Assembly (NCBI GenBank): GCA_973895155.1
Contig: OZ316892.1
Location: 4,734,510 to 4,798,509 of the forward strand
Direction: 5' to 3'
From: Marsupella aquatica
Lineage: Eukaryota; Plantae; Marchantiophyta
DNA length: 64,000 nt
The position numbers and the translations under genes were made by a program. Below the pieces are notes generated by a model, which did not search any database, was not told the DNA's origin, and worked only from the letters and a program-made list of their open reading frames with translations. Numbering within the stretch: the stretch's first letter is position 1; each line of letters opens with the position of its first letter. Shown piece after piece: positions 1-64,000 of the stretch.

Positions 1-2055
1 CACCAGAGAGCAAGTCCTGAGGTGGGCAGCCAGGAAGGCTGATTGGGACAAGAGAAGTGCCACTGATCGAGAACCTGAGGATCCAGTGGTGAAACACGGT
101 GTGAAAAGACAGACCTTGATGGACTTGGAGTTGGAGTACTGGAGGGTAATGTACTTAGCCTCCAGCCCCTGTATGATTGCAATTTTAGATTGGAGCAATG
201 GTGGATTGATGTTGGTTACAATCCTCCTATGTGGTTAATTAGTGTTTCTGTTGTTGAATTCTTTGCTTTGTGGAGTGCAAGAATTCGAGCCCAGCAAACA
301 CAATGTGGACGTCATGCACATTGAGAAAAATATTTGTGAGAGCTTGCTGAAGTTCTTGTCGGGTGAGAAAGATACAGGAGCAGTTCGAGCTGATATGCAA
401 CAGAAGGGGATTCGCCCTCACCTTTGGTTGAAGCCCCATGCAAGCAATCCCAATGTACTTCTCAAGTTCCAAGCTCCCTATGTGTGCACACAGGATGAAT
501 GGAAGACATTCTTGTATAGATTGAGCTGTCTGAAAGTGCCCTCTGGCTATGCTGGTGCCTTCAAGAAGCATATTACAAAGAATAAACTTGGCAGTATGAA
601 AACACATGACTACCATGTGTTGATGCAGCACATTCTGCCCCTATGCCTCAGAGGTCTCATGCAAAAACCAGTCCGTAATGTCATTCTTCGACTGTGCAAT
701 GTATTTCGCCGTATATGTGTGAAAGTGTGGGATCCCCAAGGATTGGAGCAGTTGAAGCAGGATGCTGCTTATGTCCTCTGTGACTTGGAGATATACTTCC
801 CCCCTGCTTTCTTTGATGTTATGACTCATCTCCTAATCCATGTGGTAGAAGAGCTAGGGCAGTATGGGCCAGTCAGTACCAGATGGATGTACCCTATGGA
901 GCGATACATGAAGTTGTTGAAAGGTCATGTGAGAACATACTATAGGCCAGAGGCTTCCATGGCATTGGGGTACATTAAGGATGAGACGTTGGGATTCCTA
1001 ACAGAGTACATGGCTGGGTCTGGTGAAGCTATGACAAGAGTTTGGAAATCTGGTGAAGATGATGGAGTGAGTGGCGAGGTTGTTGAAGGTGTGGGACGTG
1101 CTGTTCAGCTGCCTATTGCGATTCGAGACAAGGCTCATTCATATGTGCTGGCAAACACAGAGCCTATGCAACCATGGTGGAGGTGAGTGATTGAATTGAC
1201 TTGCCTTTGTTGTGATGCTTCTTGTCTGTTCCAAGGGTGATCTTAGGTTGTCATGTGTTGTTTAGACCTAACTATGCCTGTACCTCATATTGCAGGGAAT
1301 ATGATATGCAAAAAGCTGCACACTCTGGGCAGCAGGATCCCTTCCCACAGTTCGAGCAGTGGATTCGGGTGACAATTCGAGAGCATAGTAGACATCACCC
1401 AGATATGGAGAAGGATTTGTATCTTCTATCTGTGCCACCACGATTGTCTATTCTGACCTACAAACGGATGAGAGCTTATGGAAATCATTATCGAGTGAGG
1501 GATGAGCAGGGTGACCATTGTGTATCATATGATTGTGGTTTGATTTCTGTGTTTGAGCAGAGAACCTCTGAAGAACAGAGGGGGTGGATGAAGATGGGTT
1601 ACGTGGGGGAGTTGACCGACATTTGGGTGTTGAATTATGGTAACACAAGTGTCCCAGTGATATTGATGAAGGGATCATGGGTGAAATTAGAGTGGCAGAG
1701 ACCAAGGGCCATCATGAAGCGTGATCATGATGGGTTCTTGTTGGCCAATTTTAGGTCCAGAGTACCAGAATGGTATGAGCCTTTTGTTTTCCCTAGCCAA
1801 GTTGAACATGCTTTCTTTGCAGATGTGGAGGAGTCACATGGCTGGAGGGTGGTATGCCATAGCCAAGCACGGAATAGGCGGATGGATGGAAGTAAAGTAG
1901 AGTTCAGTTTGGATGACCATGCTGCATTCGAGCATCCTAGTCATGAGACTGTACTTCCAACTCGGGCAGGGACTGACTACATCCCCTTAACATTGAGAGA
2001 GACATATGATGAACCTGGGCAAATGGAATATGATGAGGTTGATGATTTGCAATAG
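1..2055 (+). CDS. CACTA Tnp2/TnpD transposase, C-terminal exons (DUF4218- and DUF4216-like)
   Basis: Motifs DVMHIEKNICESLL, GSMKTHDYHVLMQ, FPPAFFDVMTHL, WMYPMERYM, YVGELTDIW and EPFVFPSQV. GT-AG intron at 1183-1295. 5' part is outside the window. Confidence 0.9.
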
Positions 2056-2232
2056 GCAACAGCTGGCGATTGGCAAGTATGAGGTTGAGGATGACTACCT
2101 GCACAGAGTCACAGAACGGGAATTGCTGCCTGGAATGATGTTTAGGATAGTTGGATATGCATGAAATTGATTGATACTTTGAATTTAGTGTGCTGATTCT
2201 CCCTGTTTGGTTGTGGGTGCTGTGCAGAAGCT

Positions 2233-5200
2233 ATGGGGGAAGAGGGTGATGACATGGAGACAGACATGGGGCTTGGAGAGTGGGGTGAAGAGGAAAGATT
2301 GGATATGGATGGAGACCCAGATGCAGGGGGGCTCACAGAAAATGCACCTATGCAGGATGCACAGGGCCCTCATCAAGTCCCAGGTAGGTGGGCAGCTAGA
2401 GAGAAATCACATAATCCATACCCTAGAAGGAGCCAGAGTTATTGGCAAGGGACGCCTGATAATTATGATGATGACTATGATGGAGCAGAAGATGGATGGG
2501 ATGAATATGAACACCCAGAGCGTGGTAGAGACGGGTACAGAGGGCAATGGAAAGGTGAGGAGGATGATTGGACAAGTAAGTGCCTTGTGCTAGTGATTTT
2601 GTGATGGTAGTAGAGATTTAGCTCAATATGGACTTATCTGATGTGTAGCTAGGGCAAAGAGTTTATCTTACAGGTCCATGAGTGTGGCATGTACCTGTTG
2701 GTATGCAGACTCTGATTGGGACAATCACGAAAACAACAAAGGCCATCCACGTTCAGATAGGCGGCAATCATTCACAGGCGGGAGAAACGGCCCTAATTCA
2801 TCAAGACAAAGCAATAGGACAGGTGGTCCAGAACCATCTATGCGCCAAGGGAGAGGTAACTTGGTCATTGCAGAATTGCTCTGAAGTCCAGTGTATATTT
2901 GGCAGCAGGATTTATGATTCATACTTACCTAATGTAAGTGACTGTAAATGGATCCTGTAAATGTGCAGGGACTCCAGGGAGGTTTGGACAATGCAATCCA
3001 GGCCGTGGGGGGAGATCAGGCCGTGGAGGGACCCCAGGCCGTGGGGGGACACCAGGCCGTGGAGGGACACCTAGTAGCGCTTCAGGGAGTACCAAGGCAG
3101 GAGACAGTAACAAATTTGGTAAAGTAGAAGTGAATTCCGAAGGTTGGATAACTCCCACATGTGATGGTAAGAACCGTTGGCATTCTGACCTAAGAGGAGA
3201 AGTATTGCGTTGGTTAGATTTGAGCATTACAGAGTTTAGGAGTCAGAACAAAGCTGATTGGGCTGCTATCTGCAAGGACATTCTTGAACGGTGGGACTAT
3301 GTTGGTAATGATGGTAAGGGCCCAGTTGAAGATTGCATATCAGATTATGCAATGAGGATTTTGAAACAAGAGAGGCATAGGTTGAAAAGGATGTGGATAG
3401 ACAATGGTTCTAACAGGAGAATGCCACCACCCCCATCATTGGAACTGGATCAATGGACACGGTTAATCAAAGGGTTCATGTCGGAGGCTGGACAGAGCAA
3501 GAGTGAACTGATGTCAAATGCTCGAGGCAAAGTGAAACACCTTTCACAGGCTGGGAGAGGAAGTTATGCTCCAGTGAAAGAACAATTGGTAAGGCAGTGA
3601 CATGCCTGATAGTAAGCCTCAAACTTATCATCTTGCTACCATTATTACATTTTCATTGACAATCAACACTTGGTTTCATTCATATGTATGTTGATGTGGA
3701 CTGCAGAAGAAATTGACAGGTGAAGAACCATCAGCACAAGAAGTGAGAGAGGAGTTCATGAAACAAAGGAGTGAGGTGACAAGTGTGACTTCCAAACAGG
3801 TGATTATGTTGTAATTCTGTATGTTCTGTGACTATTTGGCCTTGAGCATCAGAAAGAAATATAGTAGGAAGTAAGCAACCAGTTCTTGGGGACAGTTATC
3901 TGAGATATGTAAGCTGTGTTATGACAGGGAACTGTTACAACTCTCACAGAGATGTGTGAACAGTTGAAGTCATTAGAGTGTGGACTCCCTCGAGTGGAAA
4001 GTAAATTGGCTGATCGTTTGGATATTGTGGAGGCATCTGTAGCGAACCTTCTTGCATCAATGGAATCTAATTTCAAGCTTGTGATTGAAAAATTGGGTGG
4101 TTCCCAACCAAACAATGAGGGCAACATTGTACAAAGTGTGCCCTTGTTAACAAAAAAGGGAATTGGCAAATCTGACACAGGTATGGAAATGACACCGGCC
4201 CATTGTTCATTGTGTCCTATGTTCAAATGTTAGAAGTAAGTTTTCATGAATTGAGTGAATGGTTTGAATGCAGGAAGAGTGGAGGCAGAGAAGGACCCTG
4301 TAATCAGTAAGCAGAAGGGCAAGAAGGTTGCTGAGACAGGTAACCTGCTATGATCCAGTACATTACATTTGAAAAGTTCATGGAGTTTTGTGAAGCTTAA
4401 GCCGGTTGGAGGTAATCTTTTCTGTAAGAACTGGTTGGATGAACTGGGATCTGAAGTGACATCATGATTGATGTATCAGGTGATTCAAAGAGCAATAATG
4501 AAGAAGATGTGCCCAGTGCCTCAGTGACCATAGCCAAGGAGGTATCAGGTAAGCTGATGCTTTAAATTCCTCTATATGAATGTTGAGCAACAATTCAGTG
4601 GTTAATAGATTCAACCTGAATATTGTGGTGTGTTTATTGATCAACAGAAGCAGACATGGAGCATATGGCAATGGCAAAGAAGGGGAAGAAGGCTGTTCAT
4701 AATGGTAAGGAGATAGTGACAACTTTGTGGTTGGTGACATGTACATTTAGCACATGTGATGAGTGATTGACTTATGTTGGACATGACACTGAATTGTAGT
4801 TGATTCAGAGTTGACAGACTCTCAACCAAGTGGGAGTAGGGTGAAGCGACGTCGAAACTTGGGAGCAACATTGGATGCAAGTAAGATTGTAGATGCTTCA
4901 ATTGAAGCAAGTACAATGTTGGCAGATACTGAGATGATGTCGCAGGGAAATCCTGCTACACAATCAGAAGTGTCAAATATGGATGCAGATTCTTTGAAGA
5001 AGAGTGTAGCGAATTCTCGATCACCAGCACAAAACACTCGTGCCAAAGTCATGACTCGCAACCAAGGTATGAATAATGTCATGTATAAGCCACCCAAGAA
5101 AGCCAAGAAAAACAGCCAGGGTAAGGTGGAGGTGATAGCCACAGCAGAGCCAGTCCATAATCTTCTATCATGGGAGGATGACTCGCAGGTATGTGTGGGT

Positions 5201-5404
5201 ACAGGCATTTTGCGACCGGATCATGCAAAATTCCATGGCAAAGTGGTCCCGAATGACCATGTAGTAGTGTTGTTGACTACAGTGATTGTATCTGATTGTA
5301 ATTTGCCATTTCCGAATAGAGACGATGATCCACCTCAGGAAATAATTGCAGATGCAGTAGGATCTCTTGTGCTCTGGCCATCAGAGTGTGTTAGTCTGCA
5401 GTGA
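2233..5404 (+). CDS. CACTA second gene (TnpA/ORF2-like, multi-exon; boundaries approximate)
   Basis: ORF 2938-3600 resembles the Ptta/En-Spm domain (ERHRLKRMW..PPP..QWTRLI..SNARGKVK..GRGSY). ORF 4811-5404 ends in a Tnp1-like C-terminus (VGTG..FHGKVVP..LPFP..AVGSLVLWP). Short exons with GT-AG borders lie between. An 18-bp repeat x4 at ~2998-3072 encodes PGRGG(T/R). Confidence 0.75.
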
Positions 5405-6230
5405 CTGAATGCAAGTGTAGATAGAATCATGTGAATTGTGTCACATTTTGACATTGCCTTGGAAAGATCCAAGAAATATTTGTACCAATTTTTCCATTTG
5501 GTAAAGAGGATGAAGGAGACGTTGTGTGTGACATTGATATTTCTGAATTCTGTATGTATGAAACAAGTGATTGATGTCAAACTATGGCTCTATGGTGATT
5601 GTCTATGATACTTGAATCTATTTTATCATTTCAGTATTAGTGTGTATGGTATAGAGGAATACTTTGTGACCTTCTTTGTAGTCTATGAAGTTTGAATCTG
5701 TGAATTCATATTAGTGTACATGGTATAGAAGATGGCTTTCTGAAACTATGTATTCTAATGTTAACATGATGAATGGTGAATTTATAGAGTGAGTTCATTC
5801 CAAGTACACAATAAAACATGAATGCAATATGTTATTTGTGCACAAGAGTGGGTTCATTCCAAGTAGTATAGTGGGGTCTTCATCACTCATATCCAGTTGA
5901 CATGAAAGACTTATACATACCCCACAAAGTATATTTAAAGACTACCCTCCATAACCTTTTTAGTCGTTCCCAACGACTCATCATCGCAGCCCATAAAAGA
6001 CTGAAAATGACTCACCAAAGCTACCCACACAAAGACTAAAATAGACTGAAAATCCAGTCTATTAAATGACTTATAAACCAGTTCTATAAAGGACTCAGTT
6101 GATTATAGTAACAAAACATACGACTCGCAGTCCTATAAAGGACTAGAGTCCTTTCCAGTCGTTTCCAAGTCCTATACGGTACTGAATAGTCGTTTAATGG
6201 GGTCTAAATACCCCCCGGTTTCTACTAGTG

Positions 6231-7210
6231 AACAATATACGCCCCAAATGCCACTTGAAACTTACTCAGCCTCAACCTACACATACACACTGACATGATA
6301 AATGCACAGGAAGTGCTACATATTATCGCCAAAACACCCAATGGAAATGAAGTTAAAGGTGACTCGCTCACATCTACTTGCAGCAATCACACCTGCCAGA
6401 ATCAAACTTGATCGAAGGCCCACAAGCAACAGAGACTGCACCACGACCAAAGAGGGGATGCCCACCAAGGGCAACCGATCGCCAACCACACCAAAGAAGA
6501 CCTACTGCCACAACAACTCAAGAACAGCCATCAACAACAACTTACTATATTAACCCAACCAACCAGAAATACCAAGAACAATGAAATTGTCATAAACTAC
6601 CAACCGGGCTACCAACAAACGGGACAAGTTTGGGATCGGGAAAACACCCATATAGATGACCAATTTGCATTGCACATTTCACAGGTACTGGACGAAGCTC
6701 CCCCAAAGTTAATAAAACGAGTGGAATACCATGGTAAGGGGGAGCATACAAGACACAAATTAATTCAGAAAAGTGAAGGACCCTTTGGCTATACTGATGT
6801 TGCATCTGTGCTACACCGCACATCACGAGATATTGCCATGAAAGAACCAATACCGGACCCAAAGGCTATGAAGGCCCATATCCGCTTTGTAGTCCAAGTG
6901 CTCCGCTCCATGTAAGACAAACAAAGCGGCCGCACATGGTACCCACGATTTAAGACAATGCTCACCATGGGATTTCAAAACTCTTAAATTGCACCCTGCC
7001 TATTTATCAAGAGAGAAGGCAGCAAGTTCATCATAAAAACAATATATGTGGACGATCTAAACTTATTTGGCACTGACGGGGGCACTGACAAAATCATGGT
7101 GGAAACAATACAATTGCTCAAAAGAGTTTTTGAGATGAGGGACCTAGGCAGGACTACATTCTGCTAGGACTACAATTCGAGCACCTAAAGGAAGGAATAC
7201 TCCTCCACCC
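6231..7210 (+). pseudogene. Decayed Bianca-type Ty1/Copia pol fragment (end of integrase to RT)
   Basis: Broken frames read KVTRSHLLAAITPARI, PRPKRG, KQSGRTWY, IAPCLFIKR..IYVDDLNLFG and FEMRDLG. These are collinear with the intact pol at 43975-47367 but have stops and deletions. Confidence 0.85.
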
Positions 7211-8927
7211 CTTTTTACCTCCTATGCCACGATGTAGAATCTCGTGACGCGCAACCCACAAAACAATCATTTTACGACACTCAATAGGTTTGAAACCCCT
7301 TCAAAATGTAGTTGTGTCTGAAAACATATCTGGGTAGCCCTTCTCTTCTTGATCGCAACCCTGAAAACCATTGAAAACAAAGATCAAATGGCTCGGATAC
7401 GGTCATTCAAGTTTTTATGGTAATCGGAGCACCGTCCCCTTCCGTTGTGCCCGTACAACACAAGGGGGGCCCGGATTCTCCCAAAATAGTGATCCCCACC
7501 TTTGTTGCTACTTCCTACACCTTTGAGAAAAATTGGATCCTTGGCTCCCTATTGGACGTCTATACGTCTCCAAAATTGGAAAATTATTGTCAAACACACA
7601 ACTTACCATATCTTTACCATCTGAACTTTTTTTTTGCTGTGTCACCAAGTGTGTCACATCTTGTTGGCAGTTTGGCGAGCTCTTTCCAACCAGCTCCTAG
7701 TGAGGTCAATATGAGCTGGTTAAAAATCAATGTTTGTACGACCAAGGTCCGTACACCCGTTGAAAGCAAACACAATAGGGAAAGGGTGGGAACCCCACAA
7801 TGAGAAATGGGAAGGAAAAAAGTGTGGGAATCCCTTCCATGGTGTGGGGAAGGAGAATTGTGGGAACCCCACAAAGTGTGAAGGGAAGGAAAGCAAAACA
7901 AATGTGAGAACCACTCAAAGGGTGAGAGAGGAAAAGGGAATGCAAATGTGTGAACCCCTTACTTTCTTCTTAGGGTCATCCCATCATCATTCCTAGATTG
8001 CCTAGTTTTGCTATTTTATGGGCATTGAGGTTTCTCAAGCTTCTGTTGTTTGATACAAACTTGAACTCAACTAGGGAACCCCAGTTTTGCATGGGGCTCA
8101 TTGGGAGCTTCAAAAAGAGTCCAAACATGACCATGTTTGGACTAGTGCTAGCACAGCAACGCTTGTTTAAAATTATAATGTTTTCTATACAGGAGAAATT
8201 TTTCTCATTTTGCGCCTTGTGTGGAGCCTCCGGCTAGTCCTTCCCCGAGTCCTTCACCAAAAGAATGCCTACACCTTGACCTCCAATTCTTGGATTCATT
8301 CAATGGCTTCAATTCCACCGTGGGATCAAATTCCTCTCTCTACTCCAGTTCCCGGTTACCGCATCCACTTATTAGAGATAACACAAAAAAATCTAATCAC
8401 TTTCAAGATACCGCTTTGTCTTTCAGCTTATCTTACTATAAATGCGCCAACTGAAGTCTACTTTTAAGAGCCTAGGTCTAGAGTGAAACCTCTAGACCGT
8501 AACTCCATGGCCATCATGTGCATGGAAAAACTCATGTGTATGTGAAAAACTCATGACTATGATGTATATCAAGTGGCGTGTGAAAAAATTTTGTGATAAT
8601 TTTTAGGTATTTCCAAGGAAAAAATGGCAAGTATGGCCCCACCACAACATACGTGCATAGAAAGAAAGATGTGCATAGAGAGGAGAATGGTATATTATAT
8701 ATGACTATTAAAATGATGTGTTTTTATCATTTCATTTAGTTCAAAGAACCGGTAGTCAGGGCTAGTATATACTATTATAAGTTGGTACTAAGTTACTACT
8801 GTTTTTTTGCAAACGGTGACCTTGTCACATGTTTTTCTGACTTGTCAATGTTTTCTCAAATCTTGATAAATGATCAATTTTAATATGAAATCAAAGTTTA
8901 TAGAGCTAGATGTGTACATGTGAGTCC

Positions 8928-9103
8928 AGTCCCAAAGCAGAACTTACAGTATAGTATTCTATGCGTAGAATTTCTGAATTTTATCATGAGATATACTTTG
9001 TATCCTAAGGTGCGGTACAAAGTCCCAAAGCAGAACAAAATCGTATTCTATGCGTAGAAATTCTGAATTTTATCATGAGATATACTTTGTATCCTAAGGT
9101 GCG
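8928..9103. repeat. Tandem duplication, 2 copies 93 bp apart
   Basis: AGTCCCAAAGCAGAAC...TATCCTAAGGTGCG starts at 8928 and again at 9021. Confidence 0.9.
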
Positions 9104-9134
9104 ATACTTGAAGACGATAAATTTTTGCTTTCAG

Positions 9135-9479
9135 TCAAGGGATGCCAAAAATGAGTACCCTCATTGCCAACATCTGTAAAGAAAGAGATTCACAACCAGC
9201 CTTTATGGCAGTAAACCATGTCCTTCTAGGTACTTCACGATCAAATTCATCAAAGTCAAGGGTAGAGTCATTTGGTCGAGGAGTAGCGTTGTATCCATCT
9301 TTGTAAGGCTGGCGGCATATTTCGGAGATAGCATCCCCTTTTTTGTTGCACCAACGCTGGACACAACTTTGGTGGGCGTACTTCATGCTACCTGAGCAAA
9401 AACATGGACTCTCCAGGCTGTTCAGGTTGTCCTTGTCGTAACAAAGTCGGCAATTGGCCATATACTCCTGTCTAGTCAT
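9135..9479 (-). CDS. Short intronless RINGv (RING-CH/MARCH-like) E3 ligase fragment, possibly a pseudogene
   Basis: CRLC..LESPCFCSGSMKYAHQSCVQRWCNKKGDAISEICRQPY fits the plant RINGv pattern, but the 7th metal-ligand Cys is Ser. No C-terminal TM region is evident. ATG at 9479. Confidence 0.7.
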   Translation of the reverse strand: MTRQEYMANCRLCYDKDNLNSLESPCFCSGSMKYAHQSCVQRWCNKKGDAISEICRQPYKDGYNATPRPNDSTLDFDEFDREVPRRTWFTAIKAGCESLSLQMLAMRVLIFGIP

Positions 9480-9681
9480 AATACCCAAGCGGATGTACTC
9501 TACAATATCTTTCTATGTATTGATTGTCAATATCTATATACAATCAGTTCCTTATTTCCTCTCTAACATCAATAGACAGAGACAAAGGGACATAGCTAGG
9601 TAAAGAGCTGACAGGGTGAGCGCGCGAGCAAAGACGCCCCGATCTGGAGAGTGATCAAGAAGAAATTCAGGCAAGAGGTCC

Positions 9682-9692
9682 TTATATATATA
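9682..9692 (-). promoter_or_regulatory. Candidate TATA box of the RINGv ORF
   Basis: TATATATATAA on the minus strand, about 200 bp upstream of the ATG. It could also be a short (TA)n microsatellite. Confidence 0.35.
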
Positions 9693-9817
9693 CACTGTAG
9701 TAGCGGACAGAAACTAAAAGATATGACAGGTAGGAGGACGTGGTACTGATGGACGACAGATCAATTTAACCTTCCGCTAGTCTCCTTTGTAGTACTCTGA
9801 CAAATGACAGGAAGTTG

Positions 9818-10139
9818 CACTGACCAATTAATTGGCTAGGGGATTTGCCTGAACTGAGAGGTCCCAAGTTCAATCCCCCCTCCACACACTGGGGTGTGGA
9901 GGGTATATGTGTGTGGGTGGGATGGGTTTTGTGGATAGTGGATTGGAGTTTTGATTATCTGCTCGGCCCCTGGTTGCCCACTTTGTGGCCCTGATGTAAT
10001 CCTGTCTCCTTCCTGGTGCGGGTACCTGTCGGATCCGTTGGGGCTCACCCTGGTCTGGGTTCCCTACAGAAAAACTGTCACATTGGGGTGGCGGGAGTCT
10101 AATTGTATTTCCTCCCCATTTCCGTTCAAGACAAAAAAA
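9818..10139 (+). mobile_element. tRNA-derived SINE (~320 bp)
   Basis: B-box/T-loop-like GTTCAATCCC at 9868 and a weak A-box-like motif at ~9821-9835. A-tail at ~10133-10139. 9-bp TSD AGGAAGTTG at 9809-9817 and 10140-10148. Confidence 0.8.
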
Positions 10140-11614
10140 AGGAAGTTGACTGTTGAGACATGAATGATGCCACAGACTCACCCGTAATATAGAACAATTG
10201 ATTGACGGCAGAATGTCTCTTGCATAATTCACAAGTCAGTCAAAATTATGGACATCATAAAACCCAAAGACTAAGCCAAGTTAGACAAACTAGAATGGTA
10301 CGTAATACTAGTAGAAACCCGAGTTCTCTGACACATACACAGATATTGTCGTAAAAAATCTACAGTCCTTTATTGTAAAAATGTTTTCAACCAAGGCTAC
10401 CCCGGGCACCTAAATTCTAAGAGAGGGCAATTAATTATTCAGTCTGTTATTTGTGGGCAGTTGAGCAGGGGAACAAGAATTAATCTACTGCCCTCGGGAC
10501 CCCAATAACCAGTCTACTGCCATCAGCACCCCCAAAATTACTCTCGATCGTGCATTAATTAATTTTGATGGCAAGAGATGGTCTTCTGTATTCGTCTACT
10601 CTTTGTGTAAGGGAAGTATTGTACAGTCTCAGACAAACTGGTCTTGGAATCATGTGATGGCTGCCTCAATCAACAAAAGTTCTAACAACTTTTAACTACA
10701 TTGCCACTAAAGTTGTGGCTTATTACAATACTGCCACGGTTTTTACACTATTTGTAATACTGCCACGGTTTTTGTATTGACGTAACTAAACTGGGACCAA
10801 GGTTAACCTAGGTTAGTCTCCGTCCTGGGGAGGACACGTTTTTCCCCCCTGTGCATTCCGTTACAACTATCCGTCCCTTGAATACTGAACCATCGCAGTT
10901 TGACACCACTATGTGAACCTTCCAATATAGGGCCTGCTGTAGTCCATGTACGGGAAAGTGTGCGTTTGTCGATCAGCTTTGTGCGGGAAAGAAAATTGTG
11001 TGTGTTTGCTTTGTGCGTAGAAAGGTCAGCTGGGCAGTAGAGTTGCGTTGGCGAAGGCAGCTCATCTATCAACTCCTCCATCAACTCCCCACATGGGAAG
11101 GTCATCCATCCACTCTCCACACATTGATAGTTGCAGGCAGCGGAGTTGCGTTGGCAAAGGCGAAGCTCATCCATCGATTCCCCGTGCACATCTACAGTTG
11201 CAGGTAGCTAGCGGAGTCAAGGGTGAAGTTTTGCACACTGTGGTACTTTGTTGTGTTTGCATATTTACTTCATTGCACTATGAAGTATCTTCGCAGCGCC
11301 CCTGTTTGCCATGTGTTGTTCTTGCTACAGAAGCGAAAGTTGTTGTTTCATCATCGAACCTTAGTTTGTGGCCACCAAATAATCACATAATGAAGATTAG
11401 ACTCACTGCCGAAGGCAAAGTGAAGCCAATAGCATGATCACAACCATCAACGCAGCTTTTTGTGGACTTCGGTTAAAAAAGTTCAGAACATTGTATTCTA
11501 TGTACGTAAGCCTTTGTATGTCTAATGTAGGATTGAATTGAATCAATCGTTTTTGCAATGTAGTCTCTGAAAACTGAGCGATTCCAGTTCATGTAATTTT
11601 CAGTAATTAAAACA

Positions 11615-12380
11615 ATGGCAACTGCATCTTCAAGACCGTGGGGCAAGCTTGCTAAGGTTAAAGTTTACAATCCGGTGAAAGAGACTATCACTTCATTGCG
11701 AAAACGGATTGATCCTGCTTTCAAGCCTTTGTGGGATAGGTATTCTAGCTGCGCCCAACCTGAGTTAAATCAATTTGATTGATGATGACACATTAATTCT
11801 GCAAGACGTGCACTCTCTGCATCTTGTAGTGTGAAATGTCATAATTTTTGGACCCCTAATATTTTCCATGTGCTTCCTTTTCAGAGTTCCAGTGTCCAAT
11901 TTTGTTGAATCCTGTTGTTTCGCTTCTCTAGCTATGGCAGGGTACATACAAGAGTATCACACATTTATTGCCAATCCAAAGTGGAAATGGAAGCTTGTAG
12001 AGGCCAATCGGGTGGACATGAACAGGGCCTAGGTACGCCCTACTCCATTTGAGTTTTGGGCAGTGGAGGACAGTGACAACATTGGGCGGACATATGTTTT
12101 CCGATTTGATGATTGTCAAATCGGTCAACAGCAGAAAATCCAAATTGGGAATCCGAAGGAGATTGCACTGGAAGGGAAGGCATTTCGAGATGGAGACCTT
12201 TGCTACTGTTTTCAAGAGGAGGTTGACTGTCTCCTCATCACAGAGTTGTTCTATTTGGAGACTATTGCTGGCAAGAAAGGATTTGTTGTCTATGGCACTT
12301 ACAAGTGGCTGCCTCATAATCTAGTAGGTGTGCATTATTTCCATGAGCAGCTAGGGAGCTTTAAGGTGTATGATAAGTAG
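11615..12380 (+). pseudogene. MULE accessory gene convergent with the transposase; last segment weakly BAH-like
   Basis: ATG at 11615 (MATASSRPWGK...WDR|gt), then a segment from ~11885, then ORF 12063-12380 (LEGKAFRDGDLCYC..LLITELFYLE..GFVVYGTYKWLP). The gene model and domain call are tentative. Confidence 0.35.
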
Positions 12381-13099
12381 TCTTCCAGCTAGGGACTTCA
12401 CTTTTGAGGATCTGCAGTTTAGCTATCAGAAAAACTTGTCAGTACCTAAGTTGTCCTTATATACTTCAGCCAGATTTTTGGTATCAGAGTGGCTTCTCTG
12501 GCTTGAAGGAGACTTACGATACTGTCTAGTGCAGTGTCTCTTTTACTGCTTTTCTTCACTTAGTGACACGATCACGGATTCGTGTCCCAATATGTTTTTG
12601 AACTTGTCTAAATATAAGCGCTATTACTCATTGTATATATGTCTGATCGAGGATAGCCTAAATGGCACTAACTTCTCTATATATATATATATATTGCAGT
12701 GTGAAATGTCAACCGTCTCTCATGCTTGTCATCTTTAGCATTCTGGTTTAGTTCATACTCGCAGTACATACATTATATTCAATTGTTACAAAGGAACTTG
12801 GTACTTAAGGGAGTCCACAAGCTATATTCGTCTAGTAATGAAGTACAGCCAAATCTGACCGGCAAACTGCAAACCATTCCTTCACTTAAATGAATACAAA
12901 CTTTCAAGGAAGCAGGAGGTGCATGTAGCCTGCATCGTGACCTATGCTGTCATTTGTTAATATGTAAATGAAAAGGTCCACACAAATTTTGCAGCCAACA
13001 TTCAGACTTCATATAAAACTTACAATGATTGCCATCCAAGCCAGAGAGAGTCATCGAACACGGACATGTATTGCTGGAACTTGTGGATACATGCATTGT

Positions 13100-16000
13100 T
13101 CAAAGCACGAAAAAAAGTGGCCTCAAAACTACAGACGTGAATATTCTGACCAAAGGAATACTTTGACACAAGTCTCCATTCTGCAAATTGAATCCTTCTG
13201 AACAACTAGCTAGAAGGGCACTAAAAGAACCCATTTCAAATGGGCAAGTTAAAGATGGGCCGTGTTCATCCTCCTCCTCCATGAAAGGTGCTGATTGGGC
13301 TATATCTACAATGTCCTCATTGTCATCGTCTGAAGTGACTATGTCTCTTAACACCTGGTCAGTAGTATCAGTTGTGTCCTTCTCCTGCCCCTGTCCAAGG
13401 TGGTCTTTCCGAACTTGACAAGTTCGCTTGTCATGGCCCCTTTGCTTGCAGAAACCACAGATCCTGGGCAATCTCACTCCATCCTCGTTCGGGAACCTCA
13501 GCCTAGGTTTCTCTGTGGGACGGCCTCTCTTTCGCCTCTTCTCGGGTGGACCACACCATGAATCCGGCTGTAGATCATCTTTCAAAATATCAGGAATACT
13601 ACCACTATACGTCTGTTTGAAAGACTCTACGGAATAAAAGTGTGAAACAAAATTGTAATGGCGAAGATGCAATCTAGTTATAGCTCTCCAAGCATGAGTG
13701 CATGGAATACCAACATCCTGCCAATCACCACAAGAACATTCTTTCAATGGCTCCAAAGTGACCAGAAAATGTCTTCCACTTGAATCAGTAATTTTGACCT
13801 CCGTAGGGCTGGATGGATCTGCAAGTTGAAGAGCTGTCTCATGTCGGTCCCTCAATATGGCCATGATATTTGGAGGAAATGGTGTACCTAAGGACTCTGC
13901 TAGCACCCTCTTCTCATAGTAGTGTTTCATCATGTAATCCCAAATCAGATTTGATTGTTTGAATGCAACTTCTTGTCACTCAGCCTTCAGTGCTCAATTA
14001 GTGCTCTCTGCCTGTTGGGATGTCTCATGGCCCCACCTAATCATGAGAAGGAATGTCAATTAGAAATGAAAACAATTAAAACAATCTTCTTCAATAGGGC
14101 AATACAGAAATTAATACAACAGCAATGGGCATATGTGAGGCATCACCTGGGGTACAACATGAATGCCCTCTAATAATGAGATGGATCTGTAGTTTTCACA
14201 ATGTACTCAAATGCTGACGGGTAGTCCTCCTCAATTTGGTCTAACCTCCACAAGTACTGGTCCTCATTGGCAGCATACACCAGCCCATCAAATGCTTTCC
14301 TTGCTGCCTTGTTAGAATAAGCTTGTAAATTTTTCCCCAAGTGCCATGTGCAAAAAGCATGGAATGCCAATGGGAAAACCTGATCAACAGCATTTTGCAG
14401 TCCCTTTTCTCGGTCTGAAATGAAAACAGTACTACTGCGAGACAGCTCTGGGATAGCATTGTGCAAAGCCTTCAAGAATCTCATCCAAAACTGTTCATTC
14501 TCTGATGGAACCATGCAGTATGCCAAAATCATGACAGTGTTATTAGCATCCAACATTGTGGCTACCAATAACATTTGAGGATATGCAGACTTTGTATGTG
14601 TGCCATCTAATGCAATGAGTGGCCTGCAATAAGGATATGCCTTTTGAGAAACATTAGGACACACAAATAAGGATAATGCAATGAGTGGCCTGCAATAAGG
14701 ATATGCCTTTTGAGAAACATTAGGACACACATCAGGTGCTGTGTAGTTTGCAACAGCACCTGGATCCCTTTGTAAAATGTGGTGACAGTGACTAGGGATC
14801 AGAGAAAGGACTCCTTCTCATCACCATCCAATCGAACAAGGGCCCTCTAACACGATTTCGGACCGACCGAGAAGTGTGTCGGAGTTCTCGTTTAGCCCGA
14901 TCTCGTTTTTTTTCTAAGGCAATGCAATGACCGATAAAACTGGCAAAAACTCTCCGAAACGCCACTTTCCTCCATTGCATCGCCATGGGAATGCAGGGAG
15001 TGATACGTGCATCAGGTTTTACATTCCGTCAGTGGAAAAAGTCTGAACTGCGAGTAACTTGGTCCGAACCGCGTAATCCAGGAACGACCACGCACTAACC
15101 CAGGTAAAGGGGAAACTTAACCATGGTTAAGGGGAAATTAACCATGGTTTAGAACGTCTCCTGTATAAAGAGGAGCGGGCTGCCCATAAAATGTTTGCTT
15201 TTGCCAGAGCAAATATCTCCTGACTGAGAGCGAATACCAAACTCCCATCAAGTCTTACATTCCTCCCAAGCGATTCGACTCTTTCTACTGAAAACCCGAT
15301 AAATTTATTGGAACAGCCATTCCTGTTCAAGTTCTCCATGTAAAACTAACTAGTCATTTAGTGTAAAATGTCCAGATCCGAGCGGACTGCGATAAATTTA
15401 TCACATTCTGCATTCCTCTGTTGCAATCATTTGATCCAGTGTTTAGAGAGGTGTTGCCTTCATTCCGATAAATTTATCGGAGTCTTCATTCCTTTCATGG
15501 AAAGAGGAGTAATTGAGAATCCGATAAATTTATCGAAGTTGTCATTTTTGTGAAAGATTGAATCAGGGCTTAGGTGTCTGAGGAAGTCATATTTTCAATT
15601 CGAATGCGGAGTGTGATAAACTTATCGCATCCTCCTGTGCGAAAAACTTATCGGCGGTGGCCCTTTTACAGTGTCTGTTGAGGGGTTGGCCCACGTGTCC
15701 ACTTTTGATTGGCTGTCACCCTAAACGACAAAATAGCAGAAAAGGGTATATTTCTTGGATTTCCAATTTCATTCTCACACGTGCATCGTGGCAAAATTAT
15801 ATAGTTTTGAAATTGAAGCGATAAATTTATCTGATGTTGGTATTGCAAAAGTGGTTCCTTCATATGGAAGTTGCAATTTGAAATTGAAGCAATAAATTTA
15901 TCTGATGTTGGTATTGCAAAAGTGGTTCCTTCATATGGAAGTTGCAATTTTGAAATTGAAGCGATAAATTTATCTGATGTTGGTATTGCAAAGATTTTTC

Positions 16001-17073
16001 TTCATATGGATAGGAATTTTGAAATTTAACTGATGAACCGAAGGATCTTAGTATTGTCGACTAGTAGTTTTGTCGCCCGTAGTTTTCGCGATAATTTTAT
16101 CGGACTGCGCATTGCTGTTGAAAGAATGGCATGTTGACTATGGTCACTTGCGAAGGTAACTGGTCAATTGCGGAGGTAACTGCAAGGTAAGTTTGACGAA
16201 CCGTGCAGTAATTCTTATCGACTGTGATGTAAAATATTTTTGGTAAATATCCAAAAACTGAGAAAACTGAGATTGGGTCGGAGCTTTCATGGCTCAAATC
16301 TGGAGTCCGATACAGTTATCGCACTTGGCTCGAAACATGGATATGGATTTATAGATAAGACCTTTCATATATCTTTGGAGAGCGTGAATATGAGGTTGAG
16401 AAGAAAGTTTTTTGGATCTAATTGTTTCTTGATAATATGAATGTTTGTTAGCATGAATTTCATTGGTTTTGATCATTATTAAATTTGCTGTTTCAATCCA
16501 AACTCCGATATGAATTACATTATTTCCCCCAAAACGTGTTTTTGATGAAAAAAATTGCCGATTTCGCGAGATTCGGCGGAAAATGAAAATACACTTCTCG
16601 TTTAGAGGAAATAGTTCTTGTTCGGTCCGAAATCGTGTTCTCTTCTTTGTTGCATGTGCAGTGTGGTATCTAACATCTGGATGCCAAATAGCCTGGGCAG
16701 TGTCCCTCAACGAGCAAGCTCTGACTAGTTGTCTATTCTTTATTATGATGTCAAAGATCAAAGTAGCCAATTAGTCAGAGGAATTATGCATGCGCCTAGT
16801 GTAATGGTCTGCTGCACAACAACTATGGTGATCATTGAGTTGTGTGATGGTAATGGTCTCTGTCTTGGAGCTCATAATGACTCAAACAGACCACAAACAT
16901 TTGTGGACCGGATTTTCATTCCACCACATTTTGCACTTTCCAAGGAAACGCAAAGTATCCTTTTTGTATGTTGTGATCACCCTTTCAGTTGCCACACCAT
17001 GTTTGACAATTGCCCTCCTGACATCTTGCCAAGTCTGAAAAGTATCACCTTTCTTCAAAGAAGGTTGAACCAT
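13100..17073 (-). pseudogene. MuDR/MULE transposase, disrupted
   Basis: MuDR DNA-binding-like N-terminus (16882-17073). Catalytic motifs LDGTH, FISDREKGL and HAFCTWH (14170-14730). SWIM finger CSCGDWQDVGIPCTH and zinc knuckle CGFCKQRGHDKRTC (13100-13933). Broken by stops, frameshifts, a duplication with 66-bp spacing (14608/14674) and the 14849-16639 insertion. Confidence 0.9.
14849..16639. mobile_element. Non-autonomous TIR element with 4-bp TSD, superfamily unassigned
   Basis: Perfect 18-bp TIR AACACGATTTCGGACCGA (14849-14866 and 16622-16639). TSD CTCT (14845-14848 and 16640-16643). Removing it restores the MULE frame AHATKKRALVRLDGDEKESF. Confidence 0.9.
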
Positions 17074-20000
17074 GGCTGCTGTAAGAGTGTGAATGGCAGT
17101 AAGTCTCTACATATAATTGAGAAAGGAAAATTGAGTCAGAATATATGTAACAGAAGCCAACAAATTTGAGCAAGAATGGAATAAGAGAAGTTGAATTAGA
17201 GAAGAGTAAGTTAATGTCTAATAACCCTCTAATAAGTCAGGGCACTAGAATATAAAAGGCCACATTTCAGTTCAAAACACATAAACCATAGTGGGTCTGT
17301 GGTTTGTTAAAAACTCGTAGACCCACTAAAAAGGAGTCAATGCCCAGTATCAATACTTAGTATCTTACATGAAAAAGAATTTGGCTAGTAAGAGCTCTCC
17401 ATGGTGTACTTAATATATGATTCTCTGCTCATCTGCATTGGGGATGACAATGAACGCTGCACTGAACGCGCGCTCCACTGAATGCTGCAGCATCCATTTT
17501 TGAAAATGAAATTTATGCTCAATTGGAGTCTATGTACTTTTGCGCATGTCTTCGGCCACTAAGTAATTTTTGGAAGGAAAGCAAGCAACACATTGAGATG
17601 ACACATTGAAGCCTCATAGCATTAGATTACTTGTCAAAATGAACAAGAAGCAAAATGTGGGATAATGTTCAATCTATGCACATCGTGATCTTGTAAATAT
17701 AAAGCTACAACCTCACTGCCATCCCTGATTTGTCCAAAAGAGTCCCGAGTCCTAAATTGTTCACATACTTGACCTGACGATCACGGATTGATGATATATG
17801 CATTGAAGAGGGGAAAATGCGCCCAACCTGAAAGTAATCTTGTACACAATGGTGATGTGATCAAGCGCCACTGACTAACAATACTCATATTTCACTATGA
17901 TTTGCAACAGTTTTGGTTGCTTGTAATACCTCAGCAACTCATCATGTTGCATTTAGTTCCATGAAAGAGACACGATCCAGTAAAACTGAGGTACGCAGGA
18001 CAGAAAGAAGTTGATGAGCGATGGGTGAGAAACAATACACTGCTTAAACAGTCAGCAACTGATTGACTTCACTCGAGACTTGACTTAGTTTGTTAACTCG
18101 AGAGGAGGCGCATTGAGTTGGCTTGAAATGCTGCAAAGTCATCGTTGTTGGAAGATGCCTACGGGGATGCCTGTCGCGAAGTCGTCGCTCAAGAGGAAGG
18201 AATGTATGAAGTACAGCAGATCAATGATGAGTTCATTCTGCATATATTGTGGTCATAGCAGCTTCAAGGTTTCCTATGTTGAAGGAACATTCACTTCACA
18301 CTCTAGCTGCAGAAGCCGCACTTATTCGGGACGTTGCTACGGTGTTTTCTCCCAGGTTGCAACTGGGGAAATTTCAAACTACAAACTACTCTGTGTCTAG
18401 TTGGGCCTCACAAAACGAGTGCGCAGTTCAGGAGGTTGACGGAAACCAATGCTTGACGGACTGGACGGGTTTTTCACCCATTTACAATAAGACTGTATGT
18501 CTCCCTTGAGTTAACTCGCATAAACCCAACTAACCACATACAAAAACCGTGGCAGTATTACAAATAGTGTAAAAACCGTGGCAGTATTGTAATAAGCCAC
18601 AACTTTAGTGGCAATGTAGTTAAAAGCTAAAAGTTCTAAGCTGAAGGATAATTGAACCAGTTAGTGGACTATAAAAAAATTAGATGCTAAGTCGTTGAGT
18701 AGGTTGGTACAAATTTGAACCCAAGAGTACCTACAGTAGTTACATAGTGCAATATTTTTTGGAGTGCGTTAACAGATAGTTAACCACTCCCCTTTGTATA
18801 TGAGTAGAATTATGATTGATTGACATTTGTGTGCAGCATGTGTGAGAGTTTTAGTGAGCTTTTTAAGTACGTACGTACGTTGGAGAAGCTGCGAGAAAGA
18901 CTTTATCTGATCTGGTGCCCAGACTTCAGGTGCTTGATCGAGTTTATGGGTACACTCTGCAACAACCCAGACTACGTGCAAGGAAGTAACTCATTCTAAG
19001 GTTTGGAGAGTCCTCGCAATTATTAGCAGAAAACTCATTGAAAGTAGTTAGTCCCGGGAGTAGTGAGTGGCATGTTGTCCAAAAAAGGCAAATGTGAGAA
19101 ACAACGAAAAGTTGAGTTGTTGCAATCTACTGTTAACTTTCTAATCAAATTAAATACACGTATTTAAGTCTTATATTTGATACTCTAATTGTTTTTTCTT
19201 TCTCATGAATGTTGGCATTTGCCTTCGGTTCACTCTGTTGTATACATTGTGAATTGCAATTGAGTGAATAACACCATAGTGAGCGATATATGTACAAATC
19301 ACATAAATCCACTTGATTCTCCTAAATCTAGAGGCTCTAGATTTGATAATCGAAAACGTATAATGAGTATGAAAGATTCGATGTGTTAAAATGCTGTCGA
19401 CCTTATTAATTACCAGAGACATGAGTGCTGAAATCAATTATCAGGGATACTGAATCCCTATAACCCAGAAGAGGACGAAGAAATGAGGACGACTTAGAAT
19501 AGTGGATATAGCCCCCAAGAGCCTTGGAATGATAGAAAGGATTGGTATTAGGTAATACATGCATGTCCGATGGGCTGCATTACACAGTGGAATTTGAGCA
19601 TCCTGGTCCACTCATGTTTTCAACTTCTAGGGTAAAAAGATAGAGTCAATATATCAGATCAAGAGAAAATTGTTCCTTATTTCTTTCCTTGATTTTCAAG
19701 GGCTTTGTTGGAGTAAGTATTGACAGGAATTTGAAGCCCCCATGGACCACAAGGTTGGTCTTGGAAACCCCCATGGACCATATTTCCCATTATTTGAGTT
19801 TAATTGTAATCACTTCAATAGTTCGTAAGTACGGACCCCCATTAAGGGTCCTTTCCAAAATTCCTGGCTCCACAGCGCGCCACATCATCATGGCACGTTG
19901 CAAACAGGAATAGACTTGTTTTTGGATAGAATTAACTTCTGCATTTGTTACTTTGTTGTAAAAACTGGGACGTCATGCCGTAAAAAAGAATGTAAAAAAA

Positions 20001-21013
20001 TAACTGACATGCAAATCAAAAGACAAAAAGATTGAGGTAAAACTGCTCTCAGTAACGGTTTTATTTACATTTTGATTTTATTCAAAACATAAAAATTTTC
20101 CGACAGCAATTTTTGATTTGACATTGCTGAATCAAATCATAATGAAAACTCACGTATAATATGGCATTGGAAAGATCTTGAAGAGACGGTCCTAATGAGC
20201 TCAACATTGTCACCATTCAATAAGAATTGAGTAAGTAATTTGAAAAATGGATTTTACCCGTGATTTCATAATCTCTAACGTGAATAGAAATCTTTGTTGT
20301 ACAACCCCTTAAATGTTGACCCCTTCCATGAGAATGAACCTAAAATTGACAGATTTTATCAAGTAGGAAGGAGACTATGAATTTTTAAATTTCTTTAGTT
20401 TTTTAATGAACTTAACATTGATAGATTTAGTTGAGTTTTGAGGAGATTATAAGTTTCCAATGTTCTCTAGCTTTCCAATGAGTGTGACAGTAGTTCATAC
20501 TACAATTGGTTTTGTGATTGATGTTAATTATGGTTGCCTTGGTAAGCTTGGCAGCTGTTTCAAGTGTCAATCAAATATTGACTTGTCCATTTTTGAATTT
20601 ATTTTTCTTCAGAATTGGAGGTTCATCTAGGCTTCTGTTTCTAGATAACTGTTTGTAAAATAACATGGGGGTCCACAAATTAATTAGGATCTCACAACAT
20701 GATTGCATAAAAGACATGTGTTTTGTCTCATTATTTTGGTTGAGTGGTTGTTGTTGCAAAACTTTATCAGATTGGTTAGTGTTGTTGTTGTGAAGGTATA
20801 TGTTATTTGGGATGGCAAGGGTGAGGGGCAGGCCAGACTTGTCTGATCTAGTGGTGATTAAAAACTCTTCAGGGATTGAATAGCCAGAATTGCAGCCCAC
20901 CTTTTGGTGATTGTTGTAAAGAGACAACAATAAAAAAAAGGCAAGATCAGGTAATCATTAGAGTATTTGATTGATGATGGAATTTTAGTTTTGCTATGCC
21001 ATTCAAAGGCAGA

Positions 21014-21835
21014 CCACTAGCTACTAAGTACTTTTAAGTGAACCTTTACAGTATTGCATGATACAAGCAGATTAGAAATTTTTGCTAGCAAGGAGAGTAT
21101 TGTTGACAAGTAACGAGTGACTCTTAATTTCTTTTGATTTTGGAGACTGTATTTCTACTACATTTCTAAGACTCCATTTCCACTAGCTACTAAGTACTTT
21201 TAAGTGAACCTTTACACGTATTGTATGATACAAGCAGATTAGAATTTTTGCTAGCAAGGAGAGTATTGTTGACAAGTAACGAGTGACTCTTAATTTCTTT
21301 TGATTTTGGAGACTGTATTTCTACTACATTTCTAAGACTCCATTTCGCTAGAAAGTTCACTGACCCAAAAAGAGTCCCCAAATTGGGTTTTACTAACCAG
21401 GTTTTAGACTCCATTTCGCTAGAAAGTTCACTGACCCAAAAAGAGTCCCCAAATTGGGTTTTACTAACCAGGTTTTGGTTAGCTAGGGAATGAGTTTACT
21501 AGACAAGCGGGGTTTCTAGTCTTAACACATTCTTTTCCTGTTTGCTTGCACACCATACTTATGGATATGGTTTACTATGAGATCTGAGAGGTAGCACTAC
21601 AATTACCCACTGAATACTATTAAATGTCTTAACACATCCTTCTCCTGTTTGCTTGCACACCATAGTTATGGATAGTTTACTATGAGATCTGAGAGGTAGC
21701 ACTACAATTACCCACTGAATACTATTAAATGTCTTAACACATCCTTCTCCTGTTTGCTTGCACACCATAGTTATGGATAGTTTACTATGAGATCTGAGTG
21801 GTAGCACTACTATTACCCATTGAATGCTATTAAAT
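21014..21835. repeat. Cluster of tandem duplications (166 bp x2, ~70 bp x2, ~105 bp x3)
   Basis: CCACTAGCTACTAAG at 21014 and 21180; AGACTCCATTTCGCTAG at ~21335 and ~21406; GTCTTAACACAT at ~21520, 21626 and 21731. Confidence 0.9.
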
Positions 21836-22456
21836 CTGAGAGGTCGTCTGCTCCCCTAGGCAACTTGGTTGTATCTTTTGCTGTGTGCATATACAGATCC
21901 GTGTCTCATACCAGATAATTAACTTAAGGGTCCTGCCCTGATCTCTCTCACAAGCTGTCTGGAAGCTGTAAATGACCCTTGCTTCCACAAGTTAGCGTCA
22001 TAGCAGAGAAAATCTGCTACCTGCTCTTGCAAGTAGTTGCTCGCTCAGTATTGGTATCTCTTAATAATCTTGGGTTACAATTATTTTCTGGTCCTCACGA
22101 TAACAGACTTCAACTTCAAAATGTTCGAAATGTCCGAAAGAGAATACTCAGATATTCTCGAGTCAAGAACGTTCGTATTACATGAGAGCGTTTCAGCAAC
22201 TGTCAAATGGGAACGTTTTACATCAACGAATCTGAAGATTTTACCCTGGAATGGCTTCTTTTTTCATCGCCAAAATTGAAGGGCAACAATGTGTTACACA
22301 GTAGAGGGATGGGTAATATCTAGTCTGAGAACCAGATCATCTTAATCTGAATTTGTGGATTAAACATGCCACTTTTGAATGAGTAATTAGAACCAATGGT
22401 GATATTGCTATTTTACGCTCAAGTACCAAAAGTCTAAGCTAATGCTTTTGAAAGAT

Positions 22457-23770
22457 TCATTGTTCATTCCGGTCGTGTCCACTATTCACGGAAGGTAACA
22501 TTTCCGGTTGTTGCTGCTCTATAGCCACCAACTCAGAGTGATGCTCCTCAGCAAGAACCCCCTGAGCCACCGAAGATACAATAGAACCTGCAAATCCCAA
22601 CATCACAAGGAGCACAACCGTATTCCAAGCAAATGCCACCATACTTCCCTTCGGAACCTGCATTGCAAGGAACGAGTCAATACAGGCATTTCATTTTACA
22701 AGCTTTAAGCTATAGGGCATTAAAATCTTGAAACTTGTTATCAATCTGCTTAACAAACAATTTTTTTTGTACGGCACAGTAAAACCGTACTCGAATTCTT
22801 GGAAGTGGAATCCAGAACCAAGCACATCCAAGCGTCTTTGTACTTGAAATAAGGATTGATGGAATTGATGAGAAGCTGATTTCGGGACTTCTCAATACCT
22901 TTGCTACAGCAGGCTTCGAGTTGCTGAACTTCGACTTAGCGTTCTCAAGGGCAGCCGTGATGCTTGGAGTAAGGTGAGCAAAGGCTGGCAAATGGTCCAT
23001 CAACCAAGCTAGGCCAAGACCTATCAAGTGAACCACATACGGGTTGGACACCATAATTATGAAAATAGTCTGTGAAAGCACAAGCAGGTCAGACGTCAGA
23101 GGAAACACAGCTCACTTGAATGTTTGCGATAATTATTTTAACTGCTAATCCACGTAAGATGTAATTGATGGCACAAATCTCGATAGTTTCTTGCACAAAA
23201 ATATATGTTGCCTACTGCAAAGGTTCTGTGCAAACCTGAATGTGGGTCTTGATTAAAGCCTTCCCAATCAAAGTTGCTGCAAAAAACTTCCAGAAAGGAA
23301 CCAGAAACTGCCCACACAGAATCCCTGCCAGATCAAACAGGGGATTGGGGATCTGCACAAAAGACAATTCCGAAGACTTCAGTCGAGTCCAGGAAGAAAT
23401 CAATATGACGAAAAAAGTAATGATTTGCAGGTATGAATGTGCATGAGATGTCAGAGAAGTATAAAACTCACAGAGGCAAATAAGAGGATCGTGAAAAATC
23501 CAAAGTTCTCGAAGTGATTGATCATCCACAGCTTGGAGCGCTCAAACAGGCTGTTTGGAGAATCTCCTGCGCTGACCAATTCATCGAGCTCTTTCAACCT
23601 TTCTCCAGCCAGTCGAGCTACAGCAATAACGACACAGCCACGGAGAGTAAAAATCAATTTAATAATATGATGAAAATTGATATGTCACAGGTCCGTTAGT
23701 CTGCAATGGCGTAGACGAAGCTCATCCGACTGACTCATATTAACCTATAACAACCAAATAAACAAACAAA

Positions 23771-23807
<37 letters not shown>

Positions 23808-26054
23808 CACGAACGCACATTTGAGAATCAGTAATCTACCTTGTCTCGATACGAAATAAGGAGGAAGCTCTCCAAAAGCAGTTCCAATGCCCCATAGAAT
23901 AGCTTCCAGCTGTATTTGGAGCAAAACACTGTGCAGTGGAACCATATATAGCAATGAGTCTGAAGCCAAACGTGGATACAATGATGGCCCAATTTCCGAA
24001 CAATCCTTGAAGGCCCACGAAGATGAACTCCCCCACTGAGCAGTATCGTATGGGGCACTCTTTAAATCAACCCGTCCACATTGTGTGGCCTTCAACGTGA
24101 ACATGGCAACATGTGGTCCCAAGTACAGCACAAATGTATGTAGACCAGAACCTGAAATATTACGTGCACCACATGCAAGGGTCACTGGTAAGACCAAAAG
24201 CTACTACTAAGAGGAGAACTATCAGAAAAGTATAACGCAGACTAAATGAGAAGTTTTGCGAGGAAAGTGGAGAATAGGTTGTACTGTCCCTTCTTCACGA
24301 AATTGTCAAGAGAATCTCAACACACGACCCAGCCAGAGAACAAAGTAGCCAATTCCAGAAACGAAAGCTCCGAAAGATCCAAGGAAAACAGGTAGAAAAG
24401 AGGATTCCAAGAAAAAAAAGTACCTAATCCAATAGAGGAAGCCACCCCAAGGGCTACCCACCAGACAACATATCTTGCCCAAGCCAAAGTTTCCTTTATG
24501 TACTGTTTCAAACAAAGTAATCATATCGGTCAGTTGTATCACCACAGAGAGAATTCTGTTTACTGGCTGCGAGTCACAAAACGACCAGAATAGTACTAGT
24601 CTGTTTTGCATTTCAAAACCATGCTCAAACCTTCCCCTAGCACTTCAATCCATCAAAGTTACTCTGCTCAACACTGGTAGTAGACTCCAATGAGTTTTCC
24701 GTTCAGTGAACCACAAACTTCACAATACTAGCTACTGGTCCTTGTATACAATCTGCATGGCTATTGTGTTCTTCCTCTGACTATTACATTTTAGGTTTCT
24801 GAGAGATACTTCTGCATCTTACCCGTCGGCACTCAACGGCCACAGAGGAAGGATACTTCATTAAAACTGGAATCGCTAATCGATCAGACCAAGTCAATTC
24901 AGCATCAGAAGTAATGATGGGCCAGTATGAGGGGCTTTTTCTTCAAGAATGTAGCTCTGGTAATTCTTTCGCAAAGCAAACCTCGAAACTGGTTCCGTTC
25001 AGAATCTTCAGATCAAGAGGTCGCAAGATTAACTGCGTTCAGAGCTTAGGAAGAATCTTCTGTGCTCCTTGACGACCACAAAAAGCGAGAGCAGTTCGTT
25101 GAGATTAAAAATACCGAACAACTCTCTATACAGTTCTCTGTGTTCATCTGGGACGGTGTTTGGTACAAAATGAATGTTACCGATATCTTCATTTCTGGCT
25201 AAGCAAGGGAAAGCAAGGAGATCATACCAATTTATGGGGCCCCTCCGTGATATACATAGTTATGCCGACAAGGACCGCGAAGATGAGAGAAAGCGAGAAT
25301 GACAAGCGGTGAGAAGTGATGTAGTTCAACAGCAGCCGGAGTTGACGAGACACATAGATACTGAAGTACTGCAGGGTCCTCACTGGTTGTTTGGCCAAAG
25401 ACAAACTCTCACGGTCCTGTGCATGCTTCCTCTTCATCTCTGAAACAAACAAGGAGAATATTAACTACAGGTCGAAGAAACCCAAAGCACAGGGACCATT
25501 CCTTCTCACGTAAAACAGATCTCCAAGCATAAGAAGTCATCCTGGAAATTAGTGCAAAGCCAACTCGCATATACCTACTTGGTTTGGCTGATATTGTACT
25601 CAAAGCGGAAACGAACGCATAATACCCACTTGACACCCTAATCTACTAATCTAATAACGATTGGCATCTTAGAAACTTTGATGGACAAAACTTGAAAGGA
25701 GAAAAAGCGGATCCCTCCAAATCCGCAACTAGACAAACAACCATGGAGCGATATGCACAATTATCGATGCAGGCCCCTTAGCAGATTCTACCGATACATC
25801 GACAGTCGATAGAATCAACACATTGAAAGATAAGGCAGTTGGTGCGACTACAACGGCAGCGGTGGAAGCAATTCAGTCATCCCACCACTGAATTCCATAA
25901 TAGCCTGGCTTCAGAGTCACGGCGAGAAAGAAATCTCAATTCTGTGACAGCACCCATTCTTGCTAAGAGATCGAGAGACGATCAATTTCGTACCTGCAAT
26001 TTGACTGGTCTCCCCAACAGTTTGCTCGGATGTGGCGGCAGCGTCGGGATCCAT
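22457..26054 (-). CDS. VMP1: Vacuole membrane protein 1 / KMS1 (VTT-domain ER protein), 8 coding exons
   Basis: Exons 26054-25994, 25439-25228, 24502-24424, 24151-23840, 23617-23472, 23352-23236, 23069-22899 and 22657-22457 join in frame at GT-AG sites. Motifs [41 protein letters not shown] and [14 protein letters not shown]. Confidence 0.95.
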
Positions 26055-27191
26055 AGCTGAAAGATAAATAGCAGCTCCAATAAATTCCGCCAGGGCAGGT
26101 CTGAAGTCACAGCGACTACTCGAGCATTCTGCGCGCCTGTCCTGTTTGCCAGACTACCCAGCTCAAAACAAAAAGTCCCACCCTTTCTTGAAATGACCTG
26201 AGGTGTAAATTAAACCCTAGCAACCCGTCTCGTTTAAGTACAGCATTCACCGTCCGAGAGAGCGTGAGCTCAATCCTCACAGAGAAGGATTAACCGACGA
26301 ATGACTGGTGGATGTGCAGAAGGAATGGAAGCCATCAACAGTAACTACTCAGTTGAATCAACCACTTAAATGTGAGGAAACCCGATGCACCAACATCGAA
26401 GGAGTTCACAATCCTTCCAGACTTTGGCCAATTAGGGCAAAATGGTGGCAAGGAGGAGTGGACGCTAACTAAAGAGACAGCCTTGCAAGGAAGACCACGT
26501 CGAGGGCAGAAGAAGAAGAAGATCGGCAAAGACAGGACACGAAGAAGAAAAGCACAGTTGTGCACACAAACATTCTCCCCATCCACGGAAGCAAGCAAGA
26601 AAGGCCGTCAACGACTCTCTTCTGTCCCTCTTGCTCCCAATTCGCACAGGACAGGACCGCCGCCTCAACCCAACACCGCGTGGAGGGAGAAGTCCGATCA
26701 CAAGGTATAAAGCAATCTCTCCTTGCACAGCTTTTCTTCAGGGTCAATCTCTCTTCAACTATGACTGTCACGAGACAGGCACCACCCCTTCGGCACCACC
26801 CTTCAGCACCACCACTCCACTTTTCCTTGGGCCCACCCACAAAGCGACGACCGAATGAATAACTTTCTCACTCTCGTTCAAAGATTCCTCTTCTCTCCCT
26901 CCTGCTCCCTTCCTTGCAGCAGCTGCTGCTGCGCAGTCAGTCAGTCGAAAACGAAGCCTACTCCATCAAAAATCCAGCAAAATTCTCACAGCTCCTCCCT
27001 TTTTCCATCGCTCAAAGCTCTCCGTCTCTCTCTCGCTCGCTCGCTCCTGTTCTTCCTTCGATGCAAAGGAATGAGCAGCTACAAAAGGAACGCAAAATCT
27101 CCTTGTACAAATAACACAGTAAGATAAGACGGACGCAAATGTGCCGCAAGACCGCGCGTGGACAGGGCCGCAAGTCAGAGAACGAACACCG

Positions 27192-27900
27192 GAAAGACAC
27201 GACGGACGCACGGAGACGGAAAGGGGGGACCAACGCAAGTTTCTACACGACGTCAACAAGGAGCCCTACCGGGAAGAACGGAGTTGCGATACATCTGGGC
27301 CGTCGGACTATTAAAGTAAGGGTCCAGATCAAAAGTCTGCGGTGAGAATGGGAAGGACAACCCTGTTGGCAAAATGAAAGACACGACGGACGCACGGAGA
27401 CGGAAAGGGGGGACCAACGCGACACGACGTCAACAAGGAGCCCTACCGGGAAGAACGGAGTTGCGATACATCTGGGCCGTCGGACTATTACAGTAAGGGT
27501 CCAGATCAAAAGTCTGCGGTGAGAATGGGAAGGACAACCCTTTTGGCAAAAGGAAAGACACGACGGACGCACGGAGACGGAAAGGGGGGACCAACGCAAG
27601 TTCTACACGACGTCACCAAAGAGCCCTACCGGGAAGAGCGGAGTTGCGATACATCTGGGCCGTCGGACTATTACAGTAAGGGTCCAGATCAAAAGGCTGC
27701 GTGGAGAATGGGAAGGACAACCCTGTTGGGTGCGTAGATCGAAGGAAAGACACGACGGACGCAGTGAGAAGGAAGAGGGGGCCAACGCAAGTTTTATAGG
27801 ACGTCACAAAAAGAGCCCTACCGGGAAGAACGGAGATGTGAGACATCTGGGCAGTCGGACTCTTAGAATAAGGGTCCAGATCAAAAGGCTGTGTGGGCAA
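27192..27900. repeat. GC-rich tandem array, ~180-190 bp x4, upstream of VMP1
   Basis: GAAAGACACGACGGACGCA...GGGTCCAGATCAAAA units start at ~27192, 27376, 27553 and 27745. Confidence 0.92.
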
Positions 27901-29235
27901 TGGGGCAGGGGGTGCATAGTAGTCAAATTTATCCCTTTGCCGTGGAGGTCTTTGGTGTTCTTCATCCAACACCTGACCATTTCTTACATACTTCAGTTCA
28001 TTATGTTGAGCTTGGGCCATATCCACCCCAAAACTGCCATCAGAATTTCATCGGTGTATCTGCACATGTAGACTTGCACAAATTTAGGGTCAAGTGTCCG
28101 TCATCACAACATTTTTTAGACAACGGGTGTTTGTGGTTCTTCAGCGTGCTTAAGCTTTCACTATTCTTCATAGGGGTGAGGTTGTTGGTGTTAGCTAGGG
28201 GCCTCTTGTCAGTTTCCTTTGCTTGACCCTTCTATGCAGTTCACCACGGCTCTTCAGTTTGCCGATAGGTAGTGACTCGGTCTTTACATCTCAGGTTTTA
28301 GTTGCGGTTGGCTTTTGCCGGGATCTCTCAGGCTCTTTGGTTCCCTCCCCTTCATTGGGTCTTTTGCCTTATGGACCATGTCTCCCTGTTGCATGCCTTT
28401 TGTGTTTAGGCAGTTTGATATATTTATTTATTTATTTTAGACATCTTGTGAAAGAGTTTTCAAAATAAAAGTCTAGGTGTGCTTGCTCAAGCCAGGTTTT
28501 CTATTTGGATAATCTTTTGGTCTAGGCAGCCATATATTCAATTATACAGTACTTTGTGGATTCAATGGGGCGGAATGGTAGAGTCTAACAAAACGAAAAT
28601 ATCATTAACCAAATACTGTACTTTTTAAGGTAAAGTGATTGGCAAACCTTTGCCAACAAAAATATGACTGGTCCAGGGCTTAAAGAGCCACTGTCCCCCA
28701 AGCAAAACTTGGTGGATCCAGGCTACTAAGATAAACTAAAAATGTGCTCTAACAGGGGAAAAAAATTGCTTTGTTTTGTCCTCCCCAAACCTGGAGGACA
28801 GTGGTAGTTTAAAGACAAGGGGGGGGGGGGTAGACCATGATTGAGGGATTCTTTCAGCAGCCACTTTTTGTCAATCAACACCTAAACCATCACACAAATT
28901 CTATACTCCTTACCATAGAGCACAACTGGTCTCCTCTGGAGTCCTTTGGAGGGGGTATTACTCTTTAGAGGCCTAAGCCTTTGGGGGCATAACTTGTCAG
29001 GGCACAACCTGGTCCATGAAACAGCACCGCGCCAAGTAGTGTGTGTGCAAAGAGCAAGGACAGAAGGAAAAAAAACCTATGTAACTTTGGCCAATAAAGT
29101 AAGAGTTAGAGCATGAACTACAGGGTATTGCGGGATGTTATTGCCCATAATCCTCAAAACTGGACTTTAATACACCTAAAGCCCACCTGCCCCTACAAAA
29201 GCCCCATTCCCTACCTAGTTTTTGCTCTTGTCATG

Positions 29236-29400
29236 TGGTGAATATTGTACTCACCATAAAAGGTGGAGCACTCACCACAAAAGGTAGACCCACGCCCATT
29301 CCTTGTCCTGTGGTGCATATTGTACTCACCACAAAAGGTAGACCCACGCCCATTCCTTGTCCTGTGGTGAATATTGTACTCACCACAAAAGGTAGACCCA
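29236..29400. repeat. 54-bp tandem repeat with an internal hairpin
   Basis: GTGGTGAATATTGTACTCACCAC (self-complementary arms) at ~29236, 29310 and 29364. Confidence 0.8.
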
Positions 29401-30420
29401 TCCCTAGTGCACAGAAATGGAAATCTGTGCACTTTATAATGAGAGTTAGGGATAACTTGTAACTCTTTATAGGTGCACTTGTGACCTGAGAGTTCTTCTA
29501 TACTATTTTTAGTAAAAGTACACGAGAATCTTACTAAAGAGGTGATACTAATCTTGATTGGGCCTGCACTGATTGGGCATGCACTAATAAAGCACAATCT
29601 AAAGCTACTCCTTTCGGCAGTGTCTAGAGTGAAGTATCTAGACCATGACTCTAAATGAGAGCATAATTGAAAAGTGAAAATGCAAACAAAAAACACTAAT
29701 GGGGCAAAGATGAATAGAAACTGCATGGAATATTTTTTTCAGTAAGGTTCTTTCTTCACCTATCTCTATTTATGTTCAAAGTGTGTAATCAGGCTAGTGA
29801 GGGCATAACTGAAAGTGAGAGGTATATATAAAAACAAGGATGGGGCAATGAATGAGAAATATCATGGAATCCTTTTCTCTAGAAGGTCTTTTTACTACTC
29901 ATCTTTGTTTTCATTCAAAGAATGGGCAATAGTGGACAATATAAATAGAGCAAAGTTTAGCCTATTTTTTCTCTATTTTCTATTTCCATAAAATATTTGC
30001 CATAAGTGGCAAATAGTTCTTATTTAGAGAATTGGAATCTAGATCTTAGCCACTAAAAAAACTGGTGAAAAGTACAGTAGTGTTGCCCATACCCTAGCTG
30101 CCAATCGCCCGGAGTTCAAATCTTGTGAGAGTGGGATCTACCAAGGTTTTTGGCTATGCTACAATTTGCCATAGCCACTCTTTTTCAAGAAACCACAGTC
30201 GAGAGTAGAAGCTCCCGACGAAACTGGATGGCTTCCTACTCTTGACTAATTTCATAAATATATATCAAACTAAACTGCCAAAAAAACAAAAACAGTCCAA
30301 CCAGGAGACAAATCCCTCAGGCAAGAAACTTGCTTTTATTTTACCTTGTTTGGTGTTAGTACTCTTTGGACCTCTATGTCTTGGACCACTTTTTCTTGGA
30401 CCACTTTTTCTTTCAAAAAC

Positions 30421-31260
30421 AAATAGCTCAGCAAAATCTGGAACAAAATTTAGAAGTCTTTCAGTTAACTCAATCAAGGGAAAAGAGGACCAGTTTTTCT
30501 TTCAAAATAAATAGCTCAGCAAAATCTGGAACAAAATTTATAAGTCTTTTACTCAACTCAATCAAGGGAGAAAAAAGAAAGGCCAAAAAGCCAAAAGGAC
30601 CATAAATTGACATATCACTGGAAAGCAAGAATCCCGGCCTCTGCTTGTGGGATAATCTGTCCAGAGGCAATCGAAGTCTTTTGGAGGTGTGATCTCTCCT
30701 ACTCTGTTTTTGTCGATCAAATCTGTATGTCCAAAACCGAAAGCAATTCAGTCGTCTTGCGCCCTTTTGCATTTCTCTCTGTCGCTGTTTACTGTCAGGA
30801 AGTGAACCTGGCTGTGCGATTTTCCGTGCTTTCTCTTTCTCTCTGTGTCGATCAATCTGTGTGTCTCGAACTGAAGCAATTCAGTCGTCTTGCTCTCGTT
30901 TTGCATTTCTCCCTGTTGCTGGTTACTGTCAGAAAGTCAACTTGGCTCTGTGAGTTTCGTGATCCCTCTGGACGGTCAAATTGATCACGGTGTAGGTCTC
31001 AAACCTAACCAATTCAGTCGGCTTGCTCCCTTTGCAGTTCGCTCTGTTGCCTGTCAGCAATTTATCTGAGGTCTTCTTGTGCTCTCTCTTTCTGTCTCTT
31101 CGGACAGAAGTCTCAAACCTGATCAGTTCAGTCGTCTTACTTTTTTGCATTTCCCTGAGTTTGCTCTTTACTGTCAGGAATTCATTTCCCTGTCCTCCCC
31201 TCTCTCCTTTTAAACTGATCAATTTCTAGGTAACCTAACTAATTTGGGCGTCTGTGCTCT
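30421..31260. repeat. Duplication (30421/30510) plus degenerate ~115-133-bp repeats upstream of NRPB11
   Basis: AAATAGCTCAGCAAAATCTGG occurs twice. CA(A/G)TTCAGTCG cores at ~30744, 30877, 31010 and 31124. Confidence 0.7.
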
Positions 31261-31450
31261 CTTTGCGTTTCTGTTTGCTGCTGTTTGCTGTCAGCAATGT
31301 ACCTTGGCTCTGCCAGTTCTCGCCTTGATTTTGGTTATGGGCGACTGATTGGCCATCATATTCTTCGCTTTCATAATTGTCTGGCAGGCTGGTAACAGAG
31401 ACGACTAGACTCGACTAGACCCAGAGTTCCAGTGAAAGAAAGGAGGCAAG

Positions 31451-32899
31451 ATGAACGCCCCGGATCGATATGAGCGCTTCGTCGTGCCCGACGGCATGAA
31501 AAAGTGAGTTCCCTCGCTCCATCTCGGGAGGTTGATGATGGTGCCCTGCCATGAAGTTGTTCAGTCTACGCACGTCTTGAAGCTCTCTGGTTTGTGATCT
31601 CATAATGCAACTGCTTAACTTCAACCTTGATCGTGATGTCGTCTGAATGTTGTTGAAGTTGAGTGAGGATATAAGGTGTCTTCATGTCCCCCCATGGAGC
31701 GAGAGAGTAGTGCTTCTCTCACACGACGATGGCCACTCCACTACCTCATCTTTATTCAATTCTCAGGGTTTAGGGTTTGTGATAGCAGCAGGGGTTCCAT
31801 TGACTCACGGAACTGGTGTGTGGATGGTTCTGTAGAGTGTCTTATCAGAGGGACACGAAAACCATCAATTCTGCAACATTTACTATTCAACGGGAGGACC
31901 ATACCGTTGGGAACGTCATCCGCATGTGAGTTCTTCCGTTTGTCTGTCTGTTGCGCCGGTGGGTTGACGAGTCAGGAGGAATTATCAGCGTGTTTTAGAT
32001 CGAAATGCAGTGACCCCTCACTTGCAAACGATTACGCGTTCATGACGTTTGCTCTATCGCGTTCTCCTTTGGCCGATACGAAGTTCTTAAAAGTTCAACA
32101 ATGTCAAAGAAGTCCCATAGCCTTTGTTTTCGGATTCATTAATTAATTTTTCATGCTGATTTGCGTTTGCACAGGCAACTGCACAGGGATCCGAGGGTGC
32201 TTTTTGCTGGATACAAACTACCCCATCCACTACAGTACAAGGTGGTGATTAAGGTAAACATGGAAATTCATTTGCTGACTATAATGACCGACTATTTTGC
32301 GAGCTGTTAAGAATTACCTATTCGAGTTCAGATTCACAGAGGGCTCTGTTGACGCATTATTCCTCGTCTGAGGAGCTACGTCTTTGGAGTGAATGATAAG
32401 AGATTCTTGACAAGCAACGGCGTGCATTTGCAGATCCAAACGACGAGCCAGTCTTCTCCCATGCAAGCATACAACCTTTCAATCAATGATTTGGACAAGG
32501 AGCTCGAACACTTGAAGAGGGTTTTTGAGGTTTGTTCAGAGCATGCTCAATTTTCACATATTTTGTACATTTTACATGACTGCATTCTCGGTTTCGGGAT
32601 GGTCTATTTTCCTGTCGTTGCAGCATGGGAATCTATATGAAGTGGTGTTTCAGTTCATAACTTCAGAACTTCTTACAGTGAATTTCAAACTACGTGGCAA
32701 TCTTTTAAAAAGGCGCTTCTGGAAGCATTTATAATCTCTTGTCACTGGGGTGATCTTTTGAACAAGATTCCTCCGATATTTATGATGATGAAGAACATGA
32801 AATTCTCATGAATATCTTGGCCTAGATCTAGAGTTGACCACGCCGTGAATCTTTTGCTTGCAGTTGGAGATTGCTCAGAAACAATCAGAGTATTACTAG
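31451..32899 (+). CDS. NRPB11: DNA-directed RNA polymerase II/IV/V subunit 11, 5 exons
   Basis: Exons 31451-31503, 31836-31925, 32175-32253, 32434-32529 and 32864-32899 give [62 protein letters not shown]. Confidence 0.96.
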
Positions 32900-33548
32900 C
32901 ATGAAATGTGGGAGAAACAGCGGGACCATACGGAATTGCCAAAGTTGGAGGGAAAGATGTCTTCTCCAGAATGGCATTTTGGGTCACAACGACACTGCAG
33001 ATGAAATCCCAGCACCTACTAGGGAGTACCTGTACGATTTTTTCCCGATATTGGCGTTTTCTGATCTACACTCTCCTAGGTACCGGCTATGTTGTCCATG
33101 TTAGCACAAGGTTCTCTCAGTGTGGAAGCTCCGCAGTGTTCAAGGAAGTATCTTCGAGAGGATTGACGACTTTGTGTTCAGAAAACATTTAACTCTAGGA
33201 TTCAGTAGACTCTCGATAGGATTTAAAGGTTCAAGGGACATACTTGTAAACGAAGGGCTACCCAGGTGCGACGCAGTGGCTATCTTTATTGGCATTTGTA
33301 AGCAACAATGATAAATACAAACATATTTCGAATATATTCATGCCGTTCTCAACCAACGAAAGCTATTCAAGTATTCATGGGGATGTGTCCCAGAACCGTG
33401 TGTTGCGAGGTTGCAGTGCCCCCGTCTAGGGAGTTTTGATGTGTCTCTTGCTCTACTTTTTCAGTCTCTCCAGTGAGCCTATATGCAATGTCTTAGCCCG
33501 CTTTTCTGTCCCAAGGTTTATATTATCTTTTCAAACTTTCCAAACTTT

Positions 33549-33770
33549 TCAGACCCTCTTGAAGTAATTTGTTACCTCTCTTTCCTCTTTCTTTTACATT
33601 CTTTGTTGCACATCATTCTCAGACCATCTTGAAGTAATTTGTTACCACTCTTTCCTCTTTCTTTTACATTCTTTGTTGCACATCATTCTCAGACCCTCTT
33701 GAAGTAATTTGTTACCTCTCTTTCCTCTTTCTACACTGTCTTTTACGTTCTTTGTTGCACCTCATTGCAG
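33549..33770. repeat. ~70-bp tandem repeat x3
   Basis: TCAGACCCTCTTGAAGTAATTTGTTACC occurs three times in the region between the convergent NRPB11 and Cpn60B 3' ends. Confidence 0.9.
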
Positions 33771-34872
33771 GTAACACGAACAGCCTGAAATCCGGTAGTG
33801 TTGCATGATATAGTCAACTCATGATTGCTTCCAAAATCGCTTCGTAAAACCCTGTACGAGCGATGCATGTTGAGAGCCAGGTCTCATTTAATACAAGCCC
33901 CACGGAGGAACTTTTCTTCATCGTTTGTACACCATACATTTAATGATTGCTAAATGATCCGTTTCTTCCGTTTCAATTTTGGATGCTTCAACTTAACGCA
34001 ACGTTCCAGCAGACTGGTAAAATAATGCGAGAAAATTCGACAGGTCGTCTCTGGATGTAAGCTTCCTAAAACCATCACACTGCTCCAAGAGGAAAAGCAT
34101 CTCGGGCAGGCAAGTGAACTGCATTTACAGAGAACATTTACCATTCATATCACGCCCTGAGGAAGCCAATTGCGTTTCTTATTTGACAGAGGTCACCTGG
34201 AAGTAACTTAGAATGCAAACCAAAGTAACCAAATACCACATCCACCATATACTCTACATGCCAAGACCACCGTGCAGCTACTGTACGAGGGATCCCTGTC
34301 ATGCAGATGGTGACCTACTCCCACAGTCACGCCAAAGGAAATCCCAGCCTAGCAATTACGACGGCAGAGATATTCCAGATGATACCGTGGTCCGTCAATT
34401 TTAGGCTCAAGGGACGACTCGCTTCAAGAATCTCCCGCATTCAATGCTAAATGATGGAGGACATGGCTTTCCCTACTAGGGAAACATCGCCAGACCACTG
34501 CCATTCCGGCAAAGAAACAACATTCTAGACACACCGAAGCAGGAGTCACTTGACTTCCGAATAACAAAGCTTGAAAGAAGACAACAGGAGGCTATTCCTT
34601 CACTTCTAAAACTTCATTGGCTTTATTGAAGAATTAATTCTACACTTGGGGACAGTAGAACTGCACCCAAACCTCAAGTGTCAATGACATCTACGAACTC
34701 ATCAATTACTTTACTTCAGGACAGGGTGATACTTAAATTGGTTGACTACCTCATATACTTTGATAACTAAGATCCGCAATTTACTAACGTATAGATTTTG
34801 GAACAAAAACCAAAACATTCACTCCGTGCTTGCTTCACCCTGTGTTGTCCTGTTGCTTGTTGTCCTAGGTTT

Positions 34873-37800
34873 CTAGTAACCATAACCTGCGCACATACAA
34901 GAAGAGTTAGCAGCATGACCGAAGAACAAATGACCTGAAGCTCAATGCATACATCAAATGAACGAGCGAATTCTTGCTCGAGGCTAGAATTTTGCTTTCA
35001 AATCAACCAGCCACAACCAACGGATCAAATGCTCCACTCATCAGGCTTACCAGAGTTATCCATTGGGTTGGAAGGGACAGCTGGCTCAGGTTCCTTAATC
35101 TCCACAACCACCACATCTGATGTTAAGAAGGTCTTCGCGACTGATCCTGCGTGTTCTAGGCAGCACCTCACGACCTTCGAAGGATCAATGATACCAGCAG
35201 CCATGAGGTCCTCATACACTCCAGTTGCAGCATTGTAGCCCCAGCTTGGGTTATCATTTGACAGAACCTGCAATTCGTTTCAAGAATATTGTTAGACAAC
35301 ACTTATCTCCCTATAAATAGCATGACTCCGTAGCTAGTACTCCAATACAAAAACAGTCCCGAGTAAGAGGAGTCAAACTATCTCTGCCCGCCCTCGTGAG
35401 TTCTACTGGTCTTTCAACAACTCAACCACGTTTGCTGGGTCAGAAACGTACCTTCTCGACAACCACGCTTCCATTTACACCCGCATTCTTTGCGATCAGC
35501 TTCAGTGGGTAGCAAAGTGCCCGCTTCACAATATCAGCACCAACCTGCGAAACAGACCCCAGCTCCAGGATCTGTTGAAATCCTTCATGCAATTCTCAAC
35601 CAAGAGTCCAGCGGTATTTCTTATTTTCTCTAGTTGTTCCACATTCCATATGACCTATTGCGTGAAGGCATATTACAGTTCTGGGCCACGTTCCTGCATT
35701 GCCTCTACAGGCTTATCTGGAGGGCTTTTGAGGATTCTTAAGACAAGTTTTGCTAAGTTGTCAATATCGACCAAATAACACACACCTTCTGCTCATGGTT
35801 GTCAAGGGTTTCCTTAATGGCATCTACTTTGGCTGCCAATCTCAATAGGGTGGAGCCTCCTCCAACAACGATTCCCTCCTCGACAGCAGCCTGCACGACA
35901 TAGAAAATCATCCAAGTAGTGAAAAGTCCAGCTCAACGAACCTGCACGTATCCCTGATCTACAAAACTTGTATCTTGAAGCTTTAAGAAAACAGAAAATA
36001 GAATGCCAACCTTGGTTGCATTGAGAGCATCTTCAACTCTCAGTTTCTTCTCCTTCAGTTCGGTCTCTGTCTGAGCTCCAACCTGCAATATGCGGCCCGG
36101 GGAAAACAGTGTAAGCAGAAGCATCCAACGCATTCAAGTACAATCTCGGCAGATTAGGAAACAACCGACTCAAAAACCATCGGGAAACTAGTGACACGTG
36201 CCAACTTACGAGTTCCACATTCGTAATTGGAAACATGGTAATGGGAACCAGGAACTCGAGACAGTCCAGAGCTTCTGAAGGAACTCGAGGTTGCCACAAT
36301 TTCATACCTGAATAATGGCCACACCACCAGAGAGCTTCGCTATCCTCTCGTTCAGCTTCTCCTTCTCATATTCTTGTTCGGCATTCTGAAAACGAAGAAA
36401 GGACATATTTAGGGTAAGCATCGAGTCATACACATGCCATAACCATGCCTAGTAAAAACGGTTCCTACACTTTTTCAATAGAGATCGGCTTCACCCCTAA
36501 AGAGTTTAAAAGAGCCCCCAACCCTGAGACGCAGTCCAATGTGCACCTCCTCTCCATGCCTGATTGTCCCATAGCCTACAAAACCTGACGTGGCCCAGGG
36601 CAATTGTACTGGCCCAAAGAAGAGAGAGTAGTGCCACCCAACCCAAGTAGCAAGACTTAACACAAAGGCACCTTCTCAGATATCTGCGGGAGTATACCTC
36701 TATTAAGTTTCTAATCTGGTTGACCCGCTGGCTGACAGCCTCTTGAGTGGTTCCATCTCCAACGATAGTTGTGGAGTCCTTGGTCAATTCCACTTTGGCG
36801 GCATTGCCCAAAACTTCCCTTCCTACCTTGTCAAGGGAGAGGCCCAGTTCATCTCTGACAACAGTTGCTGCATTGAAGAGAAACACATGCAGAGTACACC
36901 ATGATGCAATTTGGTCAGAGAATAAGAAAAAAAGATCTGTTGCAGCACAATTCGTTACCCGATTGTCCATTGAGCAGGATCACATAATTCCCTGATCTGC
37001 AACTTCCCCGCCACAGAATCCGGAAAGAGGAATATGGAAATATTTGTTACGTCTCACCTCCAGTCAGAACTGCGATGTCGTCCAAGTACTGGCTCTTCCG
37101 CTCTCCAAAGCCAGGTGCCTTCAAAGCCGCTATCTTCAAAGAACCTCGAAGCTTATTGACCACCAGGGTAGCCAACGCTTCCTGCTCAATGTCCTCAGCA
37201 ATAATCAGGAGAGGATAGCCGCCGCGAATAGCATCTTCGAGAATGCCAATCATGTCACGTGCAGTGGTGATCTTCTTGTCGACAAGGAGGAGCTGTAAAA
37301 AAACATAGAAATATAGTAAACCATAGTGCCTGACAAAAGTCAAGTTTTGACATGATCAGCAGATCCTTTTTCGTGTCGAAGCCAAAAGATTACACATACC
37401 TTGCAGTTGTCATATTCAATAGACATTTTCTCTGGATCAGTCACAAAGTACGGAGAGATGTAGCCACGGTCAAATTGCATTCCCTCAACCACATAAAGAC
37501 TGTTTTCGGCACTCTTTCCCTCCTCGAGGCTGACAACACCCTTTCTGCCAACCTTAGCCATAGCCTCGGCAATCATATTACCAATCTCGTAATTGTTGCC
37601 AGCGCTAACGGCTGCCACGTCAGCCAGTTCACTGTCCTCGACCTGCATCCCGATGAAGTACAATATTAGCATCGATTACTAACTCAAACCATTGAATGCT
37701 ATCAACTTGCATCCTGCAGCTTAACCTTATAAAGGTGGAACCACGATCTCTGAGAACAAACTCACATCCTTAGACAGTTTCTTCAACTCCTTGACGAGGG

Positions 37801-39365
37801 CAATAATAGTTTTATCAATGCCTCTTGTGATTTGGATGGGGTTGGCACCAGCTGCCACAACCTGTCAATTGGCATAACATTCGTTTCGGTACAAGTAAGA
37901 GAGAAATTTGTTAAGCAATGTAATTGATATTGAGCATGTGGGCAAAAGAGGCCCTTAAAGCCCGATAGAAAGCACAAAATTTAAGAGTCATCGGGAGAAC
38001 ATAGTGGCATCTCCTTAACATTATGATATCAAAGAAAAGACTTTCAAATTAAGATCACTGACCTTCACGCCTTCGGCAATCAGACCTTGCGCAAGAACAA
38101 CTGAAGTGGTTGTTCCATCTCCAGCCAAGTCATTGGTTTTGGCAGCAGCCTGTCTCACCAACTTTGCGCCAATGTTCTCCACTGGATCCTCGAGCTCCAC
38201 CTGAAGAATAACGACCAAAGTCAGTGGCTGAAACACTGAAACTAGAGCTCAATCTCCACTATAATATACGCGACAAACCAGATATCTCCCCGAGGATCCA
38301 GGACGAAAAGTTACAGAGAGCGCCAAGGAAGAAGATAACGAGAGCTGCGAAAAAGTCGACGGCGACTGCAAAAAACGCAACTACAAATACACAGCACAGC
38401 ACCACACGGTGCTGTTATCACCAGGAATGGCACTGACCTCCTTAGCCACTGTGACACCATCGTTCACAATTTTTGGAGAACCATATTTGCTCTCGAGCAC
38501 AACATTCCGTCCCTTGGGTCCAAGAGTGACACCAACCAAGTCTGCCAACTTGTTGACTCCAATCTGCATCAACAGTCAAAATACGCAATTACAAACCTGT
38601 CCTAAACCCGGTAGTTGCGAAGATGGCCGCTCCTGACACTGAGTGGGGCTTTCGACGTTACATTCCAAAAGGGCCAAGACAATCCCGTACATAGAGTACA
38701 GAGGACAGCATACAAAAACCCTTCTTAAACCTCGGAATCCGTCCCTTATACCAGCAACTAGTGGGGCACACCTTCCGTGAGGCCGCCGATACCTTGGAAA
38801 GCGCAAAGAGGACTGCAGTCTAAAACCCTCTCTTCAACCCTATTAATTCAGCTCTCAGTACAATCTAGACTGTTGGTAAACCCTTGGAGAAGAACCAGCA
38901 CCGACAGCAGCTCAACAACACAGCCTTCTTAAACCTCCTATCCCCTTCACAGGCACTCAAACACCATCCAACTGCAACTCAGGACGATAACCTTCACCTT
39001 AGAGGCCAACGAAGCGAGCAAACCTACGACGACCTAGAGCCATACCGGAAGCTCAAACATTCGACTGTACTTCCAGTGTAGCACGGGAGGGGCGCAATCA
39101 TCCACACCTGCATTCTCTTAGTGGCGGAGCCGTCATGGTTGAAGTAGAGCTCCTTGGCCATGGCGGTGGTGGTGAGCGCCGACCGCCCTCTCCTACCGCC
39201 AACCCTCTTCCCACTGCTCCCGCAGACATCCTTTAGCGAAAGCCTGGAGAAAGCCGATGACGACGACGCCGAGAGAGACCCCGCTGCCACCTTCTGCTGC
39301 TTCAACGGAGCCGCAGCACTCGCAACAGCGGCTGCCGACGTCAAAGCTCCAATCGCAGAAGCCAT
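34873..39365 (-). CDS. CPN60B: Plastid chaperonin 60 beta subunit (RuBisCO large-subunit binding protein beta), multi-exon
   Basis: Ala/Ser-rich transit peptide, then [81 protein letters not shown] and the C-terminus NPMDNSGYGY*. Confidence 0.97.
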
Positions 39366-39941
39366 TTCTTCCACTCCAAATGCAAATCTAGACCACCTCA
39401 AAGTGCAGAACGGCCCTCGAGTCTACTGCAATCGAGAGAGAGAGAGAGAGAGCAATCCAGAGCGAGGGAGAGAAAGAAGGGCGGAGAAAGCGAAGCAGAT
39501 AACAATGGAGAGCGCAAGGCGGACAAGGATTGGAGCGAGCGAGCGAGCGAGCGAACGAACGGAAGAAGAAGCGATTCGTCAAAGGAGCGGAGGGACGATG
39601 TCGCAGGTGGGGAGCAAGCAAGCAAGCGAAGCGCGCTCTTCTCACGAGGCCGAGAAATGGAGAATCCAATCCAATCCAATCCAATCCACCCCACCGAGCA
39701 CCGAGCGACAAGTACAGTGCTCCTGCGGATGCCGACTCTCACAGTCGGGGTTTGCGACTCTGCGCCAATGCCGGAGATATTTGGGGCAGCAATTAAAGTT
39801 CGAGACCCACCGAGAGAGAGCGAGAGAGAGAGAGAGAGCAAAGCGAGAGGAGAAGAGAGAGCGAGAGAGAGAGAGAGAGAGCAAAGCGAGAGGAGAAGAG
39901 AGGAGAAGGAAATAATAGAGTTCCCGTTCCCACCCACATTT

Positions 39942-40230
39942 TTCTGAAAATGATAGCTTTATCCACAACTTCATTGATTTATATTTTAGTAGCCCCATTA
40001 TCAAACCCACCCACAGTCGTTCTGAAAATGATAGCTTTATCCACAACTTCATTGATTTATTTTTTAGTAGCCCCATTATCAAACCCACCCACAGTCGTTC
40101 TGAAAATGATAGCTTTATCCACAACTTCATTGATTTATTTTTTAGTAGCCCCATTATCAAACCCACCCACAGTCGTTCTGAAAATGTTCTGAAAATGACA
40201 GCTTTATCCACAGCTTCATTTATCTATTTT
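39942..40230. repeat. 78-bp tandem repeat x3+ upstream of CPN60B, next to (GA)n and (CAATC)n tracts
   Basis: TTCTGAAAATGATAGCTTTATCCAC at ~39942, 40020 and 40098, plus a partial copy at ~40187. Confidence 0.92.
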
Positions 40231-41562
40231 TTACATTCTGGCTTTTGCTTTCATAATGGTGATCCTAAGCATAAATTATGAAAGCATAAGTAGCCCCATT
40301 ATGAAAGCAAAAGCCAGTATGGATGAGACATTGTCCCTGCCCATTGACTGAGTAAAGAGAGAGTCATTTTTACTCTAAAAAGAAAGAAAGAAAATCGGGT
40401 CGTAGATTGCAGTTGACTACTTTGATGACCTTGGGGATAAAGTAGTCAAGTAGTTAATATATATGAAGCTGCTATAATGGTGAATCAACCTTTCAAATCT
40501 TGTCTTATTCATATTTTGTGTTAAGTATTTTGATTTTAATGTGCCTTAACAAGGTGAATCATTTATATTAATATGATTTTGAATTAACTTTTGGACCCCT
40601 TCTAATTTTAGTGAATTTAGAGTATTTTGAAATGTATTTGGCTCCCCTCATAAAGGTTTAATCTTTTTCTTTTCAATCACTCCTTAGTGAATTCTAGTTT
40701 TTCTCATGAGAGTGAAAGAAATGAATTTAAACAATGTGCACATCTGGTGCACTAAGTTTCCCTGTGGTGTCCTTTACAAAATTTATGGTTTTAATTGAGT
40801 TGACTATTATTACCTAGAAGCAAATGAAAGTCTGTCACGTATGTGCACAACTTTTTAGTACATTTGTACTTTACCGTCATAATCTTATTTTCTTTGCATG
40901 TGTACTTATGTTTTTGTGTGTTATGTCACTCACTCTTAACTAACCTATATTAATTTATTGCCATATACTTTACATGACCTGCTTCTTTTATCATAAAATA
41001 AAATTACATATCATTACAAGACAAAAAAGAGGCATGTTCCAAGATGAACATGCTAAAATGAACATGCTATATCAAGACATCATGGTAACCCTGAGTAACG
41101 GCATGAAGTCTTGACGTATTTCAGGTTCAAGGTCATCAAGTCATCAAGGTACCAAGAAAACCGGTTCGATAATGTAATTGAAACAGGCTGCAAATGGTAA
41201 AGAGACCGTTTACAGGTCACATTTCAAATCAGGTGTAAATAGTATCTGAGTTTAAGTATTCTGAGCAAGTCCATCCAAAATTCATAGACAAAGTGTAAGT
41301 CCATCCAGGCTTTAGTTTCCTGATTATCCGTTCCTTAATTTCATTTTTATTTTACTAGCCTGATTATCCTTTCCTTGAATGTAAGAAACAGAGATAAGTA
41401 AAGAAAGATGAAGACCGAAAAAAGTGGCAAAACAAATTCTATACTGTTAAACTCTACCTATAACTAGAGTTACTTTCACCATGGTTACATTAACCTCCAT
41501 GTATATATATCAATACCATTGAGTAAACACAAGACTGAATCATTCTCATTCATCTCGTATCA

Positions 41563-41576
41563 CGTTATCAGCACGA
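41563..41576 (+). other. Primer-binding site complementary to the anticodon arm of tRNA-Ile (half-tRNA priming)
   Basis: CGTTATCAGCACGA follows the LTR end directly. Its reverse complement TCGTGCTGATAACG matches the tRNA-Ile(AAU) anticodon arm as recalled, with G at the wobble position. Confidence 0.7.
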
Positions 41577-42805
41577 CAGCTTGAGGAGCGCAGGGGTACA
41601 TGAAGAGGATGAAATGATTCTCAATAGTAGCGCCGATGTCGAGAGCATACACGGGGATGCTAGAACCTAACGACCTCAAACTCACAAATTATCGAAAGGA
41701 ATCGAAGAGGAATCGACCTTATAAAATCATAGCAGAATCGTCACACAGGCCGATTGATCTGAATGCTGATCCACAAAGAGAGATTAGAATCCATAAGGAC
41801 ATCGAAGAACGATGGCCTAGCGAATGACAATCTGAACCTCAAAATCTTCGAAAGGAGATTGTGGACAGCATTTATAAGGACAGCAGGCTGAAGAATCGAA
41901 GTAAATTTAAGAAGAAGGTGAGAGAGGCGCTGGGGATTAAACGAGCGACGGCTGCTGTGCCAAAGGAAAGAAGGAACTATGAAGAGATATCAATAGCCAC
42001 TGCAGCATTTTCCATCTGAAATGAGCATTCCGTGTACGAGTGACAGGTAAGGAAAAGCGACTGGGATCGAAGTGGGAAAGAGCAACTGGAGTCTGGAGCC
42101 TATTGAGAGAAAACAAGAAAACGATCGGGAGCGAAGGAAAATTCCGAAAGAAAAACGAGAACACAACTGGAAGTCGATGCAGCAGGCTGAAAAGAAGAAG
42201 GCGAAGACAAAGGAACGATAGATAGGCACTTCTGAATCCGAGAAAGAAAGCAGCATCGAAAGGCGAAAGCAGTAGGCACAGTCGACAGAAGGTCGATGAG
42301 CGAAGGAACTGCAGCCGTGACTCAAACCGAACAAGATGAGAAGGCATAAGGACATTGAAGGCACTGAGAGCGCGAGGAGACGGGAAAGCGCAACATTAAA
42401 GACCACAAAACATCGAGGAAACCTCGAGCCCGAGTAAAAAACCGCTAAGTGCACACTGCACAACCGCTAAACCTCCTTAATTGCAAACTCAAACATAGCT
42501 TTCCAGATCACCGTGTATTTGTGTACAATTAACGACTTAACTGCAACCTTTCATAACTGCACAAGGAATACAAAGAAACCCTAAAATACAAAGGAAAGAA
42601 TGCACTTATCCAAATACAAAGGAATCTAACCAGATAAGTGCAAACCGCAAATTAAAACAAAAACCTAATAATCACCTCAAAACTAGCATATGACCTAGAT
42701 AACTTTGCATTCAATCGCTCAACCCTTCCCTACCATTGTATGCGGCAAAATGTGCATAGTCTTTTGAATACCTATACAATATATATAGCGAACTAGAAAT
42801 CCGAG

Positions 42806-43897
42806 ATGGCGAACTTAGAAAAGTTGCAATTCCCCGCTTTAGAATTAGAAGGTAGTAACTACCTTGCCTGGTCTTTAGATATAAAGACCCATCTTAAAGC
42901 CAAATCCCTCTCACGCGCCATAGAAGCCCACATTCCAGAAGCAGAAGAGGCCCAGGCATTAGTCTTTATCCGACGTCATTTACACCAATTCCTACAAATG
43001 CAATATTTGCATTTGAGCTCACCTCGAGAGCTATGGCTGGCTATCCAGACGAGGTACGACCACCAGAAACTGGTGGCGCTACCTCGCGCCAAACAAGACT
43101 GGATGAACCTTAGGGTTCAGGACTTCACTTTAGTCTCAGCCTATAACAACGAGCTATTTAGGATAACCTCTACGCTCACCCTATGCGGCGAGACAACATC
43201 CGACGATGACCTACTGGAAAAGACCTTATCCACCTTTCACTCCACAAACCTAATACTTGCGACTCAGTATCGCAACATGAAGTTTACCCAATACTCAAAA
43301 CTCCTATCACATCTTTTGGTTGCTGAACAACAACAGTTATTGCTCATCAACTCAAAGAAGCGACCAGCTGGAACCTTAGCGCCCACACAGTTAACAGAAG
43401 CACATGCCATAGAAAATGGCGAAGCTTCCACTTCAAGCCAACAAAACCCTAAAACTACTAAACAAAGTAAAGGGAGAAAACATAACAATAACCCCAACAG
43501 GGGGAGTTACTTTAACCATAGAAACCAAAGAAACTTTAAAAACCGTCCATTCAATGGACGTAAGCAACAGCGTTTCCGCGGCGGCAGATATAATAGAAAC
43601 CGCAAAGGCGGAAACTATAGGCAAAACAACCAATCAAGGAGTTTCCAACGCTCACCTACGAAACTATGCCACCAATGTGGCATGAACAATCACCTTGCCC
43701 GTGACTGCAGAATCCCAAAACACCTTAAGGAACTATATCAACGTTCCTTGAAGGAAAAGAAACAAGAAAGCACACCACGTGAGACCCATGGAACTTTCAT
43801 GGAATCTCACGACCCATTTCAGGACTTTGGCCCAAATCCTGAAACACACCTAGTTGCGTCTACGTCTACATCAATAGACCTAGATAGCCATGCATAA
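42806..43897 (+). CDS. gag: Copia Gag
   Basis: Copia Gag-like N-terminus (NYLAWSLDIKTHL, LWLAIQTRYD) and CCHC knuckle CHQCGMNNHLARDC. Confidence 0.9.
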   Translation: MANLEKLQFPALELEGSNYLAWSLDIKTHLKAKSLSRAIEAHIPEAEEAQALVFIRRHLHQFLQMQYLHLSSPRELWLAIQTRYDHQKLVALPRAKQDWMNLRVQDFTLVSAYNNELFRITSTLTLCGETTSDDDLLEKTLSTFHSTNLILATQYRNMKFTQYSKLLSHLLVAEQQQLLLINSKKRPAGTLAPTQLTEAHAIENGEASTSSQQNPKTTKQSKGRKHNNNPNRGSYFNHRNQRNFKNRPFNGRKQQRFRGGRYNRNRKGGNYRQNNQSRSFQRSPTKLCHQCGMNNHLARDCRIPKHLKELYQRSLKEKKQESTPRETHGTFMESHDPFQDFGPNPETHLVASTSTSIDLDSHA

Positions 43898-46800
43898 TTG
43901 ATAGCGGTACTACACACTCCATCCTACGGGATAGAAAGCTATTTCATAGAATCACACCCTCTAATCGCTCAATCATGACAATAAATGGTTCTAACCAGAT
44001 AGAAGAGGGCAATGGCCCAGCTTCCTTGAGGTTACCTCAAGGCACAGAAATACATATAGAATCAGCTATATATGCACCTCAAGCAACTAGAAATCTTTTA
44101 AGCTTTCGAGACTTAAGAGCGAATGGACTCCACGTCCAAACTGGGAACACAAAATCCCAAGAGGTTCTCCACATTGTTGAAGTTACACCTCTAGGAAAAA
44201 TAATAAGAGAAACTTTATTCTCGTACTCATGTGGGTTCTATCTAACACACATTGAATGCCTACACAATACAATTCAAGCCAACTCCTTGAACAAGCTATG
44301 GCATACACGCCTAGGCCACCCTGACCAATCAATGTTGAACAAAATAAAGAAGCATGCTCAAGGCATACCAAACAATATCCGCCATATTACGCTAACTACA
44401 CCATGCTCAGCATGCTCACAAGGCAAACTAATCGCTAAACCCTCATTTTCAAAATTGCCAAACAAAATACCTGAATTCCTAGCATATTTGCATGCTGACA
44501 TTTGCGGCCCGATTAACCCACCTAGCGGACCGTTCCGCTACTTTATGGTGATAATCGATGCATCAACTAAATGGTCAAATGTGACCTTACTTTCCACACG
44601 CAATTTAGCCATACCCCGCATTCTAACGCAGATTTTGCGCCTGAAAGCACAATTCACAGATCAACCCATTAAGACATTGCGCATAGATAATGCGGGGGAG
44701 TTCACATCATCCACTTTCGATGATTTTTGCACATCACTTGGTATTGATATTCAATACCCAGTACCACATGTCCATTTTCAAAATGGATTGGCTGAAGCAA
44801 TTATCAAGCGCCTACAACTAATAGCACGCCCCCTTCTAATGCAGGCACAACTACCTGTTACTGCATGGGGCCATGCTATCTTGCATGCTAACGCATTAAT
44901 ACAATATAGGCCATCTGCATTTAATGATTATAGTCCTTACCACCTGAATAATGGTAGACAACCTGACCTAACCCATCTTCGATCGTTTGGATGTCAAGTT
45001 ATGGTTCCCATAACTCCACCCAAACGAACAAAGATGGGACCCCAACGACAGTTGGGGATTTATGTCGGATATGACTCTCCGTCAATTATCCGATATTTGG
45101 AGCCTACCACAGGTGATCTTTTTAAGGCTAGATTTGCAGATTGTCATTTTGATGAAAATATTTTTCCTAAACTATATAACCCTGACACAAACCCACCACC
45201 ACTTTTGGAGTGGGAACGCACTTCCCCATTTTGGGAAGATATTAGAACAAATCAGGGGGAGAAGGAAGTACAACGCATCTTACAACTCCACAAGATAGTG
45301 GAGGAGTTACCTGATTCCTTTGTGGATACCACACAGGTAACTCGGTCGCATATTCCTGCGGCAAATGCACCAGCGAGGATCCAAATTCCAGTTAATATAG
45401 CTGGAACTCAACAACCTCGACAAAAACGAGGTCGACCTCTCGGTGCAAAAGATAAACAACCACGAAGACGACCTTCGTCTACACCTAGTTCACCACTCAT
45501 TACTTCGAGCTATTCTCCAAGTAACGACGAAATATCAATCCATTACACTCATTCTGGTGAAATCTGGGACCGACAAGTCACCATCACAAATGAATGTTTC
45601 GCATCCATGGTTGCTAAAACCATTACGGATGAAACACCAGAACCATTAACCATTATAAAATGCCAGAACAGGCCTGACTGGCCTAAATGGCAAGAAGCTA
45701 TTAATGGAGAACTTGATTCTCTATTAAGTCGAAACACATTCGGCTCAGTGGAATTAACACCACCAGATGTCCATTTAATTGGATATAAATGGACCTTTGT
45801 CCGTAAACGTAATGACAAAGGACAAGTTGTCCGTTATAAAGCCCGCTTAGTCGGGAAAGGCTTTACTCAACAACCTGGTATTCATTATGATGAGACCTAC
45901 TCACCAGTAATGGATAGCATAACTTTCAGATACCTTATTAGTTTTGCAATTTTTCATAAACTAAAAATGCGACAAATGGATGTCGCTACTGCATATCTTT
46001 ATGGGACTTTGGACACGTGTATTTATATGCGTGCACCACCAGAATTAGAAGCACGTAAGCGTGCTTTAGCTCAAGGAGCTAAATCCCATATCCCATATTT
46101 ACATAAGCTCATTCCAACATCATCTAATTCTTCTACTAATGTGTCTAACACACATTCTGACACCACTGTGTCCACTGTACGGCATACCCGCCGTGGACTA
46201 GCTATCCACGTGTTGAAGGCTCTATATGGCCTTAAACAAAGTGGCAGGGTATGGTATCAAAGATTTACCGATGAGATGATATCCATGAGATTTTCCTATG
46301 ATGCTATTGCACCATGCTTATTTATTAAGCATGTTGATGATGAATTTGTCATCATTGCGATCTATGTTGATGATTTAAACATTTTTGGCACTCCAAAAAT
46401 TACTGAATATACCATCACCACTCTAAAGTCCACTTTTGAGATGAAAGACCTTGGTCAAACCAGTTTTTGCTTAGGTTTACAACTCGAAATCTTGCCAACT
46501 GGCATGTTATTGCACCAAACCACATATACTGAAAAAATCCTGAAACAGTTCAACATGCACTTAGCTCATCCACTGACATCACCAATGGTAATCAGATCCT
46601 TAGAAAATAGTACTGATGTTTTTCGCAAATGCGAAGAACATGAACCAACCTTAGGACCTGAAACACCTTACCTTTCAGCTATAGGTGCACTTATGTACTT
46701 AGCTAACCAAACTCGACCAGACATCTCATTCGCAGTAAACCTTTTAGCAAGACATAGCGCAAATCCCACCTCACGCCACTGGAATGGCGTTAAACACATA

Positions 46801-47367
46801 TTCCGTTACTTACGTGGACACACAGACACGGGATTATTTTTCCCGTTTAACTCTACACATGAGATTGTGGGATATGCTGACGCTGGTTATCTTTCAAATA
46901 CCGACACTGCAAAATCTCAAACAGGATACGTCTTCCTTAGTGGAGACACAGCTATTTCTTGGAAGAGCGTTAAACAAACTTTAACAGCTACATCTTCTAA
47001 CCACTCCGAAATTTTAGCTCTTCATGAAGCTAGCCGAGAAGCTATATGGTTACGATCACTAATAAACCACATACAAGTACAAAGCGGCTTCAACGGCCTA
47101 ACTCAACCTACTAATATATTTGAAGACAATGCAGCTTGTATTCAACAGATCATACGAGGATTCATTAAAGGTGATCGTGTGAAGCATATCGCACCAAAGT
47201 TCTTTTACACTCATGAACTACATGGAAAAGAAATCAATGTGATACAGGTAACAAGCGAAGACAACTGTGCTGACCTATTCACCAAATCGTTGACACCAAC
47301 TATTCATCAACGACACTGTCATAAGATTGGTCTTCGGAGCTTACGCAAGATGATGTCAGAGACTTGA
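43888..47367 (+). CDS. pol: Copia Pol (protease, integrase, RT, RNase H), intact
   Basis: The frame is open from 43888: CIIDSGTTHSI (PR); LWHTRLGH..CSAC, HADICGP, RIDNAGEF, QNGLAE (INT); YKARLV, MDVATAYL, LYGLKQSG, YVDDL (RT); YADAGY, EDNAAC, ADLFTK (RH). Confidence 0.95.
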   Translation, partial: PCIIDSGTTHSILRDRKLFHRITPSNRSIMTINGSNQIEEGNGPASLRLPQGTEIHIESAIYAPQATRNLLSFRDLRANGLHVQTGNTKSQEVLHIVEVTPLGKIIRETLFSYSCGFYLTHIECLHNTIQANSLNKLWHTRLGHPDQSMLNKIKKHAQGIPNNIRHITLTTPCSACSQGKLIAKPSFSKLPNKIPEFLAYLHADICGPINPPSGPFRYFMVIIDASTKWSNVTLLSTRNLAIPRILTQILRLKAQFTDQPIKTLRIDNAGEFTSSTFDDFCTSLGIDIQYPVPHVHFQNGLAEAIIKRLQLIARPLLMQAQLPVTAWGHAILHANALIQYRPSAFNDYSPYHLNNGRQPDLTHLRSFGCQVMVPITPPKRTKMGPQRQLGIYVGYDSPSIIRYLEPTTGDLFKARFADCHFDENIFPKLYNPDTNPPPLLEWERTSPFWEDIRTNQGEKEVQRILQLHKIVEELPDSFVDTTQVTRSHIPAANAPARIQIPVNIAGTQQPRQKRGRPLGAKDKQPRRRPSSTPSSPLITSSYSPSNDEISIHYTHSGEIWDRQVTITNECFASMVAKTITDETPEPLTIIKCQNRPDWPKWQEAINGELDSLLSRNTFGSVELTPPDVHLIGYKWTFVRKRNDKGQVVRYKARLVGKGFTQQPGIHYDETYSPVMDSITFRYLISFAIFHKLKMRQMDVATAYLYGTLDTCIYMRAPPELEARKRALAQGAKSHIPYLHKLIPTSSNSSTNVSNTHSDTTVSTVRHTRRGLAIHVLKALYGLKQSGRVWYQRFTDEMISMRFSYDAIAPCLFIKHVDDEFVIIAIYVDDLNIFGTPKITEYTITTLKSTFEMKDLGQTSFCLGLQLEILPTGMLLHQTTYTEKILKQFNMHLAHPLTSPMVIRSLENSTDVFRKCEEHEPTLGPETPYLSAIGALMYLANQTRPDISFAVNLLARHSANPTSRHWNGVKHIFRYLRGHTDTGLFFPFNSTHEIVGYADAGYLSNTDTAKSQTGYVFLSGDTAISWKSVKQTLTATSSNHSEILALHEASREAIWLRSLINHIQVQSGFNGLTQPTNIFEDNAACIQQIIRGFIKGDRVKHIAPKFFYTHELHGKEINVIQVTSEDNCADLFTKSLTPTIHQRHCHKIGLRSLRKMMSET

Positions 47368-50300
47368 CTGGAGCTATTACCACTATCAAAATTTTCAAAC
47401 TAATCATGAGGATCACAAGACTGTACTCTTTTTCCTTTAAGAACTATAGATTTTTCTCTACTTGCAAATAGAGTTTTTATATTAAGTTACTAAAGGTTTT
47501 AACGAGGCAGTCACTACTACATATTTGCCAATTTTGCGAAGGCGTTTTACAAGAGGAAGAAAGCTTTGCAAGATTAATCTCATCGCTAAACTTGCGATAC
47601 GATACGCATCGCACTTAGCGAATCTACACACATCGCAACACATAATTGCGAAACTTAGACCATTGCAACATTTTATGACACTTCAGGTATCGCAAAACAT
47701 TTCCGAAGCAATTACCATTGAACAAGTTAGCGATCTTTACCGCTTCGCAAATTCATTGAGATGCGCCGGAAAACTAAATGGTTGCGAATATTTAAGCATC
47801 TCAAAATATTTTGCGAGTCTTATTGTCTCGCAAATGAGCGATGTTTGTGGAATATATGGCTAACTTGTGATAGTAATAGGCTCGCAAATCCTGTGCCTGT
47901 CTAGGGTCTCATTTTGTGAATGTTTTGGTTTCGCAACTTTGAGATGGTGGTATCTTCGGAAGTTTGCGATGAGGGGATGATGGCAATTAGGGAGCAGTTA
48001 AGTATCGCAAATGTAGCGACGAGTTTGCGGGTGTAGGGGTTTCGCAAGATGTTTCGCAAAATATTATGAGCGCTTCAAAGAGGTGGAAAAGGAATGGGAT
48101 TGGGGAGGGAGGGTAAAGGAGGGTGGATACATGTAATTTTTAGGGAGGGACAATGAAAAGGAGGAGGAAGGGAATGGGGCTAGGAGGGACAAGGAACGGA
48201 GGGATCCAAGAGGGAGGATACAGGTTTAGGGGGCACAAGGAAATGAGGGAGGAGGAAGGGTATGTAGATATAGTTTTAGGGAGGGTTTGGATTTAGGGAG
48301 TGAAAATAAAAAGGAGGGAGTTTAGGGTTTAGAGAGGGACAAGGAAAGGAGGGAGGGTATTGGTTTAGAGAGGGACAAGGAAATGAGGGAGGTTTAAGGG
48401 TATAGGTTTAGGAGGGAGGAGAGAAGCTAGGTTGTATAGGTAAGAGTGGGGGACAGGGGTGGAAAGTAAGGAAATTATAGGGTTGAAATAGAAAGCCAGG
48501 GGTTGGGACAAGGAGAGGAAGGAGGAAGGAGGGTTTAATAAGAGGGACAGACAATGAAAGAAAGGAGGAGGGAGGTGGGTACAAGTAATAAGGAGAACAG
48601 CTAGGGGGGGATTAGGAAAGCATGGAGGATAGAGGACTACAAGCAACATGAGTTTTCTTTGCATAAAGTCTACCAAAAGGTGTGGTGAGTGTGGGGTAGG
48701 GATGGGAGATATAGAAAACAACATTTGAAAATGATATACTTACAAAACATAAGTTTATTGATAATTGAGAAGCACATATTTCTCCATTCTACCGAGAAGA
48801 GAAATCTTCATATCATCAAATCTAACTATATATCCGTGTAGCTATATATCCACAAACACAGACCCCTCAAACTTGGTCCTCATCATCTTCAGGTTGGGAC
48901 ACAACCAGAATATCAAGCTTTTCCCCAACGATTGAACAAGACCGTGGCACATATGTGATGACAAGTGACCATTCCTCTAGGTTTGGGGGGTATGGAATAT
49001 AGAAACATTGTTCCACATGACTTGGAAAAGTGAACGGCTCTGATGTTTGCCAATGAGATGGCTGGAAACTAGTGGCAGACGTCTTCAGTCGTGTAAATCC
49101 ACACTCATCTTGAACCACAGTAGGATTGTTACCTGCAAGGTTCACTTTGAACCACTTGCACTTGAAGACATACTCTTCAAACTTTGATTGTGCATCATAA
49201 GATATCACTAGAATCTCTTCTACCTTTCCATAATGTGGCACAACATCTCGAATAATATTTGTGTCATGGCGACTGCTGCGGGAATCTTGAGAGAATTGTC
49301 CTTGAACTCCACAATCAAAGGTACGACCCCTCTTCTCATCAAGGGAAGAAATCCTAAAATCCATCAAACCATAAGGATATGTTACACAAAAATAGACACA
49401 AACATATTCCAATTAATTGAACACACCAAGAATCTGCCTCTTCAATATACGTGCTTGTATTACAAATGAATTAAATTAAACCAAGTGATTCAAATCAAAG
49501 GTTACTAAGGTAGATGGAGATCACCTGAAATGTCTTCCTTGTGTCCACATTGCTGTCCTTGTTGTAACCACTCTCAAGGGACCATGAACAATGGTACGAA
49601 CATCATCTGTGATAGCCGGAAAATGTAATACACTCTCTCCCCTGACCACCATGTCATCCACCTCAACTAACTTCTCCTTCATATAGTCAAGGTACTTTGG
49701 AAAAATCCTTGGTCTTGTGCTGTTACTTTTGGCATCCTCATAGAAATCCCTCCATTCTTCCATGATAGTGTTGTTACTCAACATGAATGTGGTCAGTTGT
49801 TTCACCTCCACTGGTGTCAACATGCGAGTTTTCCTAGCACCTGTTAAACGATTCTCTTCATCTTCCCTCTCCTCTACCCAAGTACGGGGAGAGGTACAAT
49901 CAATTGTGGCCAATATGTTACTACAATAGAACATACTCTCAGCTGCTAAGTATCCTGTAGCCATGCTTCCCTCAACCCGTGCACGGTTACGTACATAACC
50001 TTTTAACACTGCCATGTATCGTTCTAGCCAATACATCCACCGACAATGCACAGGACCTGCAATGGCCACCTCATGAACAAGATGAACAAGTAAATGCACT
50101 TGACAGTCAAAAAAGGAAGGAGGAAGGGCCTTCTCCAACTTGCATACCACCTCTGCTGCCAAAACCTCCATCCCAGGGATCTCATCAGTATATATCTCCT
50201 TAGAGCATACCCATCTCAATAGTTTTCCCAATGACCAAAGGGCATCTTGCACTTCTTCACTTGCCAAACCTATTATGGCCATAGGCAATATGTGCTGCAA

Positions 50301-52079
50301 TAACCTATGGTAGTCATGTGTCTTGAGATACCTTGGCCACTTATGATTGTCCTCCATCCCAAAGGCCTTTCGGAGATTGGCACCATAACCAGTAGGAAAC
50401 CGCATGTCTCCTATGCGATTCTGAAACTCCCTTCTCTGGCCAATAGGAAGCACCCATGGAGCTGAAGGTCGATGCTCAATCCCTGTGATAGGATCACTTA
50501 TGACCCACATGTCTGGATGCATCTCAAGATCCTCACAAGCCTCCCTGAAGTTAGTGTCTTTCTCTCCATAGAAAGCCTTTATCAAAGCCTTTCTCACATT
50601 TCCCTCAATGTGCATGGGGTCTAATAGATGGCGGATCTTCAACTCACCCCAATAGGGCAAAGTGGTTAATATACTCCACCTTGTCAAGCCACTACCGTCA
50701 AATTGCATGGGATCCTCTGGGTCTGCCACTCTTGCAGCCATGTCTTTCCAGTGTGTAAAAGTTGTTGGCTCAGGTACATCACGCTCGTCACCAAAGGGCA
50801 TATCAATAGAGGAAAATAGTAGTGGGTCACGCCTCATCTGATGTCCCATTGGAAGAAACTTTGTATGCCCAAGATAAACAATCTTGCGAAGATGTGATGA
50901 ATACTTGGCTACATCACCAAGGCTTGGGCCACAAGTGGAGCAAGCCTTGTAGCCTTGGGTTTGCAACCCACTCACAAAGCCAAATCCTGGTCATATAAAC
51001 ACACATTATGTTAGGATTAGCACATGGAAATGAGGGGATACCATGCATTAGAATATGATGCATTTAAACAATAAAGTTCTTACCTGGGTAGTCATGCATG
51101 GTCCACATACAAACCCCTTTGAGTTTGAAAACCCGTGGGGTACCCCCTGTAGTCTTTCGACCATCATATGCCCATACTCCTTCCCATAATTTCTGGAGTT
51201 CCTGAACCAGTAATGTCAAATAGGTGTCCATGTTCTTCACCTTCTTTGGCCCTGGGATAATCAAAGATAGCAACAAAAAACCCTTTTTCATGGACAACCA
51301 TGGTGGAAGGTTGTAATTCATGAGAACCACAGGCCAGACCGATGTAGGTCTCCCCTTCCCTCCAAGTGAATGAGGGCTAACTCCATCTGATGCCAACCCC
51401 AGTCGCACATGCCGAGGGTCACGCTCAAAATCTGGCCATGTTGATTCCACATGTTTATGAGCAGGAGAGTCAACTGGTAATCGCATGACACCGGGCTCCA
51501 AACGATGTTTCTTGTGCCATACCATCAACTCGGCCAAGTCAGAACATCTATACATGTGCAACAAGCGAGGAATTATGGGGAACCAACGAACTGCTTTCCT
51601 TGGTACCTTCTGGGTTAGCCTCGAGGGTCTCACTATATGGAGGACCCCCCCATCACCTGCGACGTTTTCATGCCTAGACCCCCATACTTATTAAGTTGAA
51701 ATTTTTTTTCCTCCCTCTTTCTTTCTTCTAAGAGTCTAAAATCCAAATTGTATTGCCCCTATAATTTGTGAAGTAAAGTGTCACATATCAATATAAAATG
51801 CCTAGAAAGAAAAGATAAGTCTATGTCAGTACCTTGTGAAGTCGTATGTCAGACATGGCACGCCCTGCAACAGTTCTTGCACCTTTGTCGACCTTAAACT
51901 TTGATCATTTCAATGCATCATTTATATTGTGTACCTAAAAGGTCATCCCAATATAAACCTTACGTGCATAAGTGGGATGGCCTTTAAGGTCACAACATAA
52001 ATAATCCATTCCACCCATTGATCACCAATCCCATGCTCCATCCATACTCCATTTAAAACTTATGTTGAGAGATGTAACA

Positions 52080-52139
52080 TGTGACGGAGGGGAATTGAAC
52101 CCCTAATTGAGAAAGGATCTCAAGTTGCCAATCCGTCAC
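52080..52139 (-). ncRNA. Compact tRNA-like structure lacking a D-arm, 3' of the transposase
   Basis: Minus strand reads GTGACGG ATTGGCAAC TTGAG-ATCCTTT-CTCAA TT AGGGG-TTCAATT-CCCCT CCGTCAC A: a 7-bp acceptor-like stem, a 5-bp stem with 7-nt loop, and a T-arm. Function unproven. Confidence 0.4.
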
Positions 52140-52265
52140 CCCCTATCCTATCCCACTACACCCACTAATATTAACAAAATAAAACATATATACAGACTCT
52201 CAAAAACTAAACAACAAAATAAAACATATATACAGACTCTCAAAAACTAAACAGTAACATGATAT

Positions 52266-55200
52266 TCATACCATTGTTTGAAGATACTGATCCAAAGCAC
52301 GTCTATCTATTGGATCCAACACATAGATACGATCCATAACCCCTTCTTTCATGGTTAAACTAACACTAGCAATGACCATTTCAATATCCATCCATTTCAA
52401 ATCAGTGGTATCATATCTGAATTCACTTTTGCTCTTACCAATAGGACTATACCAATTTAACAACAGTTCACAAATGTTACCTGATTGCCCTGCAAGTGGA
52501 GTTGGCCTATCCATCAAATCAATTGGTGACCGACAATTGCCCCACCTACTGCCATACTTCTGTCTCATTTGGACAATCCAACCCAACCAAAAATATTTCT
52601 TACCTATTGAGATTGCCTCCACCACAACCTTATTCTTTCCTCCCTTTCTTTTTCCAGATCTAGTACTTGGAGCAGGACTATCATCAGACTCAAATGCAAT
52701 TGCACAATCAGTGCCAACATCAACAAAACATGAGTTAGGATTGACTTCTTGCACTTTTCTCTTGCCAGTACTATAGTATATCACTTGTTTCACCCTTGTC
52801 AGCCTATCTTTTGACAAATGCGGATTTCCTACCAACTGGCTTACCAGAGTGGATTTGTAAATCACCTTGCCTTCATAAGTAACAGTAGGCACTACCTTGG
52901 TACGATTCTGTACATTAGTTACAGCATGGACAACTGATCCAAACACATGCCGAACTTCATGACCTAATGTCTCAAGCTCATCTGAGGGGTCTACATCAAA
53001 CTGTATATCATCTCTGTGTACATCATCTGAATGCATCTCAGGAACAACAATGGGATCTGGTTCTGTTAACCATGCATCTATTCTATTCAGATCATCCTCA
53101 GGATCTTCCAATTCATGAAAATCTCCAGTTGGGCGAGGACCTATGTCTGGTGGTTGGTGCTCTACTTGCTCCTCAGAATCATTGCAAACAATTGCTTCCT
53201 TCAGAACCACCTCTAGTGGCCAGGTCTCACTTTCCACAACCCAAGGACATGTCCACCATCTCTTTCTAGCTGCTGGTAAGGAACTTCGTGGAGACATCTG
53301 CAATTGATGCATAAGATCCTTAGCAGCAACAAAACCTTCTTTAAGGGCTGCAACCACTAATTCATTAGTCTCAATGAGAGAATAGTCAAGTAGATTTGGT
53401 GCTTCCTCCCCTTCCCCTATAGGATGAATCTTCCCCCATACATGATCTTGTTTCTTATGTGAACGACCTATCTTCAAGCCTTCTGGTCCATATTCTAGGG
53501 CAACAAGCCGGTTCAGTCCAACAGCACTATCCAACAGAGAGCCAAAATCATAATTCCGCTCATGGCCACTCATGCCTCCTACCTTGCTGAAGAAAATCTC
53601 ACAACAATCTGAACCTAGCAAGTGGAAGGGAACACCTAGATGTGGGAACTTATCTCGAAAGGCACAAATTAACAGCACAATGAAATGACATGACATGTTA
53701 ACATCATGAAAAGCCTGAATAGACATCATGTCTTTCTCAGTGTGTGCTGCAAAGTTCCCACCCACTGAATGGTCACCAAACCTCAACCACAATCTCCACA
53801 AACGTAGAAAGAATGAAACCTTGGATGCTAACACAATACGGGACCTCAAATCATGAACTGGAGAAAAGAAAATATCTAAGTAATCTGCACAAATCTCCAA
53901 GTACAACTGAGTTCCTAAACTTCGTTCATGTTGTACATCTCTCCTCTCATACATATCTTTCAGACATTGCTGCACTCTTCTTGCTGCTATTCGTTGTGGA
54001 CCTGCCCAATTCTGCCGGTCAGTCCTATTCACATCATCCCAAGCCATGCCATGTTCATGAATTGGATAATGATTGTAGACATTAGCTACATAAGATAAAG
54101 ATGCATGTTGATCTCCTAGCACCAGTAAAGAAGACACTCTGTCTAAGGGGTTTATCATCTTTTTCCCATTATGAGGTTGGTCTTGGTCACCAAAGCCATA
54201 CAAATCTCCATTTGGTAGAATTGAAACAGAGTATGTCCACCCTTCCCACCCAACTCCGTACCTTGGGTATGATCCATTCTGCCCTCTGTAATCTTCCAGC
54301 ATCAGCTTTCGGCGACGTGCATCACCATCACTAGCATGTCCAAGCAAAGGGCCTACCATAGCTCTACAATATTCATCCCAAAAAGCCTTTAACTGGACCC
54401 AATGCTCTCGTACCCAAGAAGCTGTGAACTTATTACAAGTTGGAAGTGCACACACAGCCAATTTAGGTAAGGACTCATGCAGAGGATTCACAATCACAAC
54501 TCGGGCATACATGCACTTGGGGCATTGTTCAAATGTACTTACAATTTTATCATACCCCTCATCACCTTCACCAACTAGAATTTCCAAACCATAGGAGCAT
54601 ACATGCTGCTCTGAAGGTCCACAGAAACCAATGAGAGTATCATACTTTGCCTCCCACCTGAAACACAGACATGCAATTTTTCAATATCACAGCAATTCCA
54701 GCCAAGTGCTACTTGTAAAGTCATTAAAAAAACAATTGGAAAAATGTCCAGTTCCAATTACCTAGGGCGTTCTTTGATCCTTGTTTCATCCTCAGCAAAG
54801 ATAACAGGCACATCCCCCTCAATGCCCAATGAGTGCTTTGCAGCAAACAACACTCTAGCAATCTCCTGAAAGGTTTCCTTCCGTAACCCGGTTCGAAAAG
54901 GTGTGAGTTTTGCTCTATCACGTTTTAGGGTCACAAGGCTAGGGGCTGTCAAGTTTCGTGCAAAACAATGAGCAACTTGACGGCCCCCAAATTGGAACAT
55001 AGCCTGAGCAATAGCTCGAGTCCTATTACTGTAACGATTACCTTTTGGCTTCCTGCCTAAATTGCGAGCTACATCCTTCAAGAAATCCCACAAACCCTCC
55101 TTACCACCAAATGCACCATTCCTGTGTCCATTCAAAATACTCCTAAGAAACAATCTCAAATCCTTCCTGTCTGCTGCAACTCCTAACAACTCCTCTAGTT

Positions 55201-56842
55201 TTCGTTTCCTGGTGCTCAAGGCACATACTTTCTGAGCCTGCAAAGCTAACAACCAACGCTCTTTTCGTCGCACAGAGTTCAGGTTGTGCACTTGATCTCT
55301 TAACTCTGTGTTGGTCAAATAATCCAAACGTATACCACCAGCAGTGGTTCGGCTCCCTCTGTGGACTACTGCTTCCGCTTCCCTGTGCACCCGTCCACGA
55401 AAATCATCTTCTAGTGTTATAGAATCACATTCACTACAAGTTAGATTTTCAAATCCTCCTCCATTCTGTGATAACCTCAAGCAATCCTTGTGTCTAAAAC
55501 AGCCTGCTATACTCACAACACTCTCTCTACTTGGATGGAAAACATCCAAGCAACAACTTGGCTCACAATGCCATGTAATTCCCCCAGACTGATAATCTAA
55601 AATGCCAGAAATATCATAAGATATACCCTTCCATAACAGTCGAGGCACACCTCTCTCTACCCATAATCCCCAGCAAAGCAAACTCAGACCAAGATCAACA
55701 GATTCACACACACCTGAACCTGAACCTGAACTGCTGCCTGTCCGGGACCCATCATCTTTAAAGAACTTCAAAATCCCGCTCTGACCAGGATGTAGGTCCC
55801 TAGAATCAGTCCTCTTTGGCCTGCCCCTCTTCCCAGACCTCAAGGCAAGCATTTTTGTGTCATGCCTAGTCTCCAATGCATCCAAGTGATCTCGACTCAC
55901 TAAGTGTGTCCTCAAATTGGGCTCCAAGGTAAGCTTCTTGGGGCACAAGTCAGTGTGAAGCATTCCACAGACAGTACAGCGAACCTTAAACAGGAAAGAC
56001 CTGTTTACATACTCAGGAGTACTGGGATCAGGAACAATAGAGAATAGTTTGCCATCATCCCCAAGCTCAGCATTCAATCGCTGAACTATCTCAACACCTA
56101 CTTTGATGGCGTCTGCATGATCATATTCTGGCTTCTCAGAGATGTCTGCTACCTGAACCAAAGTAGAAGGAATGCCCCTTCTCCGACAATAGTTATCCTT
56201 GTGCTTATTGAAGACCAAGTGTTTGGTCTTAAAATTACTAAAGCAATTGGAGATGGATTTAGGGTTCTGAGAGTTGTCTGCATTGCCATAAGTTTCCCTA
56301 CATTCAAGACACTCCAGATGCCCTCGAACATCTGTCCCCTCATCCCAGGTACGAATTCTCCAATTGTGATCACCATAACCCTTCTTATGTACCCATTTCT
56401 CTAACCTCATCCACTCATCTTTCCATAGCTTTGATGGGACATCTCCCATCAATTGTGACTCAAAAGAAGCCCTTACAGGGGAGGGTGCTAGTGCTGTTGG
56501 CCTCAGTTGTGGTGTCTCAGTATTTGGACCCAATGATGCAGGAGTGCAAGGATGACAGGGTACTGGTGGGATCCTCCCACCATCTCCAAGTTCTTGTTGT
56601 ACAACAATAACTCTTCCATCCAGCTCAGACAGATCAATTAATTTCTCATGTACAAGTTTCACTCGACCAGGAAGTCTCTCATCCCAAAAATCGAAGTCAA
56701 AGTCTAGAGTAGAGGCAATACGAGCCCTAAAATCATGTAGGGTGTGTCCTTCTTTGAATGACAAAACACAGATTGGTAAATCAGCCTTGTCATCCCCAAC
56801 TTTGCGTATTAATTTAACAGAGTTGGGTTTAGGGGCTGCCAT
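52266..56842 (-). CDS. Intact ~1490-aa DDE transposase, P-element-like, 2 exons
   Basis: Exons 56842-54762 and 54657-52266, with a 104-bp GT-AG intron, join as ..IFAEDETRIKERPRWEAKYDTLIGFCG.. Then HASDGD, DQPHNGKKMINPL (DxxH), DRQN and SDCCEIFFS. Two C2H2-like fingers in the N-terminal half. Confidence 0.8.
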
Positions 56843-57341
56843 TGCAATACAAATCTAGAACATGCATAGCACCATTGCTTTTGGAGTCGATAACAGAAAG
56901 ACCTGCACAAATACATTTGAAATACACACAAGGGAAACACATTAGGATCTTCAAGAGATGCAATGACAACATACACATTCTCATGTCAGTAATGTACATA
57001 ATGTCAGCATACATTTAACAATAGAAGTGCTAATAGGCCAAAACACTTTATAATGCAATCCATCATACATGCAAATGTATTCAGTGAAAATCATGATATA
57101 CCGTTAAAGTTGGATAAAATATCTTTAGAAAAAATATCCTTTTTGCCTGGTTTTCTAACAATTCTCGAGGTTTAGTGCTTTTGCTCATCAAAATGCAGCA
57201 CTATTAGTGACCGTAATTATGACAAAATGTCAACACTAATAAAATTGGGTACTACCACCCATGATGCAGCTTAAGTATATGCCTTGCTCATACCCCACTA
57301 AGACGTTGAAACCTAAGTAATAGGTTTGTTCATTATTCAGA

Positions 57342-58091
57342 TCACTGGAGCCATGAAATGTGGTCCCTGATTGGAGTCTTCAGGTGTGGATCAATAGGAT
57401 GACGGGGGCAATAAAACATCTGTCGCTGTTGTCCATGTGCTTCATGTTCCCAGATGTCCCTATCATGAGCAAACCCTTTGCTTTTGATCATCTGGAGACA
57501 ATCTGTATGCCAGGCATTTGGACATCGTAAACATTGTACCATGTTCTTGACCATCTGACCCTCAAGACTCTGATAACATGTCACACATGTATGCAGTGGG
57601 CAGGACTTTGCAGCAGCTACCAAACACCCAAAGCAATAAAATCGTACACAAAAATGATCAGAGCATTTTCGCACAATTGTAGGTGACGGTCCCACAGTGC
57701 GGCACCCATAACACATGGCCTGGTCCTGGTTACAATTTGGGCAAAACCATGGCTTCCCTCCATGATGGAGGGGAAGGACTACACAGGGGCAAGAGTCATT
57801 AGGGGCTTCATCTCCAACCACATAATGAAATTGCCTGTGACATGGCCCATCACAAATTACCAACTTCCCACCATGCTCACAAATTGCACAAACATGAGGG
57901 CTGGTTTGTAGAATCTCTTGCTCAGAGAACAAGGGAATACACAATACCTCTTCTAAAGAGGACTGTGTTGCTTTCTTTATGTTTGAAGTCCTTGTCGGCA
58001 TGGTTACAACTGAAATCATCACAAAGCACATCACATATGAGAGGGACATGTATGATACTGGGCAATCCATAGAACTTGGAGAAATCCACAT
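57342..58091 (-). CDS. EDM2/NSD-type atypical PHD-finger array, stand-alone and intronless, carried by the transposon
   Basis: VCAICEHGGKLVICDGPCHRQFH..CPNC..CYGC..C..C..CPLHTCVTC..CLRCPNAWHTDCL..IWE..YCPRHPIDPHLKTPIRDHI follows the plant EDM2 PHD region as recalled, including the tail YCxxHxIDxxLxTPxRDH. An alternative ATG lies at 58001. Confidence 0.8.
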   Translation of the reverse strand: MWISPSSMDCPVSYMSLSYVMCFVMISVVTMPTRTSNIKKATQSSLEEVLCIPLFSEQEILQTSPHVCAICEHGGKLVICDGPCHRQFHYVVGDEAPNDSCPCVVLPLHHGGKPWFCPNCNQDQAMCYGCRTVGPSPTIVRKCSDHFCVRFYCFGCLVAAAKSCPLHTCVTCYQSLEGQMVKNMVQCLRCPNAWHTDCLQMIKSKGFAHDRDIWEHEAHGQQRQMFYCPRHPIDPHLKTPIRDHISWLQ

Positions 58092-58343
58092 TTGAAGTAG
58101 TTACAAACCTGCTCCAATGATCTGCAAACCTCCCTCCCAGATGAAGTCAACTACACAGTGCAGCCTGGACACCCACCAACCAAGACATACATAAATACAA
58201 TGCCAGATTGCGAAACTTTGCCACATAATGGGAATGAAAATTATTCTCATATATCATGGATGGTACAATTGCAGCCTTGCAAACAAAGGCCTAGTCATCC
58301 CGGACCTCAAGTCATGAACAACGCATCCATGTACTATCAGGGA

Positions 58344-58742
58344 CTACAATGTCAAGCATCCATGGGCTGTAACCTTAGCTTGACCTGGAATACTATCTGG
58401 GGCTACAATATCAAGCTCAGTTATATGTGGAATACTATCTAGGACTACAATGTCAAGCGTGTCCGGGATGACAATCTTGCGTAAAAGACACTCATTTTGA
58501 GGCCAAATGGTTGGCCTTATACAAGAGCACCTCCAGCGACGTGTGACAACTTTGCCATGCTTTCCCATGTATGTCCTAGTAACAAGTCTTCCACGCATTT
58601 TCAAGTAGAAGCAATGGAACCATTCAAAATTGCCATCACCAACCCTGCACTTCACACAAGATTCGCACCAGCAGCATTCATCTGGATGCTGCAAAAGGAG
58701 CTTCTCATAATTCGCTTCTAATGTAATGCCCAATTTAGCCAT
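58344..58742 (-). CDS. Small Cys/Trp-rich hypothetical ORF inside the P-like element
   Basis: ATG-initiated 132 aa with CCWCESCVKC..WFHC..WRCSC. No family recognised; its 3' end runs into short repeats. Confidence 0.25.
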   Translation of the reverse strand: MAKLGITLEANYEKLLLQHPDECCWCESCVKCRVGDGNFEWFHCFYLKMRGRLVTRTYMGKHGKVVTRRWRCSCIRPTIWPQNECLLRKIVIPDTLDIVVLDSIPHITELDIVAPDSIPGQAKVTAHGCLTL

Positions 58743-60879
58743 GGCACTATTTTTTTTACTCGGTGAATGGCCAGGCGATCAGACGTGCAATGACAGGCAA
58801 CTTACAATTCACTAGGTACAGTATGTGCTCTAGCAAACTGCTTCACCGCAAGTGCTGGTGCTCACAGCTGCAAGCACTGATTGCTTTTGCAACCTGTGAA
58901 CAAAATTAAAACCACCAGTTCAATAAGTTTCAAATGCTGCAAGCGCTGAAGACAACCAATTGGCCATGATGCATGTTACGACAGCAATAAACAAATAATT
59001 GGGCTCAACAGACCTGAATAGCTAACCTGAATAGCTAACCTGAATAGGATCATGGACCTCTCATAGCTATGGTGTCCTTCCTACATTACACATTGGTCTA
59101 ATTTATGCAGTGTTTCACTATGATTGTGTTCCATAGAAGAGCATCCAATCTGGCTGACCATTGGAGGAAGCTTGGGCTGGGTCATAGCTACAGCAATTAC
59201 TCCTCTGCAAATGCTATTTGTTGGTAACACATGTTTACTCATCAGTAGACGAATGAAGCATCTGAGGTTTTTGAAACTTGTGCTCTGATGAGGGAGTGAG
59301 TGACGTGGGAGCCATGATAATCATAGATTCAGTGCAAAAGCAAAATCCATGCTCAAAGGCAAACGTGGAAAAATTGGGTATATGTTCTTCACTGCCAAAG
59401 CTTCTGTTTGCGCAACAAAATCCACGAAAGGAATGAAGGAACAAGGGGGAACTCCAGACTCAAGAGCCTCAATTGCTGCATTGTGGAAACGCGTTGCGTG
59501 GGAGAAGTCGTTGGCTTGTAGAAGAAGTAAAAGTGTGCTGGTGAAGGATTTTGTGGTCGGGGTGCATCATAAGGTTGACACAGAGAAGAGAGAGGTGTGG
59601 AGAGGCGAGGAGAGGAGTAGAAAAGTAGGAAAGGCCGTGTAAGGCAGTCGATAAAAAGCGAGTTAGGTTTGGAGTGTCCTCTCGACAGCAAAGGATTTCG
59701 TGTGTGCTGAATTTGTTGCTGGTCCAAATTCCAGGAGCCAGTCAGTAACGGAATAGTGGAATTTTGGGAATAGCAGATGCTCATCAGTCGCAGCATCTGC
59801 GTATGTTTTGTCATCTGGGGAGAATTCAATGAGGTTTGTGGTTTTGGGGAAGGCTGCTGTGAAGAGTTTGTGTTCGTGTGGAGGGATTGGTGGCAAATTT
59901 TGATTGGTGCAGGGCAGAAGAGATGGGAGAGTGACAGGATGTGGAGATCGGTTGGCCGTAACCAAGGCAGCGCCAATGACGACGAGGAGCGCGAAGAGGC
60001 AAAGGCGGAGGAAGATGAGGAGGTAGAAGAACCAGACCACCAAATAGAGAATTTACTACATCAAAGACACTACAGAGATGAGCGCATCAATGGGCTACAA
60101 CATATTCAAGTGCGGATCCCTTTTTTGCAATCAACTCACGGAAATAGAGGATTTACACTTACTTGCCCCACCACAAATCATTCTTGGAAGTGTCTTCCTT
60201 GACAACACGTTTGTCCTTCGGAGATCGGCCAGTTTTCGCCCCGGAAAGCGTGGCAAGAGCCCCTGTCCAGGTGATGTACAAACTCTTCTCGTGCTTCAGA
60301 GCCTGTTCGTAAAGCGCTGCAAAGAGAAACGGCAAAAACTTTAGTCATTATAATTGAATCAGAACATGGGAACAGACAGAGACAGCTTCCAAACGCTCAA
60401 CTAAATCCTGAAGCAACAACCATGACGATCGCGACCCGTATGCGGCGAATGGACACAGCTATGCTAGGACAGGACACAACGAGAGGGCACCGATCACCGT
60501 ATCTAGAGAGCTGATTTATTCGTCTCCTACAAATCATAAGTCGCACAGTAGAGTTTCTACGCATCTTAACGTAGGAACGAAGGTAAAAGGTAGTTTTTTT
60601 ACCAGGCATCCTTGGAAATGAAAGCAACTTTTGAACTATCGACATGATGTGACAGAGTACAAGAAAGGCCTTCAGTGCATGTGAAACAGAAATGCTAGAA
60701 CTACTCATGAGTTCACATGAAACACAATTCCCCGGTCTAACTACTTTCAAATCTCGATGGGCAAATCTAATGCATATGACTTGCGCAAGCAATGTCTATG
60801 GAACACATCGGCTACGACCGCTACCAGATAAGGTGTGCCATGCGTGGTACATATGGGCTTCAAACAGTAGCAAGCAAGC

Positions 60880-61840
60880 ATGATTGAGCGTCAAACAATA
60901 GCAAGCAAGCAAGCACGATCGTCAAAGCAGGAAGCGCCCACCTCCTGGTTGAGCAACACAGAAATGCTGGCAGCAGCCCTGGCAATCCTGTTTGAGCAAG
61001 CAACAATGCAACACTCTCGCTCCCGTTTCAGCAAGCTAGTAGCTCCCGTTTCAGCAAGGTAGCAGCTTCCGTTTCAACAAGCAGCAACGCCACACTCCCG
61101 GCACCCACCTCTTGTTTGAGCAGCTGCAACGCAGCACTTGCAACAGCCACACTCCCACCCGCACTCCCTGTTTGAGCAACAACACAGCAGTCACATAAAC
61201 TTTCCTATCATTTCAGCAACAGGAACGTAGCACACTCCCTCAACCAAGACAATAGCGCACCTATACACTCCAACCTTGCAGCGCAACACTCTCGCCTAAT
61301 CCTTCATTCCCGGGTTCACTCCAAGCAGCAGTGCAACCAAGAAGTCTCGCTCTCCCCTTTACTCTAAGCAGCAGCGCAGCTGAGAAGTCTCGCTCTCCCC
61401 TTCACTCTAAGCAGCAGTGCAGCTGAGAAGTCTCGCTCTCCCCTTCACTCTAAGCAGCAGCGCAGCCAAGAACGACCTTGATCCTTCACTCCCAAGTAGC
61501 AGCGCGCAGTCGAGAACTCTGGGTTGATCCTTCACTTCAAGCAGCAACAGCAGCAACGCAGCCGAGAGCGCAACACTCTCGCTCTCCTCTTCACTCCAAG
61601 GCGCAGCCAACAACTCTCGCTCGATCCTTCGCTCTAAGCAGCAGTGCAGCCAATAAATGTTGCTTGATCCTTCACTCCAAGCAGCCGTAGCAGCAGCGCA
61701 GGCGAGACCACAACACTCTCGCTCGATCCTTCTTCACTCACAGCCGAGAGCACAACACTCTCGCTTGATCCTTCTTCACTCGCATCCAAGGTCACAACAC
61801 TCTCTCTCGATCCTTCTTTGCTCCAAGCAGCAGCACACTC
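60880..61840. repeat. Degenerate GCAGCA / CACTCTCGCTC minisatellite near the 5' end of the P-like element
   Basis: Many variants of TTCACTCYAAGCAGCAG..CTCGCTC, about 40-50 bp apart, most regular at 61320-61830. Confidence 0.75.
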
Positions 61841-63245
61841 GTTTAGACCCCCGTTTACACCATTTGTTGCAAGGTACAAACAAAAGAGTCTCTCATCCCA
61901 AACAGCGGGTGGGGCCAAAGGGATATTGGAGGGAAATGACACGGGAGGAGACTAACAAGGGCGGCCAATTGAGGAAACTAGACATGTTAAACGGAACAAT
62001 TTCAAACTTAATCCCACTCAAACCCTAAACGTGAGTCCCCAAAAAACCAGACCCACTTAAATCATTCTCAAATTAGAATCCATGTTAAAATAAACATGAC
62101 TTAGGAAAATATATTGAGAATGTTATGTGTGCCATGTGTACCAATGATATAGTGACACGTGTAATTTACATAGTCCGACACAAAGACCCCCTAACTTCCT
62201 TGTATGCCTTCCATCTACATAGTCAAAAATATTAATATCCCTATTATTCTTACAAGTTGTCCAACATATAAAATTGACCCTATTGTTCTTACACAAATCT
62301 TCTTAAGTCTTCCGAGAAACCCAATTAACGGACCCTATACTTAGTCGCACGTGATATGAGATTTTCGCGAAGTGAGACCCCCGAGGGGTTAGCATGTTTG
62401 GCTCATACCGTGGCTCATGACACACTGTGCATTCTGTGATATGGGCTGTATCCCCGTGAAATAACATGCAATCATTCACACAGGCATGAATAATATGGTA
62501 ATCCATACCAATGGATGAGAGAACCTTCTTTGCATCCTTCCAGGTCCCTGGCAACACATTCTCCGAGGGTAACATCAAGTCATGACAATATTCAAATATG
62601 TCTGATAACATAGAATTGCTTGTCTTGTGTTTGGCTTGAATGTTCAAGAGCCCCAATATGGCAGAAAGACGGCTCAACCGAGCACCCTCAAAAATAGGTT
62701 TTCGAGCATGTTCCTCTGCCTCTTTCCATTGTTGTTGTCCCTCTGGAGTATGTTGTGGCCGTGGGTCATTTGAAGGGCCAACCTCATGACCAATGTGAGG
62801 CACATCATCCTCAACATTGGCACCAAACCAATCAACCATGAAGTCATCCATGGCTCTATCTTGATCATGCATGACCTGGTCATCAGTCCGAGGTGCGGCT
62901 TCCTCATCAGCACCACCTACATCATTACTTGATGAGGAATCACCCTCTGATGGTTCTCCCTCTTCTGGCATACCCATCTCCCGATATGTTGCTCTCAACC
63001 TTCGTGGTAACATTTGTTGAGATGGTTGCGCATTCTATGCATATTACAACCAAAAAACCTCCTCATGTATATTTGACCAAGAACAACAAATTAAAATAGA
63101 CTTAACACCATTCATTCAAGACATTAAGAATTAAAGTAAATGCATGGGCTAAAACCTTATTACTCCAAAATGAGCCCAAAGGCCATATATATAATAGTAA
63201 ATGGGAAGTCCAAAATAGGTGCAAGAGGATAAAGGACATGATTTC

Positions 63246-63933
63246 CTAATCCCACTCATAGTGTGTGAATAACTCATCTCCTGCTCTAATGGTCCTAGTA
63301 GCAAGAACTAAGCAATAGTCCTTATGATATGTCGTGCCATATGGTGCCGGCATTGGACCATCAGTAAAAACCCACTCACAATTGGCCCTACGTTTGGGCC
63401 GAGTCCCCACTGTACTATTTATGAAACCAGCAATATTCCCATTACGTATGGGATCACCATCTATCACCCGTTGCTCACTATACCTTCTAGTGCTACCATC
63501 AAAAGTATCCATCTCTAGAGCATATGTTTTCCACTCAGGATGTTGTGCAAGGATCATGTTCCAATGTCTTCTCTTGTAGATGGGTCCACCGTATGGGAAC
63601 AAAGTAGGACCCTCTCTACCACGAACACTTGACCCACCCTCCTCATCCATGATGATATCCTCACAAGCAAATACTCCATATCCATGTCTCTCCAAGTGTG
63701 GAAGTTTTCACAATCCAACGTCTACCCCAAACCACAATCTCCTCATCAAAATCTGTAAAATAAGGCAAGCCAAGAGTGATAGGTTCCCAATCCTTGATGA
63801 TAGAGGCACACTTGCCAGTGAATGAACAAACACCCCACCTACCCTGAACTAGTGTTCTGGATGGGTCATTGGGTGCTCGTGGCCTCCTGTTGGATTGGGG
63901 CCTGGACCGGGGTCTTCGTGTCTCAATGGGCAC
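63246..63933 (-). pseudogene. SET-domain gene upstream of the CACTA transposase, one frameshift
   Basis: RWIVKTSTLGE [frameshift in GAGAGA at ~63690] HGYGVFACEDI..LFPYGG..YALEMD..IDGDP..NIAGFINS..ANCEW..VLATRTIRAGDELFTHY gives the SET motifs GxG, (R)FINxS and ELxxxY. Confidence 0.78.
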
Positions 63934-64000
63934 ATGAGGGTGTTCCCCTTCTGTCCCATGACTGGTACTAATTCACAAACCCAAGGCTTGTGAAAGTGCA

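What the first reader, a model, noticed from the sequence alone, without database searches (positions are those of the whole stretch)
51619..62386. Intact 10.8-kb P-like DNA transposon with a 6-bp TSD, possibly an undescribed lineage
Seen: 16-bp TIRs beginning CCTCG with one mismatch, an exact 6-bp TSD GGTTAG, in-frame restoration of the interrupted CACTA gene, and an unbroken two-exon ~1490-aa ORF. Established: the order D (AEDET), D (SDGD), DxxH (DQPH..KK..N), long insertion, E (SDxxExFF) is the P-element/THAP9 catalytic architecture. Canonical P elements make 7-8-bp TSDs, begin with CA, carry a THAP domain and are not a standard land-plant superfamily. Here the TSD is 6 bp, the termini are CC, and C2H2-like fingers replace THAP. 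Inference: a young, possibly active, P-related lineage that carries cargo genes.
Basis: partly seen in the sequence, partly recalled or inferred. Interest (0 to 1): 0.85.

Follow-up and report, generated by a model that had tools for sequence, protein, structure and literature searches.

The report
THAP-less P-type transposon, 8-bp target duplication
This is a real, intact 10.8-kb cut-and-paste jumping gene, likely from a liverwort or similar plant, whose enzyme is predicted to fold like the fruit-fly P element's; it duplicates the usual 8 bases on insertion rather than the 6 first claimed, so it is likely an unusual branch of a known kind rather than a new kind.

Summary
The element is real, but its headline oddity is a one-base misreading. 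The ends parse two ways: 16-bp TIR with 6-bp TSD, or 15-bp TIR with 8-bp TSD GGGTTAGC (51620-62385). Both give the same empty site. Other copies decide it: 7 of 12 contigs reaching the left end lack the supposed terminal C, and complete relative L001 has an exact 8-bp TSD. So the TSD is 8 bp and the end is CT. The two-exon 1490-aa ORF is intact. A Riccia homologue folds like Drosophila P transposase (Z 25.7; next 11.6). Still unusual: no THAP match, non-CA ends, ubiquitin-like and C2H2 modules, a weakly BAH-like C-terminus, a separate 219-aa PHD-finger gene, and a family spanning liverworts, a fern, a coral and a brittle star. Nine paper searches found no description; Repbase and Dfam could not be checked. 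The scan earlier noted other THAP-less P-type elements in fungi, but no look-alike of this sequence. Verdict: new variant of the P superfamily, moderate interest; present activity not shown.

The parts
51612..51619 (+). Left copy of the 8-bp target-site duplication (GGGTTAGC)
   Evidence: (joint with both=8)
51620..51634 (+). Left 15-bp terminal inverted repeat (CTCGAGGGTCTCACT); element starts at 51620
52266..54657 (-). Transposase exon 2: D804/D806, D853-x2-H856, D907-x2-N910, D1044-x2-E1047, acidic linker, C-terminal beta domain with weak BAH-like fold match
54658..54761 (-). 104-nt GT-AG intron (predicted); needed to keep the frame
   Evidence: gapless alignment to intronless relatives
54762..56842 (-). 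Transposase exon 1: ubiquitin-like fold (about 5-85), two C2H2-type fingers (C178/C181/H208/H214; C289/C292/H313/H319), family-wide Cys/His module (390-472), long helix (511-545), helical domain, first catalytic D685
57342..58001 (-). Separate 219-aa gene with NSD-type PHD fingers; 9 same-sized homologues (43-82% identity)
58344..58742 (-). 132-aa Cys-containing ORF of uncertain reality, no Pfam hit
61288..61824 (.). Internal arrays of 42-43-bp repeats near the right end
   Evidence: D2, D12, D20
62371..62385 (-). Right 15-bp terminal inverted repeat (CTCGGGGGTCTCACT); element ends at 62385
62386..62393 (+). Right copy of the 8-bp target-site duplication (GGGTTAGC)
62394..63034 (-). 5' part of the interrupted host CACTA transposase ORF
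49521..51611 (-). 3' part of the interrupted host CACTA transposase gene (Transposase_21, DUF4218)

Best explanation
This is an intact 10,766-bp DNA transposon (51620-62385) with 15-bp terminal inverted repeats and an 8-bp target duplication, inserted into a CACTA transposase gene, whose 1490-aa enzyme is predicted to be a divergent, THAP-less P-superfamily transposase that likely moves the element by P-type cut-and-paste. Shown: the ends, the 8-bp duplication, the open reading frame, the empty site, multiple copies with different flanks, and family-wide conservation of D-E-T, D-G-D, D(2)H and D-x2-E. Predicted: RNase H fold with a P-type helical insertion (model of a Riccia homologue, 47% identical over residues 639-1489). 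Inferred mechanism: N-terminal zinc modules bind the ends in place of THAP; the long helix dimerises the protein; D685, D804 (or D806) and E1047 bind metal to excise the element and join it to a target cut with an 8-base stagger, with a loose preference for G...C 8-mers. That preference is what made the ends look one base longer. GTP use as in Drosophila P is likely (about 60%) from the conserved D907-x2-N910 and D1044. A chromatin-reading role for the BAH-like C-terminus and the PHD gene (target choice or avoiding silencing) is speculative (about 25%).
For: TSD: both parses fit. Among loose-end rows shown (21 of 42), 7 of 12 contigs aligning out to 51620 or further have a base other than C at 51619. 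L001 has a 26-bp perfect TIR starting CTCG, an exact 8-bp TSD GTTTTCAT and an intronless full-length ORF; L025 has an 8-bp repeat GTTACAGC with two extra C on one side. Fold: best match 6p5a, Z 25.7, rmsd 3.0 over 344 residues, 14% identity, chain range 162-565; next Transib 11.6, RAG1 10.1, Hermes 8.6; the same top hit among 48,161 representatives; Foldseek E 9.7e-8. Pfam PF21787 hits 5 of 53 relatives, best E 2.6e-4. Conservation in 81 rows: D804 79, D806 81, D853 80, H856 81, D907 80, N910 77; E1047 74 of 74 ungapped; D1044 65 of 74. DmTNP triad and D(2)H signature: PMC8230255 passages. GTP contacts D444, N447, D528: PMC10824691 passages. P makes 8-bp and Galileo/1360 make 7-bp TSDs: PMC3698922 passages.
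Against: No Pfam hit on the window's own transposase exons and no sequence hit to the P transposase in PDB, even with profiles: the link to P is structural. The catalytic core was folded from a homologue, not from the window protein. No THAP match, and the ends are not CA (CA is recalled). L004 has both TIRs but no TSD of any length, so 1 of 3 two-ended relatives gives no support and 1 of 3 is imperfect. 5 of the 12 left-end contigs do carry C at 51619, and one X6 contig already differs at 51620. The GTP-residue mapping rests on motif order and spacing; no residue-level structural alignment was printed. No tree with canonical P transposases was built.
Confidence: 0.85

Rival explanations
1. 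One reading: a new P-related lineage defined by 6-bp TSDs and CC termini.
For: The 6-bp/16-bp parse fits this one locus exactly; 5 of 12 left-end contigs have C at 51619.
Against: 7 of 12 left-end contigs lack that C. L001 has an unambiguous 8-bp TSD, with T, not C, outside its TIR. The empty site cannot tell the two parses apart. No two-ended relative (0 of 3) shows a TIR-consistent 6-bp TSD.
Confidence: 0.03
2. The family is a separate superfamily-rank sister of P: same fold and TSD, but its own DNA-binding module, CYCGG termini and no THAP.
For: 14% structural identity to DmTNP; no Pfam P-domain hit in 48 of 53 members; 0 of 49 proteins fit a THAP pattern; shared C(C/T)CGGGG..ACT ends in plant-type and animal-type loci; the family spans plants and animals.
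Against: Z 25.7 to P is more than twice the next family. The D(2)H signature, the D-x2-N and D-x2-E motifs and the 8-bp TSD all fit the P definition. Rank is partly a naming matter.
Confidence: 0.1
3. The element is a hAT, Kolobok, KDZ/Zisupton or Transib/RAG-type transposon.
For: An 8-bp TSD is also typical of hAT and Zisupton (recalled); Transib, RAG1 and Hermes give Z 8-12.
Against: These scores are far below P. No hAT, KDZ or Kolobok-type Pfam family appeared among 53 members. The TSD is neither TTAA nor 5 bp.
Confidence: 0.02

Closest known systems
Drosophila P element transposase (DmTNP, PDB 6p5a/6pe2), with Galileo, 1360 and THAP9 (P superfamily)
   Same: Predicted fold over DmTNP residues 162-565 (Z 25.7); DDE with D(2)H; helical insertion; motifs matching the order of GTP contacts D444/N447/D528; long helix before the core; short TIRs; 8-bp TSD.
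   Different: No THAP match; CT or CC rather than CA ends (CA recalled); 1490 aa against 751 aa; extra ubiquitin-like and two C2H2 modules; a different Cys/His module; weak BAH-like C-terminal domain; separate PHD gene; 10.8 kb against 2.9 kb; hosts include liverworts and a fern.
Unannotated relatives in Riccia sorocarpa, R. fluitans, Calypogeia fissa, Adiantum nelumboides, Amphiura filiformis, Desmophyllum pertusum
   Same: Same family: AEDET, HASDGD, QD..HNGKK, DRQNW, SDCCE motifs. The window protein groups with Riccia proteins (SH-aLRT 99, quick tree); exon 1 is 58% identical to a Calypogeia protein.
   Different: Named only hypothetical or uncharacterized (one UniRef entry says Transposase). 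L001 and L004 are intronless, and none of the 60 loci matched the PHD gene. Animal-type members mostly start near residue 400-450, without the ubiquitin-like and C2H2 part.
Fungal P elements (Pucciniales, Allomyces)
   Same: P-type elements outside animals, rare and patchy (PMC5751038 passages).
   Different: Relation to this family not tested.

Membership tests
P superfamily (catalytic-signature definition) | RNase H DDE triad with D(2)H after the second D | tested here: met
   D685, D804/D806, D853-x2-H856, E1047 near-invariant; signature per PMC8230255 passages
P superfamily (catalytic-signature definition) | Core and insertion domain fold like DmTNP | tested here: met
   Homologue P0003 model, pLDDT 86.8: Z 25.7, rmsd 3.0, 344 aligned; Foldseek E 9.7e-8
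P superfamily (catalytic-signature definition) | 7-8-bp TSD | tested here: met
   8 bp here and in L001; imperfect in L025; none in L004; definition in PMC3698922 passages
P superfamily (catalytic-signature definition) | Terminal inverted repeats | tested here: met
   15 bp, 14 of 15 identical
P superfamily (catalytic-signature definition) | Nesting among P transposases in a tree | not tested
   No canonical P sequences were in hand; the tree holds family members only
P superfamily (catalytic-signature definition) | GTP cofactor for transposition | not testable with these tools
   Only motif conservation: D907 80/81, N910 77/81, D1044 65/74
Canonical THAP-bearing P / Galileo / 1360 / THAP9 group | N-terminal THAP (C2CH) domain, by sequence | tested here: not met
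   No PF05485 hit in the window exons or in 53 + 53 overlapping members; pattern 0 of 49
Canonical THAP-bearing P / Galileo / 1360 / THAP9 group | THAP fold, by structure | tested here: inconclusive
   Searches with the N-terminal model were filled by the ubiquitin-like domain
Canonical THAP-bearing P / Galileo / 1360 / THAP9 group | 5'-CA...TG-3' termini (recalled) | tested here: not met
   CT in this element, L001 and L005; CC in L004, L025, L029, L039
hAT | Hermes-like core plus hAT dimerisation/BED Pfam domains | tested here: not met
   Hermes Z 8.6, rmsd 7.7, against 25.7 for P; no hAT Pfam family among 53 members
Kolobok | TTAA target duplication (recalled) | tested here: not met
   TSDs GGGTTAGC and GTTTTCAT
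KDZ / Zisupton | KDZ and CxC Pfam domains | tested here: not met
   None in the window exons or 53 members at E<=0.1-0.5; no profile-profile test was run
Transib / RAG | 5-bp TSD and CAC ends (recalled) | tested here: not met
   8-bp TSD and CT ends; fold Z 11.6, rmsd 4.8

The most novel reading that the evidence does not exclude
An undescribed, ancient THAP-less branch of P-type transposons, shared by marine animals and non-seed land plants, with its own zinc DNA-binding module and CYCGG ends. Its plant arm is recently mobile and has gained histone-reader-like parts (a BAH-like C-terminus and a separate NSD-type PHD gene) that steer insertion into, or protect it within, heterochromatin. This would give a plant-native P-type transposase and a test case for chromatin-guided targeting.
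Probability: 0.25. Interest if true: 0.68.

Novelty: new variant of a known kind. Interest (0 to 1): 0.45.

Why it matters
P-type transposons are known mainly from animals, with rare fungal and protist cases. A multi-copy, apparently young family in liverworts and ferns, invisible to Pfam at default thresholds, means that plant TE annotation is missing a class, and that over a hundred hypothetical proteins can be named as transposases. An intact P-type enzyme without THAP would show whether GTP dependence and end recognition can be separated from THAP. The 6-bp TSD claim, which would have been a mechanistic surprise, does not hold.

Tried and rejected
6-bp TSD and CC ends: rejected. Frame restoration as a test of TSD length: useless, both parses give one empty site. 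No genome is held for this window, so no genome-wide TSD table. PDB sequence searches with exon 2 and two profiles found nothing relevant. No relatives in viral contigs (0 of 84 pattern matches) or prokaryote genomes (0 of 428). No RNA holder listed; this says nothing about expression. No contig in four runs covered the window's own left junction (depth 0 at 51604-51615); contigs show presence, not absence. Selection test: of 11 listed substitutions in the transposase (from 40 shown of 354 rows), 5 are synonymous, 6 are not and none is a stop, too few to judge. The cargo region matched none of the 60 loci. THAP was not listed in fold searches of the N-terminal model, which the ubiquitin-like domain dominated. 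The wide profile search of protein representatives and the ESM Atlas gave no answer, so the outer reach of the family is unknown. Paper searches listed no description of this family. Yuan and Wessler 2011, Majumdar and Rio 2015, Ghanim 2019 and Kojima's review were not held and not read. bioRxiv supplements (trees of 10.1101/2021.09.26.461848) are closed and may include members.
Full report
Observation. The 15-mer core occurs only twice in the window, against 0.12 expected. Taking the insert out restores the surrounding CACTA transposase frame: 398 aa open, against 214-237 aa for offsets of one or two bases. The flanking ORFs hit Transposase_21 and DUF4218. The transposase lies on the minus strand: ATG at 56842, a 104-nt GT-AG intron at 54761-54658, stop at 52266, 1490 aa without internal stops. 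The spliced junction matches intronless relatives residue for residue between DET and GFCG.

The TSD is 8 bp, not 6. The locus has two exact parses: 51619-62386 with 16-bp TIRs and GGTTAG, or 51620-62385 with 15-bp TIRs and GGGTTAGC. They leave the identical empty site, so frame restoration cannot choose. No genome was held, so I used public DNA runs. Seven runs from five studies hold the element or part of it. In 4 of 4 runs laid, a joint 51611->62386 with 8 letters fitting either side shows the empty site as real DNA, most simply other copies of the CACTA host. Laying four runs on the left end alone (21 of 42 loose-end rows shown) gave 12 contigs that align out to 51620 or beyond and then run into other flanks. 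Seven break exactly at 51620 with a base other than C before it, four break at 51619 and one at 51617. A terminal base would not vary like this. Five of 12 with C is within chance (p 0.10 at 22% C) and fits a mild target preference. One X6 contig breaks at 51621, and other rows break inside the TIR, where subfamilies differ.

Relatives agree. I screened 35 of the 60 metagenome loci (the longer ones) for TIR pairs and all 60 for the TIR motif; three have both ends. L001 is a complete 6.1-kb element with 26-bp perfect TIRs starting CTCG, an exact 8-bp TSD GTTTTCAT and an intronless full-length ORF, 37% identical. L025 has GTTACAGC on both sides, with two extra C on the left. L004 has TIRs but no TSD. 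The three TSDs, the left flank of L004 and three single-contig left flanks give seven 8-mers; six start with G and five end in C. That G...C bias explains why the TIR looked one base longer. The similar target consensus of Drosophila P is recalled, not from a call. Family ends are C(C/T)C(G/A)GGG..ACT, so not CA.

The enzyme. Neither exon hits Pfam or PDB by sequence. Exon 2 finds 113 homologues: Riccia, Adiantum, Amphiura, Desmophyllum and many unnamed proteins. Exon 1 finds 6, including Calypogeia at 58%. In 81 aligned rows the acidic and histidine motifs are near-invariant, and 5 of 53 members hit Pfam TNP-like_RNaseH_N weakly. Because the first D lies in exon 1, I folded Riccia homologue P0003 (47% identical over residues 639-1489): pLDDT 86.8. 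Its best match is the Drosophila P transposase (Foldseek E 9.7e-8; Z 25.7, rmsd 3.0, 344 residues, 14% identity), far above Transib (11.6), RAG1 (10.1) and Hermes (8.6). The match spans DmTNP 162-565, which by PMC10824691 (passages) covers the HTH, the RNase H domain and the GTP-binding insertion. That paper lists D444, N447 and D528 as GTP contacts. The family's D907-x2-N910 and D1044-x2-E1047 repeat the order and spacing of D444/N447 and D528/E531; this mapping is inference from motifs.

Accessory parts. The N-terminal model (pLDDT 80.8, pTM 0.39) shows a ubiquitin-like fold (Z up to 7.8, many rows), two C2H2-type modules, a beta-rich module with C390/H451/C454/C469/C472, a long helix and a helical domain. 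The four cysteines of that module are invariant in the 25-46 rows that cover them, including animal-type proteins; the C2H2 fingers are covered by only 10-17 rows. THAP was not found by Pfam or by pattern (0 of 49); the structural test was inconclusive. The C-terminal domain (P0003 675-806) draws about ten BAH-domain rows at Z 5.6-7.0. That is consistent but middling, and it could instead correspond to P's own C-terminal domain, which was not in the matched range. A 219-aa ORF at 58001-57342 carries NSD-type PHD fingers. It has 9 same-sized homologues among 18 candidates, mostly with a start Met in the same region and a common C-terminus, so it looks like a small gene of its own, not a torn host fragment. 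Contigs of all four runs cover it, but none of the 60 loci matched it, and I could not show that its homologues sit in such elements. The other ORFs scanned from the remaining 4 kb had no credible Pfam hit.

Lineage and host. A quick tree of 69 core sequences (of 150 BLAST hits; only those aligned over 400 residues or more were kept; the careful search did not finish) groups the window protein with two unnamed proteins and three Riccia proteins (support 99). These sit inside a 28-row group with Adiantum (94), apart from a 40-row group with Amphiura. The host is therefore likely a liverwort or another bryophyte; this is inference from a mobile gene. No canonical P was in the tree.

Age and activity. 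The intact ORF, exact TSD, many different flanks and many contigs at 99% or more identity (123 of 337 in X1) point to recent spread. A joint 51705->62368 in X3 suggests a short non-autonomous derivative. Transcription and current mobility are not shown.

Literature. Seen as passages: PMC3698922 (P 8-bp, Galileo/1360 7-bp TSDs; P-like elements in Trichomonas, dipterans, Ciona, vertebrates), PMC8230255 (signature), PMC10824691, PMC5751038 (rare fungal P), PMC4455052, PMC10952607 (nothing on P). Seen as passages plus one section: 10.1101/2021.09.26.461848 (P is not among the plant-primary superfamilies). Seen as the first of two parts: PMC9035001 (nothing on P). Nine searches listed no description of this family, but Repbase, Dfam and several key papers were out of reach, so 'undescribed' is unproven. 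The scan's notes hold no look-alike of this sequence, but do hold THAP-less P-type elements from fungi, one with a likewise misread TSD (unchecked).

Verdict. It works like a P element and meets the catalytic and TSD definition of the P superfamily. It is not a member of the canonical THAP-bearing group (THAP and CA ends not met). New variant of a known kind; interest 0.45.

Noticed in passing
window 10686-18629: 7.9-kb Mutator-type element: 89-bp perfect inverted repeat (10689-10777 / 18538-18626), a 10-bp direct repeat when the ends are set 3 bases further out, MULE and SWIM ORF pieces inside.
   Followed up: partly
window 42797-47367: Copia-type gag and pol ORFs (366 aa and 1159 aa, overlapping in different frames), open throughout; no LTR pair found by a quick BLAST.
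   Followed up: partly
window 239-5404: A second CACTA element on the + strand (DUF4218, DUF4216, weak Transposase_24).
   Followed up: no
window 63246-63707: SET-domain ORF (E 2e-6) just upstream of the host CACTA transposase gene; possibly CACTA cargo.
   Followed up: no
window 51705 and 62368 (run X3): A joint linking the two ends with five letters between suggests a roughly 110-bp non-autonomous derivative of this family (table 5c).
   Followed up: no
window 58920-61200: Summed contig depth drops several-fold against the transposase and PHD region in X1-X3 and is near zero in X6, so this part may be absent from many copies; contig depth is a poor measure.
   Followed up: no
proteins P0091, P0096, P0108: Distant family members carry a PTM/DIR17-like Tudor domain or a Ulp1-type peptidase domain, so accessory-domain gain recurs in the family.
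   Followed up: no
L020:1-20, L025:967 and 8467, L029:5389, L039:4339: Animal-type loci end in CCC(G/A)GGGGGG..ACTC, the same terminal motif as the plant-type elements; it could link many unclassified non-autonomous repeats to this family.
   Followed up: partly
L035:1-2776: The contig begins and ends with a 123-bp or longer perfect inverted repeat around a broken transposase, so TIR length may vary widely in the family.
   Followed up: no
window 23745-24200 and 36506-36979: Exon-like ORFs that look like pieces of a VMP1-type membrane protein gene and a chaperonin-60 gene (recalled resemblance, not searched).
   Followed up: no

Follow-up and report, generated by a model that had tools for sequence, protein, structure and literature searches.

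The liverwort Marsupella aquatica harbours a P-type DNA transposon that carries, upstream of its transposase gene, a second gene encoding a stand-alone array of PHD fingers, which sequence comparisons indicate to be under purifying selection and which may serve the element as an accessory chromatin reader. The element lies within the window, the whole 64,000-nucleotide stretch that was analysed (contig OZ316892.1, positions 4,734,510 to 4,798,509), and all coordinates given below are window positions.

The element and its transposase

A search for pairs of terminal inverted repeats (TIRs) and target-site duplications delimited the element at 51620-62385 (10,766 bp), with 15-bp TIRs that match at 14 of 15 positions (51620-51634 at the downstream end, 62371-62385 at the upstream end) and a perfect 8-bp duplication (51612-51619 and 62386-62393). 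In-silico excision of the element together with one duplication restored the reading frame of a host CACTA Tnp2 gene (49521-63013, minus strand; Transposase_21 and DUF4218 by Pfam), which the element splits, and the empty site was present in contigs of three of the four runs (X1, X3 and X5). The host CACTA starts at approximately 47512, about 145 bp past the end of a Copia pol ORF; the Copia-type gag and pol ORFs (42797-47367, plus strand) are free of internal stops. The nested setting recorded by the initial annotation is thus real, with the P-type element inside a CACTA that follows a Copia. No further TIR copies with two or fewer mismatches were found within the window, and the palindromic 14-mer was not seen at the target site (4/14). 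The 8-bp duplication and short TIRs are those of the P superfamily, whose elements are described in the accessible part of PMC7776569 as generating 8-bp target duplications and as encoding a THAP domain and an insertion that binds GTP. The initial annotation made no mention of the P-element type.

The transposase is encoded on the minus strand in two exons, from an ATG at 56842. Exon 1 (54762-56842; ORF, Pfam and alignment) contains N-terminal domains without a Pfam match and the first catalytic Asp (D685), and is followed by a predicted GT-AG intron of 104 nt (54658-54761) that was seen spliced out in none of the four runs. Exon 2 (52266-54657; alignment and homolog model) contributes the second Asp and the Glu of the triad, the DxxH motif, the insertion domain and a C-terminal barrel that is BAH/Tudor-like by a weak structural match. 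When spliced in silico, the two exons give a protein of 1,490 aa with no stop, which carries the complete DDE triad and the DxxH motif. Over 39 aligned rows, the first Asp was conserved in all 27 rows with a residue at that position, the second in 37 of 38 and the Glu in 32 of 32; the DxxH motif was likewise conserved. Searching with exon 2 recovered 54 homologs, many of them from Riccia sorocarpa and R. fluitans (the best 46-50% identical), whilst the others included one from the fern Adiantum and a weak match in Daphnia. Variants listed for the transposase (n = 19) comprised 11 synonymous and 8 non-synonymous changes.

Fold was assessed through an AlphaFold model (pLDDT 76) of an intronless homolog, P0189, which is 41% identical to exon 2 of the window. 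This model matched the Drosophila P transposase (6p5a) with a Foldseek E of 1.8e-11 and a VIA Z of 25.6 (rmsd 3.7 A over 410 residues), RAG1 being next at 8.6, and on this predicted structure the transposase is a member of the P-element superfamily, with an RNase H core and a P-type insertion domain. At the sequence level the support is weak, with PF21787 detected in two of 32 members at an E of 0.012 or worse, no Pfam match in either transposase ORF and no match of the transposase profile to PDB sequences. The C-terminal 150 residues of the P0189 model resemble barrels of the BAH, Tudor and chromo types with Z values no higher than 7.2, which chance arrangements can also reach; the barrel region (approximately 52290-52720, minus strand) is covered by 11 of the 54 homologs, and the extreme N-terminus of the transposase is common to four. 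A Pfam search found no THAP domain in exon 1, and THAP domains are given as not present in plants in the accessible text of PMC7776569. Several Cys/His clusters occur in the transposase N-terminus of about 680 residues (54762-56842, minus strand).

The remainder of the element is uneven in its composition. Observed/expected CpG was 0.23 in the PHD ORF and 0.23-0.32 in the transposase, compared with 0.65 in the segment at 59000-60700, and the depletion of the PHD ORF, being like that of the transposase, suggests long residence in the element. In X1, X3 and X5 the contig depth of the PHD ORF was about that of the transposase and that of 59000-60900 far lower, a hint only since depth is not copy number; depth of the latter was low in all four runs. 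This segment (59000-60900), with its limited CpG depletion and no Pfam match, is likely a recent addition that is missing from most copies, and is probably neutral. Short ORFs across 58347-60795 (12 pieces) reached at best a Pfam E of 0.28; these include a Cys-rich open frame of 144 codons upstream of the PHD gene (58347-58778, minus strand), without a Pfam match, in a region that carries indels in other copies. Beyond the segment, at the upstream element end, a repeat scan revealed subterminal tandem arrays (60860-61818) with periods of 31, 23, 43, 43 and 42. A 28-nt inverted match (86%) links 60723-60750, inside the P-type element, with 19038-19065, which resembles a CACTA end.

The PHD gene, its boundaries and its relatives

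The initial annotation had described an intact, intronless, Cys/His-rich ORF within the TIRs, co-oriented with the transposase and about 500 bp upstream of it. This description holds for the ORF at 57342-58091 (minus strand), which is Cys/His-rich, is open over 249 codons with no internal stop and ends 499 bp before the transposase ATG (spacer 56843-57341, minus strand). Its extent, however, needs revision, in that the protein probably begins at the second Met (58001), giving 219 aa (57342-58001, minus strand), and the first 30 codons (58002-58091, minus strand) are probably leader or intron. This start is indicated because five of the first six homologs (213-225 aa) begin at the second Met, the sixth having an unrelated extension; a splice-acceptor-like site (58010) lies 8 nt before it by motif scan; and some copies have lost 1 bp between these Mets (at 58006), which disrupts the 249-codon ORF and spares the 219-aa ORF. 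The predominant base at 58013 in X2, X4 and X6 renders this acceptor canonical. Alignment upholds the absence of introns for the coding part, whilst a spliced 5' leader is likely. Motif scanning of the spacer detected a second acceptor-like site at 56903, which precedes the transposase ATG by 60 nt, together with a poly(A)-signal-like hexamer from 57334.

The predicted product is an EDM2/NSD-type triple-PHD protein with a basic N-terminus and an EDM2-type C-terminal cap (Pfam, alignment and model). Pfam identified PHDvar_NSD (E 6.8e-8, above its cut-off), whilst three other PHD models fell short of theirs. As initially noted, the ORF stops directly after the finger module, one residue beyond it, and lacks both the N-terminal RFD, which is present in angiosperm EDM2 rows, and the methyltransferase-like tail; the protein consists of reader fingers throughout, with no effector domain. 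Its model (pLDDT 89) found its best structural matches in PHD arrays, many solved with H3, and these matches are weak (best E 1.4e-4, Z 5.5).

With 31% identity, the protein aligns to residues 224-432 of Arabidopsis EDM2; the alignment takes in the C-terminal cap, where the protein ends. It is likewise 31% identical to Marchantia Mp1g03210. The proposed EDM2-type identity stands in respect of the cap, whose motif was present in 9 of 12 stand-alone proteins and 22 of 25 EDM2-family rows and in none of 7 outer rows, and whose identity was 39-44% to EDM2 groups against 21% to NSD-like rows. Finger-core identity, by contrast, was 33-36% to every group, EDM2 and NSD-type alike. Against PDB sequences the profile of the PHD family matched NSD2 alone (E 1.4e-8), and the best VIA match of the model was the NSD2 PHD-C5HCH (Z 5.5). 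Since the core is equally near to NSD-type arrays and an NSD-like sister is retained in AU tests, it is the cap that ties the protein to EDM2. A quick tree (70 rows) placed the stand-alone proteins as sister to short liverwort paralogs (SH-aLRT 86), and a mixture-model tree (44 rows) gave their clade no supported position relative to EDM2 and NSD-type arrays; rows were hand-picked from 164 full-module matches, and AU tests rejected neither a liverwort sister (p 0.40) nor an NSD-like sister (p 0.51). The short liverwort paralogs were considered as the donor and were not upheld by the mixture-model tree. Six of these paralogs form a clade of their own (97/99).

The initial annotation proposed that the element had captured only the reader module of a longer gene. 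In Marchantia, Riccia, Calypogeia, Physcomitrium and Ceratodon, all eight short EDM2 paralogs examined from liverworts and mosses (P0015, P0016, P0018, P0019, P0042, P0054, P0047 and P0100) end 3-47 residues past the module in their annotated gene models, whilst long forms with tails occur in Marchantia, Riccia, lycophytes and angiosperms. Truncation by the element therefore need not be assumed, because bryophyte paralogs natively stop after the module. The gene possibly originated in an old capture from an EDM2-family gene, perhaps a paralog already devoid of the methyltransferase tail.

A profile search of 1.84 billion representatives returned 522 matches, of which, among the best 150, the top five were short proteins (166-245 aa), followed by EDM2-family proteins. 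Stand-alone relatives are 39-81% identical to the PHD protein of the window, and 12 of them form one clade (support 100/97 in the careful tree). Scanning of metagenomes yielded four loci, two being family members and two NSD-like SET genes. No transposase match was found on the contigs of the two members, which are short (1.5-1.9 kb), and linkage of PHD gene and transposase was observed in the family of the window alone, where one X5 contig bridges 53740-57277. A word-based search for longer fused PHD forms returned one CHD-like protein alone, the PHD profile matched none of the 54 transposase homologs (best E 0.36), and no PHD relative was found on viral contigs. That the stand-alone family consists mainly of host genes, one of which was taken up by the element and owes its constraint to a host function, is suggested by members at 39-50% identity with no transposase linkage seen. 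We regard this as highly improbable, in that the top stand-alone matches looked up derive from Logan, JGI or ENA/NCBI contigs and bear no plant-genome annotation, CpG depletion is transposon-like and, the two metagenomic loci with DNA are each disrupted, one by a stop and the other by a frameshift, in the manner of transposable-element copies.

The ORF is neither confined to this copy nor evolving neutrally, two outcomes that would have told against the initial annotation. It was covered in X1, X3 and X5, fully in X2 and X4 (30/30 bins each) and partially in X6 (25/30) and X7 (6/30). From the 41 variant rows, 40 were considered and 39 fell inside the 219-codon ORF (21 synonymous, 18 non-synonymous), with no stops, no change at a conserved zinc ligand and an additional in-frame 15-bp insertion. 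The resulting pN/pS was 0.22-0.34 (binomial p 5e-6 to 7e-4 for an expected synonymous fraction of 0.21-0.28), for rows that were pooled across runs and are not all independent (one contig holds 13 of the differences), that could represent alleles instead of paralogs and that include one probably stemming from an unrelated 60-bp piece. Across seven stand-alone proteins at 44-81% identity, 65 columns were invariant. These patterns indicate that the PHD ORF is under purifying selection rather than neutral cargo. A reading as passive, Pack-like cargo with no role for the element could draw on related transposases that have no detected PHD partner and on the probably neutral recent segment in the same element. 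The low pN/pS, frame-preserving insertion, intact ligands and invariant columns argue against it, as does the nearest host gene being merely about 31% identical, and we judge it highly improbable and, on this comparative evidence, largely refuted.

Candidate roles of the PHD protein

The finger surfaces of the stand-alone family have been remodelled. All 32 host arrays have an acidic residue in the five positions preceding the first Cys, and none of the 12 stand-alone proteins does; all 12 retain Asp51, after the first beta strand of finger 1. In finger 2, the His of 31 of 32 host rows (the other being a gap) is Cys in all 12, and the loop that follows is shortened to seven residues. According to the accessible part of PMC3214078, AIRE and BHC80 engage H3 with two Asp residues, an N-terminal one for unmodified K4 and one closing the first strand for R2; UHRF1 lacks the K4 Asp and engages H3 via R2. 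By position, Asp51 appears to correspond to the H3R2-binding Asp. The initial annotation had pointed to the reading of H3K9me2-marked chromatin by EDM2. With the acidic residue lost and finger 2 remodelled in 12 of 12 members, that specificity is not transferable, and loss of the acidic residue could even abolish H3 binding entirely.

The reading we favour, with not quite even confidence, is that the PHD protein is a selected accessory reader that would bind both H3 tails and the transposition complex, and so bias or license insertion in chromatin. Expressed from a spliced leader, the protein would bind the H3 tail through the Asp retained in finger 1, K4 reading being changed or relaxed because the upstream acidic residue is gone. 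It would also contact the transposase or the element ends, bringing the transposition complex to nucleosomal DNA, and the result would be an insertion bias toward TE-rich chromatin. Which mark accompanies silencing varies from one bryophyte to another (PMC10952607). An all-reader protein with no effector domain suits an adaptor, and for one of 219 aa selected beside the transposase, adaptor or competitor is the simplest role. Complex prediction for the PHD protein and transposase exon 2 was uninformative (score 0.01). Counting against the adaptor reading, the nested insertion is a single case within a TE-dense window, and gene linkage is shown for one family. The second gene also looks optional, since no named stand-alone match came from Riccia, where related transposases are many, and since the Drosophila P transposase functions without a second element-encoded gene (PMC7776569, accessible text).

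Should the module instead have lost histone reading, it could have become a DNA- or protein-binding accessory subunit, acting for example on the subterminal repeats in place of THAP. The altered residues of fingers 1 and 2 and the cut loop are in keeping with such a change, as are basic N-termini, frequent among stand-alone proteins, and the lack of THAP in this element and in plants (PMC7776569, in part) together with the presence of subterminal arrays. We nevertheless consider it quite unlikely, given that the finger-1 Asp is invariant and that transposase exon 1 has Cys/His clusters of its own as possible DNA binders.

The protein might alternatively aid expression by occupying the silenced chromatin of the element, competing with host readers, or shifting RNA processing past its own poly(A) site to the transposase. 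According to the accessible part of PMC7529245, EDM2 associates with H3K9me2 and acts together with ASI1 and EDM3/AIPP1 to keep transcripts from being polyadenylated at proximal sites. The layout fits a switch of this kind, with acceptor-like sites before both ATGs, the first of which is more canonical still in most copies, a poly(A)-like hexamer behind the PHD stop and tandem arrays at the upstream element end. These sites for splicing and polyadenylation, however, were recognised by motif alone and were not evident by eye at like positions in L001 and L002. Furthermore, all 12 members have remodelled fingers, and the absence of the non-PHD parts of EDM2 (RFD and tail) leaves no evident basis for recruiting a processing complex. 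A precedent is VANC of the VANDAL MULEs, an accessory transposon gene that probably derives from a captured host chromatin factor, MAIN (PMC13547354, in its accessible part), and the initial annotation had proposed a VANC-like countermeasure. That likeness is weakened, in that VANC is an unrelated protein which recognises its own elements by DNA motifs and causes family-specific hypomethylation (available portion of PMC13317346), whereas this pure reader has no such domain evident and would have no sequence specificity for its own family. An anti-silencing role appears to us somewhat unlikely.

Parallels with known systems and neighbouring elements

P-type elements are best known from animals and, to our knowledge, are rare in land plants. 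We found no description of them in bryophytes in the accessible literature (most subscription journals, Repbase and supplements being outside its scope), and the accessible part of PMC9985172 makes no mention of P elements in bryophytes. An accessory transposon gene from an EDM2-type reader was likewise not found described within the same limits, and PMC13621724 names EDM2 solely in its reference list. The element shares with the Drosophila P element and THAP9 the fold of the catalytic core and insertion domain (Z 25.6) and the D/D/E and DxxH residues, and with the Drosophila P element also the 8-bp duplication, short TIRs and a transposase intron. Unlike the Drosophila P element, it measures 10.8 kb rather than 2.9 kb, has TIRs of 15 bp rather than 31 bp, lacks a detected THAP domain, carries some 600 extra N-terminal residues and the C-terminal BAH/Tudor-like barrel (Z 7.2, a weak match), possesses a second gene and resides in a plant host.

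As for the PHD protein, Arabidopsis EDM2 and its bryophyte paralogs (Mp1g03210 and Physcomitrium XP_073391891) share the finger array, the C-terminal cap and 31% identity over the module. It differs from EDM2 in lacking the RFD, acidic tract and methyltransferase-like tail, in being transposon-borne, and in the altered residues and shorter loop of its fingers. NSD1/2/3-type arrays resemble it in the NSD2 profile match, equal core identity and best VIA match, but they lack the cap motif, and the protein has neither SET nor PWWP domain. Generic NSD PHDs are as near to the core as the other groups are, whilst the cap sides with EDM2.

Pairing of a chromatin- or DNA-reading module with a transposition enzyme is known from the RAG2 PHD, the Myb partner of Harbinger and chromodomain integrases. 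PHD fingers are also found within Rehavkus transposases (PMC6446971, accessible part). The RAG1/RAG2-type, Rehavkus and Harbinger systems resemble the present element in joining such a module to a DDE transposase, but belong to other superfamilies, the reader here being a separate ORF made of an EDM2-type array alone. If the PHD protein does steer or license transposition, it would offer a small, separable handle on chromatin reading by a cut-and-paste element, as well as a naturally altered form with which to probe the binding targets of the EDM2 finger array. It is a doubtful though live possibility that early-diverging land plants host a two-gene P-type lineage in which an EDM2-family reader taken up long ago, its histone surface rewired, has become a subunit devoted to reading chromatin. 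This plant counterpart of the RAG2 PHD would work with the BAH-like barrel of the transposase and might be switched against the transposase by alternative splicing or polyadenylation.

The surroundings contain further elements. The host CACTA has a SET-domain ORF (63246-63650, minus strand, the frame being open from approximately 63704; Pfam SET E 3.5e-5), co-oriented with Tnp2 and about 230 bp upstream of it, an arrangement it has in common with the PHD gene and the P-type transposase; there is one chromatin gene in each of the nested elements (SET in the CACTA, PHD in the P-type element). Elsewhere in the window lie a second CACTA-like element with Tnp2-related ORFs (239-5404, plus strand) and, at 10689-18626, what we take from its motifs to be a Mutator-like element, with transposase-like ORFs at 13100-14817 and perfect inverted repeats of 89 nt.
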